DNA of 64,000 bases from Alloascoidea hylecoeti (lineage: Eukaryota). The position numbers were made by a program, and so were the translations under genes. Positions 1 through 64,000 of this stretch are shown in pieces; the first letter of the stretch is position 1; each line of letters starts with the position of its first letter. The stretch is taken from contig BCKZ01000003.1 of NCBI GenBank assembly GCA_001600815.1, positions 1,103,474 to 1,167,473 on the forward strand, written 5' to 3'. The notes under the pieces are model-generated. The model saw nothing but the letters and a program-made list of their open reading frames with translations, did not search any database and was not told the origin of the DNA.

Positions 1-342
1 TGTTACTTTTTTACCTTTTTTCCAACTTGGAATTTTAAATCCATTTAATGGGATTTGAGTTATTGTTGGTTTACCAATAATTCTCAATTTAACATGTTCT
101 TGTTTAACACCTTCAGTTTCAATTTGTTTTAAAGATTCTTTGATTGGAAGAGTTGGTAATCGTTCATCTTCAACCTTCTTACCAGGCTTCTTACGTGTAA
201 CCCAATCTAACCATCCTTGAGAAACACCAGAAGAATGAAGATTTCTATGTATGATCAAATTTGAAAATTTTGATGATGGTTGTTGAACAACACATGCCAA
301 CTGCCGAGGAGTAGCATTAAAAGAAAGCCGAATGAGTGACAT
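1..342 (-). CDS. 5' part of a gene running off the window; probable mitochondrial protein, possibly a mitoribosomal large-subunit protein (mL50-like)
   Basis: Open frame from ATG at 342 to base 1: MSLIRLSFNATPRQLACVVQQPSSKFSNLIIHRNLHSSGVSQGWLDWVTRKK... The N-terminus is R/S/L-rich, has no acidic residues and contains an RxLHSS motif typical of mitochondrial presequences. The family guess is from memory only. Confidence 0.55.
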   Translation of the reverse strand, partial: MSLIRLSFNATPRQLACVVQQPSSKFSNLIIHRNLHSSGVSQGWLDWVTRKKPGKKVEDERLPTLPIKESLKQIETEGVKQEHVKLRIIGKPTITQIPLNGFKIPSWKKGKKVT

Positions 343-2912
343 ATCCTTCTATGTTCCTAAAATTATTTAATTAATCGATATTCTGTTGTATTCTGTTAGG
401 AATTGAATGTTGAAGTTGGACAATTTCAACTTCCACCAGTAGTAAATTATTGAGAGAATTCAAATTTTCAAAGATTCCTTTCTTCGTGGGTTACGTAACA
501 TTTTATGTCATGGGGGGATTTGAAGTTTCCGGAAGATATGTAAATTTGGTTACGGGATAATCGTCTATACTTGACTCTCAAACATTTTTGAAAACATCTT
601 TTTCTCAACAAATAGGACCAGCAAATTCTTGAAACTGGACCTTCTATAATACCTTTGGCAAATTTCAAGTTCTGGTCATTTCATTATCTTGTCTGATACT
701 GCTTAACCAGATGATGATTGGTTGCAATTAATCACAAAGCTATATTGTGATTTTGTTATGCAACGTTTCTGATTGTTTTATATTTAAATTCATTCTTTGT
801 TTCTCAAGTTCGGCAGTAAGTGAGTGATATATCGATACTACTCGATAGTTATACCTAGCGCTCGCTAACTGGGGGGTCACAAAAGATTATTTTTACATAG
901 ATACCTTCTTCTACAGGCACACACACAATCAGAAGTTATTGAAATATATGATATCGAGTATAAAGATAAGATAGAACTAATTCCACGACTTGCTTCTCAG
1001 ATTTTTAACTAAGGTGTAGCTAGAAAAGGTGGCACTTCCGTTCATAATATTAATATTAGCTATTGGTTAGAATAGGGACGATTTAATAATAAGAGCAATT
1101 TTCGCCCTCGCTGAGAGAAAACTATTGGTAATTACTTTAATTTCATAAGTAGACTTTTTGTTTCGCAGCACTAAAGTCATTATAATTTCGGCCACAAACA
1201 CATTATTTTACGTAATTGTGGAGGCCAAGTTATCATGATCAGTAAATAGATACACAAATTCTTCATGTATATCTATAGCAAGTGTAGTCGGTAGCAGGTT
1301 GAAAAATGTTCAACAAAAAGCTCTCCAATTGTAATTGTCCTCCTTTTCATACTCATTAATCATGAAGATATGCCATTCTGATACCAAAAATTACAATTAC
1401 AACTAACAAACAAATTATACATTTTTTTGCTGATTATTTCTCAACGTGTCACCAACTACCACAGATCTGCACCAAGTATTTGTGTGATATCTCATAATCA
1501 ATCACTTATCCTCTATTATCACAAAAAATATTTAAATCACTTTTCTATGAAGTAACCATCTGTAGCTAGACTTTGCTGTATCTTTAAATTTAGTTTGCTG
1601 ATTTTGTTATTAGCTTATGGAATAGGGATGGCTGACCCTTCGACTTTCCAATATTTAATAATTACGCAAAATGAATTACGAAGCGAAATATATTTATAAA
1701 AGTAGTTGAAAAATGTTATCACATGACGCTATCAATTGGCCATGGAAAACATCTGTAAATGAATGAGAATTCAAATGTAAAGAAATCTTGGGTTTTAAGA
1801 AATTGTTGCAAAATCCATTATTTTATAATTCATCAGCATTATTTATTAGGTAATACAATGGGTACCAAATTGCTAATAATATAATTATGGGAAAACAAAA
1901 ATAGAAATTTTATTTTACAAAAGGTGCATAGAGTGGATGGAAATAAACCTATATCAAAAAATTGGTAAATCATTGTATAATTAACAACAATAAGTGATTG
2001 ACAGAGTAAAAAAAGAAAAGAACAAGTTTTGAAAACCAGCTTCACTATCAGTGGTAGGATAAAAGGAGTTAAATTGGTTTCAAGAATAAGTTTTGAAAAA
2101 GCAGACATAATTACTAATGGTAGAGGGGAGTATTAACTGGTAATTAAACAACTTTTGAAAAACAACTTTATAACAGTAATAGAGGGTGTTAAAATTGACA
2201 AGAATAACTATTATGAGACCCAGCCACAGTAATTATTTTAATTTGAAAATTAGATGCAATATGTGGCTTTTTAAATTTAATCTTAAAATTGGGCTAATTA
2301 GTCCAAAATGGAATTGTTTCTGTATAGATAAACTGTATCGGAAGCACTTATATTATGGAGTTCACCTTTAGTCCCGGTAAGTATTTTTTAAAACATATAT
2401 CATATATGAAATGATATTCATATATCTTTAGCTAAGGTTTCATGATTTTATAACAACATCTAATAATAAGTTTTATTCATATAAATACCTTATATAATAA
2501 GAAAGAAAAACCACACTCATATGAATCTTGTTGCAAACATCTGAATAAAAAAAACACGAATGCAGCTGTTTGTTAAACATGCTTTAAATATGAATATCCA
2601 CTTCTTCAGAGCGAACCACAACTCCGAAGATGGTTGAAATTGAAAGAAAGGAGAAAAGATATGTATAAATGACCAATTTAAGGTCATCTATAATTTAAAA
2701 GGCAATTGCAAGTCTGCAAGAAAAAAGAAAGAAGATCTTGAGAAAAATAAAACACACAAACACACACACACTAAGTTATAAAATATAAGATCATATTCAT
2801 GTTAATATGCATATATACTATAATAAAACCCAATAAGATTATTTTTAATTTTTGATAATCCAGTTCTAGTCTCTATTATAAATGATTATTAGTTTTTTTT
2901 TTTCTTAATTAT

Positions 2913-4499
2913 TTAATATCCCTGGTAGTCTCCGTCGAGGTCAAAATAATTAAATGTATCATCTTGTTGTGGATGAGAAGTTAAAACAGGTTGAGAATTT
3001 ATAGAAACGGTTGTTTCAATAGGTTGTGGAATTGAATGAGTACTCATCCTAACTAATTTTCTCTTTCCAAATGCTAAAACAGGTGAAGATGTTGGAAGTG
3101 ATGTTGATGATATCTCACTACGAGAATTCGAACTTTCTGGTCTATAGTTAACCGTTGTTTGACTTGAATTTAAATTTGAAGTAGAAAGTAATAATGGTAA
3201 AGGATTTTGTCGATTATTTGAAATCATATTATCTGGAAATAAATTTCTAAATGGAATTAACCCAGTTTCTCTCCACCTTGATACAATTGCATGTGGTGGG
3301 AATGCAGCTTTCCTTGCACTACTTAAAGTTGTTAACCATTCTTGTTTATCTGTTTTATTTCTTTTAACATCTAATTGTTCTTCATCTGTGGGTATATTAA
3401 AAAATTGATCAAAATTTCCAAATGATAAAAGTTTTAAAGGATGAACAAGATGTAAAATTCTGTATGGTATTCTTAAGAAACAAACATTATTATTCATACA
3501 TCTTTCAAAAAATTCAAGTTTCATATTTGATCCAAATATAATTAATCTAATATCCTTATCTGATGAAAATGTATCTTGATTTATATTTGAATGTTCATTA
3601 AATATAACATCAAACCAATGTATTGGAACTCCAGAATTTTCCCATCCTTTAACACTTGCAATAAAAGTCCAATCAGAATAAGAGTCTTTTGGTAACCAGT
3701 TTGGTAATACTGTAACATCTTTAAACATTATGTATGGAGGTAATGTGGCTCCAGTACCTGAAATACACTCAACAAGCGTTAGGTTCACAGATCTTCCTTT
3801 TTTTGTAGAATTTAAATCAGAATTATTACTTTGGCTTTGACTTCGACTTTGGCTTCTACTTTGACTTGAAGAATCATTTATAGAAAGAGATGTTTCTGTT
3901 GGGGAATTTTCATTACTAACAATTTTCCATGTTCCTGAAGATTCTTGAATTGAAAAATCAAAATCACACATACTGTAAATATCTTTTTCTTTAATTTTAA
4001 ACTTAGAAATAAGTCCAGAATATGCTAAAGAGAATTGTTGAAGAAGTTGGAATTGATCAATAGAAATTGTTTGTTTTTTCTTCTCTAATGCAGTCACAAC
4101 GATCCCTTTCAATTGAGGATGCCTTTTAAAGAACCTATTTATCCAATGCTGTCCAAGAGCCCTAGTTGTACTCACATCCTCTCTAATATCTCCAGATTTT
4201 CTCCTCATTATCTCAACAGCAAAACCTTTAACTTCATCATATGAAACCTTATAGCCAGCCATTCCCAATTGGGTAATAACTTCAACTAATAGGCATTCTT
4301 CAGCTTCAGATAAAAGTTGACTATGAGCTATAGCTTTCCGATGAGATTTATGATTATATCTGATTCTTCCAAATAAGGTACTATAAGGGACATTATTTTT
4401 AACAGCTGCATCTTTTATGGATTTGTATTTACCTGATTTAAGTTCGGTTTCTGCTTTTTCAAGGGAGGCTTGCTCATCATCAGTTAATCTTCGAGACAT
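2913..4499 (-). CDS. pogo/Fot1 (CENP-B/Pdc2-type) transposase-derived protein: HTH_psq, CENP-B-type HTH and degenerate DDE_1 domain; probably domesticated
   Basis: SIKDAAVKNNVPYSTLFGR (psq HTH); LSEAEE...LGQHWINRFFKRHP (Tc5/CENP-B HTH); LTLVECISGTGATLPPYIMFK, SVKGW and WRETGLIPF (DDE_1). Catalytic motifs are altered: SMCDFD for NMDETG, LIIFGS for LILDGH, HPLKL for QPLD. Confidence 0.85.
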   Translation of the reverse strand: MSRRLTDDEQASLEKAETELKSGKYKSIKDAAVKNNVPYSTLFGRIRYNHKSHRKAIAHSQLLSEAEECLLVEVITQLGMAGYKVSYDEVKGFAVEIMRRKSGDIREDVSTTRALGQHWINRFFKRHPQLKGIVVTALEKKKQTISIDQFQLLQQFSLAYSGLISKFKIKEKDIYSMCDFDFSIQESSGTWKIVSNENSPTETSLSINDSSSQSRSQSRSQSQSNNSDLNSTKKGRSVNLTLVECISGTGATLPPYIMFKDVTVLPNWLPKDSYSDWTFIASVKGWENSGVPIHWFDVIFNEHSNINQDTFSSDKDIRLIIFGSNMKLEFFERCMNNNVCFLRIPYRILHLVHPLKLLSFGNFDQFFNIPTDEEQLDVKRNKTDKQEWLTTLSSARKAAFPPHAIVSRWRETGLIPFRNLFPDNMISNNRQNPLPLLLSTSNLNSSQTTVNYRPESSNSRSEISSTSLPTSSPVLAFGKRKLVRMSTHSIPQPIETTVSINSQPVLTSHPQQDDTFNYFDLDGDYQGY

Positions 4500-7414
4500 T
4501 ATTTACTTTTAATTTTGAAGGGATTATAATTCACACACACGTTTGTTTTTTAATTTAAAAAAAACTTAAAGGGGGGAAAAACAAAGAGGATAAAAAATGT
4601 TTTGGTGTATATTTTTGTAGGTACCTATGAAGCAAATAGATAACAATAATAAAATAAGTAAATAACAGTTATGAAGAAAAAAAATCGACAAATAATTATA
4701 AATTTATAAGCACTTAGTATGAACTTTTAATTAATAAACACTTGTAATTGTTAAAAACCTTTTAACTTTTTTTTTTTCTCTTTTGATATTTAAATTATAA
4801 AATAACAGACAGTTGTATGGAGAACAAAAGTCAGAGATTATTATGTATATATAATTTCAATTTCCAGAAAAGTTTTGAAGGATTTACCCTTAATTATAAG
4901 TTTTTTTTTTGTTTAAATATTAAATATTAATTAAATCTCAAATAACAAATTTTAATTAACGTTATAACAGTAACAGTAAATAAAAAAACAAGAGAGATCA
5001 ATGTACATCAAAACTCAATAAAGAGGTTAATCGGTATATATTTATATTTAAAAATTGAAATAACTGAACTACAAGTAAAGATGGGATTGTAAGTGTTATG
5101 CATTCATGCAGATAGATTGGAATATATGCATGTCCTAGTTCTGGGTCCAGTCTTATTTTTTGACGTTCTCAATATATGCATAATTGTAACGGGTAAAGCC
5201 ATAGGGGGTGTTCAAAGTATAAATATTGTTTCTGTCATAATGAAACAATAAACGTCACAGATGGTCTGTTTAATATTGTTTATCCACTCTGTCGGAAAAT
5301 TTAGTTGTGATATAATAATAATCAAAGTTTGAAAATCACATATGCTTATGCAACTTAAAAACGCAGATAGTGTTCACAATTATCATTGGTATAAACCTAA
5401 TAATTGTTAAACCATCACAATGGAATTCGAATCATTAGCAATACGTGTGTTACGTTTACTTAGATAAGTAATCTTCAGAAGACATTGTTTTTTCTATAAG
5501 TTTCTAATAATTGTTATAATTTACACATATGAAATCCATGACCAACCCCATTATCCATATAACTACAGCTTAAGAACGTATCAAAGATTTACCATGTACT
5601 TATGTTGTACTATCAATTATAATGTAATTCTACATAGCTCTAATATAAATACACGCTGTCCAATTTGATGTAGTAATGTGACTGCAATTGAGAAACACAA
5701 AATATAATGCTACAATGATATGTATAATGAGTGGCAGAATCTCTTTGGTCTCTATCGAGGAATTCACCTATTAGATCTTCACGATAGTCACTATGTTGCA
5801 AATTTTTCATGAATATTACTGGCAGTATTTGAGTAGAATGTCTGCAGCTTGCAAATATACGTTATACAATTTCAAGTACAAGTCCTGCATCGGTGATCAA
5901 ATCGCAATTGAGAGATATAAACCTATATCCTTCATTGAGCTCAATTAGTAGTTGTCAAATAAAACATATTTAAAGAATGTGAATGGGGTAACATGGTCAT
6001 GATCACTTTTCTACAGTGAACCACCCAGATACCGATATCATGTTTCAAAGATGTAATATTGGAATGATATGATATATATTTAATATTAATTATAATCGTA
6101 ATTGATCTTTTTATTATTAGTGTAACAGTATAACGTATAAAAGATGGGCGCTAAACAACTCCAAAAAAGAAATATTATGCGATTAATAATACAGACTAGA
6201 CTAGCTGCTATGGCGCACACACACTAAAATTTAAAAAGAGAAAAGGGAGGAGGATATTTTATTTGTCTTGATCATTACGAAAAAAGAAGTTGTAGTTGGA
6301 GTTGGGTTTGAGAGTGATATCGCAGTATGTCATATAACCTTTTCATCCCGAAGGGGAAATAAAAGCGACCTTGCTTTTCTATTCAACGTACTCATAAAAG
6401 AATTGCTATTAATAATTAAGGTTATATGCAGCTATTCGAGTGGTTAAGCCCGTCCGATCCAACCATTATCAAAAAACAGGACAGTCGGCGGCGTTTAAAC
6501 TCTCGTATGATATATATTTTCTAGTTTTCTTAACCATAAGGTAGCTTTTTAGTGCGGGACATCACAGTCCACAGCAAGTTCTATTTGCGATGGTACTGCC
6601 TCTCTTGATGCTCCTTCAGGCCTTGCACTCTATTAATTTTTACTGGCTAAGCCAGCTCTAATAAGTCTTGGAAACTGCTTCTGAATAAGTCATCTAAGTG
6701 CCAGTAATCCCAAGATTACAAAGTGCCTTAAAGATCTACAAGGAAATAAATATCAAGGTTCACCATCTTTCGCACGACCCAAGAAAAAGAAAAAGAAAAT
6801 CACCTTATTGGGATACACATAATTACCTATGACACTAATTAGAGGAGGCTATGAATTATCAAGTACGCTTCATATAATGCAATTTGTCCAAATCCAGAAG
6901 ATTTGCTCTACGTTTCATCCACTTACAAGTCAGTAACAACGTCAATCACCCACAGATAAAACATTCTTCAAAACGCAACAAAATTATTTATGGTATAGAA
7001 TGTGAATGTTTTTAATGAGCATATAGGATAATCTAGTTTTCATTTTTTTAAAGGCAAGAAATAATTTTGCTAATTTTTAAAGAATGTTTTGGTACATCTG
7101 TGGGCGGTTGTAAGTTGACAGTCCGTAAGACTCCGCATAAGTTATTACGCAATTTCTTACCCTTCTTAGTACTTACCTACATACCAATATTCTCTCTAGT
7201 GACCTAACTTACCTTATATAGTTTAATACTATGTTTTTCTATAATAGAAAAAAATCCTGACACACATAACAAATATAAGTATGCGCCCTCGGTAATTCTC
7301 TTTATAGCCTTAAAAGCGGGGTGAATGATTGGTGATGTTTTTTTACGTCGTAAAATTCAGGGTAATTAATGATGAGAAGTTGATACAATGAGATTCTATT
7401 TAATTTATACCAGA

Positions 7415-7860
7415 AGACGGGCTAAATATTCGGCCATAAGTTGATTATTTAATCCAAAAATATGGCTGTATTATAGTTAATTTCACTCACGTGGCTTAAA
7501 ATAATTCAACAACTTGATGCACTATATTTGTACTCAGTATGGCCGAAAATCAATAATCGGAAGAGAATATAATTGGTGAGATGTCCGAATACTTAGTTTA
7601 TCATCCTGGCGTGTATTTATTTATCATAATGGCCGAGAATAAGTGTATTCTATGTCCTATTAGTTGTGCGTGGGAATGGCCCAACATTAGTACATCACAT
7701 GGCCAATAAGTATTCATCGTAGTGACTGAACATTAGTACCTGGTGTGGCCTGATATTAAGTGTATTACTTAGTGCATTGCTTTTCGGAACATGGTTACAT
7801 CATGTTGTGGAATTAAGGCATATTGTGGGCGAATATTTAGTTTACCAAGGGGCCTAAATA
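7415..7860. repeat. Degenerate tandem array, consensus approximately RTGGCCGAAYATTAGT
   Basis: About 9 imperfect copies, e.g. atggccgaaaat (7539), atgtccgaatacttagt (7581), atggccgagaataagt (7629), atggcccaacattagt (7676), gtgactgaacattagt (7722), gtggcctgatattaagt (7745), gtgggcgaatatttagt (7825). Confidence 0.6.
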
Positions 7861-8617
7861 ATTGAAATGGACGTATATGCAATGCATGAAAGCTAAATAA
7901 GCAATTGCATATTATTATTAAAGACAAGTACTACATGTTGAAACAAATACGCCAAAAAGTCGCATGGCCTCCTATTCAGTAATATTCACTGCTCAAGAGT
8001 GAATAATAGATCTAGATATCTATGGACAATGGTTAACAATTATTCCAGAAATATATTCATCTATTTAATTTAATCTTAATAATAAACGCTCATCAATTAA
8101 TAATTACAATACAAAATCGTCTCTGGATCTAGATATTTCGTTATATCAACAAGAAACAATGCATATGCATAAAACTTTCAAAATCAGTATGACATATACC
8201 AATTAATGACCTCGCGATCGTATTAATATTGGAATACCTACCCTATATGCGTTATAAATGGGAATAAAATGAAAGTAGATATAAAATTAGAAAATAATAT
8301 TGAGAATAATAATAACAGTATTGTATTAATAATAATAATAAAAATAATGATAGCAATAATAATGATACAAAGATGATGGTGATGACGATGAACCTCGTAT
8401 TAATATTGGGATTAGATTATTAAGTTGAAATATTAAGGTTGAATCAAGGGTTGAACCGTTTTGAGGTTTCGACTAGAAATAAATTAGATATATAAATAGT
8501 GGATAAATTCCATTTTAGAAAAGTAACTGAGAATATATTAATAATTTTCCTATAACACATTAAATCGCTTACACAACAATAAGCTTAGAGATTTATATTA
8601 AACAACTAAATGACACT

Positions 8618-9000
8618 ATGCAAGAATTGGTGAAGCTCAAGGAGGAGAATGAACAAAAATTAATTAATTCAGAAGTACGAAAATTAAACAATCGTGATTT
8701 TATTAAAAATAATAAACGATGAAGCAATGACTTCTGCAGATTCAAAGCTAATAATTCTTGAGATGACATTTGGTATCAATAATATAAATTCACAAAAGGA
8801 ATAAGAAAATGAGTCCCACTCCATTTTAGAAACTGTAAATGGACATGGTTTTGTGAAGAGAACCCTTCAAAATTTAAATTTACACAAGGGGGTATAAGTA
8901 TTCGTCATGTTACTTTTTGTTAAAGTTCAAAGTGCCTGTTCTCCCAGTTGCGCCAAAAAGCCAATCAACCCTTTAGTGAACTGTTCTAAGAGTGTAATTA
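8618..9000 (+). mobile_element. Degenerate repeat, possibly the 3' part of a LINE ORF2
   Basis: Stop-riddled frame (..NNS*DDIWYQ*YKF..), then KCLFSQL...ELF*EC resembling a decayed C-x2-C...H-x4-C knuckle. Bases ~8920-8999 recur in reverse complement at ~29371-29450. Confidence 0.35.
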
Positions 9001-9445
9001 TACGTAAACAATTATATTGAGTATCGGTCAACGAAAGAGAAGGAGTAAATTTCTTAAACACATTAATATATCGATACCCAGCTAATCCTAACATTAATCT
9101 TGCAATCAATATTGGGTCCATATTGGTCAAACTANNNNNNNNNNNNNNNNNNNNNNNNNNNNNNNNNNNNNNNNNNNNNNNNNNNNNNNNNNNNNNNNNN
9201 NNNNNNNNNNNNNNNNNNNNNNNNNNNNNNNNNNNNNNNNNNNNNNNNNNNNNNNNNNNNNNNNTAGTTTGACCAATATGGACCCAATATTGATTGCAAG
9301 ATTAATGTTAGGATTAGCTGGGTATCGATATATTAATGTGTTTAAGAAATTTACTCCTTCTCTTTCGTTGACCGATACTCAATATAATTGTTTACGTATA
9401 ATTACACTCTTAGAACAGTTCACTAAAGGGTTGATTGGCTTTTTG
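8954..9445. repeat. 181-bp inverted repeat arms (8954-9134 and 9265-9445) flanking a 130-N assembly gap
   Basis: The arms are reverse complements ending exactly at the gap edges. The ORF track shows the same peptide on both strands. Confidence 0.9.
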
Positions 9446-12441
9446 AGTATGTAATATATATCCAACACTTTTATTGAATATATTCCTCATTTTATTCCAT
9501 ATGAGGGAGGTGTAGAAGTGGCTAATATATATTCTAGTGTAATTATAAGTTCAATTGCAATACAGCCAAGGCGGTGGAGCTAATCATGGTCTACAATAAA
9601 GACAAAATAATTGGGCTCAATTTACAACATGAAATGGTACTAATCTACATTTTTTTTTAGAGAATGCATTAGCAATTATTTAAAATCTCGGTCACCATTT
9701 TATATTACAAAATCAGCCCAATTGTATTATATCCCGTTTGTGCCATGTTTTAATCTTAAATCGTACCAATTGTTTTGTAACAGACAAAAATTAGTACTTC
9801 TACTGGGTTTACTCCTGATCACTATTTTTAGGATAATTCATGTTTCATGATCACTACCGAATTAATCATCTAGGGTTGTGTCAAATATTCCGTATTTCTA
9901 TGAAAATACCAATATATTAATAACGATGCTTTTATGTTTTGAATAAATTCAACTATAAGATCTATGTAGAGTTTGTGTAGGTTCCTTGGACAAGGGAAAA
10001 TGCACCTCCAAAAAAAAAATGCTCCTGAATCTTTCTTTGATCAACCATTACTCATAACCCATCACCATGCCAGAAAAAACTTAATGCAAAGCCGTAAAAG
10101 GATAATTGGCGTTTGAGATTATATAGCACTACAGTTTATAATAATTGGGTCATAGACCCGACCCACTGCTTATATTCAGATAGACACGAAAAGTTTGTTT
10201 GGAGCCGCCTCAGACTCTCAATTAATATTAGTATAGATTCTTGGCAATTTGAAAAGGACAGAGATAACATGCAATTGGTTCAAATAGTAGAAACGGTTAT
10301 GTGAAAAAAAAAAAAAAAGATAGCCATAGATCGCATACAGATTTAAATATAATAAACCTAATAGATTTGTGTGTTCTTCCCGAGATATCACAAGTTCTTG
10401 AAGTTAAGCAGAGAGTGTGATGTCATCTAAAAAAAATATGAGGGAGCCAAAACGCCTACCAGTTCATCTACGAGAATATTTGCTATAATAGAGCGCTTGA
10501 AGAAGTATTTGCCTAGCTCTCTACTTTAAGATCTGCAAAATTACAAAAACTTAGATTTCTTTTATTTTTCGATTTTTTGGAGATTTTTAGAAAATCATTT
10601 CTCGATTTTTGATTTTCTTTTGCCCAAACTTAAGGAGCTCAGTAGTATGTTGGATATAAGTTAACTTTAATACTCAATAATAACACCATTTTCAGGATTA
10701 TTTTTGATTTCGTGATGGGTTCAATGCCATGTAGGATTCCGCTAAACATTTTATGTGTGAAGTTAGTTATACATCAACATGTATAGCTATACATGTATAT
10801 TGAAGTTTTGAAGTTGTGATCGTGATCAGCACATTTTTCCAGCTAGTGCTAAACACAGCTACAATTGCTATCTTAAATATTCCAAGCTTAAGCTTAATTC
10901 ATCCTTGAATGGATTACTTCCTGCTAGACCCATTGTATTACCATCAAACAAGTAAATAATTTTCACTTATATTTAGACCATTAGAAGGTATAAGATCTTA
11001 TATAACAAGCAAAGAAATACTATTTTTAATATATCAGGATCGGAAGAATTGAGTTAGCTATATTTATTTTCATTAATCTCTCATGTTTCGAATTCAAATT
11101 ATTCAATCCTTCAAATGGTTTCTTTGTTTTTTTTGGCATGATGGCCGGTCAGCGGTCACCCATTCAGAGGCTTTTCCCCGTTGAATCTCATAATAATTTA
11201 TATTAATAATTGGTGTGATATAACAGTATCTCCACTTTGTTAATGTTGTTGGGGGAAATATTGTATGTAGAAGTGGCGGAACACAACAATAATTAAGTAA
11301 TATTTGTAATTTAAGGTTTAAAGCGTATTAATCCGGGTAACTATTTGGTATATCAAAGAATAGTTGTTGATAGCACTTACATAGGGTACAATCAGAGCTT
11401 CAATTATTTGAAAATGTTTATGTCATGGTATTGTTGTTCTTTTATATATCAATATTTTGGTTTGCTCATTATTTGCCACTTATACAATATTGATGAATGA
11501 ACTGCAATGACGTTGTTAAAAATTTTCGCGTCGCGTAGTTGTAGGGATTAGAAATATTTTGACACCGAATCCACCGATATCACATTTCATTTAAAATTAA
11601 TTGGAGCCAAGGTGTAAATTTACTATAAAACTTAACTAATTAATGGAAATGAGGTTACAGATATCTAAGCCTAATATATAATGATAATAATTTTATGGTT
11701 ATTTCTTTCATTCTTCATCCATACTTTTGGATGTAATCGGTGTTGGGTTGTATGAGTTCATGAAACTTTAAGCTGAAATATATGATATATTTAGCTATAA
11801 ATTATTATAAGTACAATATAACAGATGGGGAAAACTTCTTAAGCTTTCCTTCTAGGCCACCCGTTTTTACAATTATCATCATTGATCGAGAGAATTACTA
11901 AGAAACTAATTATAATAACCTTGGAATGTAGCCCGTGTAGGAGTTAACGCTCATATTTCCATTCTTTATTTAAATATTTTAATGTGGCAAATGAATAAAA
12001 TGATGAAAGAATAGAAATAAAGAAAAGTTTAATAAATAAACCTGATTTAAGCATGGTTAACATACAAGTAATAGTACAAGTGCCGACTCTCTGGAATAAT
12101 ATTTCACATATTTTGAAAGGAATTTCGTAGATATCGGAGGTCGGTAGGAATCAATCCGTTGTTACATATAATTAATATTCCATTATAATAGTTTTGAAAC
12201 AAATGAACTCTTCTGGACTTTTAGGACTTATTAATTCTGAAATTAGTAACGAGCAAAAGTCCAGCTGAAATATATCCACATCCGGAACTCCATCCATTCC
12301 AACAGGGATTTCAAGACAACCTTTTCGCTTTTTACAACATGGACAATTCCATTTCTTTATTCAAGAACTTCTAAGCTGGGATAGAATGGCGTATCAAGGA
12401 TAACAATAAGGATCTCTCGGGGTTAAGAGCGTTATGTCCCG

Positions 12442-12461
12442 CCAATCAGCGCGCAGATATT
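12442..12461 (+). promoter_or_regulatory. CCAAT box with CSAAT-N12-RWT bipartite (CBC/HapX-type) arrangement upstream of CCC1
   Basis: CCAAT-cagcgcgcagat-ATT about 180 bp upstream of the CCC1 ATG, in a GC-richer island. Confidence 0.4.
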
Positions 12462-12638
12462 GTTGCTGACTGAGATTACATCTTGAGGTGCATGAGGCCT
12501 GCATGAGTTCTGCAGCTTTGTTATTATTATAATATTAGCAATAATTATTATATATTGGTGCAAACCTCTTTTTTTTTCTCCTCGTCCTCATCTCTTCTTC
12601 TCAACTTTCCAGTTTCCCAATTTACCCATTTTTTAACT

Positions 12639-13541
12639 ATGTCATTTGCTGCTCTTAAAACAGTTCTCACTTCAATTGTTTCTCCTAAAAAGGAAGATAA
12701 ACGGAAACAGAAGAATTCTCTCCTAGCACAATCTTCAAATGCCACTGTTTCTGCCTACGGATCCGTGGAATCAAGCAATTCTTCCACACTCACTGATGAT
12801 GTTGAAGCACAATCAATAGACTCCTCAAGCTCAAATCTCGATATCTTAGGAAAATCATTCTCTGTGGATCCAAGAGTTATGTCTGATGTAATCATTGGTC
12901 TCTCGGATGGCCTTACGGTGCCCTTTGCCTTAACTGCAGGGTTAAGTGGTTTGGGTGATACCAAACTTGTCATCACAGGTGGACTTGCCGAACTCGTTTC
13001 TGGTGCTATATCAATGGGTCTAGGTGGATTTTTAGCTGCTAAATCAGAATCTGAATACTACGTCTCTCAAGTTGCTAGTGAACGGGCAAATTTTAAGAAG
13101 GATCCTGAAGCTTTAGATCTTGAAGTTATGGATATTTTATCTTCTTATGATATTTCTGAACAAACAATTGGTTCTTTTGTCTCAGATCTTGAAAAATCTC
13201 CAGCTTCAATGATTGATTTTATAATTCGATTTGGTAAAGGTTTAGAAGAACCTGCTGAAGGTCGTCAGTTTACATCTGCTCTTACAATTGGTCTCTCTTA
13301 CTTCTTTGGTGGGTTTGTACCACTCCTACCATATTTCTTCACTGATTTGGTTCACACCGGTCTTTTAATCTCTTTACTTGTCATGGTTGTTACCCTATTT
13401 ATCTTCGGTTACATTAAAACTGTTGTCTCAATAGGCCCTGAATCCTCCACATCAAGCCGTGTCTACAGTGGGTTCCAGATGGTACTTGTTGGAGGCGCCG
13501 CGGCGGGGGCTGCTTGGGGTCTTGTTAAGTTAATTGAATGA
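12639..13541 (+). CDS. CCC1: Vacuolar Fe2+/Mn2+ transporter (VIT1/CCC1 family)
   Basis: SDVIIGLSDGLTVPFALTAGLS, ELVSGAISMGLGGFLAAKSE and C-terminal TM helices. First ATG is at 12639 (the track's GTG start is not used). Confidence 0.95.
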   Translation: MSFAALKTVLTSIVSPKKEDKRKQKNSLLAQSSNATVSAYGSVESSNSSTLTDDVEAQSIDSSSSNLDILGKSFSVDPRVMSDVIIGLSDGLTVPFALTAGLSGLGDTKLVITGGLAELVSGAISMGLGGFLAAKSESEYYVSQVASERANFKKDPEALDLEVMDILSSYDISEQTIGSFVSDLEKSPASMIDFIIRFGKGLEEPAEGRQFTSALTIGLSYFFGGFVPLLPYFFTDLVHTGLLISLLVMVVTLFIFGYIKTVVSIGPESSTSSRVYSGFQMVLVGGAAAGAAWGLVKLIE

Positions 13542-14690
13542 ACTAATATAACAACATGTGCACATGTTTTTTTCATGCTGAATTAGCTGGCATGATTGGT
13601 GCATCTTGGTTTCTACAATACAAAAAACATAAGATTATCCCAATTCTTGGCTGGAACAAAATATCATGATCATGTTTTATGTAACAATTGTTGATATATT
13701 TAAATTATCTATCCTTTTGCTTCACCCATGTTATTTTCTCCTTATTTCTAATGTTCCATTAATATTAATATATTTAATGAAGATTATTGCATTGCATATC
13801 TGAATCTCTAATAATTTTTGCGGAAATTTACGAAGATTTGAGCTCCCATAATAAGCATTCATCTCCCTCACTCGATCCTCTCTCTATTTTTTTTTTTCAC
13901 TTTATCTTTGTTATCATTTTAAGATTTGGTTTTTTGGCTTTTTACTATTTATTATTATTTATTATCATGTTTCAATCATTATTTCAATTGTTTACTATAT
14001 ATTTTTTTTGTACTTGTATATAAATCTTATAATTAGTTATATAAATTTAAAAATGGTAAACAATGATAAATTTCGATAATTCTATAATTACAATTACAAT
14101 TGATTAATTAAGCTCTCCATTATAATTATACTGGATTAATTATCATCAAATATCAATTTCAATGAGTAAAGATTTTGATTAATTTATGGCAATTGGCTAC
14201 CAATGTAATGAATTATACAATATGTCAATGACCCCTCTACCATATTAACGATTCTACTAATAACCTAGGTGTAATATTTATTGAGATTAAGATTAAGAAT
14301 TACTTGGAATCGTTAGATTTAAAGGTTTCAGATTGATTTAACAATGTAATTGTTGATAATTTGTTGTATAAAAATATTATAAATGAAGAATTTGCATAAA
14401 ATTATAATTAAATATGAAAAATCAATTGAAAATTCGATTATAATTTATGTAATTAACCAAAGAAAATGATAAGAACACGATTGATATTGAAAAAGTATGG
14501 CTTAAATATAATTAATCCAATCGATAATTGAATAATATACGAAGACGTCTCCAGTTTCTTTATCATATTCCTAGAATATAAGTATGTAAGTTCCGGTAGA
14601 GTCCCAATTGGGTATTCCATCAATATCTACACCCAGACACCCATGAATACGAAATTGAAATCAAATCTTCACAACTCATCGATAGGAAAA

Positions 14691-16136
14691 ATGGCTGACA
14701 TAGAAACAGAATCTATAGTTGAAAATGATCTTCATGATGAAGTACAAGATTGGAGAATCTTGAAATCCTTAGATGATAAGTAAGTTATTATTTTTTATGT
14801 TACAAATTAATTCATGCTAATATTTATATATTTTTTTTTAATTTTTCATAGAAAAGATTTTAATAAACCATTACCAAAAAGAGGTGAAAAAGATTTTGAA
14901 CCAGATGGAACTGGTGTACAACAAAATATTCTACAAGATAGTTTAAATGCAATGTTTGATGCACTTGAAGGTGAAAGAAAACATAGTGGGAAACAACATA
15001 TGGCTGCTACTTGGTATCCTAATTCAAATCAAGCTGTTATATCTTCTCCAAAAGGCCCTTTTTTCTCATCAATTGGTAGAATGGATTTTCAAAATCGAGT
15101 TTGTTTATATCCAGAAGAAATTTTATATCTTGTTGAAAGAGGGAATGTTGAATGTTTTTTAAATACTTCAATTGGTACTAATGAAGAATCACCTGAAGTA
15201 AATGGTATTCCAATGTCTTTACAACATTTATATAGTTCTGTTTTTTCCAAACCTGATGAAATTGATAAATATCATGTTTATTCATACTTGAAAAGATTGG
15301 GTTATTTGGTTGTAAGACCAGATAATAACCAACCGCTGTTGAAATTATCTAATATCTCAACTTCTAGACCTTCAAATAAATTAAATCCATTACGAACCAA
15401 TCTATCAAATTACCTAAAATCTACATTTTCTATATTTTCACACGTTTTAAATACAGTATTAAATTCATCAAATTATGCTTTAAATTCAACATTAACATAT
15501 ATGAAAACACAATCAATTTATAACTTATCATTACATCACTTTAAATTATTATATTCAAAATTCCTAAATATTATAACTCCATACTTAACAATATATATAT
15601 CAAAGATACAAAAATTAATATATAATTATCAATTAACTCCAAGATCATATCAAACTATTTATAAAAAAATGATACAAATTCCTTATTATAAACCATCAAC
15701 TCAATTACAAATTAATCCATTAATAATTCCAAAAATTACTTATAATGTTTATAAACCAACTCCACAATTTAAAAAATCAAATCCTGGTAAACCGGATTTT
15801 CAAATTATTGTTTTATCTTCTCGTGATACAAATATGTTGACTATAAATGAATTAAATCATTTATTTTCAATTTCAAATAATAAAAATTGTCAAAAACCAA
15901 TAAATGATAATGAAGATATTAAAAATTCAAAACCAAGGACACAATTTAATAAATTACAATTTGGTTATCAAACTATTATTTTAGCAATTGTTGATTTTGG
16001 AACTATTAGTTTTTATAGAGTTGGCGAAGTTTGTTTTGGTGATGAAAAGATTTATAATGATATTGGTAAAGATTTAAGAAAGGGGAAAAGAAAAGGAAAT
16101 ATTAATGGGAGGAATGGTCTTAAAGGTAAACCACGA

Positions 16137-16186
<50 letters not shown>

Positions 16187-16235
16187 GAACAAGAATCAAA
16201 ATCATAAAACAAATGTTCAGGAAGTTAAAAGTTGA
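14691..16235 (+). CDS. SEN54: tRNA splicing endonuclease subunit Sen54; exons 14691-14779 and 14852-16235
   Basis: Exon 1 MADIETES...DEVQDWRIL; intron GTAAGT...GCTAAT...TAG keeps frame; LPKRGEKDFEPDG, LYPEEILYLVERG, YSYLKRLGY, FKKSNPGKPDF, ILAIVDFG. Confidence 0.92.
16137..16184 (+). repeat. (AAT)16 microsatellite encoding poly-Asn in the SEN54 C-terminus
   Basis: Read directly from the sequence. Confidence 0.95.
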
Positions 16236-16559
16236 TTTTTATGTTGCTGTTACAATATATCATGATATGTGATTATATTGAAGCATTAAACACATATAAA
16301 TATTAATGAATTATGCATATGTATAGTAACAAAACTCTCTATTTAAGATTTTGGACCTTAGAAAGATGTGAAGTGAGTTGATGAATTAAGGCTCTAAAAA
16401 AGTTTGATTAATAATGATATACCGTATAGCATTGAAAATTTGAACCCGTGGTTTATGTTTTTAGACACCCCCCTCCAAAAATTTCCTTTTTTAAATCTTG
16501 GTTAATAGATCATAAAATGGCTCTTGGAGTTCCGTTAGGCAAAACTTTCAGGTAATTCT

Positions 16560-17290
16560 AATTATAAAGCGCATTTAAACCCAGCTAAGCCAATTAAAAT
16601 ATATATATGAGTAGAAAATGGATTCTCAATTGCTGAAATAATCAGAAGGCTTAATATTGCAAATTCAACTGGGTGGTTCATCGTAAATAAATACACTCCA
16701 ACAAATCACCTTCTCGATATTAAGCTTTGTATCTATTTCATAATCAGTTAACTTTGTATGTCGGGTATTCTCTATCACGAAACCATTCATCGGGATCCTA
16801 TGCTGTAATACATCCTATAGTTAGTTGATTGTATCGAAAATCTTGGATTATTTGACCAGTTTCAATGTTCCAGGATTTCACAGCATCAAATTCTCTACTA
16901 TACATAATATCATTATAAACGCAAATATCAATGATCCAACCTTCACCTTTTAAACGGTTAATTAAACTGTGGTCGACTTTATAAATTATTAAGACTTGAT
17001 TTCCAACCACGTAATTATTATTGCAACATACAACGTAACCATTGCATAAAACGACATTCCTTATGAATTTATAGAAATTAACTGTGTGTCTTGATAGCAT
17101 CAAACGATCTATTGGTTCAAAATCTGGCAATTTCCAAATTATACAAGAACCATCAGATTAACCAGAAACCAAATATTCATCATTAATATCAATGAATCTA
17201 ACACCACCTACATGAAACTTGATATCGTTATTTATTGTTAATTTCAATATTGCCGCTCCTGATAATTTCCTCTGTAACTTTGGTTCTCCT
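16560..17290 (-). pseudogene. WD40-repeat (F-box/WD-like) pseudogene fragment
   Basis: FHVGGVRFIDINDEYLVSG*SDGSCIIWKL (in-frame TAA at 17158-17160 inside a WD repeat), AVKSWNIETGQII, and further stops downstream. Confidence 0.7.
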
Positions 17291-17344
17291 AAAATTCTTA
17301 TTGTAGAACCTTCTGAACCAAAATCCAATTTCTAAAAAGTTATA

Positions 17345-18400
17345 CTATTACTAATGCTGAAGTATTACTCTGAGCAATTAAAACATGAGCATTGTCTATA
17401 TCAAAAACAAAGTAGGCAGCTGGGAGAAGGATATCACCAAGTATATAAGAAAATTATCTGGAGGTCCGAAAGTTTCAATGGTAACGCAGTTTAAAGTCAT
17501 TAGTTCGTTGATCGGATGGCAAGTGCAATTTGTTATGATTAAATCTTTATTATTATTACCTTCTATCCCAAAAGATTTCAATATTGGAGACAAAATAAAA
17601 AGAAGGTAAATAAATGGGATTAGTACCGGTATCCAAGAGAGCGTGTTGTCTAACTGGAACTGTATGCCCTTCAAAAGTAACGCGGTCTAACGAGATACCT
17701 AGATCTGCTTCTCTGGACAGCGGGAGAGAATATAAATCTCCAGTACATATAAATTACTATCAACTCCACCAAATATAATACTTCGTGAAGAAAATTCATC
17801 TGTGGAGTTCAAAAGAGAGAAAAAGCAGAATATTTTGTAACCCCAGATTCAACTAAAGCATGCTGATAAGTACGATAATGCACACTGCTTTCTATACCAC
17901 CCTCAAAATCAAACGAAAGACCCAAACTCCATATGACAAAGCAAATTTATGTGCTAATCCCAAGGTATAACTTTTAATTGTCTTTCCAGCAATGGTTATA
18001 TCATCTTTAAACCACTCGCTTGTTGCTGTATTCCCAGTTTCATATCCCTGATTAAAAAATACCCCAAAAATTATGTTGAAAAGTAGATTGCGATGCGTTA
18101 AAACCAACTGGTCTACAATCAGGGCAATTATAAGTAGTTGGTCCAACCTCTGAAGAAGGAACCCATGCACTTGAACCAGTATCTATATCAATTAGTTCTG
18201 TGAAGTCAGATATCTGGGCACAAAATTTCTGATTTGGTAGATGTAAAATTTCTCCATTTTACTTCCTGTGTAGCTTGGAGGTAGTAATCCCCAAAGACAA
18301 GTCCTGAAGAATCATTGCAGAATCAATGCAGATCCACATAGCATGAAGTTGTGATAAGTCGACAACCAACCCAAGTGCACCTTTCTGACGTTATGGAGTT
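17345..18400 (-). pseudogene. A1 aspartyl protease (yapsin/SAP-like) pseudogene
   Basis: Both catalytic motifs are present in different frames: IDIDTGSSAWVP (18172-18183) and LLDTGTNPIYLP (17622-17633). Also SEWFKDDITIAG and LGDILLPAAYFVFDIDNAHVLIAQ. Frameshifts and stops lie between them. Confidence 0.85.
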
Positions 18401-20437
18401 ACTTGATTGTTCTAAACCCCCCTAGGTAGTAGCTACAACCGTTTACACCAATTAAAACATCACATATGAAGTACCTTATATAAATGAATTTGTAAGTTTT
18501 TTCACCTGAATATTTAAAGGCTCATTGGATTTATGGTAATATCTATTTCACACCCCTAGGTCTCGATTCGTTATACGTGCTCCAAGATATATTTCCAATA
18601 CATAATTATAACTAAGTTCCGGTGCCGTTGGCTGTTAACTATGGGAAAAATTTTATACATGTGTGAATCAAATCACAATAATTTTATTACCCAATTACCC
18701 AATTCTTAATAGTCAATTAAGATACCATTTCATTGATTATAACTTAATTAGAGCATAAAAGTTTTATCTTCACGTTTCTTGAATGTCATTTTTTATAAAC
18801 CATTGCTTCACAATGTTCATCAGTCTCGAAAATAACACAAGCATAAATGTGTTTTCAGGACCTGAAAATTTGGAATTCCCTCGACTTATTATATACGCCA
18901 AAAATGATGAAGTCGGATTATATTACTTTACAATTCCTCAAAACTTGGTTATTCTAAAATATATCACCAAAATTTGTACAATATGCAGATACACAATCCG
19001 TTAGAAGACCAAGTGAAATGTTTCTCAAATGGATATCTTCACGATGCAATTATTTATCTTTGATTTCCCTTCATTTATCACATGCCAACTAAATATACTG
19101 GTTGTGTTGTAATTATAGCAAATAATGAAGTACAACATAATTCTGGTTGTTATATGCACATACTAGATTGCTACTTGACACTGGTAAACTAATTCAGTCA
19201 GTTTAAAATTTAGATACATATACATGTATATATTAGATTATGTATATTTTCCCTATAATAAATATGTAATCTTTATGTAACTTGAGCCACGGAATGCCTG
19301 TGGATGGCCAAGGAAGGTCGGTAAAAGATAGCTATTTAATGAGGTACCATTGGAAATCAAGGGTTATCTCATTATTATTGTGTTATAATTAAGAATTTAA
19401 GATTCATTACAACAATACCACGGCCATGGCCAATTTACTTATAATGTATGCACTATAGAGTCTATAGTACATAAATGTGCATACGGTAACACCCCAAATA
19501 CCCATTAGCAATAATTGAATCATTTCAAGCTAAAATAGACTCGCCACAGGATTAAAAACGGAGGTGTCAGAGAATTGTTGACTGGGTTAAATTTCACTAA
19601 CTCAGAATAGATTGTATATGAACCTAACAGTGTTTGGAGCTAATTTTCAAAATGAAAGGTGGTGTATGGGTGTAATACTCCAGAATACACTTCAATATGC
19701 ACATGTGTTGCGCGCGTTGCATGTGTCAATCAGGAACAGATTTCTTGAACCTGGTATTTGTTTAGGTCCCTTAAATAGGACTTCATGGTTGATAGCTATT
19801 TATATTATAGAAGTCTTTGTTTAAATAACTCCTCAAGGTAGAAAACTAAATGAAGAGACCTAGGATCTCAATATTTTATGCATACGGGTAGTTACGTAAT
19901 CTAACAAGATTCGATTGATTTTGAAACAGTTACGAGAATCTCAAACAAGTTTACTATTTTTTATTTTGTAGCAATAGTAATATAATGAACATTTAGAAAA
20001 GTAAATTAAATAAATTGTGTGCGTGCTAAATCATAATATAAAATTAGAAGATAAAATAAAGAAGTGATTAAAAAAATTAGGTAAAGATGAAAGCACACAA
20101 TTAACACAAACTCATGATTAGGAGGCCTAGGTCAAGAGTAAAGTGAGTGACCATAGATATCATTCAAAACAAGAAAAGTAATATAACGGTATTAACAAGT
20201 TAACAATTATTGGTAATGCTAAGAATATATCAAGATATAACAACTAACTAAACATTCAATTCAGAAGATAATATAAAAGTAAAAGTAAAATATAAAACTT
20301 TTTATTTTTTGAGTATATTTTTTGAGTAAAAAAATTCAGCCTTCCTTTCATAATACCATACATGATACGATATAAACAATGATGGTGTGATGAGCGTAAC
20401 ACGTAAACTTATGAAAAAACTATTCCGTTAGTTCTTT

Positions 20438-22102
20438 TTAACGTAATGAAAAACCTTTTCTTGATTTTGAATTTCTTTCTTCAGATAATCTAGCACTTTC
20501 CAATTGAGATTTTTTCTCTTCTAATAATCTTAATTGTTTAGTTAATTTATCCTTCATTTCTTTATGTCTAGCAAATAATTCAGCTTCAGATTTCTTTAAT
20601 TTAGCTTCCTTTTCAGCAACCTTTTGCTCAAAAACATTCTTCATTTCAGCTTCCATTTTAGTTAATTTAGCATTATGCAAAGATTTTTCTTCTTCTTGTC
20701 TTAAAGTAGGATCAAATTCACGGAAAACAGTATTATCTTGTTCAATACCTAATTTTTGTAATTTCTCCCTTCTATAATTTTCATATAAAACATTTGCAGT
20801 CTTTTCTCTTAATTCTTCCAAATAATTACGAATTAACATTTGTCTTAATTTAATAAAATCACAATGTTGTTCATTATCAACTTCAATTGTACCCCATGGG
20901 TAAGTTCTACCTCTAACAACTCTACCATCAGCGGTTTTAACTTCAGTTGTAGAACCAACAACAGCAAATGGAACTTTTTGAAAGATATCATTGTTTTCAG
21001 TAACAGTATCTTCATCATCATTATCATATTTAGGAGGTTGGAAGATATCAATTTCTTGAGCAGTAATATCATCTAAAATAGTACTTTTGAAGTTATTAAT
21101 TTCCTCATCAGTTAAAATATCAGATTTAGCAATGACTGGGATCAAATTAACTTTTTTATGTAAGGATTTCATTGCAGCTATATCTAATGGCTTAAGAGAG
21201 TGACCAGTTGGCTCAATAAAATAAACGCAAGCATGGATTCTATTATCAGTGACGGTAGTTCTATTAACTTTTGATTCAGCCTCCAAATATTCATCAAAAC
21301 GTTGCTCAATATTTTCAACAATTGGAGTCCAAGAATCTGTATTATTAATGAAATCACCAAATCCTGGAGTGTCAACGACAGTTAAGTGTAATCTAACGCC
21401 ATTTTCTTCTAAATTGGCAGAAACGGTTTCGATAACTACAGTTTTTGGTATTTCTTCGGCTGGATCACGGGGAGGCTTTGGTTCATATAGCGCCTGACCA
21501 AATAACGTATTTACCAGAGTAGATTTTCCCAGACCACTTTGTCCTTTAGAGAATGTTAGTAACTGAAGCAAAATGACATTATAATTAAGTTGTTTCCAGG
21601 ATAAGTTCCAAACTATAAGTTGCTACTAATCGCGTATTTTGAGTATTTTGAGTATTTTGAGTATTTTGGCTGGGACACAAAAAGCAACCTAGTAGAGATT
21701 CAACAAAACAAGATATTCAGTACTTACCAACAACCATTATATTTAAATTGAAGCCTCTTTTAATGGACTTTCGATGCCACTGATTTGGCAAGTTTGCAAA
21801 ACCCACATAACCATTTAACTTTTTGATGATAATTTTGGCTAATTCGGGGGATACCTGTGTTGATGATTGTCGTGGAATCGGGGAGGAAGTAGACGAGACT
21901 CTGTCAAAGTCCATTAATGGTGACTCGACTAAATAAATATATTAGTAAAAGATGTAGAAATAAAAATAGAGAGCGCTTATGACGAGGGTCGAGACGGGAC
22001 ATAAACATTTCACACCCCGGCTAATGACCGGCCGAAAGATCTGACACGACAAAAGCGGTCAGGGAGGGGAACGGGGGACGGGAACATACCGGAAGTAGAC
22101 AT
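20438..22102 (-). CDS. CDC3: Septin Cdc3; exons 22102-22090, 21928-21728 and 21543-20438
   Basis: [20 protein letters not shown]-loop [28 protein letters not shown]-terminal coiled coil ending RKGFSLR. Introns GTATGT..TACTAAT..TAG and GTAAGT..TACTAAC..AAG restore the frame. Confidence 0.93.
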
Positions 22103-22285
22103 TGGATTTATATTCTTCGAGAAGACGGGATGAAAAGACGAGAAGAAGGTTGGAGGAGGGAAGAAAAAGGGGAAACATGTTGGAATGTTTAAGACGCCGT
22201 AAATCACGTCACGTGTAGAAATTTGCTTACGTTATCTTGCCTCCTCTCAGATTTTATGGTTACTATGCTGAATTGCTAATACACA

Positions 22286-23500
22286 ATGAAAGATCTGGAA
22301 GTTTTACAGGCTGAAATCACCCGTTTGGACCAGAAAGGGTCCCTGGAAAAGTGTGTGGCCCAGGTTGACACTCTCATTGCCCAACTAGAGGCTATTTCCT
22401 CTCCTCAGGACTCTTCTCAAGAGTCTCAGAACACTCCTCAGCCAGATAAGACGATTGCCCAACTCCAATCCACCCTCTCCCAATTCCAAACAAATATCAC
22501 ATCTACACAGAAATCGATCCATTCGACTCATTCAAAATTCGGTAAACGTTTGGATAAATTATTCCATTCTGACTATAATACTTCTTATAACCCACATTCT
22601 TTCGATGAATCTTCAGATCATATAAATCGTGCTATAATAATGCATTTAATAAGAACTGGCCAAATTGATATAGCCCAACAACTAATGAAAGAATCAGATA
22701 TTGAAGTACCCCAAACTCTTTTATCCCAATTTAAACAAATGAATATAATTGTAAATGATATTTTAAAAGCTGATTTACATTTAGCAATATCATGGTGTGA
22801 AGAAAACACAAATTATTTATTATCCAAAGGTTCACAATTAGAATTTCAATTAAAACAACAAGAATTTTATAAAATTTTTAAATTAAATGGTGAATTAGAT
22901 GCTTATAATTATGCAAGAGATAATTTTTATAAAGTTGAAAATTTTGGTGTTGAAAAAATTGCAAAACTTATAACTTCAATTTTATATAATAATAACGATA
23001 ATGATAATGATGATTATGATCAAAATAATAATACAATAATTTCCAAAAATAAATGTGAAACAATTGCAAGATTATTTACACAAGAGTTTTGTTCCTTGGT
23101 TGGTCTATCACCTGAATCACCTTTATATTTGGCAACAACTGCTGGTCTTTTATCTCTTCCAACTTTATCTAAATATCATGATATTATGATAAATAAAAGA
23201 AAATCAATTCCTTCTAATAATACTTCTTATATTGGTGGGAATTCTTTTAATGGTGTTGATGAACTTTCTGTTGAATTACCACTTCCTTCTTCACTTATCT
23301 TTCATCCAATTTATGTTTGTCCTGTTACAAAAGAAGAAATTACAAAGGGAAATCCAGCAATGAGATTACCTTGTGGTCATATTGTTTCATTACAAGCTGT
23401 TAGAAATTTATCAAAGGGAAACTTAGGTTCAAGTTTTAAATGTCCTTATTGTCCTCAACATTGTTCTCATCAAGAATGTATGGAAGTTGTATTTGGATAA
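22286..23500 (+). CDS. RMD5: GID/CTLH complex RING E3 ligase subunit (LisH-CTLH-CRA-degenerate RING)
   Basis: INRAIIMHLIRTG (LisH), AISWCEEN...SQLEFQL (CTLH), FHPIYVCPVTKE...NPAMRLPCGHIVS...FKCPYCP. Confidence 0.9.
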   Translation: MKDLEVLQAEITRLDQKGSLEKCVAQVDTLIAQLEAISSPQDSSQESQNTPQPDKTIAQLQSTLSQFQTNITSTQKSIHSTHSKFGKRLDKLFHSDYNTSYNPHSFDESSDHINRAIIMHLIRTGQIDIAQQLMKESDIEVPQTLLSQFKQMNIIVNDILKADLHLAISWCEENTNYLLSKGSQLEFQLKQQEFYKIFKLNGELDAYNYARDNFYKVENFGVEKIAKLITSILYNNNDNDNDDYDQNNNTIISKNKCETIARLFTQEFCSLVGLSPESPLYLATTAGLLSLPTLSKYHDIMINKRKSIPSNNTSYIGGNSFNGVDELSVELPLPSSLIFHPIYVCPVTKEEITKGNPAMRLPCGHIVSLQAVRNLSKGNLGSSFKCPYCPQHCSHQECMEVVFG

Positions 23501-24329
23501 GGTGGTTAAGAGATTAAATATAGGTATAAGTTGATTTTGTTATAATTTATATATATATATATATATGAGGTTTTTTTTATAATTACATACGATAACTTAA
23601 CTAGATAATTGGAATACTAGAAAATTGATTGCTTAAACTTTGACCTACGAGTTATACATTATGGTACGTAGTTGCTATCATATAGTAAAGATGGAATAAT
23701 TTAGCGCTAGGAGACTTTTAATGGGAAGAAAAAGATACTTGCTAGAAAGGTGTATTTTTTTTAGGACAAAGCATATAAAATTAGATTAAGTAAGAATATA
23801 TAATAATTTATATGTGTGCCGTGGCTTTTCCCGTGGCTGTGATTGCATGTATTAGTTAGCTATCATATTGGGCACATGTTAGTCGTATGGGAAGATTGGG
23901 ACTACCATATTATTTGGTGGTTCCTTCATTTTCTCTGAAGTTGTTGTGATTGGAACTAGATCCCCCTTGGATTGTCCAATGAGATTCCGATTTGCCTATT
24001 TCAAATATTTGGGAAAAAATCACATATCACAAATCAGGATTCCTTCAGAACCTAAGGCACCTACCTGAAAAACAACAGCAAGGGGTGCCACAGAAAATGC
24101 ATTTAAGAATAGATGAGAAACCGATAAAAGTAATATCTGCATAGGGCGCAGATTTTGACAACCCAAAAGATACAGGAATCTCACCTAAGGTGGGGTAATT
24201 ACTTCAGGGAAGAGAATATAAGGTATATTCAACCTGGGAAATTCATCAGGTGCTAGGAATAGCACCTACAAGGTAGGAGCTAAATAAACAACTCGAAAAC
24301 TATTCATTCTTAACTGACGATTATATTCA

Positions 24330-24760
24330 CTTCATCTCGATATCTGTAGCTTAGGTGTATATTCTACGCTGTCATAACGCTAAGGGGAAATGGTTTGGTG
24401 TTTAAAATGAACTCACCACAATTGTACAACTCAGTAACTTTCCAGAAAATGTCGTACTCTTGTAAGCTCTGGATCTAACACACAATTGCAAGAACTCGTA
24501 ATATGATCAACCAATTGTCCTTTAACTCATACACAGAGCTTTTATGTCACTCAAGCCAGGTAGAAAAGTCAATCAAACAAATCCAGTCAGTCAAAATATT
24601 ACATTGGTTTCTTTTTAGCAAAAGTGGTAATTGTTTTACTAAAAGAATAAAATCTATTGAAGCACTTCTTTCCCGGAACTTTCTACTAAAAACACTAAGG
24701 ATTTCGCCATCAGCACGACAATTGCAATTGCAACACAGTAGTGATCAAATGGATGGCATT
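24330..24760 (-). mobile_element. Decayed pogo/Fot1 transposase fragment
   Basis: With frameshifts: ..CRADGEILSV/FLVESSGKEV.., DFSTWLE and DNWLIIL, matching the order of DDE_1 motifs (cI.adG..lpp.iifkgk; f..Wl; rlLilD). Confidence 0.4.
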
Positions 24761-25274
24761 ATTTAGAGCTAGCTCTAGTGATAGTGTGAGTCTCAGTGAG
24801 ATATACTATGCATAGTGCCGGTTTATAGTGACTTTATACTATTTAGTTTAGATGTGTGTATGAGAGATATGCATATACGGAGGATAACGAATGACTATAA
24901 AAGTCTATAATATAGGGATATGCATATATCTACGGAACCTTCGATTGATTAACTATATTAAAATGGACATACTAAAATTTCGTATGAGACAAAGAAAATC
25001 TAACAAGGGCCCGAGCTTTAGATCTAACCATAGCCTTTGGAATGTGATGGAGTTGAAAGGTCAAATTTTACGTGTAAGCTTGCAAATTACAATATTACAT
25101 TGAGGCCAAATTTGTCGATCCCTGATTATTTAAGATATAGGGAACGAGGCTACAGTGTATATCCCCAAACTTACACTATTATATGTTATATATACTTTCT
25201 AGCTATGTGTACCCCTGATTATGCTATTGTTGGTAGTTACACTATGTATGCATTATCAATTTATCATGCTCATT

Positions 25275-26870
25275 TCATGGTGTTATTTTTTCTCTGCCTA
25301 TTACAGTAAGATCCACCAGAGAAACATTAAGCTTGTTTCCTATTTTATAAGTTTCAAATTGAATTTTTAAGGTACCAATACCTCTAACGCTACCAACGTT
25401 ACCCACATAGTTCTTCAACAAACCAACGGAGACGCTATTTTCAGGATTTATGAATTTTTTTATGTTCTCCCCTGAAGTTGGTTGATCTGTGGTCTTTAAA
25501 AAGCAACCGGCTGCCCTTATAATGATATCTGATACATGTGTAAGAGTCGACAAATTACTATTTAAATTGAACCAAACATAACCATTTGAGTACTTTGCAA
25601 TTGAATCCGGTAAAAATATGAAATCCCTATTGTCTCGGATTATTTTTATTAAATTATTCCATACTTTCAAAGGAATTCCAAACGATTGTAATTTAGGACA
25701 GGCAAAATTCTTGGGATCCTTTGAACAATAAATTATTATATCTGAAACAAAAAAAGAATCCAATTGACTCCCCTCAGGATACCTAACTCCTAACTTAAAT
25801 ATTTCCGTAGGTTTTAAACTTCCTTTAGGTTTAGAAGTATCTGAACTATTTATATCCTTTAAGCTTGGAGTGGCTGTTATAAAATACTTATCCATCTTCG
25901 GGTTGTCTGGATAAAAAACACCTCTTAGTGTTGGCAGAATTTTGTTATTTTTATATTTAACCAAATAAACATCACTTTTTAGAACTACCACTGTTGGTTG
26001 TTGCTGCACAGATTCACCGGGGGAAGATTGAGAAGCTTGTATATTAGTTTGAGTAGTTCGAGGGTTAAGCTCGCACTTAATAACATTTCCGACAATGCCT
26101 CCTGGCTGGTTAACAGCCGAATTAACAATATCTTTTTTATCGTTTACGTTTATAACTGAGTTATTGGGTGGAATCGACTTTTGATTGTATGTTGTCTGAG
26201 TGAGGTTCATAGAAAATGGGCCAGATTCACTGGTAGATGAACTAACACTACTTGAACTATCATCGCTATAATCATCCATACGTAAGATGTCATAATCGTT
26301 CAATTCTGAATCTTGATCATAATCAAATAACAAATTATTTACATGCTTGGGTATGTCACTTAGCTCATTCTCGAGTTCATTATTAATGTCGATCTTTCTA
26401 TAACTTAATTTCGTACTATTCTTAACATTTTTCTCGATCAAAAGAATTGTTTCTTCGTATGACTTCGAACTTTCTTTTGCAGTGAGCCATATATTCCAAA
26501 GTTCTGGAGAATCTTTTAACCAATAAGGAAGATAATAATTCATTTTTACAAAATCGGGAATACATTCACCAATTGAATCAGAAAGCTTGAAAACTTGATT
26601 AGCTCGACGATTGAAACTTTCGAATGCATGCTGAGAAAATGAAAGATCAATCCTTTCGTCTAGTAGACAAATGGTCATAGAGAGAATCAAGCTTTTAGTG
26701 GTCTTAGATATATTATCCTTGGAAAAGTTCGAGTCTGAGCTCAAAAATGAAGTCGATTGCAATGGTTTCGATGTTCTTGCAATGAGAGAAACAGTCTCTT
26801 TAATCTCTTCTAATTCTCGAATTAACCCCAATAAAAGTTCATCTGTAGGTAAGGCAGAATCAGCAGACAT
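25275..26870 (-). CDS. Orphan protein, copy A: N-terminal domain resembling Ty1/copia Gag capsid (UBN2-like), acidic/Ser linker and unknown C-terminal domain
   Basis: Intact 531-aa ORF and tandem paralog of 27486-29033. The Gag resemblance (FESFNRRANQVFKLSDSIGECIPDFVKMNYYL...PELW...KSYEETILLI) is pattern recognition only. Confidence 0.75.
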   Translation of the reverse strand: MSADSALPTDELLLGLIRELEEIKETVSLIARTSKPLQSTSFLSSDSNFSKDNISKTTKSLILSMTICLLDERIDLSFSQHAFESFNRRANQVFKLSDSIGECIPDFVKMNYYLPYWLKDSPELWNIWLTAKESSKSYEETILLIEKNVKNSTKLSYRKIDINNELENELSDIPKHVNNLLFDYDQDSELNDYDILRMDDYSDDSSSSVSSSTSESGPFSMNLTQTTYNQKSIPPNNSVINVNDKKDIVNSAVNQPGGIVGNVIKCELNPRTTQTNIQASQSSPGESVQQQPTVVVLKSDVYLVKYKNNKILPTLRGVFYPDNPKMDKYFITATPSLKDINSSDTSKPKGSLKPTEIFKLGVRYPEGSQLDSFFVSDIIIYCSKDPKNFACPKLQSFGIPLKVWNNLIKIIRDNRDFIFLPDSIAKYSNGYVWFNLNSNLSTLTHVSDIIIRAAGCFLKTTDQPTSGENIKKFINPENSVSVGLLKNYVGNVGSVRGIGTLKIQFETYKIGNKLNVSLVDLTVIGREKITP

Positions 26871-27485
26871 TGTGAGATATTAACGATTATGGTGGTGAGA
26901 AGAAGAAAAAAAGGGGGGTATTGATATTAATATATATTTGCTAGAGAACTACTACATAGCCGCAGTTTAAAATTCGATACGTGTAATACAGTATAATCGG
27001 GTTTGAGCACCTCAAGCCAGCACAATCTATTGAAAATTCTATACAGAAGAATATACAATATATACTTCAAGGAAATTAGACTAAAGTAATTGTGAAGACG
27101 ACAGAATTGAATCAATTTGTGGATAATTTAATATCGACTGATATGAATGATATGACACATCACGGGAACTTAACTGAAAACATCTGCACCGTCCCAAAAA
27201 GGAAATAAATATCCCAGTTGGTTGCTCTTCTACAAAATGAATCAGGAAAAGCTATGGGATTAGATATACAGCTTCTTATTTTTAAAATATTTTCCACTGG
27301 TATTTTTATTCATTAACCATGAAGAGAAGCGAAGTGCACTAAAATTGTCTAAATTCCTATCAGCCATAATAAATAATACTAATATCGGCGTAGAAATAGA
27401 ATTCAACCCTATTGGAAACGAATATCACAATGATGATGATAATCAGAAAGTTTCAGAGACACAATAATCTTTATATACTACAATG

Positions 27486-29033
27486 CTACTGCTCATTTAT
27501 TATTATATTTACACTGCTTGTTATTGTAAGACCAACAAGAGAAACATTAAGCTTGTTTCCAGTGTTATACGTCTCGATTTGAATCTTTAAGGTACCAATA
27601 CCTCTGACGCTACCAACTTTAACCAAATAGTCCTTCAACAAACCAACGGATGCGCTATTTTCAGGTTTTATGTACTTTTGTATTTCCTCCGCTGAAGTTG
27701 GTGGGACTATAGTCTCTAAGCTCAAACTGCATACCCTTATATTGATATCTGACACAGGCTTAATATTAGACTTATTCAGATTGCTATCTGAATTGAACCA
27801 AACATAATTATCTGTTCTCTTTGATATTGAAACTGTTGTATCTAAAAACTCAAATCCTCTACATTTTCGGATCATATTTATTAAATTATTCCACTGTTTC
27901 AAAGGAATTCCAAAATATTGTATTTTTAAAGGATGGAACAAACTCTTGGGAATTGGAGAATAAATTATTACATCTGAAACAAAAAAAGAATCTAATTGAC
28001 TCCCTTCGGGATATTTAACCCCCAGTTCATATATTTTTATAGGGATAAGAGATCCAGTACCAAGTGAAGCATTTGAACTATTTATATCCTTTAAGCTTGG
28101 AGTGGCTGTTACAGAATACTTATTCATCTTTGCGTTGTCTGAATAGAAAACACCTTTCAGTGTTGGGAAAATTTTGTTATTATGATTCTTAACCAAATAA
28201 ACATCACTTTTTAAAACTAAGCCTGATGGTTGTTGCTCTAGGGAAGATTGGGTAGTTTGGGTAGTTTGAGTAGCCTGAGGCTTAAGGTCATCTTTAGACT
28301 TCATACCATCTGTGGAAGTACTTCCTTGGCGATTAGAACTAGTATTAACAATTTTATTTGTATTGTTGAAATCTGATTTATTGGGTTGGTTCTGGTTAAA
28401 CTTAATGCTACTTGAACTACCATCGCTATAATCATCTAAAGGCGAGATATTATGATCAGGTGAATCTGAATCATGATCACCATCAAATGACAGATTATTA
28501 TCATGCTTGGATATTTCACCTAGATCCTTCTCGAGTTCATTATTAATGTCGATCTTTCTATAACTTAATTTCGTACTATTCTTAACATTTTTCTCGATCA
28601 AAAGAATTGTTTCTTCGAATGACTTCGAACTTTCTTTTGCAGTGAGCCATATATTCCAAAGTTCTGGAGAATCTTTTAACCAATAAGGAAGATAATAATT
28701 CATTTTTACAAAATCGGGAATACATTCACCAATTGAATCAGAAAGCTTGAAAACTTGATTAGCTCGACGATTGAAACTTTCGAATGCATGCTGAGAAAAT
28801 GAAAGATCAATCCTTTCGTCTAGTAGACACATGGTCATAGAGAGAATCAAGCTTTTAGTGGTCTTAGATATATTATCCTTGGAAAAGTTCGAGTCTGAGC
28901 TCAAAAATGAAGTCGATTGCAATGGTTTTGATGTTCTTGCAATGAGAGAAACAGTCTCTTTAATCTCTTCTAATTCTCGAATCAACCCCAATAAAAGTTC
29001 ATCTCCAGGCGATGGGGCAGAATCGATAGACAT
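27486..29033 (-). CDS. Orphan protein, copy B (tandem paralog of 25275-26870)
   Basis: ATG at 29033 (MSIDSAPSPGDELLL..) aligns with the start of copy A. Bases 28528-29003 are nearly identical to 26368-26843. Confidence 0.75.
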   Translation of the reverse strand: MSIDSAPSPGDELLLGLIRELEEIKETVSLIARTSKPLQSTSFLSSDSNFSKDNISKTTKSLILSMTMCLLDERIDLSFSQHAFESFNRRANQVFKLSDSIGECIPDFVKMNYYLPYWLKDSPELWNIWLTAKESSKSFEETILLIEKNVKNSTKLSYRKIDINNELEKDLGEISKHDNNLSFDGDHDSDSPDHNISPLDDYSDGSSSSIKFNQNQPNKSDFNNTNKIVNTSSNRQGSTSTDGMKSKDDLKPQATQTTQTTQSSLEQQPSGLVLKSDVYLVKNHNNKIFPTLKGVFYSDNAKMNKYSVTATPSLKDINSSNASLGTGSLIPIKIYELGVKYPEGSQLDSFFVSDVIIYSPIPKSLFHPLKIQYFGIPLKQWNNLINMIRKCRGFEFLDTTVSISKRTDNYVWFNSDSNLNKSNIKPVSDINIRVCSLSLETIVPPTSAEEIQKYIKPENSASVGLLKDYLVKVGSVRGIGTLKIQIETYNTGNKLNVSLVGLTITSSVNIIINEQ

Positions 29034-29199
29034 TATTATTGTGAGATATTGATGGTGGGAAAAATAAAAGAAAGGGGTTATCGATATTAATATCTGGTAG
29101 AGAATTACTAGACACAGTAGGTCATCAGTTACCTGGGGAATTTTTGTTCTCTCAAAAACACGCAAAAACCATTGATAATCTTTATTTTGGAATATCTTA

Positions 29200-29460
29200 T
29201 CGAAAACTTAATAGATTTTGACAATTCGGCCCGACAGATTGATACCTAAACAGGCCGCCTACTACAAGATGCGTCTAGACTCATTACAAGACCACCGGCA
29301 CTTTAGAGTATGCCAAACCAACTGACCATTATGCTTTCAATTCTTTTTAAGTCATTTCTTGTTGGATATATTACACTCTTAGAACAGTTCACTAAAGAGT
29401 CGATTGGCTTTTTGGCGCAACTGGGAGAACAGGCACTTTGAACTTTAACACTTCTTTAAT
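29200..29460 (-). mobile_element. Second copy of the degenerate repeat seen at ~8920-9000 (possible LINE remnant)
   Basis: ttacactcttagaacagttcactaaag..gattggctttttggcgcaactgggagaacaggcactttgaactttaaca matches 8920-8999 in reverse complement. Reads KCLFSQL..ELF*ECNISNKK on the minus strand. Confidence 0.45.
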
Positions 29461-30376
29461 TATTTACCGGAATGCCAAAATTATCTTCAAGAAATTGTAG
29501 CGGTATAATAAGAACACGCGATATTTGTCTGTTATGGGAATGTTTCGAGGAAAAGCCATTTCAGGAGTAAATATCATGATCAAAAAGTATCACAGCGGTA
29601 CCAATACCTTTTATTCGAGCTTTTGAGGCATCTAATTTTCTATGGAACGGGGAAAGTGGCACCTAAAGCTAGCTACAGTAAAAGGTGGTGTCAAGAAAGT
29701 AGTCAAGAATCATCTTCTAGCAGTATTATGAGAGTTATGGGATAGTCCAGCTCAATCGTTTTTTGACAAGCTCATGGCGTCAAGTGAAAGCGACTAAACC
29801 TAGTATTAAGAGCAAAAGTTGCTCATATAAACTACCGAATTTGTCTCTAGCGATACTCATAGAGAAATTGACCTAAATTTTATTTTATTTGACACCATTT
29901 CCTTTAGAAGTGCTCCTCTCTCCAATATGGCAGACTCAGGGAGTGTGGAAAACCTGTATCAAACGCTTAAATTATAAATGAATTTATTAAATTTAAAAAA
30001 CAATATTGAGTTATTTCTTCACGGAGGTTGTTAAGAAACCATTGCTGCAGATAAAAGAATAGAATGAGATATACCATGGGTATTTTTATTAATTTTTATT
30101 TATTATTTATTGTGCTTTCTATATATATAATTATATTTAGATTTCAAAATAAAGTTGTGGCATATTTCCGTTAAATTTTGTTTGAATAGCGAATGTGTAA
30201 TAATGTGTATAAATGATTAAGGTATAATTTTAAATCATAAGTGGAACGACCGAAGAGAAAAAATAGCAAAGTAAAAAAAAAATTGCATATAGTATCGAAG
30301 TCAATGTTAATAACATTGAGACTAAAGTTTGGCAACGTGTATCATAAAAGAGGTTATATTATATTTTTCTGAAATC

Positions 30377-31959
30377 TTAAAGGCAAAAAAGTAATTCCAA
30401 ATTTCCACGCCCGAGAATATCATCCTTTAAGTTACAAGCGACTTTATATTTTCCCATTTCAAGCTTTATTGATTCATTTTTATTTAAAATTGGTTCGACT
30501 GTTTCCATGAAGGCATAATAAATATTATGTTTTCTATCAAGTTGAAATCCCATAAGTACTGAAATACTACAGAATGCATAGATTAACAATAATGCGAAAA
30601 TTCCTTGTTGTCTTGCAATTGGAATCATTTTTTCTGGCATTGTTGATAGAAAAGAATGAAATGGTCCATAAATTTGATTATTATAGAATCGGTTTGCAAA
30701 ATGTGAAAGTTGAAGTATAGCTTCTCGATAAATATTTATTTTTGATTGTTCCATACCTACCAACTTTGAGTATTCATCAAGTAGTTTGTTTAATCTATCA
30801 ATAAAAGGAAATAATATAATTGAGGGTCTTGGCCACGGGGGATACATTAATACCAAACCTTTCATAACTGGTTTAACTTTATCATCAATTTCATCAACAC
30901 CCATTACCATCGTTTTTGGCTTCATTTCAGGTGACAGTAAAGAATAAACTGCATTCGCTCCACGAATTATTGCTATAAAGTCAATACATGAACCATCTCT
31001 TGAAACTAATGGTACCATGGTAGGATGATGAGAAGTATATGCAACAAGTAAACAATTGCAGAGAAATAAAGACATGATATCAAAAGTCTTACTATTTTTC
31101 TCTACTCTTTTTAAATCTTCCACGAATAATTTTAACGAGCTATTGTATAGTTTCTCTGATTCATATTGCAGAGTGCCTGCTGAAAATTCAGTCCTTTTAT
31201 TCCAATAATAAAGAGTTGATACAGCTTTTAGGGCGATTCTTATTGACAGGGAATTATGTGCATATGATGGGAAGACACTAGACCAAATACTCCACCAACT
31301 TACGGTAGAGGTGTTATCTATAACAACTCCAACTCTATAAATCAAACGATTTACGCCAACTGAATCACTTTGGTATTCAAAAAGGTTAATTTTAGATGCT
31401 GAGGTAGGGAAGACATAATCATATTGGGTATTGATTTCTGGTTGAGTGTTACATAATCCCATTTGGGTGGCCACCTGATTAAAACTAATTGTCTCATTGG
31501 TTTCATTACAAGGCAAGTTGTAATTATAATAGAGATAATTCATCGGAGAATTTAAACGGTAGGGATGATTATACCAAACTTGCCTCTTCATGGCTGGTTT
31601 TGGCGAGATCTTCACAACTTTATTACTAGTTTCGAGATATCTCTTTCTTTTGATCTTTTCGGGTGGAATATAAATGCATTCCCTCTTTGAACCTAGACAA
31701 TGTAGGCAATACGGTTTGGTTTCATCACACTATACCATATATTAATGAGTCTCAAAGGTTAATATAATTAATTATAATATGTATACACACTCAAAACTTA
31801 AGCTCAAGGAAAAATTGTATGAACTTATTAACATACCTTAATTCTAATTCGTTTGCAGTTCAAGCAGCCTGTTCTTGATCTTTTATGAACTGGTTTATTT
31901 TTAACCTTTTTTGAATTCGTAACTAAAGAAGTATGCGTAGAAGTTGAATCCTTTTCCAT
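30377..31959 (-). CDS. Zn(II)2Cys6 transcription factor with Upc2-type C-terminal domain; exons 31959-31837 and 31729-30377
   Basis: HKRSRTGCLNCKRIRIK|CDETKPYCLHCLGSKRECIY, with the cluster split by a GTATGT..TAG intron. Exon 2 is in frame with the 412-aa ORF (..DFIAIIRG..). Confidence 0.88.
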
Positions 31960-34900
31960 ATTCTTATTTTACTGGTGAAGTTCAATCACAATAGTTTCAA
32001 TTTTGGCCACTGTGGGTTCAAAAAAAAAAAAATTAGAAAATCTAACGTTGTTGTTGTTATAAATATAGTTGTCAATCCGAATAGTAACTATCAGTATTAA
32101 TTGGAATTAATATATATAATAGCGAACTAATAGCCAACTAGCATAGAAATTGAAATCGATAAATAAATAAGATGATAAAGTAGGAAATTAAGGATTTATA
32201 TAAGCAGGAGACTTTAAAAAATATTAATTACATTTTCATAAAAGAATTCTGGATTCAATGGATACACATATTTAATAGTGTTAAAAAGGCACAGTGTATG
32301 TATTAGCATAGATAAAATTTAATAAAAATTTAAGGATGAATATGTATTTAATTGAGTTTAAGATTCTATTTTCACAAAGATATCTACTAATATTAATAAC
32401 ATGATTCCCAGATTGAAGCTTAAATATAACTAAATAACATGGTATTTCATAGTCTTAAGCTAGAAATGGTTTCTAATCTTAGGCTTAAAATATATACTAT
32501 TTCTTGATAAAACATCTGGCTATAGCCATATTATCGATCTTATTTCATAATTGGTTATTAGAAGAAAAAACGCCAGCACCTAGCTATATAGCGCCTAGAT
32601 TTCATACAGTCATCCGTGGAATATTAATGCAGCAGTTAATATATTGTATTCTTGTAATTTAAAATGTTTCTTGATTTAATAAAGCTTAAATGTGAAGAAA
32701 TATACGATGTCACAATAAACAACGTTCGCTCTTAGATTCTACGAATAAGATTGAGCATTCTTCCTCCAATCGACCAAAAGGTACAGGTTATTATATAATA
32801 TATATTAGGATTGTTTCTTATCTGTGCACAATATTGATTATAAAGAGCTCCATGACAGTTTTTTTTTAAATAAAACATCTCTCGGAGAGTCACACTCATC
32901 GTTTCCTACTATACATTTTCTTGCAATTTCAATGATTCCTTATTTATATTTAAATGCCACGATCCACGATTGCCTGAAAATATCAATTGGCTTAAAGCTT
33001 AAATCTAGACATGAGTAAAGGTTTCTGAAATGGAATATAAAAATGATAAACTTATTAGGTATAATTGATATCATATTGCAATTTGACTTCATGAGTACTA
33101 CTATAGGCCTACATATCAACAAAATACACGACAATGTTTAATGTTAAAAATGGGTTTGTCTCTGCTATAGGTGAATATTTATTGTCATTTCACATTTCAA
33201 CATTGTGTAAAATGTTCAATGCCGAGCGGCCTTCCAAAATCTGTCAACTAGGATTATCCTGAGTAGTCTGATAAGTGAATAAAGCTTTTCTTCCTCCATA
33301 AATTGGGTCTTATTTTGCTAATCTCCTTCCTCCAAAATCACACACTTTCTGGTTAACTGGTAAATTTTTTTCATGGGTAGTTTTATTGAGTGGTGAATTC
33401 ACCTTTTAGACCTCCTCCATATCACAGGCGGGATGTTTTCCTTATCTTTTAATTTGCTAATAGTAATACTATTAACATAGGGTGAACCATTGGCTACTTA
33501 CCTATTTGCTAGTATTGACATCTATTTAGAGCTGCGTGAAGTTGAATTGGCTCTTTTTTCGATATATTCTTCAAAAATCAAAAGTAATTAGGGAAAAGAA
33601 ATTAGATTTTTCGCGTCGCATTTCGGAGGTTCCCTTAGCCACCATGGTCAAGAAACCTAGACTCTAGCTCCATACCTGCAAATTAGTTGTAATTGTTATA
33701 TTTAGAACAAAATTCCTAAGGAATAGTTCTTAACACTTCTTATAAAGTAAAAATAACTATAATCATAATAAATCTTGGAGTTAACTAAGTTGAATAATAC
33801 GCAATCCCAGAAATTTGCACCATGGCGGTTAGATAATCGTATAATGAAATAATTAGTCAAGGAACCCATACAATTGGTGAAAGCCAAACTTTACTCACCT
33901 TTTTCTGATATCCCTCAAAAAATGGCAATGTTATGACCAACTACAGAATACTCTACAAGACCTTAAACCGTTCTTAAAATACATTTTAATGTTTCGTAGA
34001 TACTGGAGATTATATTAGTGCATAGAAAGCGAAATTTTAAACCTAGTATTTATTGTTAGAATACTTAACCCTAACCCTTAAACGGCTGTCACTCTACGGG
34101 TACTCACATGCGATCAATTGGGTTATATCTATACTAGGTGAAAAGGGAGTATACTACAACATCTCTGTCTCTTTGGAAGCAAGCGCCTCAAAAGTATTCA
34201 AGGGGAAGCTTTTATAATTCTCAGAGCTTGATTCGTTTCCCTTTGAGACGGGATTTTAGGTAGTCTCTTTTGTTCGAGAAGGTGTCACGCCAGAATAGTT
34301 GTTGGTATGTTTCTTCTCAGTGAAGTTTGAACGGCACAATTGAGGATGTAATATTAAGTCTTCTACCTATTTCAGCAAATGATAAGCCATGCTCCATTTA
34401 CCCAGATTACACACTTCAATTCTCTTAGTTCTTAGTTGGTTGCAATTGATTTTTAGTATCACATTTACGTGAGATCTCGCTTAGAGAAGAGTTTTAGCTA
34501 AAAATCATTAGTATGCAAAATAGCTTAGCAACTACTTAACGCCAGGAGCGGCGGTATATGCAGTAAGCGAAGCTTTCCGGCGAATAATATTGTACAATAC
34601 GCGAGTGTTCATCTGTTTCAATTTTCGAACTTTATTATTAATATTGCGATACAGATAAGCTAGATACTTTGGTGGTATTCTACGCAATTTCCAATTTATC
34701 ATGAAGTACACCCATACGCACTGTAAAAGTTGACACTTTGTATATCATAAACTCCAACAACGAGAAATTCTGCAGCTGTAAATTATATTAAATTTAAAAT
34801 CAATAAAGGGAAAAAAAATATGAACTTATGTTATGATCACTCTTTTATCAGTTCTTTTAATTTAGAAGTTGTTAATGCTACTTTCTTATCCAGATCCTTT

Positions 34901-36065
34901 ATCTTGAATTGTTTAACATGACGTCAACAGTAGCTTCTGAAGCTTTGCTAGCTTGAAATGTTGTAATCCTTATATATAATTAACCTCGAGTTAAAGAGCG
35001 AAATTTCAAAACCATGCAAACCTAAAATGTTATTCAACTTGGAATTGCTTCTTAACTGTAAAGCTACTATTGTTTCCGCCGACACAAACTATAGGGCCTA
35101 CATGAAATCCAATCTTGTATGGCACATGATCTTGAAATCTTTCTATATCTAAACAAAAGGGTTGTTATTCTATAACATTGAATGAGAGTTAGAAGCTTTA
35201 ATTAATTTATTAATCATCTATTGTAGTTTATATATAGATCTGGACCTACGGTCAGGAAGATTTATAATTGCTTAATTCGGAAATATTCTATAGCTACATG
35301 TAAGTATAATTCAGCTGCACTTTTTCCGATTGTTCAGACGAATACATAAGAGTTAATTCTTTTATACTCTTATAAATGATTCTGTGATTCATTCACTCGC
35401 CTAAGAACTTCTTTGTATAAAATGTACTTTGATATTTTACAAATCATGATAAATTGCTCAAATATCTATCTAGGAATATTGTAAACAAACTAGTAATACA
35501 TATAAAGTTAATGCATGTATAAAAACACCATGATTGATAAGCTATTAATTACGTTAACTATAAATGACCTACATATAAAACCAGGAATACTATCTTGGTT
35601 ATAAATAGTTAAATTAATATTTTGTTCCTTCTCCTAGTAAACCCAATATAATATGGCCATGAAAATATATTTTTAATAAGAATCGTAATATTTACAATTG
35701 AAATAATAAAGCCAATTTTAAAATTCATATTTTGATTGATTAAATAGTATGAGAATAATGCATATATATTATGTACCCTAGAGAGATGGCTCATTGTTAA
35801 ATACAGTTACAAAAGAGCTCGGCATCTTTGTTTTTCATCGCATCGCGGATTTCAGGGATAATCCACACAATTTATATTTAATCATGCAAACGTAAATCTC
35901 CAACACGTAATACTAAACTTCCATTCAGATTTAAACATTAACAAAGAATTTATAACATGTATAGTTAATTTTAATATAAAAGGTTCAAATCTTCTTGACT
36001 GATTTCATTCCCAGCGTTCTCACTCTCGTTAAAAGTTAAACACCGATTATAAATTACAAATAATA

Positions 36066-36722
36066 ATGAAATTCACTACTTCTACTACAGTCGCTTTTCT
36101 TGCACTATCTTCTTATGCAACAGCTTTCAGTCTTATGTCAATTAGATCAGGCTCAATACTCCAATATGCTGGCATTAAAGTTGTAGATGGTAAATTAACT
36201 ATAGGTTCTGGTGATAATTTTGTTGGAACTCTTAATTCTGATGGAACTGTTTCGGCTAATGGTGGCTATCTTTCAATTAATGATAATCAGGAACTTGTTA
36301 TCAGCGATACCGGTTCTTCCTCATTCTCATTTACAAGCGATAACGATCTTACTTACAATGGTGTTCAATCAGCTATTGCTTGTCCTAACGATGATAAAAG
36401 CACATATACTGTGTATTGGGATACTAAGTGCGACAACAGTGTTGGCATTAAGCTTTATTCCTCAAATATAGATGCTGATGCTTCTTCTACTGAGGCTACT
36501 ACCGAAGCCGCCACAAATACTGAGGCTACTACCGAAGCCGCCACAAATACCGAGGCTGCTACTACTACTGGGGCTACTGCAGAACCAACCGCAACAACCA
36601 CAGGTCCAAGTAATGGTTCAGAACCACTTGTTCCTTCTTATAGTGGTGCTGCTAATTCTCTTAATTTTGGTGCTACTCTTGCTCAAGCCGGTGCCGGTTT
36701 ACTTGCCTATTTGCTTGTGTAA
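36066..36722 (+). CDS. GPI-anchored cell wall protein (Cwp1/Pga-like)
   Basis: Signal peptide, FSLMSIRSGSILQY, two Cys, TEATTEAATN repeats, omega-site region YSGAANSL and a hydrophobic tail. TATATAAAA-like box upstream. Confidence 0.85.
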   Translation: MKFTTSTTVAFLALSSYATAFSLMSIRSGSILQYAGIKVVDGKLTIGSGDNFVGTLNSDGTVSANGGYLSINDNQELVISDTGSSSFSFTSDNDLTYNGVQSAIACPNDDKSTYTVYWDTKCDNSVGIKLYSSNIDADASSTEATTEAATNTEATTEAATNTEAATTTGATAEPTATTTGPSNGSEPLVPSYSGAANSLNFGATLAQAGAGLLAYLLV

Positions 36723-36999
36723 GCAAAATATTTCAATGTAAATACCTAAAGGGGCACATATCTCTATATTTATAGTCTAATTTACTTCTATATCTATATC
36801 TATATCTATATTATCAATACTGTATTTATAATTAAGATTAATCAATAATTAGTATCTATATATATTTAAACCTTGATTTTTGCTGCCCGTTTACTAAACC
36901 TAGATATCACTTAATTTTGGCGAAATCTTGAATTATATTAAGTGTAAATACTGTTTTTGTTGTATGTGTGGTAATAAAGTCATATACCATAGTCGGGGA

Positions 37000-37520
37000 G
37001 AACCCGGACTAAATAAAGAACCCTGACACCCAAAACTGTTACATGTCAACCACGAATGAAGAGAACAATACCGTAGTGATTACATTTGCTTAGAGGCTTG
37101 AAATTTAAATTACTGCTGTACCCATATAAACATCGAGTAACTTTTTATGTAACTCCTGGAAGAACAGGTAGATACTCACTAATTTACATTATGTTACCCC
37201 CTCTCACAATCTAATAAACACAAATGTTGTCTGTAAAATGCTTTGAACTACTAAAGAGGAGGTTGAAAAGTATCTACAATCAGAAGGTAATCAACCACCG
37301 ACTCCAGAAAAAGAAGATTTTATTAAAATATAGCAGAAGGAAAGCGCTGAAGCTATAACCACTAAAAGTATTCTATCGGGTTTTGTAACAACATAAATTC
37401 ACCTTTTAATCCCCTGAAGATATTATCAAAGTTGGGACAGGTTTGCGTGGACTAAAAGGAGTGAAAGTAACCAAACAAATTGAGGAAAATTTCATTTTAG
37501 ATGAGGATTCACTTGAAAAA
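37000..37520 (+). mobile_element. Decayed pogo/Fot1 transposase fragment (3' end of DDE_1)
   Basis: KEDFIKI*QKESAEAITTKSILSGFVTT*IH.. matches K.dF...y..ar..a.t..nI.sgf..tGi.P. Confidence 0.55.
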
Positions 37521-38210
37521 TATAAATCCATCAAGTTTGTAAAAGAAAACTGTGTAGCGTGAGTGAAAAAATCGAGAACATATTAAGATATCTGATGTTG
37601 AATTGCACGTCCGAACAAATCACTTCAAATTGATGCAGAAGATTTTATCATCTCATACTCCCACGAGAGGGACCGAAGACCCCAAAAAATCTATTCTAAG
37701 TGGACTTCAGACTCTACGAATCGAATGGGATTAATTACATAAAATTATGTTTAGACTAAAAAGAGTAATGTGTGTTTGAATCTTATAGCTAGTGAGCTCA
37801 ATACACCAAATATTAGAAGGACGTTCACATATATTATCCGAATTATGAAAATAAGTAAATTTTATTAATACTATTTTCAATAATTTATATTTATTGGTTT
37901 TGCAATTCGTGGTTGAAATGTAATAGTTTTGGGTGTCCGGGTCTGCATGGTAATTAGTACTTTTCACCCTCATAATAACTATAAAAATAAATGCCCATTA
38001 GGTTCAATAAGTTTTGACTATTTGAACTGCTTATAACTCATTATTAACTTGGGATGTCCTTCAGCCAAACATAATTCAGTTTGGGGTTGAGGTCTGAAAA
38101 GGATTATTTACATAATAGGGCTCGCCGAATTAATGTTAGTTTTGATGAGTTCACGTGATGCAAATGATCCTATATAAAGGAAAAACTTCTCCGTTTCTTT
38201 TTCTTTCTTC

Positions 38211-38560
38211 GTCGACGTACTTCAGTAAGTATCTACCCCTACGTTTTAACATCCTGTATGGATAAAACACTCAGAACATTAATTTTGGCTAACAAATTCT
38301 ATAGTAGGATCATTTCTATAGTTTACGTCTCTCTTTGACTCTTCAAAAGAGCCATCGAATCCAACTTGGTTGATGATATATTTCCTTCATGCCCTAGAGT
38401 GAGAATTTTTTTTAGCTTGTCTAATCCTTTGTGGTTATGACATCTGAATTTTTCCTTTTTAGAACTTTGTTCTTCATAAAGGCGCGATGATCTCGGCCCT
38501 TTTCATGAGCCTTTTTGGAGGAGTTGATCTGGGTGGGTGTGAATGGTAGTCTGACAAGTT
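38211..38560 (+). ncRNA. SNR17: U3 snoRNA with spliceosomal intron (intron 38225-38304)
   Basis: GTCGACGTACTTCA|GTAAGT...GCTAAC...TAG|TAGGATCATTTCTATAG (boxes A'/A), CTCTTTGACTCTTCAAAAGAGCC, AACTTGGTTGATGA (C'), AGAGTGAG (B), GCGATGATCT (C), AGTCTGACAAGTT (D plus terminal stem). TATATAAA at 38171. Confidence 0.96.
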
Positions 38561-39135
38561 TCTTTAAATGGCTTAGAAGTTGTTTGGATTGAGATGTTTT
38601 TTAGCTTGTCTAATTTGGTATATATTTTTTATAATGAAAAATTGACTTTATTGGTGTTCGTATTTTGTGTGTTGCTGACTTTTGTAAGACTTCGATTTAA
38701 TTTACGTTTAATCAATAATTTAACAACGTTCGAACCCTATCCTGTAAATTAAGAGCTTGTATAATAATAAGCCTTATGGTGGTTATTTTACCATTAGTAA
38801 ATGTTGAGGGATTGATGTAATTCCTTCGTTACCATCGGGACTTGTTGAAGGTTTATCATTTTATGATTTGACAGCCTACAGACAGTGTTTTGCATTAATA
38901 TCGACCACCTGTTGAAATCTATGTTCGTCCATATCTAAGAAACTATTCGCCAATATGTTAAATAAATAATTCGGCCACATGATAATACTCTACAGATTCT
39001 TCACACTCTCTAGATTTCAAAATTTGAAAACTCTTTATATATTTCTATAATTATCATGCAGATAATAAAAACTATACGAATAATACTATATAACTTATAT
39101 TGAAGCTCTCGGTATAATGTTTAAATAAATATAAT

Positions 39136-40047
39136 TTAAACAAGAGGAAGAACGTTTTCCCTAAAATGCTCGGCTCCAACAAAATTACCAGGAAAATAAT
39201 AAGAGCAGATTGTATATTGACCAGAAACATCACCAGAAACATCATCAGAGCACGTTACATAAGCACATCCAAGTTGGGTTGTATCTTTCCAAATTACTTG
39301 GGTGAAATGACCAGTTTTCTCGGAGTAACCTGGATCAGAATAATTATAGTATTTATATTCACTGTACCATGCATCAGTAACAGTACTTGTGTTGAATCCA
39401 AAAGCAATATTTTCACCGTATTCACCACCTGAATGGACCAAATTTCCAGAGCAATCATACTTATCGGCGTATGCTTGGGCATATTGATATACAGTATCAT
39501 TCCAACCTAGGTTGGAAGTACCATGAAGAGCTCGTTTTTCATTATGAGCAGCAAGAATAGTTTTTGCGAAATTTTTATCCACGGAACCAGTAATTGCAGT
39601 TGATACGGCAGAGGTTGCAGCTGCAGTTGCAGTTGAAGAGGATGAGGTGGTTGCAGTATCACTAACAAGCCATTCTGAAGTCGACACTGCAGTCCAACCA
39701 GATGTCCAAACAGTTTCGAAGCTGCTCGCGGATAAGGGAATTTCAATAGTTGAGATAGTAACAACACTTTCGGAAGATGAAGTGGTTGAGGTTGTATCAG
39801 TAACGACATTAGCGGCAACCCCAGTATCAATATTGGCTTGAGCTTCAGAGCTTGCAATTGAGGTTATGTCTCCAGCATTATAAGTTTCAGTTACATAGAC
39901 GGTAGAAACACTTCGATGAACATTCGTTGAAGTCTGATAAACGACTTCAGTAACCAACACGGTAGTAGTGCTTGCATTGGTAAAAATTGGACCAGCCAAG
40001 ACAATTAAACCAGCAATTTTGGCAAGGTAAGGGTTAATTTGAACCAT
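39136..40047 (-). CDS. Secreted CAP/SCP (PRY-like) protein
   Basis: Signal peptide from ATG 40047, Ser/Thr linker, ILAAHNEKRALH, GEYGENIA, GHFTQVIWK, LGCA, CSYYFPGN. Confidence 0.92.
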   Translation of the reverse strand: MVQINPYLAKIAGLIVLAGPIFTNASTTTVLVTEVVYQTSTNVHRSVSTVYVTETYNAGDITSIASSEAQANIDTGVAANVVTDTTSTTSSSESVVTISTIEIPLSASSFETVWTSGWTAVSTSEWLVSDTATTSSSSTATAAATSAVSTAITGSVDKNFAKTILAAHNEKRALHGTSNLGWNDTVYQYAQAYADKYDCSGNLVHSGGEYGENIAFGFNTSTVTDAWYSEYKYYNYSDPGYSEKTGHFTQVIWKDTTQLGCAYVTCSDDVSGDVSGQYTICSYYFPGNFVGAEHFRENVLPLV

Positions 40048-41149
40048 TAGTTTAGTAAATTTAACGATTGATTTTTGGTAAAAGGAATTGAAGAGTAACA
40101 AAAAAAAGGGTAAAGTGTTTAAAGAGTGAACTGATATGAAGGAAGAATCTTATGATGGCGACTAAGAAATTGGACCTCTTTTATACCAAACGTTAGCGTT
40201 ATATTTTTTATTATTGGGGGTTTGGTGTGTATGCTACGATCAGCTGCGATGTGCCTGAGATGATTACCGTGTTTATACAGGCATATGTATTTAGGGTTTC
40301 AGATACTGAATAATCTAAAATTAATATTAAAAGTTGAAAGAGGTTCAATTTCAACAGACCAGTAATGTAATCGAGGATATAAATTTTCCCTGTGGTTGCT
40401 TGTTTGAGGTCCAGATTCATGGATACTACATTCACTACAGGAACAATCTCCCACTTCGACATTTGTATGGAGAGTGTAATTTGAGCCTTACTACGATACA
40501 TTCCAAACTTGTGAGAGCAATTGACTTATAATATAGGAGCAAAACTATAACAGATCGAGAGCAGTTGAGTTTGAACTTCAAGTAATTATATGTAAGTAGC
40601 TGGTCACAATAGTGAATAACAGTCCTGTCGTGACAGTGTCGTTTTTCAAAACAGAAGGTGCATATAGAGATAGTACAACTGCATCAATGCAGAATATCCA
40701 CACGTAATAAAATGGGAAGGAGTACAGTGCACAACTCATTCGAGAGGCAACACACCTGAAAAGAGTTGGGATTCTTTTCTATATAGCCAATTACAACGAC
40801 CGGAGGTATAAAAGACCTCTAAGGTCTTGGCAATCAAGTAATTTCATCTTTTTATGCTGCTACAAAATTTCAAGCTTCATGTAACAAAAGCTTATTTGCA
40901 TAATATATTATACGTATACGGTTTAAATTCTAATTTTCCTATGTCATCTTATACTAAGTTTGCGATATTATTTTAAATTGCTTTATTGAACCTTGGTTAT
41001 CGTTGGTCGTCTTAAATTTGTTTATATTTCAAGTATTAATATATTTAGCTAGTCTTAAGGGTTCAGAAAGTATCTAGAGATAATAATAAATTAAACCAAA
41101 GCTTAAGAGCTGGAAATTTGTTTAATATCACCAATTGCGATGATTTGTT

Positions 41150-41590
41150 AAACATTCTTTGTAATTAAATATTTATTCCCAACACATCCATATAAGATAG
41201 ACATATTAAAACCGCGTGGACCAAGGTAACCTCATAGACCAGAAAGAGCTTTACGCACCAAAATCAGATCACCGGCCGAAAAAATTTATATCTGCAATGA
41301 TTTATGCGAGGATAAAAGGATTGAATTCTTCTAATATCGTATGGGTGTTCAAGAAGATTGGAGTTTGGCCGTTTAATCTGAGAACAGTACCGAAATCTGT
41401 TTCTATTGATACACGATCGCAGGGTATAAGAAGAAACTCTCCAACTTTGAATTAGAAGCAACGGAAAGCATAGAAAATTATCACAAAAATACATTAGGAT
41501 GATTAGTTTATTTATACAAATTATTTAGTTAATTCATATTTTTGGTGATGTTGGTAGTTAATTAGACTTGTTCTGGTGTGCGATTACTAT
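41150..41590 (+). mobile_element. Decayed pogo/Fot1 3' fragment with a possible TIR-like end
   Basis: KKFISAMIYARIKGLNSSNIVWVFKKIGVWPFN is the DDE_1 C-terminal motif. The segment ends ..gtgtgcgattacta, reminiscent of Fot1-type ends (ACGTAATC reversed). Confidence 0.55.
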
Positions 41591-42749
41591 CTCTATCCTT
41601 ATAGTAACAGCAGCAGTGTAATATGTACCATACTTGAGCTTCATTCATAGCTTAGAAATGTCTTCTCAGCTGGTTCAATATACATGTATAATGACTTGCA
41701 ATAATTTATAATGTAACTTGAATGTAATATTTTTATCTTGAATTCAATATGAAGTAAATAATAGTGCACGCAGGACTAATCATATATTAATCGGGTAGTT
41801 TCATATAGCTAGTAAACCTTGATCTACTATCTTTAGCTCTTCGAAATCAAGTTCCCCTTATAATCTATCAATAAAGAATGTGCTTTAAAGTATAAGTGAG
41901 TTCAATAATGAAGCAACCCAAAAATTGCAAACCATTATGATGATCTATATGTATTCCAAATGGCAGAGTTTCCCCACAATATTCCTCAAAGAATCCCTGT
42001 CAGACTCTTTCAATTGCAAGAAATCTGGTAAGTTTTAATCTGAATCATTTAATCTAATTCCTTTAAAAAATTGGAATCTGATTTGTTCTATAATTATAAG
42101 TATATTTCTATAATTTTAAATAGAGAAGGGGATCAACAATATATCAGTCTCTCCAAGGTTCCAACCTGCAGCGATTATTTACAAAGAGTTCTAAGATCAT
42201 TTTCTATTTTCATAGTTAAATGCAATATTATTTATTTTTATCTACCGATTAGGTAACAGATATATTGTAATTGCGAGTTCGATATAAATAAAAAAAATAA
42301 TATCATAATAGTATTTGAATTCAACATTAACTTAATTATCAATAAAAGTTATTTGCTCTTCCACTCTCAATAATGGTACCAGTGCAAAAAAAATGAGCTC
42401 GGCCATCACGGGCGTAAAACTAATAAATCTACTCTTATGCAAATCTCAGCAAATAGATGAGGGAGCAATTTTTTTTTTCACGGAATAGGGTTTTTACACA
42501 CTCAAACGCAAGTGTTAAGTTCTTATTCTCATCTTCAGGCTAAGGTATTAAATATCGTTATATATTTTCAACTAATTCTCATTATATTTCATGATACTTT
42601 ATAATTAAGGTATTTGGTAGAATTGTTACAATATACCATATATATTTTTATATAATATTACTTTTTCATAACTATGCTTATGATCATACTTATATTGTAT
42701 ATTAAACATCACTTATAAGGAAATAAAGAGGTTTATAGAAGCGAATCAA

Positions 42750-44276
42750 TCAATAAGCATATCTAAATCTTGGGTGTAAATCTCCTGAGAGCTTTTTCCT
42801 TCTATCATCCCAAGCTTCAAATTTTGCTAGATAATTTATTGAATTTTTACCAGATTTTTTCTTATTTTGAAGCATTATATAAATAAAATATAATAAAGCA
42901 AAAAACATTGAAAATATAGTGAAAGCAAAACATAATGAATAACCTGTTTTATATTTAGGAGCCTCTTCTGTTATAAAAGCATAAGATGCAACAATACCTC
43001 CAATATTACCAAAACCAACTTGCCAAGCAGTACCAACACTTTTTCGTAAATGTCCTGCAAAATTCATACTAGTCCAACAAATTAAAACAGGCATCATTGT
43101 ATAGAGCCCACAAGTTATTAGAAAACAACCACCATATCTAACATTATTATTGTTATCTGCATAAACAAGTGCAAGGCCAGTAATTGAAATTAATCCAGTA
43201 AACAATAGAAAAGGAATTCTTCTATCAAAATAGTCAACAACATACGCGTAAAGCATACAAAATATAAATGCAGCTATCCATGGATAAACAGATAAAAGCT
43301 GAGTTTGAACAGCATCATGACCAAAAGATTTAACAATAGTTGGAGCAAAATAGGCATAACAATATGCGGGTATAATTGTACCAAAATATGACAAAGCAGG
43401 GAGCCAAATTAAGGGGTCCTTAAAGCAGGATAAAATTTCCTTAAATGTAAAATTTGTGTCAAATTCAGATTCACCAGCCTCAAGTGCTAACTTTTCTTTT
43501 AAAAATTGTTTTTCATTATGATTTAAAAACTTTGCTTCTTCAGGAAAATCAGGTAATACAAAATACAACAGAATTCCACAGCCCATTGTTATTGAACCTT
43601 CAATTATAAAAATATATCTCCAACCAGATAGACCATGTTTACCATCCAAATTATGGATACCATAAGCAATCAAACCACCAAAGGCACCAGCAAAACAAGT
43701 AGATGAAAAGAAAAATGAATATCTTTTTTGAGCTTCACATCTTCTATAATACATTGCTAATAAATAAAATACCCCTGGAAATGTACCACTCTCAAATACA
43801 CCTAATAAAACACGACAAGCAGCGAAACCCCCAAAACTTTTAACAAATCCAACACCAATCGTCACTGCCCCAAAACAAAATATGCAAATACTTAACCAAA
43901 CATGTGGTCTAAATCTCTTCAAAAGATAATTTGATATTATTTCGAAAATAATATAGGGAGCGAAAAAAACAGTAAGTGCCGTATTAAATTGATCACCTTC
44001 TAAATTCAAATCCTCAGATAATCCATAAACCTTTGCATTTGAAACATTAGTTCTATCCAAGAAAGAAAGCAAATATAATAAACAAACTGGAGGAATAAGA
44101 CATAAATCAATTTTCCACATCAATTTCCTTTGATTTATATCATATTTAACTGCCAATCGATTAATTTGTTCTTCTATTGATTCATTGGGGATTTCAATGT
44201 ATTGGTTGGGGTCATCAAAACTTGAAGACTTTTCAAAGGATTTGAGATCTTGTTCATTTGATAGTTTTTCAGTCAT
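42750..44276 (-). CDS. MFS anion:cation symporter family permease (Tna1/Dal5-like)
   Basis: KIDLCLIP..LSFLDRTNVSNAK, RVLLGVFESG, GLSGWRYIFIIEG, LPDFPEEAKFL, GFGNIGG, and C-terminal GDLHPRFRY. Confidence 0.9.
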   Translation of the reverse strand: MTEKLSNEQDLKSFEKSSSFDDPNQYIEIPNESIEEQINRLAVKYDINQRKLMWKIDLCLIPPVCLLYLLSFLDRTNVSNAKVYGLSEDLNLEGDQFNTALTVFFAPYIIFEIISNYLLKRFRPHVWLSICIFCFGAVTIGVGFVKSFGGFAACRVLLGVFESGTFPGVFYLLAMYYRRCEAQKRYSFFFSSTCFAGAFGGLIAYGIHNLDGKHGLSGWRYIFIIEGSITMGCGILLYFVLPDFPEEAKFLNHNEKQFLKEKLALEAGESEFDTNFTFKEILSCFKDPLIWLPALSYFGTIIPAYCYAYFAPTIVKSFGHDAVQTQLLSVYPWIAAFIFCMLYAYVVDYFDRRIPFLLFTGLISITGLALVYADNNNNVRYGGCFLITCGLYTMMPVLICWTSMNFAGHLRKSVGTAWQVGFGNIGGIVASYAFITEEAPKYKTGYSLCFAFTIFSMFFALLYFIYIMLQNKKKSGKNSINYLAKFEAWDDRRKKLSGDLHPRFRYAY

Positions 44277-45513
44277 TTTATGCTATCCATTTAAAATGTT
44301 GAAAAATAAAGAAAAAAGGAGTATTCCTTGAAATAAAAGAAATTCAAAATAGTAAATAAAAAAATATATATAATCCAAACCCGATCCGATGATAATATTT
44401 AATTTAATAAATTTCAATATTCAAAGCATAATTTTTAGGCTAAAATATCATTCAGAATTATCTGCTATAGTTGGATTATCTGGATACCGAAATAGAGATG
44501 GTTGAACTAGATCCAGACCTTAACTAAACTTTATAGCTCTTAGCTAGTACCTTCAGGCCGGTTTGAATATCGAAAAATAGGTTTAATATTTTATACACAT
44601 TTTTTAATGTTGTATGACATTTGCATAAAAAAATGCATTTCCCCCACAGATAGATCGACATATGGCAAAAGAGGGTCCAATTGAAATTGCCGTGTATTAT
44701 CATTATAGCCCTCTCCGGTAATGCTTCCGGCCCGTGACTGACATATACAGTGAATATTATCATGCTTATTATGCTAGAAGAGAAGTGAAAACTTTTCATA
44801 ACTTTTATAATACTTTGTAACTTATAATAATATCTTTGTAATTATGAGACTTGTGTGTCGATGAAACTTTGCGCTTTACTCAGAGAGCCATAGACCAGCT
44901 AGTTATAGGGTATAAACATTACCAGTTCTGAACTATCTCTCGTGATCAAGTCCTGCTAGTAAATAGGCCATTGGGGTATAACATCTGAAATCGTGTACAA
45001 TTTAAGGTAAAGAAATTAAGGGAAATACCTGATTTTATATATGCAAACCATTCCACCAATAACCGAATCTGTACACGTGAGTGTGGCTATCGGTGGATAA
45101 AACAGTTCATGATTTGTTAATATTATGGCGAAAAAGACTTATCAGATCTTAACAAAGGCTGTTCTTATCGTAATTTTAATCCACTAGCCTAACGGGATAA
45201 AGCCCGATCAGGAACTAGTTTCTTATAAGCACAACAACATCTGAATATTGTATAAAGTTGATGTCTCCTTTCTCTTGAAAATGGCTTTACCTAAATGCAT
45301 TTAGGGTGAATAGTGTAGCACAGTGTGATTTTATCACTGACATACATGCACTTTTAACGAATTATACTTTTCTTTATTTTTTATAATGATATTAAACTCT
45401 ACAACTACAGAATAATGTTAATTACGACAATTGCAAATAATCACGAGATTGCAATTGTAGTAAATATTATAACTAATACTATACCTAGCTAGATTCATCT
45501 ATAAATCATAAAG

Positions 45514-47994
45514 TCATTTCCTTTCTGAAAGCCATTCATTAGCATCAGTAAATTGTTTAACAGTGGCTGCTTTAATTAATCCTTCTTTCCCTGCAAAATT
45601 AATAATATCAGTTATAATATTAAAGAATTGAAAACTTCTCTCTAAATATGTTAAAGCTTGAGGAGATCCAATACTATTATTTTCTGCAACTCTTTCCTTT
45701 GATAAACGAATAACATTCTTGAAAGCATCGGATGATAAATTGGTTGTTGATGATTTTTCTAGTTCAATATTAGATAATACAACAGTTTCTTCTAAATAGT
45801 TATGAATAACAATTGCCATTACGGTGTTTGGAGCTACATCAGCAAATGGAATCTTGGTAGCAAGGTTACTCCAGTCATTATTAGTACGGTCTAATCTGTT
45901 GACCTCTTCATTGGCAAGTAATGAAACAGTACTTGCTTCAATTAAATTTCTTAAAGTAGATCGTAATAACTCAATAAATGATCGGAATGCAAGTAATGAT
46001 TGATTCAAAGGTCCATAATAATTAACAGGTTTCTGTTTTAGAGATAAGAAACCACCAAATCTAGAAATTAAAGTAACATATTCTTTTTCTTTTGTTGTAC
46101 CCTTCTGTGGTTCACCTGGATATTTTGGAGTTAATGGTTGATCTAATTTTGGAATAGCATTATCTTTCAATAAACTAACAGCGAGAATTATTGGTTCAAT
46201 AAATGATTTATCCTTTTCTGATACTAAATTAAGGCCATGTGCTAATACTTTACCCCATGGTGTTAGTTTATGATCATTATTATTCACAAATCCATAAAGA
46301 TCAAAAGCACGTAATAATGCTGTATTAAGAATTTCTTCATCTGTTTGTAACAATGGTGGTCTGGCAGCAGGACTAACAGGTTTCGTTGAAATTGTCTTTT
46401 TTCTAAAATCATCATCTTTTTCGAGTTTTGAAATGAGACCAGGTAATCCTTCTAAAATTGGTAGATTGTTTAATAAAATATTATCACGTATAACCCAAGA
46501 TCGTACTTTACTATAAACCGTTGGTGTAACTCTATGAATCAATTCAGTTTCTTGTCTTGGATCATACCAAGCTGATTGATGAATTTTTTTGACTTGATAA
46601 TATCGTGCTAAGAACTCTGTTATTAAACTAAGAGATTTTTCTCTAATTTGATTTAATGATTTTAAATATTTCTTATAATCATCACTTCTACCACCATCTA
46701 AAGGAGCTTTATCAAGATATTTACCAGTTGTGATTGCTTCTAATAAATGTGTGTCGATAATTCCTCGAGATAGGTAAAAGTATAACTCATGTGGTAATCT
46801 TTGACCGATAAATGTGTGTGTATCATTTGGAAGCTTTACCTTTGGATCGTTAGGTGGTTCTTCACTATTACTACCATTAGTTGTGGTAGCTGGAGATGCA
46901 ACTGAAGTTGAAGAAGGAGGCTTACTCCCTCCTGGAACAGTAAAAGTTTCTGTTTCTTCTTCTGCTGAAAGTTCTACTCTACCATTTTCTTTTAACACTG
47001 GTACAAATTCAATTGATGAAAACGCCTGTCTATACTTATCAGCATATGTTGTATCGTTCGAAGATAAAATAGTACCATAAATATTACCACCAGAAAATAT
47101 TATATCCTGTGCACTCTTAATTGGATATGAATATCCATTCTGTTCCAATAATGGGAAAGTAGTATTAATAAAATCAAATCCTGATGCAACAGCAGCTTCA
47201 TTAAATTGTTCTTGGTTAAATCCCAAATCATTAAAAAGGTGTCGTTTAGTTAACCATTTAAAAACATGATCAGGAAAATCAAGATATACAATAATTCTAT
47301 CAACATCAAGTAAAAGTAATTCAGATGGTCCATAAATAGCATCAACATAACTCTCCTTATGGTTATAAAGGTATGCCAATTGTGCCCATGAGCTATAAGG
47401 AGCTATCATATACTCCACATTGTTAGATGTTAAAAACCTGATCAAGGCTGGAATATAATCACGAGAAGTCACTGATTCACGATCCCTAAATGTATCTGGA
47501 CCATAACCAGTATGGCGTTCAGAAGCGTAATAAGATTCCCAAGTTCTTTCTCTCCATTGCACAGCCTGATCCTGTTCAGCTAATGGTTTATTTTGAGAGG
47601 CTACCTTCAATCCAGGAAATACAAAAACAGGAGTGATTGCATGATGGCTAAGTGCAGCCAAATCAGACTCAATTAGCGTAATCAAACTAAGAGGTATACC
47701 ACCAGTTGCGTCAAGGTAAGGTTCTTTCTTAGCACTAAGAAGGCGTGAGAAGTAGTATTCAACATCGATACCAAGACGGGCACCTTTTAAAACCTCGAAT
47801 GATAGAGAGCGAAGGAGATTTTTTTCACTGAGATAATGATCCAACGATTTAACTAGGTGGAGAAAATGGGAATGTTAGGTAAAGTTGAAATTTGATGTAA
47901 TATCAAATGAAATGAAGAATCGTTCTTTAAAACAGAATGAAAAAAAATTGCGTTCCTAGTTGATATCTTGAGATATATACTACATACTTGCCAT
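45514..47994 (-). CDS. MKT1: Mkt1 (XPG-like PIN domain with MKT1_N/C); exons 47994-47988 and 47852-45514
   Basis: Spliced start MAIKSLDHYL via GTATGT..CCTAAC..TAG; LGIDVEYY, PVFVFPGL, YMIAPYSSWAQLAYL, IGQRLPHELYFYLSRG. Confidence 0.92.
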
Positions 47995-48621
47995 TATTGT
48001 AGAAAAGGTCAAATGTTAACAATTGTGTATATTAATATTTTACTTTTGCGAACCAAGACTGGAAGGAGGAGCACTTTTGATGTTGACAGAATGCCCATAC
48101 ACACGACGTTGTGTGATATATGCTAACTTTCTACACCTGTTCTCCACTTACAATCAACTTTCTTATAAATTTTAAATAAATATATCGGCTCATCCCAATC
48201 TTTCTTATATCCCATTTTAAAAAAAAGTGATTGAACTTTTGGGAATTCCTCCTTTTAACCGAGCATTTTTGCAAAATCTCTTATTTGTGGGTCTGGGTGG
48301 TTTTAGACTCAACCCCGGGTAAAAGTATACAAAACTTCCGGAACATGTGTGTAATATCTTATCTGTAAGTCTTAGGATTAAAGATGGGAAATATTACTGC
48401 GTTATAATATTAATGATATTTTAATCAGACTAGTACTTCATTGTATTTAGTTAAAAGTCAGCTTTTAGGCCTTACATCCATATGATACAACATCAACTTA
48501 CAATTGCGATCGAAGTTTACAATCTGGTATAATTTCAACTAAATCTCAATTACTTCTTAAGGTTGATAATAACCTCCGGTTTACAATTTTTAGTTGTTTT
48601 AAAATATTAATACATATGAAA

Positions 48622-51600
48622 CTAAGTCCTATGACTAAATACAAAAAAGTTCTTAATTGTCTCAATTTTCTTTAATCTTTTTAATGATTTGATTTCCTTC
48701 TTTACTCTCAATGTATCAGGTTTTCTTTCTCCTAAGAGACTTTCGTATCCTTTACATGATTCATCTAACAAAATCACGGCTTTGGTATATTGTCCTAAAC
48801 GACTATAGACAACCCCTAGTCTTTCTTTTATTTTAAAGATATCAAGTAGGTTTTCGGTCAATTTATCTGCATACCCTGTAATCACCCCTTCCAATAATTG
48901 TTTGGCCTCCTTATATCTTCGTTGGTGAACATATACCCCAGCAATATGATAGTTGATTGTTAAGGGTAGAATAAATTGGTTCACCTTAAACCGATTGCAT
49001 CTCATCAGTGCACTTTTATAATGTTTCAAGGCTTCATCATAATCTTTAACTTTATCAAATGCCATACCCATATTATCTATGACGGAAACTGTATTGGGAT
49101 GATTTGGTCCAAATAGTTCCTCATATCCTTTCACAGATTTTTGAAAATATTCCATTGCTCTCTTTGGTTGCTTCAATTCTGTATAAACTAGTCCAATTCC
49201 ACTCAATGAATCCAACTTTGCAGAATTCTTATAACCTAAGCTATCAAATCCTTCTAAACTACGTTCCAAAAACTTTTTAGCGGTGTCATAATCGCCTCGT
49301 CTCCAGTATGTAAATCCAATATCTTTTATAATTCTTAATGTAGTTGGATGTTTATCCCCTAAATATTTCTCTCTATTAGTAAGTGCTTGTTTCAGGCTTT
49401 TGAGGGCTGAGTTATATTCACTTTGCTTTAAGTATGCTTGCCCTATATTTTCAAAAATTGTCGAAACATTCGGAAGTCTAGAGCTTGTAGAATCTTCATA
49501 ACCATCAAGAGCCTCTGTGAATAGTTTGAGCGCCTTTCGGGTATGCCCCATTTCATTGTATAAAGTCCCCAGAGTTATTAATGCAGCCAAAGTATTTGGA
49601 TGTGTTTTGTTAAATAATCGATTAAACTCATAATGGGCTCTTTTAAGAAGCTCTTCTGCTCTCATATATTCGGATCTAATGAGATATATTTTTCCAATGT
49701 TTAACATTGCAAATGCTAAATCCGTACTTTGTGGAATATTTTCAAGCCCCTTTAATGCACGCTGTAACATAATCATTGCTTTATCAAATTCTTCTAAACG
49801 ATGGTAGCTTATCCCAGCTACCAATACACAATGAAGAGTCTTTGTATGAGTTTCACCCAATGAATCTTCATAACCATTAATCGCTTGTAATGATAATTCT
49901 AATGACCTTTTATAATCTCCAAGACTTTGATAAATTGATCCAAGATCTCCAATAATTTTTAAAACCTTTGGATGACCATCACCAAAAATCTTTTTTTGAT
50001 ATGTTAATGTTTTCTCTAATCGAGTTTTAGCTTCTTCATATTCTCCAAGTCTCCATTCTAACATTCCTAAACACTCAATGGCTTTTAAAGTAGCTGGGTG
50101 CTCTTCTCCATATAATTCTTCAAACATGGAATTTGCTTTTATTAATAATGTATATGATTTTTTATATTCCCCTAATATTATATAAAGTTCACCTAAACTT
50201 AATAAAGTGTCAATAGTATCAGGGTTATCATCTCCAGAAACCAATCTATAACTCTCAAGAGATTCTGTTAATAACGTCATGGCATCCTTGTAATTCCCAA
50301 TATCTTTATAAAGAAGTCCGAGAGTTTTCCTATCTGTTATTGTTTCTAGATGAGAATCACCCAAGTGTAAAGTCGATCTTGCAACAACATCTTGAAGAAG
50401 CATTAAAGATTGCTCGTAATTCCCAAGATTTTTATATAAAGATCCTAAATATCGTTGAACTGCAAGAGATGCTGGATCATGTATACCAGAGTTATGTTCG
50501 CGTCCTTTTAATGCTTTTTTGTATAACTCGAGTGCTTCGGTATACCTTCCAAGGAAGTAGTACGATGATGCAAGCCCTTCCTCTGCTTTTATTGTATTAA
50601 TATTATTCGTTTCATATTCATAAATTATTCTATAACGGTTCAACAGTTTTTCGAAGATTATTGAAGCCTGATGATACAAGCACAGTTGTGCCAAGCAAGT
50701 AGCTATTTTTCCAAGTCCATGTAATAATTCCTCATCCCAAGTCTCTGAAAATATTTCGTCAGCGACTTTTAAAACAGCCACTATGTGTGGATATATACTG
50801 ATCCAGTATCTTCTTTCGGTGGTGGGATCACCTGTTGATAAAATTTCAGAAATAATCATCACTGCTATTCTTCCATACAATAACGTTTGCGTTTCATCTA
50901 ATCGTGACCTAATCCATCTATGAATAACCGGATGTACCATTAGTATTAGGGTTTTATCTTCGGAATTGCTGGTAATATAAGCTAATGAATATATTTGCAA
51001 TTCATGGACTGCATTATCGTATAAGCTTTCATCTTCTAACCATCCAATAAACTTGCCACCATGTTTTTGAACTAGTGGCTTTGTGATATTGAGGTTATGA
51101 AAGAATGAAAATAAATTTAAAACATGCCAAGCGTTTGCAGATAAGCTTTTATATGGAACCAAAAATGTTAAATCAATGGCATCTTTTTGACCGATTAAAT
51201 TTTTTTGGAAAAGAAATTGATCATCTTGTTCTAGTTTTTCCTTATATTTAGTAAATGAACTCAGATTCGCAGAAATATTAGCACCAACAATTTCTAAAGC
51301 CATTGGATAATTATTCAGCATTTGAGAGATACCTTTTGCTGCACTTAATTCATCAGCGCTTAAATCAGATTTCATTTGATCAGAAGCTTTTAATAATAAT
51401 TCAACACCAGTATCAATTCCTGGATCATCAACTTTTATACAAGTGCCAATACTCCTGGCAAAAAAATTACTACCTTTAGATCTAGAGGTTATGATCACTT
51501 TACCCCAGTCACAACTGGGGAATCGAAATGTCTCTTTTAATGTTTTATAGTTAAAGTTCGGATCGTTCATATTATCAACAATAATAAGCCAATTCTTATT

Positions 51601-52551
51601 CTTTGGGTTTGCGAACCAATAATGTATTGCTTTCGGTAAAATATCATCATAATATTTGTCTTCTTTGATACCAAAAGCCCAATCCATAACACCTACCAAA
51701 ATCCCTCGCGAATCATTGTTGATCTTTAATTTTCCTTCATTATCCACAAGCCATGGCATTCCGAACTTTTTACCAATCTTGGCATAATCATCTGTTTCGA
51801 TTTTAGAAATATAATATGCAACGATTTTTTCCATTGCATCCCTAATACTACTCCTTAAACTTTGTTCATCATGAGCATCTATCCAAAGAATACTATCATA
51901 TATATCCTTTTTGGCACACCTAAATGCATATTCCAAAGCGATCTGCGATTTACCAATGCCACCTATTCCTTCTAGTATTATATAAGTTCTCCCACTGGTT
52001 TCATTTAATAATGAAGACATATATTCTAATATTTCTTCCCTTCCAGAAAAGTTCATATTTTGTAAAAATGGGATAAGACACCCCAACTTAAAATCATCTT
52101 CCCAAGGAACATCCTCTTGAACATAAAGCAGATCATCAACGAATTCTATGAACTTATCTGTATATTCTACAACATCAGTTGCCATTGTTGTCAAATAAGT
52201 CCTATCTTTTTCCCATTCTGTTCGTTTAACAAAATGTGGAGTATTTGAATTATATTCAATATTTCCATTAAGATCTGCATCGGCATAATAGATGAATAGC
52301 TTATTAGCTTTATGCATTCTAATCTGAACTGGTCTTAATAGAGTTATTGCCATTTTTGCATCATCTTCATCAAGCATAGCAATTTTTTCTTTATATTTAT
52401 CCAACCTATAGGAAGACTCGGAAAAGCTTACAAATAGGTCGATTATTCGGTTATCCATTTGTCTTCCTTCATTAAACCTTGCGTTAACATTACTAACACC
52501 AGCCATTACCAGTTCCAATAGTTTAACAACATCGAGATTTGCGCTAGACAT
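48622..52551 (-). CDS. Fungal NLR-like STAND protein: helical HeLo-like N-terminus, NB-ARC and TPR array
   Basis: FSGREEIL, Walker A GIGGIGKS, Walker B WLIIVDNMND, VIITSR, YPMALEIVG, MVHPVIH. From about aa 610 there are many ~42-aa TPRs with G.xHP.TL linkers. Intronless. Confidence 0.93.
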   Translation of the reverse strand: MSSANLDVVKLLELVMAGVSNVNARFNEGRQMDNRIIDLFVSFSESSYRLDKYKEKIAMLDEDDAKMAITLLRPVQIRMHKANKLFIYYADADLNGNIEYNSNTPHFVKRTEWEKDRTYLTTMATDVVEYTDKFIEFVDDLLYVQEDVPWEDDFKLGCLIPFLQNMNFSGREEILEYMSSLLNETSGRTYIILEGIGGIGKSQIALEYAFRCAKKDIYDSILWIDAHDEQSLRSSIRDAMEKIVAYYISKIETDDYAKIGKKFGMPWLVDNEGKLKINNDSRGILVGVMDWAFGIKEDKYYDDILPKAIHYWFANPKNKNWLIIVDNMNDPNFNYKTLKETFRFPSCDWGKVIITSRSKGSNFFARSIGTCIKVDDPGIDTGVELLLKASDQMKSDLSADELSAAKGISQMLNNYPMALEIVGANISANLSSFTKYKEKLEQDDQFLFQKNLIGQKDAIDLTFLVPYKSLSANAWHVLNLFSFFHNLNITKPLVQKHGGKFIGWLEDESLYDNAVHELQIYSLAYITSNSEDKTLILMVHPVIHRWIRSRLDETQTLLYGRIAVMIISEILSTGDPTTERRYWISIYPHIVAVLKVADEIFSETWDEELLHGLGKIATCLAQLCLYHQASIIFEKLLNRYRIIYEYETNNINTIKAEEGLASSYYFLGRYTEALELYKKALKGREHNSGIHDPASLAVQRYLGSLYKNLGNYEQSLMLLQDVVARSTLHLGDSHLETITDRKTLGLLYKDIGNYKDAMTLLTESLESYRLVSGDDNPDTIDTLLSLGELYIILGEYKKSYTLLIKANSMFEELYGEEHPATLKAIECLGMLEWRLGEYEEAKTRLEKTLTYQKKIFGDGHPKVLKIIGDLGSIYQSLGDYKRSLELSLQAINGYEDSLGETHTKTLHCVLVAGISYHRLEEFDKAMIMLQRALKGLENIPQSTDLAFAMLNIGKIYLIRSEYMRAEELLKRAHYEFNRLFNKTHPNTLAALITLGTLYNEMGHTRKALKLFTEALDGYEDSTSSRLPNVSTIFENIGQAYLKQSEYNSALKSLKQALTNREKYLGDKHPTTLRIIKDIGFTYWRRGDYDTAKKFLERSLEGFDSLGYKNSAKLDSLSGIGLVYTELKQPKRAMEYFQKSVKGYEELFGPNHPNTVSVIDNMGMAFDKVKDYDEALKHYKSALMRCNRFKVNQFILPLTINYHIAGVYVHQRRYKEAKQLLEGVITGYADKLTENLLDIFKIKERLGVVYSRLGQYTKAVILLDESCKGYESLLGERKPDTLRVKKEIKSLKRLKKIETIKNFFVFSHRT

Positions 52552-52582
52552 GATAATTAGTATTATTTAAGCCGATGTATAT

Positions 52583-52622
52583 TGTGAAATTATCGATATG
52601 AATGTGAAATTATCGATATGAA
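52583..52622. repeat. Perfect 20-bp tandem duplication just upstream of the NLR start
   Basis: tgtgaaattatcgatatgaa x2. Confidence 0.9.
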
Positions 52623-53649
52623 TGTATTGATTATTAAGGTGAGTTTTAATACTAATAGAATTTAACGTGAGACAAAACTTAAAAAGAAGAGAAAATCATT
52701 TTGTGACTAGTTACTAGTTAAGACCTAACACCAATAAGGATCGAAAAAATTTCTTCATATAACCTAAACCATTTTCGTTAATATAAATATAGATTTAATT
52801 ATAATTATTCTAATATATTTTAAATTTGGCAACAAAATGTGTTGAACACAGGCTCAATAAATCTATATGTTAAAAACACAACTGTTTTATTTTAGAGAGA
52901 GCCTGTAAAACGTATATGACTGTGGCAGTTTCCATCCCAATTGATACCCTTGATGATCAGAAGAGGAAGAAAAAGAATATTTATTACACCTGGTTATCTA
53001 ATCAGGAAATATTACGTAGTCATATGTATTTGAGAAGGAGAATAAGCATAATTACTCGGACTGTATCACGTGTATACTTTTCCTAATAAGTCAATTGATT
53101 ATAATTATAATACCAGTAGTTGCGGTAAAGACAGTTAGCTATCTTATGTTCATGATCATGAATTGAATATCTCGAATTTATGTGATCATTTTCTTAAGAT
53201 GTACCAGTATAAAAATAAATTTAAGTACTTCGAAGTTAGAATAGGGAACTATTGCAATTGGTGCAAATATACACAAAGAATTCTTCGGCTGTGAAAAACA
53301 AAAGAATGCATTTTGAATTTTAATAATCACAATACATTAGTTCATTAGGTGAGAAGAATGCTTTTTGTAAATTTTGAATGAGAAGTCCGTGTAATCAATT
53401 AGTTTCTGAGATGGCTACCTCATTATACATAATCGGCAAATTTGACGAAACGAATTCGTCAAAATACACAAAACAGTCAATTAGCTTCTTAAATGAGAGA
53501 TACCTTTCTTCATTGGAGCTAGGCACTTAATATGCAAAAGAAATTCTAGATTTGATTTTTAGGGCTTGGTAATTTTGTCAGTCGTGATAATACATTGATC
53601 ATTTGAATTTTACTTTATATTCGGTTACTAGAATATAATTTCGTTGTAG

Positions 53650-53985
53650 CTACCCATTAGATTTTGTATTCATTGTATCTCTTTATCTTATCACCATGTT
53701 ATTTGAGATTTTTTTTTCATCCCAAACATTTTGACAATAAAATACCCCAATCTATTTTATTTAATAGTTCCGGTGGTGATCCTCCAAATTTGATGCTTCT
53801 TCTAACTTCCAGTACGTTTGAGATGAAGAGGCCTTTCTTTTTTATATTTTTTCCTTCTTTATCTATTATCAGATTTTTGATATTTATTGTTTCTAGAATT
53901 TTCACTTTATTACACTCTTCAAAAATATGATTAATATCATCTTTTCCATTTTGGCAAAGACTACAAATATCTGATTTGTGCTACA
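53650..53985 (-). mobile_element. 5'-truncated L1-like non-LTR retrotransposon remnant (ORF2 C-terminal zinc knuckle)
   Basis: CSLCQNGKDDINHIFEEC (C-x2-C-x8-H-x4-C, first Cys codon 53965-53963) followed by ..LFISNVLEVRRSIKFGG, in frame with the 53717-53905 ORF. Confidence 0.65.
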
Positions 53986-54059
53986 TAATAACAAATTAAT
54001 CATGAAATTAGTGTGCGAATCTTTATATAAAAGAAGAAAGTTTTACATGCAATGTCAAG

Positions 54060-54130
54060 GCGTTAGTGGTTTAGCGGTAAAATTCTTCGTTGCCATCGAA
54101 GAGCCCCCGGTTCGACTCCGGGCTGACGCA
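54060..54130 (+). tRNA. tRNA-Gly(GCC), intronless
   Basis: Acceptor GCGTTAG/CTGACGC+A, anticodon arm CTTCG-TTGCCAT-CGAAG, T-arm CCCGG-TTCGACT-CCGGG, followed by a T5 terminator. Confidence 0.97.
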
Positions 54131-55559
54131 TGTTTTTGGTATGTCTTCTTTTAGAAGAAAAATTCTTTAGTATTTTTTAAATATAGTATTTATAGAAAAA
54201 GCAGTTTGATATAGAGCCTTAACACTTGAAAAAAAAAAAAAAAAATTTTACCTTTTTAACGAGGCCTTGATGACTAAGCTATAATGCTCAATTGTATTTG
54301 TTATTTTTGTCTGTCATTTTATACATAAATCTTTGGTTGTTAAGTAAAAAGTCTAGCTAAATTAGATATACTTGAAATAATTCCGAAAATACACATATTA
54401 AAGTGATGAAAAATGCTCTTGAATATGGCGAAATCGGAATGGAAAAACTATAAAATTGTAGAAGGTATGCATAATATTTGTATATGCATATGCGTCTAAG
54501 ATAATAAAGTCGGATATTATCTCTAGATCTACACCGTAATCAATACTAATCATAATATCATATCATAGTCATAGTAATCACAAACTTGGATTGGGACCTG
54601 GGGGCTGCTGGTTGAATGGTTCCAAATTCCAATTGTAATTGTCGTACCTGAGTCGTGTAACTAACTTACCACTTACGAAGTAACGCAAAATTTAAACTTG
54701 AGACATGCATAAAATGTAGTTATTGGTAAATTATAGATGAACTTTCATTTTTCGCAGCAAAGTTTAGAGCTCAATCGTGCAAGTCCTAGACGTTGAATGA
54801 AATACATATGAGTGCGGGTTCTGTTTACTACAATTATCTGGTTAGATTCATGATTATAATCTATGATCGATTGTATATTTAACACGTGGCTCATATATTA
54901 TGCTCACAAGGAAAAGGAAGTTATTACGTATACGGTTACGGTATACGCTTTAAGTTTATAAACATTCAATATAATAGCTAAGGATGATTTACCGAATATT
55001 TAATTATAACAATTGCGAACTGATCATGAAATATAATCACTGCATTTATTCATGCGAGAGAAGCGATTTCGCGTATATTTTGTGTAACAGAAAATAAAAA
55101 TGACACAACTGAATATTTTCAAAGTTCATGAAACCGAGACTTTGAAACACTTGGAAGATATCAATTTCGAGTGATATTGAAGACAATAAAAGATCCCTTC
55201 GAGAAACATCGTTATTCGCTTCTGGAACATTTAGAAAAACAAACGGTTCATCTTCCATTAAATTAAAAAAGAAATGTAAAGAACTTGAAACTCAAAACAT
55301 TATTGCAGCTGCTTGCTTGTGCCCTTTGTTTTCTTCATAATCAGGATACCCCAATGATTGGTATTAGTACTGTTAGTATTTGTTACCCAGGCGGTTTTCT
55401 GTGTTTGACTTCATTTCTTCTGAATTCTAATTGAAAATAATTGACTGAGCCATTATTTGAAAAATGTCAGGGGTATTTAAAAGAGGAGAATATCACTGTT
55501 GATCTCACTTTCCCTTCATTATTAACAAATTTGAAAAAAATTACTTCAATTTTGACATT

Positions 55560-56799
55560 ATGCTTCTGAAATTTATAGGCATTACTTTTATCATTAGCTT
55601 TGCTTCTGCAGATTCTTGTGCTGAGTTGTACTATCAATGTGGTGGTAAGTAATCTCCTTTCACAATTTCAATCCTACTGTTGAAATATTAATATGAATTC
55701 GCAAATTAACAATTCGCTAGGTTCAAACTGGTCGGGTGCTACATGCTGTGCTACTGGTACTTGCTCATCTCAAAACCCATATTATTATCAATGTGTTGCA
55801 ACTTCAGGTGCTACTAACGTAGATGCTGCTTCTGCAGCCGCTACACAACAAACTTCAACAGTTGCTGTTCAGCAAGAGACCACAATCTCTAGTACCATTC
55901 AGCAGGAAGCAACAACAAGTGTAGTTGTTCAACAGCAAGAAACAACGCAAGCTGGAGATAGTTATGGTACTACTCAATATGGAGAAGATATTAGTTATTC
56001 TACCATGGCTGCTAAACAGACAACGGTAGTTGAAGAATCAGAGAATGCGGAAACAACTGCAACAATTCAGGTACAAGCTGATACGACGTCAGCTACCAGT
56101 ATAACCAACGCTGTAAAGGATATTACAGTTTCTTCTGATACAACTGCACAAGCTGCTGCAACTACAACTTCAGAGGCTGTTGCCACTACATCATCATCAA
56201 ATGGTGTTACTACATCTGCTGCTACCACTGAAGTTGACAATGGAACTTCAAGCTTCTCTCTCACTGCTTACCCAGGCGAGGACGAATATGCTGATTGTAC
56301 TGAAGTCTATGCTACATGTGGTGGTAGTGCCTACTCTGGACCAACATGTTGTTATTATGGAAGCTACTGCTCAACAGTAAATGAAGCTTATGCTCAATGT
56401 TCTCCAACTTCAATTGTCAATTCTGTTGAAACTGCCGCTGTTACACAAGATGGTGCTGCATCTTCAAGCCGGGATTGGTATTATGGTCGCGGTACCTATT
56501 GGGGACCTTCAGATGGTAATGCTTGTCAAATGAAGAATGGTTACAATGATGAATCTATGGTTGTTGCTATTGGTATTGATACTTATGAAGCAGGTAATTT
56601 AAGCAGCACTTACGTTAGTGACTACTGTGGTAGAAAAATTAGAGCTTGGTATGGAGAGAAATATGTTGATGTTACTGTGATNGATGCTTGTGGTTCGTGT
56701 GACAAGTATAGTCTTGACTTTTCACCCAGTGCTTTTAATACACTGGCATCATCTAATGATGGTGTTATTGGTATTGTTTGGACATTCACTGATGAGTAG
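55560..56799 (+). CDS. Secreted CBM1-linker-CBM1-DPBB (expansin/loosenin-like) protein, copy 1; intron 55645-55720
   Basis: Signal MLLKFIGITFIISFASA; CBM1 CAELYYQCG|GSNWSGATCC..NPYYYQC; second CBM1 YATCGGSAYSGPTCC..AYAQC; RlpA-like DPBB GRGTYW..NAC..VVAI..CGRKI..VTVxDAC..LDFSPSAF. Confidence 0.9.
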
Positions 56800-58089
56800 T
56801 TTATAAAATCATTGAATAATTTTATGTAAATTTTGCTTTTAATTACGTATACGGCTTTAAATAGTTTTCAATCATCTAAGACACCCGTAAATTTGTGTTT
56901 AGATTATTTCTCTGACCGAGTAATGGGGGAAGTTGCAAAGAGGTTTTAAAATTTTTAATTAAAAAATAAATGACGCTGTAACTTACAATCAGTTTGCAAT
57001 TCCAAATTATAACCTTATAAGAGTAACTTGATAACTAGCTATAAGTTCCTATAACTTTAAATTTTAATATTATTATACGTGATATAATTTATAACTTATA
57101 CATATGCATATCATAGCAATAAAATAATACCTTAACCAGTACTAGTATGTTAACATCATATCGGACTCAATTACAATTTCAACTAATTACCATTTTAGGA
57201 TCATAGTTTATAATTATGCATCTTCTTACATCAATATCATAACTAATTTAGAACACCTCGTTTACAAATATTAGTCCTTCCTTTGAATTATATGTTCAGA
57301 TACTAGATCCACTAAGTTTCTATCACTTTTTGTACTATTGCTTATACTTAGAGGCATTCAGCGATGTGTTTGAATAAATATTAAGTTTAAAGGTTGACCG
57401 GATATTACTATGATCAAGTAGAAGCGCTGGGTCCAGCAAATAAATGGGTGGGAATTGCTTATATATGTACGATCGTAAACATGTATTTAAATTTGTTCAT
57501 AATTGAATAGTAAAGAGGATTAATGGGGACATATAATATATAGGCTATATGGAACTTAATAATAAGATGTTATAGTTATAGGATGTTTTCCTCAATATAT
57601 TTAAACGTTAAGTTCATTTCATTTACAGCTGTTCATGTTTAAGATGATTTTATATGGAAAGATAATAAACATGAAACTGAATCGCAAAATTTAAAGCGTA
57701 TACGTAATTATAACAATATATTCAAGCAAGATGCCAAGACTTTGAATTTGAAACAATTGAAGTAACTTATAATTATAATATCTTGAGATTTAAAGTCAAA
57801 ACACAACTACAGCTGCGCGATCAATTATACATTTAAAGTCTATTAGTCACTCTTGTCTTCTAGTTTGATGAGTATTATGTATTAAAATTAATACTATTCT
57901 CATTGTTGTAACGAAAGTCCCAGGCGGTCTTGTATTTGACTGTTACTTCTAAATTCCAAACGAAAACAATAATGAAGCCAAATCTTGAAAAGACCCATGG
58001 ATATTTAAAAGAAAGAATACCCCAATATATCTCATTATTTTGTCATCAGCAAAATTTTTGAACCCAATTACAGCTTCAATCTTGACATT

Positions 58090-59229
58090 ATGCTTCTGAA
58101 ATTTATAGGCATCACTTTTATCGTTGGCTTTGCTTCGGCAGATTCTTGTGCTGAATTATACCAACAATGTGGTGGTAAGTATTAGACATAAAAATATATT
58201 ACTATTATTTTTAACATTAACAATCCTAATTCGTAATACTTAGGCTCAAGCTGGACGGGTGCTACATGCTGTGCTACTGGTACTTGCTCATCGCAAAACT
58301 CATATTATTATCAATGTGTTTCAACTTCAGGTGCTACTAACATAGATGCTGCTACACAACAAACTTTAACAGTTGCTGTTCAGCAAGAGACCACAATCTC
58401 TAGTACCATTCAGCAGGAAACAACAACAAGTGTAGTTGTTCAACAGCAAGAAACAACGCAAGCTGGAGATAGTTATGGGACTACTCAATACGGAGAAGAT
58501 ATTAGTTATTCTACCATGGCTGCTAAACAGACAACGGTAGTTGAAGAATCAGAGAGTGTAGGAACTACAGCAACTTCACAAGCTGCTGCAACTACAACTT
58601 CAGAGGCTGTTGCCACTACATCGTCATCAAATGGTGTTACTACATCTGCTGCTACCACTGAAGTTGACAATGGAACTTCAAGCTTCTCTCTCACTGCTTA
58701 CCCAGGCGAGGACGAATATGCTGATTGTACTGAAGTCTATGCTACATGTGGTGGTAGTGCCTACTCTGGACCAACATGTTGTTATTATGGAAGCTACTGC
58801 TCAACAGTAAATGAAGCTTATGCTCAATGTTCTCCAACTTCAATTGTCAATTCTGTTGAAACTGCCGCTGTTACACAAGATGGTGCTGCATCTTCAAGCC
58901 GGGATTGGTATTATGGTCGCGGTACATATTGGGGACCTTCAGATGGTAATGCTTGTCAAATGAAGAATGGTTACAATGATGAATCTATGGTTGTTGCTAT
59001 TGGTATTGATACTTATGAAGCAGGTAATTTAAGCAGCACTTACGTTAGTGACTACTGTGGTAGAAAAATTAGAGCTTGGTATGGAGAGAAATATGTTGAT
59101 GTTACTGTGATNGATGCTTGTGGTTCGTGTGACAAGTATAGTCTTGACTTTTCACCCAGTGCTTTTAATACACTGGCATCATCTAATGATGGTGTTATTG
59201 GTATTGTTTGGACATTCACTGATGAGTAG
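58090..59229 (+). CDS. Secreted CBM1-CBM1-DPBB protein, copy 2 with shorter linker; intron 58175-58243
   Basis: Same signal peptide and intron position as copy 1. The 3' ~650 nt are nearly identical to copy 1. Confidence 0.9.
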
Positions 59230-59799
59230 TTTATACAATCATTGATCAATAATTTTATATTTTCAAAACTTTTTTATTTAGCATGTGATTCTACGTTTAC
59301 GTATATACGACTCTAAATACAGCTTTAAACCTTGATCATTTAAATACATATCTAGATTTCTGTCTTATACCTCGAAGTACGAGTACTAGTACTGGTGAAT
59401 CAATGGTGATTGTTATATCGTAGTTTCTAGCTAGGGGTTGAGAAGCCATTTTTACTGATATTGCAAATTTGAATTCTCTTTGCTGGTTTTAAATTTATTA
59501 TATAAATGGAATTACCTGTAATCTCGGTCAACGGAATTACAGAAGTCATTCTATGTTAATCTATGGAATATTTAGAAAAATTGTATTAACTCCCATCTGG
59601 GTATACCATGAAATATAGTGATCTAACAGCAGCTGAGCCGCGTTCAGCCAAATGCATACCGATATATCTCATATTCTTGAAATCTCTATGTATAAGTCTG
59701 ATGTTTTGCGTGGTGATGAGTGGTGGCTGGTTTAAAAAAAAGTAAGTTTTACGCGCCGCATTTTTTGGAGGTGTATTTTTCCCATTGGAAGGTGCTCAT

Positions 59800-60560
59800 A
59801 CATTATATGATTACTATATTGACAGTTTATATCGGTATATTTCGGGTTTATAAGCCTATAGTATTGTTAACGTTATTGATTAATTTTGGATAGCTATTGG
59901 CTGTTTTTTGGGCTTAATGTATGACTCAGAATCACAACATAAGAAATATTTCCTAATTCAGATATTAAAGTTAAAAAATATACTTTTGAGTGATTTTACT
60001 GAGTCAGATGCAATCAATCTATCTGCATAAAATCATATTAGAAGAAGCACAACTCAAATAATATCTAATTGACCTTAAACGGCAATATGACTATATTTGT
60101 TTGGTCTGTGATACTAATTGTGGTCGAAGTAGTGCTGGGCCGGGTATTGAGTTAAAAGGATAACTACAATATTAATATTGACATACATCCACAGTGTTAT
60201 AGTAATAGGATGTATATCTACCATATGACGTCGAGTTTCTATCCCGGTATCTTTCGGGTTCATAAATCGATTTAACTGTTATTGAGTAAGTTTTTAATTT
60301 GTTATCCAAAATCCTGAATAGCTATTGGCTATGTTTTTAACTTAATGCATGACTCGGAATCACTTCTTAAAATATTTCCAAATTCAGATATTAAAGTTAA
60401 ATGAGTGATTTTACTGAGTCGTAAAAAATGGTATTTGCTATTTGGAGGATCAACGTCTAAAATGACTACTAATTGACCTTGTATTGCCGTTTAAGGTAAT
60501 ATGACTACTTCATTCGAAGTTCATCGTAGTCATGATACAGGATGAATCCCAATAATCATA
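59800..60560 (+). repeat. Diverged ~420-bp tandem duplication in the THI5 promoter
   Basis: Shared blocks: ggtat.tttcgggtt.ataa (59834 and 60246), atagctattggct..atgactc.gaatcac..aattcagatattaaagttaaa..tgagtgattttactgagtc (~59890-60006 and ~60318-60420), and aattgacctt..aatatgacta. Confidence 0.8.
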
Positions 60561-60846
60561 TAACGATTGGCAAGATCTTCTTTGATTTTTAACTAAATAT
60601 CTAATGTTTTCTTTAGATTTCTTAGCTTTCTTCTGATAATTATTTATTAATTTCAAGGTTACTTGAAAGCAATTTTATAATTATCATAATTAGATTCAGT
60701 GAAATGAATTTTCATAACCTTAGGAACTAATATAAAAGGCCCCTTTTCACTTCCAAAAATGATTCAAAATTAATATAATCAATCAATTGATAATTACTCT
60801 TTGATTTAAATTCTGACTCCTCTTCCAAGCTTTTATTCTTTTAACT

Positions 60847-61869
60847 ATGACTACTAAGAAAATCACTTTCTCTCTTAACTGGGAAGCTACTCCTTATCAT
60901 ATTCCAATTTACCTGGCTCAACATCGTGGTTATTTTAAAGAGAATGATTTGGACATCGCAATTTTGGAACCGGGAAATCCTTCAGATGTTACTGAACTCA
61001 TTGGATCTGGCAAGGTTGACATGGGATTAAAAGCCATGATTCATACCCTAGCTGCTAAAGCCCGTGGTTTTCCAGTAACCTCTATTGGTTCTCTATTGGA
61101 CGAACCGTTTACTGGTGTTCTATACTTGGAAGGATCTGGAATCACCACTGATTTTCAATCATTGAAAGGTAAAAGAATTGGTTACGTGGGTGAGTTTGGT
61201 AAAATTCAATTGGATGAATTGACTAAACATTACGGAATGACTCCTGATGATTATATTGCAGTTAGATGTGGTATGAATGTTGCTAGATATATCATAGAAG
61301 GAAAGATCGATGGTGGAATTGGTATCGAATGTGTTCAACAAGTTGAGCTTGAAGAATTTTTGAGATCTGAAGGTCGCGATATTAATGAAGCTAAAATGTT
61401 GAGAATTGATAAACTCGCTGAATTAGGATGCTGTTGTTTCTGTACTATTTTGTACATTGCAAATGATAACTTCTTAGCCGCAAATCCTACTGTCGCTCCA
61501 AGATTCATGAAAGCAATTAAGAAGGCCACCGACTTTATTATTCAGGAACCAAGGGATGCATATGATGAGTATATTGCTATAAAGCCACGTATGGCATCGG
61601 TTTTGAACCAAAGAATATTCGAAAGATCATTTGCTTATTTCTCAGAGTCTTGTTATAATGTTCACCGTGATTGGAGAAAAGTTACTAATTATGGAAAAAG
61701 ATTGGAAATTGTTCCTCAAGATTTCAAATCTAACTATACCAATAAATATTTGTCATGGCCTGAACCAGAAGAAGTTAAGGATCCTTTGGATGCTCAAAGA
61801 CAAATGTTTGATCATCAAGATCTTTGCAAGTTTAATGGTGGTTGCAGAAGATTAAAACTTTCTTCATAA
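60847..61869 (+). CDS. THI5: HMP-P synthase (Thi5/Nmt1 family)
   Basis: [49 protein letters not shown]. Confidence 0.97.
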
Positions 61870-63558
61870 ATTACTTTATAACGCTATACCGCAGATTAGC
61901 GATAAGGCATTATTTTGGAAATTTCAGTCAAGTTTATAAATAAATATATGAATATAAATATAGGTGGATAAGTATATTTATGATTATCTATGTATAAAAA
62001 TAATATAAATGAGAAATATATAAAATATGATAGGTTTGAAGATAAATAGTTAGTGATTATAATATGAATAACTGGGTTGTTACATTTATGAAATATCAAT
62101 CGAAGTATTACAAGCTCTCTATTTATTCATGGCAATTTATATCCTGGAATGAAGTTTAATTATAAGTAAATTAATAATATGAATGATAACAAGATTGCCT
62201 ATAAACTTATACCACATACAATAATTATAGTGTAGTTATAGTGTATTTAATTACAACTATATCCTACCATTATTATGAGTAATGATTGCCGGCCGTGGAT
62301 ATTGGGGGGCCACATATGCTGACTGTCCCAGATAATCAAATAATTATGTTGTAGGAACTATATTAGCGGCAGAGATTAGCAGTTCCACTCCTAATTCCCT
62401 ATGTTAGAAATATTCGGTATTTTCTTTTTCGGCATAAGGGGACTAACGGTTCCGCATCGGGTGATACAATACTCCGTATTTCCTTTGGGTATATTTGGTG
62501 GGTTAGTCAAAAATTTGGAGGTTGTTGATCATAGAAAACAAAAAGTTCGGTGTTCAAATAATAGTCGAATGTTCTAACCAAAAGAATAGGAAATACTAAT
62601 ACTGAACTTTATTCCTTCTCCCTAAAAAAGAGCTAATTTGGAGTAGAAACACTATATATAATTAGTGCTACATATTTATATATGATAGTACTTTATAATT
62701 ATTATACGGTGATCAATTAATAGCAATTAATATTACAAGTCCGAATAAATGCAATCTAAAGCTCGAGTATTCTGCGGTTGCATACGTATAAAGTTGTAAA
62801 ATATAATGCTAAGATAAATTTTAGTTAATTCTAAAGGTCATGGAATTGCTATTAATTTAAAAAATCAACATGGGAGAAATTTTATTGTCCATAGCCTCAG
62901 CTAAAGTCATTTATAGAGGTACAAAAGTCATCGTCATTATAATCATGCTAATGATGAGTGTAATGCATGTTCTGTATTCAATTCAAAACGGTTCGAATTC
63001 ATGCAATTGCAATGGATGGTAGATCAAAGATAAAGATGCACTGCCTGTAGATATATTGTTTGCAGTGGCTATTATAACGTAAGCGCAACAACTGAGATGA
63101 GTTGAACTTTGTAATTCTTACAATTGGTGAAGATAACCGGCACATGTGAGATGCATATAATGGAGGTTACATAATTACCGAGTATTCTATGAAGCTAAAA
63201 TATGTTGAGGAAGCCGTTGAAGACAGAATAGACAGTGACCACATATTAAACAAAGTCATTGAATGTTGATGATGAATATAGAATATAATTATAGAATGGC
63301 CAATTTTAGTATCTCAGAAAGTCCAAAAACGTCACAAACAAGTTAGAAATGGAAATGCAAATTTACTAAATTTAACCACCACCAGGAAAATTATAATAGA
63401 CGCAGACAAAATAATATTAAAAATGTTGTTGCCTTTAGGACCAACTAGAACTTTTCTTGAGATATAAAACTCCACGGTTTCCATCACTGGGGTGCTTTTT
63501 GTTCCTTTCTACCATATATACATTACTTGTCCTAACTCAATCATTAATTACAACTATC

Positions 63559-64000
63559 ATGGCGACTGCAACTATTGATGTCGTTAGACTACTAGAGATA
63601 GTACTAAATGGTGTTAGTGCTATTAATACCAAGGTTAAAGAAGCAAGACAGATGGATAATCGTGTAATCGATTTGTTGGTGAGCTTTACTGAATCTTCTT
63701 ATCGTTTAGAAAAATATAGGACGAAAATTGATAATTTAGATGAAGATGATGCAAGAATGGCTATGAACTTACTAAGGCCGGTCCAAACGCGAATAGTTCA
63801 GGCAAATGAATTATTTTTATATTATTGTGGTGAGGATTTGGACCCAAACACAACCGATGATGCCGATTTTGAATCAAAGGCGCCAAGATTTGTAAAACAG
63901 ACGAAATGGGATAGGGATAGAGAATATCTAACAACTATGGCAGCTGATGTTGTTAAATATACAGATAATTTCATAAAATTTATGGATGATCGGCAAAAAG
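63559..64000 (+). CDS. 5' part of a paralog of the NLR N-terminal (HeLo-like) domain; truncated by the window edge
   Basis: MATATIDVVRLLEIVLNGVSAINTKVKEARQMDNRVIDLLVSFTESSYRLEKY...LLRPVQTRI...PRFVKQTKWDRDREYLTTMAADVVKYTDNFIKFMDD aligns residue by residue with aa ~1-140 of the 48622-52551 protein. It is not in the ORF track because no stop is reached. Confidence 0.9.
   Translation, partial: MATATIDVVRLLEIVLNGVSAINTKVKEARQMDNRVIDLLVSFTESSYRLEKYRTKIDNLDEDDARMAMNLLRPVQTRIVQANELFLYYCGEDLDPNTTDDADFESKAPRFVKQTKWDRDREYLTTMAADVVKYTDNFIKFMDDRQK

Follow-up and report, generated by a model that had tools for sequence, protein, structure and literature searches.

Background

Do yeasts of the Saccharomycotina carry NLR-type receptors, and if one is found in such a genome, what kind of protein is it, is it native to its host, and what might it do? 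The question is raised by a single long reading frame in the 64,000-nucleotide stretch of DNA analyzed here (“the window”). In their fungal NLR survey, Dyrka et al. 2014 report no match in 38 Saccharomycotina genomes and link NLRs to multicellular, filamentous growth (PMC4986451), and a 2022 paper (PMC9815663) and a 2025 review (PMC12881547) restate that yeasts are without them. The remark in the initial annotation of this DNA that NLRs are regarded as absent from model budding yeasts agrees with these sources, and we found no report of a Saccharomycotina NLR among open-licence PubMed Central papers and bioRxiv preprints. Our reading, to which we give somewhat better than an even chance, is that the gene encodes an intact, native STAND/NLR switch of the NB-ARC/DUF7779-like/TPR class in Saccharomycotina, belonging to an old family, whose output would most likely be cell death or membrane attack.

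Results

A single open frame encodes an NB-ARC/TPR protein

The gene lies on the minus strand. Read from stop to stop, its frame runs 48625..52566 and leaves just 5 open codons upstream of the ATG, so the position of the start is clear and the frame requires no intron. The features of the gene and its surroundings are as follows.

48622..52551, minus strand: whole coding sequence, one ATG-to-stop ORF of 1309 aa plus stop, intron-free
52111..52551, minus strand: N-terminal domain, aa 1-147, a predicted four-helix bundle, lineage-restricted, with no Pfam family
50737..52110, minus strand: NOD, aa 148-605, NB-ARC type with helical and winged-helix parts, placed by Pfam, the alignment with Rhizina P0002 and feature clusters
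51946..51969, minus strand: Walker A / P-loop GIGGIGKS, aa 195-202, located as a motif and kept in Rhizina P0002 and P0003
51868..51903, unstranded: 36-base word within the NOD, aa 217-228, IYDSILWIDAHD, an exact match with other genome copies
51562..51588, minus strand: Walker B LIIVDNMND, aa 322-330, located as a motif; aligns with LLLIDNID of P0002
51478..51498, minus strand: VIITSRS, aa 352-358, located as a motif; aligns with VIITSR of P0002; sensor-1 / RNBS-B-like
51283..51309, minus strand: YPMALEIVG, aa 415-423, located as a motif; aligns with LPLAINQAG of P0002; GLPL-like
50887..51150, minus strand: DUF7779-like winged-helix region, aa 468-555, placed by a sub-cut-off Pfam score and by the relatives' DUF7779
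50914-50937, minus strand: VHPVIHRW, MHD-like, aa 539-546, within the DUF7779-like winged-helix region
48667..50736, minus strand: TPR array of TPR_10/TPR_12 type, aa ~606-1295, placed by Pfam
63559..63999, plus strand: second copy of the N-terminal domain, found by tblastn, with an ATG start and continuing past the window end

As judged from its sequence, the protein has the tripartite architecture of fungal NLRs (N-terminal domain, NB-ARC, TPR), and its assignment to this class and architecture is highly probable. When the whole protein was scanned with Pfam, TPR_12 (E 1.4e-101) and TPR_10 (E 7.1e-80) matched 10 stretches each. The NB-ARC profile match (PF00931) is borderline against its cut-off of 23.5 bits: the whole protein falls just short with 22.4 bits, and the segment aa 1-620 narrowly passes with 24.8 bits (E 1.5e-5); in both scans the best stretch spans only profile positions 5-64 of 248, which is the P-loop part. 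DUF7779 reaches 21 bits against a cut-off of 27. A language-model feature search with aa 148-605 returned NB-ARC, nSTAND and DUF7779 clusters as its best (score 0.95-0.98), and a sequence search of PDB chains with aa 148-620 gave a best match at E 0.92. All 10 relatives scanned reach the Pfam NB-ARC cut-off, 8 of them have DUF7779 at E <= 0.001, and their N-termini are modular (TIR, HTH, kinase, Goodbye, DUF3892). The tripartite architecture proposed in the initial annotation is thus borne out by Pfam, by the NB-ARC relatives and by the feature clusters. Its further statement that Walker A, Walker B and the downstream NB-ARC motifs are intact also holds, as all were located in the translation: the Walker A (GxxxxGKS/T) and Walker B (hhhhD) patterns are present as GIGGIGKS and as LIIVD at aa 322-326, both aligning with the corresponding motifs of P0002 and P0003. 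Tandem repetition at the spacing of one TPR unit was not detected in the DNA of the array; the units are diverged at the DNA level with none nearly identical, in contrast to allorecognition NLRs with their fast-evolving repeats.

The closest relatives of the NOD are a pair of hypothetical Rhizina undulata proteins, P0002 and P0003, with 27-31% identity, and P0002 (NB-ARC/DUF7779/TPR) is colinear with the window protein from aa 153 over 807 columns (E 8e-79). With these and other fungal NB-ARC/TPR NLRs the protein shares the domain order and an exchangeable N-terminal module, and with the Rhizina pair also the P-loop, Walker B, VIITSR, GLPL-like and MHD-like motifs, a DUF7779-type winged helix and 42-residue TPR_10/TPR_12 repeats. 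The N-terminal domain is unrelated, P0002 having ~60 other residues in its place and P0003 a DUF676 hydrolase, and the host differs as well, being here a member of the subphylum in which the survey of 2014 lists none among 38 genomes (PMC4986451). In the NOD tree, the window protein and its relative P0062 are sister to the Rhizina pair (support 94 and 89, not starred), a relation that is weak because the list of relatives was limited to proteins having 5-residue words in common with the query and drew on named sources with few yeast proteomes. Bacterial TIR/NB-ARC/TPR proteins of Streptomyces (“FxSxx-COOH system tetratricopeptide repeat protein”) have the same NB-ARC, DUF7779 and TPR_10/12 core; they differ in their TIR N-terminus, match much more weakly (E 7e-6 to 2e-4 over 11-33% of the query), and form a separate clade of the tree (100*).

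The N-terminal domain is predicted to be a generic four-helix bundle

As in the tripartite scheme of fungal NLRs, a predicted folded domain, here of 147 aa, precedes the NOD. AlphaFold2 models it as four helices (residues 3-28, 34-57, 62-90 and 106-146), with a mean pLDDT of 76.8 (72-77 across the five models) and the bundle consistent in all five. The two motifs singled out in the initial annotation lie at aa 47-53 (SYRLDKY) and aa 113-127 (W-x2-DR-x2-L-x2-MA-x2-V). A sequence search of 1.84 billion cluster representatives returned 3 matches, one of them the gene itself, which together with the second copy in the window mark the domain, at the level of sequence, as a new family. None of four family members matched the HeLo, HeLo-like, SesA or Goodbye families of Pfam at E limits of <= 10 (P0022), <= 1 (P0062, P0063) and <= 0.1 (P0184), limits to be read with the fact that HMMER filters discard most matches above E ~0.1. 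With the same library, P0007, one of the relatives, does score for Goodbye (25.2 bits), and an hhalign profile-sequence comparison of the N-terminal domain with P0007 gave no match.

Structural comparison placed the model among helical bundles of many kinds. The proposed check by AlphaFold and Foldseek did yield a bundle, yet Foldseek found no PDB match at E <= 0.001. VIA-align, which itself cautions that Z below ~13 is common for helical bundles, gave Z 11.6-11.8 for the CC domain of Rx (4M70; rmsd 2.8-2.9 over 107/107 and 111/112 residues), with unrelated bundles scoring alike; in the same non-specific range fall the CC domains of NRC2 (Z 10.0) and MLA13 (Z 7.1), the CC-R domain of NRG1 (Z 9.2) and chains of MLKL (Z 8.8-9.2). 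These NLR and MLKL bundles stand near the top of the lists, where IncA (Z 12.1), talin, GCPII, THATCH and bundles of artificial design are interspersed among them. The predicted fold is that of a generic up-down four-helix bundle.

In plant CC-NLRs (Rx 4M70, NRC2 8XUQ) and in NRG1.1 with its CC-R/RPW8-like domain (7L7V), a bundle likewise stands N-terminal to the NB-ARC; these bundles and that of MLKL (6ZZ1, 6UX8, 4BTF) also have ~110-140 residues, four long up-down helices and a long loop before helix 4, and they superpose on most of the model at rmsd 2.7-3.6 with Z 8.8-11.8, values common for helical bundles. They differ from it in sequence, at 4-9% identity and with no profile match. HET-S HeLo, HeLo-like (Helo_like_N), SesA and Goodbye domains are helical N-terminal modules of similar size on fungal NLRs, to which the family gave no match in the Pfam and hhalign comparisons above; according to the 2022 paper, they form an MLKL-related four-helix-bundle superfamily (PMC9815663). 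Of the proposal that the domain is a HeLo/HELL/SesA-type four-helix executioner, the four helices stand as a prediction, but membership in these families is not supported, given the Pfam negatives and the non-specific Z-scores. The first helix, described as amphipathic, is only mildly so (muH 0.30-0.37), no more than helices 2 and 4, and it is only mildly hydrophobic (mean 0.15). Its LL-x-L-x3-G pattern is kept across the family and, judged by eye, bears a loose resemblance to the MADA-type motif of plant CC domains.

The locus is native to a Saccharomycotina genome

Two single-gene trees built by a quick method place the host, with high confidence, inside Saccharomycotina. In the septin tree, a 100* branch parts 13 Pezizomycotina from 23 rows that include the window and 9 named Saccharomycotina, and the window, on a long branch, forms the sister lineage (97*) of a group that contains Babjeviella, Cyberlindnera, Ascoidea and Saccharomycopsis; an AU test rejects grouping the window septin with Pezizomycotina (p = 9.6e-5). 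In the MKT1 tree, 7 Pezizomycotina stand apart (99*) and the window joins a Brettanomyces/Scheffersomyces set (100*). The neighboring introns begin with GTATGT or GTAAGT, followed by a TACTAAC-like element and AG. Marker genes, the AU test and intron signals hence agree with the earlier impression of a yeast-like host, on the side of Saccharomycotina and not Pezizomycotina. MKT1 and the septin gene each carry a short 5' intron, as read from the sequence, MKT1 being otherwise colinear across 776 aa, which also confirms the description of the receptor gene as intronless among intron-containing neighbors.

The locus is native and not a contaminant. In composition and codon use, the gene lies within the range of its neighbors (GC 0.332, GC3 0.247, RSCU r 0.86 against the pooled neighbors). 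Contigs of 4 sequencing runs (3 samples, 3 studies) contain it free of indels; the window may itself derive from one or more of these runs, and the single difference among these contigs is a third-codon-position change in run X4. Single contigs link the gene to the MKT1-side region in all four runs (X1, X2, X3 and X4), among them a 13,380-base contig of X2 that spans 48000-51897 and extends past 48000. The composition and the contigs speak against contamination, which the initial annotation had named as a possible refutation. The surrounding region appears accessory, with tandem duplicates, a DDE transposase and a CBM_1 gene pair.

An old, small family with copies in decay

The second copy of the N-terminal domain, at 63559 (plus strand), shares 60% identity with the receptor's aa 1-140 (tblastn E 1.6e-49; protein P0184); it sits 11 kb from the gene. 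Between the two copies, pN is 0.218 and pS 0.693, with dS saturated and dN/dS ~0.13, a pattern of purifying selection in the sequences compared. As far as sequence can tell, the family is small, old and lineage-restricted. Other copies exist in the genome. The contigs of all 4 runs end at the 36-base word (51868..51903), whose depth in X2 is 158.8 versus 60; separate contigs of 1020-1173 bases contain it with 2 differences, and the consensus of two loose-end contigs from other copies has an in-frame TAA. Decay is visible in the family: P0062 lacks both the lysine of the P-loop and the aspartate of Walker B. In another public record an A6 run differs by one base, and this splits the gene itself.

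Discussion

By analogy with established NB-ARC STAND proteins, the TPR array would keep the receptor closed and bind a ligand, foreign or altered self; binding would lead to ADP/ATP exchange in the NB-ARC domain, exchange to oligomerization, and the clustering of the N-terminal bundles to an output. That output would most likely be regulated death of the cell or an attack on membranes, in the manner of plant CC, MLKL and HeLo bundles, and this is the weakest step. That the N-terminal domain is a death or membrane effector we put forward tentatively and with less than even odds. Rather unlikely, in our estimate, is the alternative that the bundle is an adaptor or regulatory domain and that the protein signals like bacterial TPR-STAND regulators, serving neither death nor non-self recognition. 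It is consistent with the missing sequence link to death-effector families in all four members, with neighbors of equal Z that include bundles from adaptors and scaffolds (IncA, talin R13, THATCH and Cbl TKBD), with the non-lethal N-termini (HTH, kinase) of some NOD relatives, and with TPR units that are old and diverged, not hypervariable; against it, the full-length matches among NLR N-terminal domains are CC, CC-R and MLKL-type bundles. A more specific version of the effector idea, in which a CC-NLR-like death system has been kept since the ascomycete ancestor and the bundle, as a very distant homologue of plant CC/RPW8, animal MLKL and fungal HeLo domains, inserts into membranes after NB-ARC-driven oligomerization, seems to us unlikely.

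Somewhat short of an even chance goes to an ancient horizontal transfer of the family from a filamentous ascomycete of the Pezizomycotina, such as could occur where both live in wood, instead of ancestral retention: the nearest NOD relatives belong to a member of Pezizomycetes and are sister to the window protein and P0062, the 38 Saccharomycotina genomes gave no matches in the 2014 survey (PMC4986451), one run with the full share of sampled words is labelled wood decay metagenome, and the region looks accessory. Yet those nearest Pezizomycotina proteins are distant in sequence, the Rhizina relation is weak, and composition and codon use are native. Because the synonymous divergence of the paralogues is saturated, any transfer would be old, and a recent one is unlikely on the sequences compared. 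That the gene is a functionless relic of a family being lost, its frame not yet hit, would fit the degenerate P-loop and Walker B of P0062, the in-frame TAA of other copies and the split gene in the other record; it is nonetheless improbable in view of a 3927-base open frame in a 33% GC genome, catalytic motifs that all appear intact, the low dN/dS of the two N-terminal copies, and contigs of 4 runs that are indel-free and differ only at one third codon position. Contamination or mis-assembly from a filamentous fungus would explain why NLRs are otherwise reported, in the cited literature, only from such fungi (PMC4986451, PMC9815663, PMC12881547), but it is exceedingly improbable: yeast-type genes of like composition flank the receptor on one 64-kb stretch, single contigs join it to the MKT1 side in every run, and a second copy lies nearby in the same window.

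An intact NB-ARC/TPR gene family under selection in Saccharomycotina is a counter-example to the absence of NLRs from this group. It makes testable when and why yeasts lost NLRs and whether retention is linked to hyphal growth, and common yeast expression systems could serve to assay the N-terminal bundle as a death effector. If the reading as an ancestral CC-NLR-like system were true, NLR immunity would have been lost within Saccharomycotina and not at its base; if the host were also hyphal, the loss would follow the switch to unicellular growth, and the lineage would offer a yeast model for resistosome-type death.

An intact NLR gene of the NB-ARC/TPR class

The ORF listing of the window recovers the receptor gene as the initial annotation had placed it, a single ATG-to-stop frame of 1309 aa at 48622..52551 (-). 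The stop-to-stop frame is 48625..52566, and the start ATG lies only five codons past a stop, so that no intron is required. At 52583-52625, 32-74 bases upstream of the start codon, a 20-base unit is perfectly repeated in tandem (2.2 copies); it could serve as an element of the promoter or 5' leader. The sole tRNA gene found in the window, tRNA-Gly (GCC), is at 54060-54130 (+), with the NLR on one side and the CBM_1 genes described below on the other.

Five motifs are intact in the protein, in line with the intact Walker A/B and downstream NB-ARC motifs of the initial annotation:

aa 195-202, GIGGIGKS, intact
aa 322-330, LIIVDNMND, intact
aa 352-358, VIITSRS, intact
aa 415-423, YPMALEIVG, intact
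aa 539-546, VHPVIHRW, intact

When the whole protein is scanned against Pfam, TPR_12 (E 1.4e-101) and TPR_10 (E 7.1e-80) each match in 10 stretches; NB-ARC scores 22.4 bits against a cut-off of 23.5, and DUF7779 21.3 bits against 27. Restricting the scan to aa 1-620 raises NB-ARC to 24.8 bits (E 1.5e-5), and since its best stretch spans just profile positions 5-64 of 248 in both scans, the Pfam assignment is borderline. From aa 153 the protein is colinear with P0002 of Rhizina undulata (807 columns, 27% identity, E 8e-79), whose own scores are 34.6 bits for NB-ARC and 34.0 bits for DUF7779. The NB-ARC cut-off is passed by all 10 further relatives scanned, and DUF7779 is listed for eight of them. 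In a language-model feature search, the nucleotide-binding region (NOD, aa 148-605) draws NB-ARC/nSTAND/DUF7779 clusters with scores of 0.95-0.98. When aa 148-620 are searched by sequence against every PDB chain, the sole row is at chance level (best E 0.92), which makes the NOD distant from every solved NLR. The TPR array is long and its units are diverged; we looked for hypervariable units and found none, and there is no DNA-level tandem repeat in the array. By architecture and NOD homology, the predicted protein is a member of the fungal NB-ARC/TPR class of NLRs.

Marker genes place the host in Saccharomycotina

Among the matches listed for the window septin, the best named ones are Geotrichum, Yarrowia, Trichomonascus, Magnusiomyces and Sugiyamaella (65-68% identity), with Pezizomycotina close behind (64-66%). 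We built a septin tree of 37 rows, hand-picked from 120 listed (9 named Saccharomycotina, 13 Pezizomycotina, 13 unnamed top matches, 1 basidiomycete outgroup and the window). All 13 Pezizomycotina are set apart from the remaining 23 rows by a branch with support 100, and the window, on a long end branch (0.62), is sister (97) to a six-row set that includes Babjeviella, Cyberlindnera, Ascoidea and Saccharomycopsis. Forcing the window to group with Pezizomycotina costs 42.2 log-likelihood units (AU test, p-AU 9.6e-5). An unrooted MKT1 tree of 24 rows has seven Pezizomycotina on one side (99), Lipomyces adjoining, and the window as the first branch of a set (100) with Brettanomyces and Scheffersomyces. 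Introns of the GTATGT/TACTAAC type are the budding-yeast pattern. On our reading of the DNA, MKT1 and the septin gene have 5' introns that open with GTATGT or GTAAGT and carry TACTAAC-like branch sites near the 3' AG:

47853-47990 (-), MKT1 5' intron: ATGGCAA then GTATGT ... TACCTAAC ... AG; putative borders, read from sequence
21570-22090 (-), septin gene 5' introns: two introns, of which the second contains a perfect TTACTAAC; putative borders, read from sequence

The two trees, the AU test and the introns together put the host in Saccharomycotina, in line with the yeast lineage that the initial annotation had supposed and apart from Pezizomycotina. We place its branch later than Lipomyces and the Dipodascales-type yeasts and earlier than the groups of Pichia, Candida and Saccharomyces type. 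That interval also holds small orders, Alloascoideales and Sporopachydermiales among them.

The locus is native

Contamination, which had been raised as a way in which the finding could fail, is not borne out. The gene has a GC of 0.332 and a GC3 of 0.247 (0.09-0.29 in its neighbours), and its RSCU correlates at 0.86 with eight pooled neighbours, against 0.76-0.87 for neighbours outside the pool. We followed the locus in four sequencing runs from three samples and three studies, one from a wood decay metagenome (X1) and the others of organism A, sequenced in 2016 (X2, X3) and 2023 (X4); the window itself may derive from X1-X3. Over 48000-53200, contigs of all four runs are free of indels, and they differ from the window by one substitution, where X4 has C>T at 51601 (codon 317, third position). 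The NLR gene and the MKT1-side region are joined within single contigs. As the composition is native and the contigs agree, both contamination and recent transfer are unlikely.

A separate public record splits the gene into P0061 (274 aa) and P0001 (aa 265-1309), the former taking the +1 frame past aa 242 at an A6 run (51823-51832 (-), codons 241-243). This frame-shifted form is absent from the contigs of the four runs, and the split record reflects either a homopolymer error or a rare allele. Between the NLR gene and MKT1, short pieces of the intergenic DNA at 48191-48344 are also present, with 2-3 differences, on other contigs, word depth in X2 is 96 versus 60, and one joint swaps 96 bases for 79 others; this stretch looks like a dispersed repeat.

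The rest of the window holds the following:

2913-4499 (-), 528-aa ORF, DDE_1 transposase domain of pogo/Tc5 type, E 4.6e-10
25275-26870 (-), 531 aa, and 27486-29033 (-), 515 aa, tandem ORFs, 68% identical, without a Pfam family
30377-31591 (-), 404-aa ORF adjoining that pair, also without a family
55693-56799 (+) and 58237-59229 (+), tandem gene pair with 88% identity across 360 aligned residues, both with a fungal cellulose-binding CBM_1 (E ~1e-10) and a weak DPBB_1 (expansin/RlpA-like) end
60847-61869, THI5; an MFS transporter and a CAP-family gene are also present

CBM_1 is unusual in budding yeasts, and its presence fits the recovery of the same DNA from a wood decay metagenome. With its transposase ORF, tandem duplicates, THI5, MFS transporter and CAP-family gene, the region resembles accessory or subtelomere-like DNA of low gene density.

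Copies and relatives of the N-terminal domain

Homology to the Rhizina proteins begins only at aa 148-153, which marks aa 1-147 as a separate module. An HMMER search with aa 1-165 against 1.84 billion cluster representatives returned three proteins at E <= 0.001:

P0061, the 274-aa form of the NLR gene itself
P0062, 423 aa, 38% identical, with the P-loop lysine and Walker B aspartate lost in its NOD
P0063, 170 aa, 31% identical, N-domain only

Searching the window by tblastn, we found a second N-domain copy at 63559-63990 (+), 60% identical over aa 1-140 (E 1.6e-49), which begins at an ATG and extends past the window end. Across 143 codons the two window copies give pN 0.218, pS 0.693, a saturated dS of ~1.9 and dN/dS ~0.13, indicating an old duplication and an N-domain under purifying selection.

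Contigs of all four runs break at 51868-51903 (NLR aa 217-228), where word depth in X2 is 158.8 versus 60 and where the word recurs with two differences on separate contigs of 1020-1173 bases. These observations point to additional copies. Beyond the break, two loose ends have the consensus translation AL(stop)YAFRSAR, and with this in-frame TAA at least one further copy may be a pseudogene.

A predicted four-helix bundle in a new sequence family

AlphaFold2 without an alignment predicts a four-helix bundle for the N-domain (mean pLDDT 76.0; five models, 39-76), and with the alignment of the four family members (A2) the five models are concordant (72-77, pTM 0.69). The helices predicted with A2 are:

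aa 3-28, helix 1
aa 34-57, helix 2
aa 62-90, helix 3, followed by a disordered acidic loop
aa 106-146, helix 4

The strings noted in this region by the initial annotation are present in the translation; in the last-helix string, L120 is the sole position invariant across the family. Helix 1, described there as amphipathic, has the highest mean hydrophobicity of the four (0.15), yet it is not the most amphipathic.

Membership in HeLo, HeLo-like, SesA or Goodbye did not hold up by profile, as none of the four known members matches a relevant Pfam family: the window NLR (P0022) has a 15-bit chance row only at E <= 10, P0062 none at E <= 1, P0063 one chance row at E <= 1, and the second window copy (P0184) none at E <= 0.1. 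The same library detects Goodbye in the NOD relative P0007 (25.2 bits). With hhalign, A2 against P0007 aligned the NOD part only (probability 1.8%) and none of the N-domain, in a comparison of low power (Neff 1.4). An ESM Atlas search with aa 1-165 gave no usable match, and none of the 597 pattern matches from a JGI metagenome scan with the four-sequence alignment was confirmed by tblastn. The N-domain is a new sequence family.

Foldseek against the PDB found nothing at E <= 0.001 for either N-domain model. The better model was compared with 48,161 representative chains by VIA-align, for which Z below ~13 is common for helical bundles; the best 50 rows include IncA (Z 12.1), Rx CC (11.6; rmsd 2.8, 107/107 residues), the Sw-5b N-terminal domain (10.5), NRG1.1 CC-R (9.2), MLKL (8.9 and 8.8), AtMLKL3 (8.4), a wheat resistosome chain (7.4) and MLA13 (7.1), along with dynactin, THATCH, Cbl, the gamma-tubulin complex and many designed bundles. 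Re-ranking the best 987 Foldseek chains adds NRC2 CC (Z 10.0) and MLKL 6ZZ1 (Z 9.2). HET-s/HET-S HeLo chains are absent from the best 50 rows of each of three VIA-align lists, and the N-domain may have that fold all the same. The predicted fold is the general up-down four-helix bundle of plant CC, RPW8, MLKL and HeLo domains, and the N-domain occupies the same position that these have in NLRs. A CC/MLKL-like fold is possible on the models.

Origin and proposed working

The NOD tree (21 rows, many long branches) joins the window and P0062 (89) as sister to two Rhizina proteins (94), separate from a Streptomyces-type clade (100). The native composition and the saturated divergence of the paralogues make recent horizontal transfer unlikely. 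Ancient transfer and vertical descent with loss elsewhere would both fit a NOD identity of 27-31%, which cannot separate them.

For this NLR, the domain order, the intact nucleotide-binding motifs, an N-terminal bundle under purifying selection and the presence in independent isolates are established. APAF-1, plant NLRs and bacterial Avs/MalT-type proteins are NB-ARC STAND models for the switch. By analogy, the TPR array would keep the ADP-bound protein closed and bind the trigger, nucleotide exchange would then open it, NOD-NOD contacts would assemble an oligomer, and the output would come from the N-terminal modules thus brought together. That output might be membrane attack or regulated death, a reading we hold tentatively; a non-lethal adaptor or regulator role is nearly as likely.

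Discussion

The literature bears out the premise that NLRs are described as absent from yeasts. PMC4986451 (2014) gives no NLR matches among 38 Saccharomycotina genomes, with the proposal that NLRs are tied to multicellularity, PMC5658179 (2017) describes NLR-less genomes as largely Saccharomycotina, PMC9815663 (2022) states that unicellular yeasts yielded no NLR, and PMC12881547 (2025) states that yeast genomes lack NLRs. PMC9815663 also names HeLo-, Goodbye- and MLKL-like bundles as the largest effector superfamily. We found no report of a Saccharomycotina NLR in the main texts of the open literature; per-species supplementary tables may bear on this point. An NLR in a Saccharomycotina host is a clear, checkable exception to a repeated claim.

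Follow-up and report, generated by a model that had tools for sequence, protein, structure and literature searches.

The window analyzed here, a stretch of 64,000 nucleotides, ends inside a gene whose N-terminal domain is a true paralogue of the N-terminal domain of a nearby NLR. The stretch at the edge (63559..64000, + strand) is a genuine start of a protein-coding gene (hereafter gene 2), and its neighbor, NLR1 (48622..52551, − strand), is an intact 1309-aa NB-ARC/TPR NLR whose first 140 aa form the other copy of the domain. The duplication that separates the two copies is old; for most of their history since then both have remained coding sequence, with purifying selection acting on the domain in each. 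We rate this find as a known kind of system, the NLR family, in an unexpected lineage and with a new N-terminal domain.

Paralogous N-Domains Under Purifying Selection

Gene 2 starts with an ATG and runs for 147 codons (63559..63999, + strand), in a frame still open at the window end (64000); at the base composition of the window, the chance of 147 codons staying open is about 9e-6. These codons encode the helical N-terminal domain (aa 1–144) and the first 3 residues of a linker. A TATAAAA (63463..63469, + strand), placed 90 bases ahead of the ATG, may be a TATA element, by consensus match only. Across four public runs no indels were seen in gene 2, and the sole strain difference seen inside the ORF, a T>C at 63954 in runs X3 and X4, is synonymous (Val132) by hand reading of the frame.

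The original prediction held that the edge ORF aligns with the N-terminus of the NLR, and the alignment bears this out: against the first 184 aa of NLR1, 86 of 144 residues are identical (60%) and 114 of 144 positive (BLASTP E 2e-64, one 4-residue gap), and every motif string quoted in support lies within it. The two proteins begin at the same aligned position, with the start codon conserved, and identity is highest in the helices (50–78%) and lowest in the loop at residues 90–103 (21%). Similarity ends at the motif F[MV]DD, after which gene 2 reads DDRQK and NLR1 reads DDLLYV, so that the divergence directly after the domain, also predicted, is found just where the linker of NLR1 begins. In NLR1 the domain spans 52132..52551 (− strand, aa 1–140), and the start codons of the two genes are 11,007 bases apart, in agreement with the spacing of 11 kb and the divergent orientation first reported. 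Searches of the window with both proteins and three outside relatives (tblastn) returned no further copies beyond these two.

Over the 140 aligned codons, the Nei–Gojobori estimates were dN 0.25 and dS 1.8, the latter near saturation, for a dN/dS of 0.14. The uncorrected pN/pS was 0.31 (bootstrap 95% interval 0.23–0.42), with 0 of 2000 resamples reaching 1, and identities at the three codon positions were 72, 82, and 53%. Conservation in two copies had been taken as a sign of a functional domain, a view that these ratios uphold; the dN/dS near 1 named as the mark of a decaying duplicate is not what the comparison gave.

NLR1 as a Fungal NB-ARC/TPR NLR

Judged from sequence, NLR1 is a real NLR with a NOD clearly homologous to those of fungal NB-ARC/TPR NLRs, because it combines Walker A, LIIVDN, IITSR, and MHD-like motifs with NOD homologues and TPR matches. 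The NOD module (50872..52059, − strand; about aa 165–560) carries the Walker A sequence GIGGIGKS (P-loop, aa 195–202), LIIVDN, IITSR, and an MHD-like MVHPVIH, and in an alignment with Rhizina undulata NLRs all four stand in register with the corresponding motifs. The TPR array (48682..50692, − strand; about aa 620–1290) matches TPR_12 at E 1.4e-101 and TPR_10 at E 7.1e-80. Against the Pfam cut-offs of 23.5 bits for NB-ARC and 27 bits for DUF7779, NLR1 scores 22.4 and 21.3 bits, respectively, both just below, and such weak scores could be a reason why profile-based surveys might miss it.

Residues 140–620 of NLR1 were searched against proteins of 719–2291 aa, and 211 of 6018 candidates matched at E ≤ 0.001, many of them with PF00931 and PF25000. 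After P0007, which is the C-terminal piece of NLR1 itself, the best matches were NB-ARC/TPR NLRs assigned by their source to Rhizina undulata (28–31% identity, E 1e-43 to 9e-48), five of which have a HeLo domain. NLR1 pairs in a quick tree with P0002, a relative described below (SH-aLRT 94), inside a clade with Rhizina NLRs (SH-aLRT 95), on long branches and with deviant composition. No second NLR1-like NOD from the same species was present among the 211 hits of 719–2291 aa, where the only close match was P0007, and the other assembly is fragmented.

That other public assembly splits NLR1 into P0001 (274 aa) and P0007 (1045 aa), which lie on one 12,078-base contig and are separated by a 1-base frameshift. 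The frame of P0001 switches exactly at an A6 run (51825–51830, − strand; codons 241–243 of NLR1), as if one A were missing. Either a true disabling polymorphism or an error in sequencing the homopolymer would account for the frameshift.

Relatives of the N-Domain

By sequence searches, the N-domain, at about 145 aa, is an orphan that is otherwise found almost nowhere. Pfam gave no match to it at E ≤ 0.1 and no relevant family at E ≤ 10 in five of five members, and the top matches of a profile search of PDB sequences were unrelated proteins (best E 0.024). Among 1.84 billion representative proteins, HMMER returned 6 hits at E ≤ 0.001, four of which we judged real (P0001–P0004), each a singleton cluster without a name. 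The remaining two, P0005 and P0006, were set aside: they matched in 8 and 9 short stretches, and P0005 is a long tandem-repeat protein.

The four real relatives differ in extent. P0001 is the N-terminal 274 aa of NLR1 itself, from the other assembly, and P0003 is a 60-aa fragment that is 64% identical to gene 2 residues 82–137. P0002 (423 aa) has the N-domain followed by a NOD-like region; it aligns with NLR1 aa 6–367 at 32%, and its N-domain is 38% identical to that of gene 2. P0004 (170 aa, E 7.9e-11, 28% identical), from another source, consists of the N-domain only and ends 13 residues past it. The family therefore holds, by its own members, two architectures, N-domain plus NOD (NLR1 and P0002) and N-domain only (P0004), with the domain followed by a NOD in two (NLR1 and P0002) of the three other relatives whose length allows a judgment. 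The linker of gene 2 starts with the charged DDRQK and is more like the KERRIEQEK of P0002 than the tail of P0004. P0002 itself, which comes from another source, seems to be an NLR that is degenerate or in decay; where the Walker A pattern GxxGxGKS would be expected (residues ~205–215) it has GNNNISQRQ, and it ends mid-NOD.

The product of gene 2 was sought in protein collections as well, where a search for longer proteins gave only P0001 among 451 candidates and a search among proteins of near length gave none among 9. In metagenome contigs, 573 pattern matches based on a 2-sequence alignment included no relative of the N-domain, and an exact 41-base pattern from the window end had 0 matches.

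Predicted Fold and Candidate Identities

AlphaFold2, run on a 5-sequence alignment, predicts the gene 2 domain to be a four-helix bundle (helices 3–28, 34–51, 62–89, and 104–144; pLDDT 76.2, pTM 0.69). The N-terminal helix is the most hydrophobic 19-residue stretch in three of four members. Foldseek of the model against the PDB returned 0 matches at E ≤ 0.001. In VIA-align against 48,161 chains, the best 50 matches include the potato Rx CC domain (4m70, Z 10.7), AtMLKL3 (6ka4, Z 9.9), MLKL (6ux8, Z 9.8; 4btf, Z 9.6), and the NRG1.1 CC-R domain (7l7v, Z 8.7); unrelated bundles do equally well (IncA, Z 10.7; designed proteins, Z 10–10.6), and Z values under about 13 are common for helical bundles. 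The likeness of the predicted structure to MLKL and plant CC domains is thus no closer than its likeness to helical bundles in general. No HET-S HeLo chain was among the top 50 structural matches, a result with which a HeLo fold is still compatible.

A HeLo identity was also followed at the level of sequence. For gene 2, the nearest clusters in a language-model Atlas were HeLo (0.94, 165 shared features) and PigL_N/SesA (0.91–0.93), with two of the ten best named hits sharing a family and the family assignment flagged as probably wrong; for P0004 the best named hit was DUF3907 (0.76), and the HeLo lead of gene 2 was not reproduced. HeLo (PF14479), HeLo-like PigL_N (PF17111), and SesA (PF17107) gave no Pfam match to the N-domain at E ≤ 10 in five of five members, and hhalign of the N-domain against the Rhizina HeLo regions gave a probability of 1% (E 0.055). 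Co-located weak hits of the family HMM on the last helix of six Rhizina N-domains (E 0.05–3.6, from a search of 126 proteins) were dropped because, in the reverse HMM test, the true members scored no higher than 2000 shuffled sequences. Likewise unsupported was an apparent MAFFT match of the N-domain to the first 20 residues of P0022, a protein in which hhalign found only the NOD. An effector or execution domain of the HeLo/MLKL/CC kind is accordingly suggested by the position of the N-domain in an NLR together with a compatible, non-discriminating predicted fold, and not by homology.

A Further Partial Copy in the Genome

Contigs of the four public runs (X1, a wood-decay metagenome; X2–X4, isolates) were mapped on the window, and they show that the genome has a second, nearly identical copy of the stretch that begins at about 63825/63848 and extends at least 251 bases beyond the window. 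None of the ten public runs listed as containing the sequence is from RNA. The contig covering 61778–63877 is single-copy, with a depth of 9.6 in X1 and of 58.8 in X4; X2 and X3 each cover it with two contigs (depths 9.1 and 5.9 in X2, 21.5 and 23.9 in X3). From 63848 to about 64251, 251 bases beyond the window, a 404-base contig follows at about double the flanking depth in all four runs (21.5 in X1, 11.4 in X2, and 115.5 in X4; the 40.4 of X3 is a last-bin depth). The start of this contig, at about twice single-copy depth, makes 63848..64000 (+ strand) the part of gene 2 that is common to a second locus.

In X2, X3, and X4, another contig fits the window from about 63825, and the 213 bases before that point do not resemble it. 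By hand reading of a 30-letter consensus, this other copy has a TAA at the codon-80 position in the frame of gene 2 and no in-frame ATG before the equivalent of Met127. The double depth and the contigs with different 5' sequence therefore indicate a third locus, which shares about residues 90–231 of gene 2 and differs from it on the 5' side. This locus may represent a truncated copy or a gene-conversion tract, or else an exon with an intron in front of it. In X1 only, a contig matches gene 2 as far as 63741, beyond which it runs on into unrelated A+T-rich sequence; it is absent from the three isolate runs and may be a variant or the copy of a relative.

Genomic Context

The window points to a budding yeast chromosome with the standard code, because of the best solved matches of its THI5 gene (595 bits to the solved C. 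albicans THI13 and 570 bits to S. cerevisiae THI5, 338 residues, ~80% identity by hand count), the CTG codon that this gene has at a conserved leucine, and its yeast housekeeping genes (Sen54, a septin, a CTLH-RING protein, MKT1, a VIT/CCC1 transporter, a CAP protein, and an MFS transporter). ORFs are long and intron-free. G+C is 24–36% throughout, and the NLR genes, at 0.32–0.33, match the rest of the window; since both share the local composition, they look native.

Between NLR1 and gene 2 lie a tRNA-Gly(GCC) (54060–54130, + strand), two tandem CBM1/DPBB ORFs (55693–56799 and 58516–59229, + strand) with an identical C-terminal stretch of ~230 aa, and the THI5/NMT1 gene (60847–61869, + strand). 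THI5/NMT1 has ~3–4 times single-copy depth and several variant contigs in all runs, and belongs to a family with multiple copies, as it does in S. cerevisiae. The longer of the tandem ORFs (55693–56799), the sole one scanned, has CBM_1 and DPBB_1 (expansin-like) domains; a CBM1 protein is unusual for a yeast. Each of the two ORFs contains a single N at the same relative place (56682 and 59112). Elsewhere in the window are a DDE_1 transposase-like ORF (2913–4499, − strand), a scaffold gap of 130 N (9135–9264), two adjacent paralogous ORFs of 531 and 515 aa with near-identical N-terminal thirds and no Pfam match (25275–26870 and 27486–29033, − strand), and a fungal U3 snoRNA gene (38288–38559, + strand; 174.8 bits).

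What Gene 2 May Be

The account of gene 2 that we favor, to which we give somewhat less than an even chance, is that it continues past the window as a second member of a small NLR family, with N-domain, linker, NOD, and repeats. In its favor are the NOD that follows the domain in NLR1 and P0002 and the likeness of the linker start to that of P0002. In that case a loose NLR cluster, produced by an old duplication, would occupy the locus. In such proteins, ligand sensing by the repeats would drive oligomerization of the NOD, and the oligomerized NOD would gather the N-terminal helical bundles into a module for output or execution, as happens with HeLo, CC, and MLKL-type domains. What we infer here takes in all that follows residue 147 of gene 2 and also the activity of the domain. 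It is also conceivable, with perhaps a third of our confidence behind it, that gene 2 encodes a short stand-alone N-domain protein of ~160–230 aa, maybe derived from an NLR by truncation, which acts with or beside NLR1; it may, for example, be recruited through like-with-like contacts between helical domains, or serve as a decoy or regulator. The 170-aa P0004 provides a family member of exactly this make-up, although it is only 28% identical, comes from another source, and is possibly incomplete. Purifying selection on the domain alone is compatible with a stand-alone protein, and the lack of a second NLR1-like NOD among the 211 hits is weak evidence in the same direction. Against it, NLR1 has no short amyloid-type motif with which to template a separate effector, and the HET-S/NWD2 mechanism is therefore not applicable.

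A recently disabled or mosaic remnant, in which an intact N-domain would be joined to a body cut short or rearranged as NLRs disappear from this yeast lineage, seems unlikely to us. Signs of decay are seen in four other loci or fragments of the family (the frameshift between P0001 and P0007, the P-loop and early end of P0002, the fragment P0003, and the closed frame upstream of the extra copy), and a duplication or conversion boundary falls inside the N-domain coding region, at about 63825–63848. Gene 2 itself, however, has kept 147 codons open despite a saturated dS, with its start codon conserved and no indels in the four runs; any disabling must therefore be recent or lie downstream.

NLRs in Yeasts and Comparison With Known Systems

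Budding yeasts have figured in the literature as lacking NLRs. A fungal NLR survey states that none was present in 38 Saccharomycotina genomes (PMC4986451), another text describes the genomes without NLRs as "largely Saccharomycotina" (PMC5658179), and a third mentions that no NLR was found in unicellular yeasts (PMC9815663). Our full-text search for a yeast NLR, in literature outside subscription journals and supplements, found only statements of absence. This absence had been read as a link between NLRs and multicellularity. The most far-reaching picture is that a budding yeast keeps a small, partly decaying NB-ARC/TPR NLR family at three or more loci, with an orphan four-helix N-domain; that gene 2 is functional; that the domain is a cell-death or membrane-acting output module; and that yeasts, contrary to the surveys, are not entirely NLR-free. 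Taken as a whole, with all of its parts, we regard this picture as rather doubtful. If the genes are functional, NLR-based regulated cell death or non-self sensing would become testable in a genetically tractable unicellular fungus, and a new N-terminal domain family would join the NLR repertoire; if they are decaying, they offer a rare snapshot of NLR loss.

Among known systems, MLKL and the plant CC and CC-R (RPW8-like) domains share with the N-domain a four-helix bundle in the predicted model, with no likeness in sequence signal. Paired sensor/helper NLRs of plants stand head to head, in divergent orientation. Gene 2 and NLR1 have this orientation and a common N-terminal domain type, but they are not adjacent and have no common intergenic promoter region; with four other genes between them, the sensor/helper pair that the original prediction proposed is a poor fit.

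The HET-S/NWD2 and HELLP-type systems resemble this locus in having a gene for an NLR-type N-domain close to one for an NLR. In HET-S/NWD2, as described in PMC9815663, the NLR carries only a short N-terminal amyloid motif that matches a C-terminal motif of the effector, and the globular domain is carried by the effector. Here, instead, both genes carry the same globular domain, 11 kb and four genes apart, and the analogy first drawn to HET-S/HELLP is not supported for NLR1, which bears the whole globular domain in place of a short templating motif. The HeLo (PF14479) NB-ARC/TPR NLRs of Rhizina undulata (P0013, P0014, P0016, P0017, and P0019) differ from the family described here in an N-domain of ~240–290 aa, as against ~145 aa, and in a HeLo sequence signal that is theirs alone; they have the same order of parts, a helical N-domain followed by a NOD and TPR_10/12 repeats.
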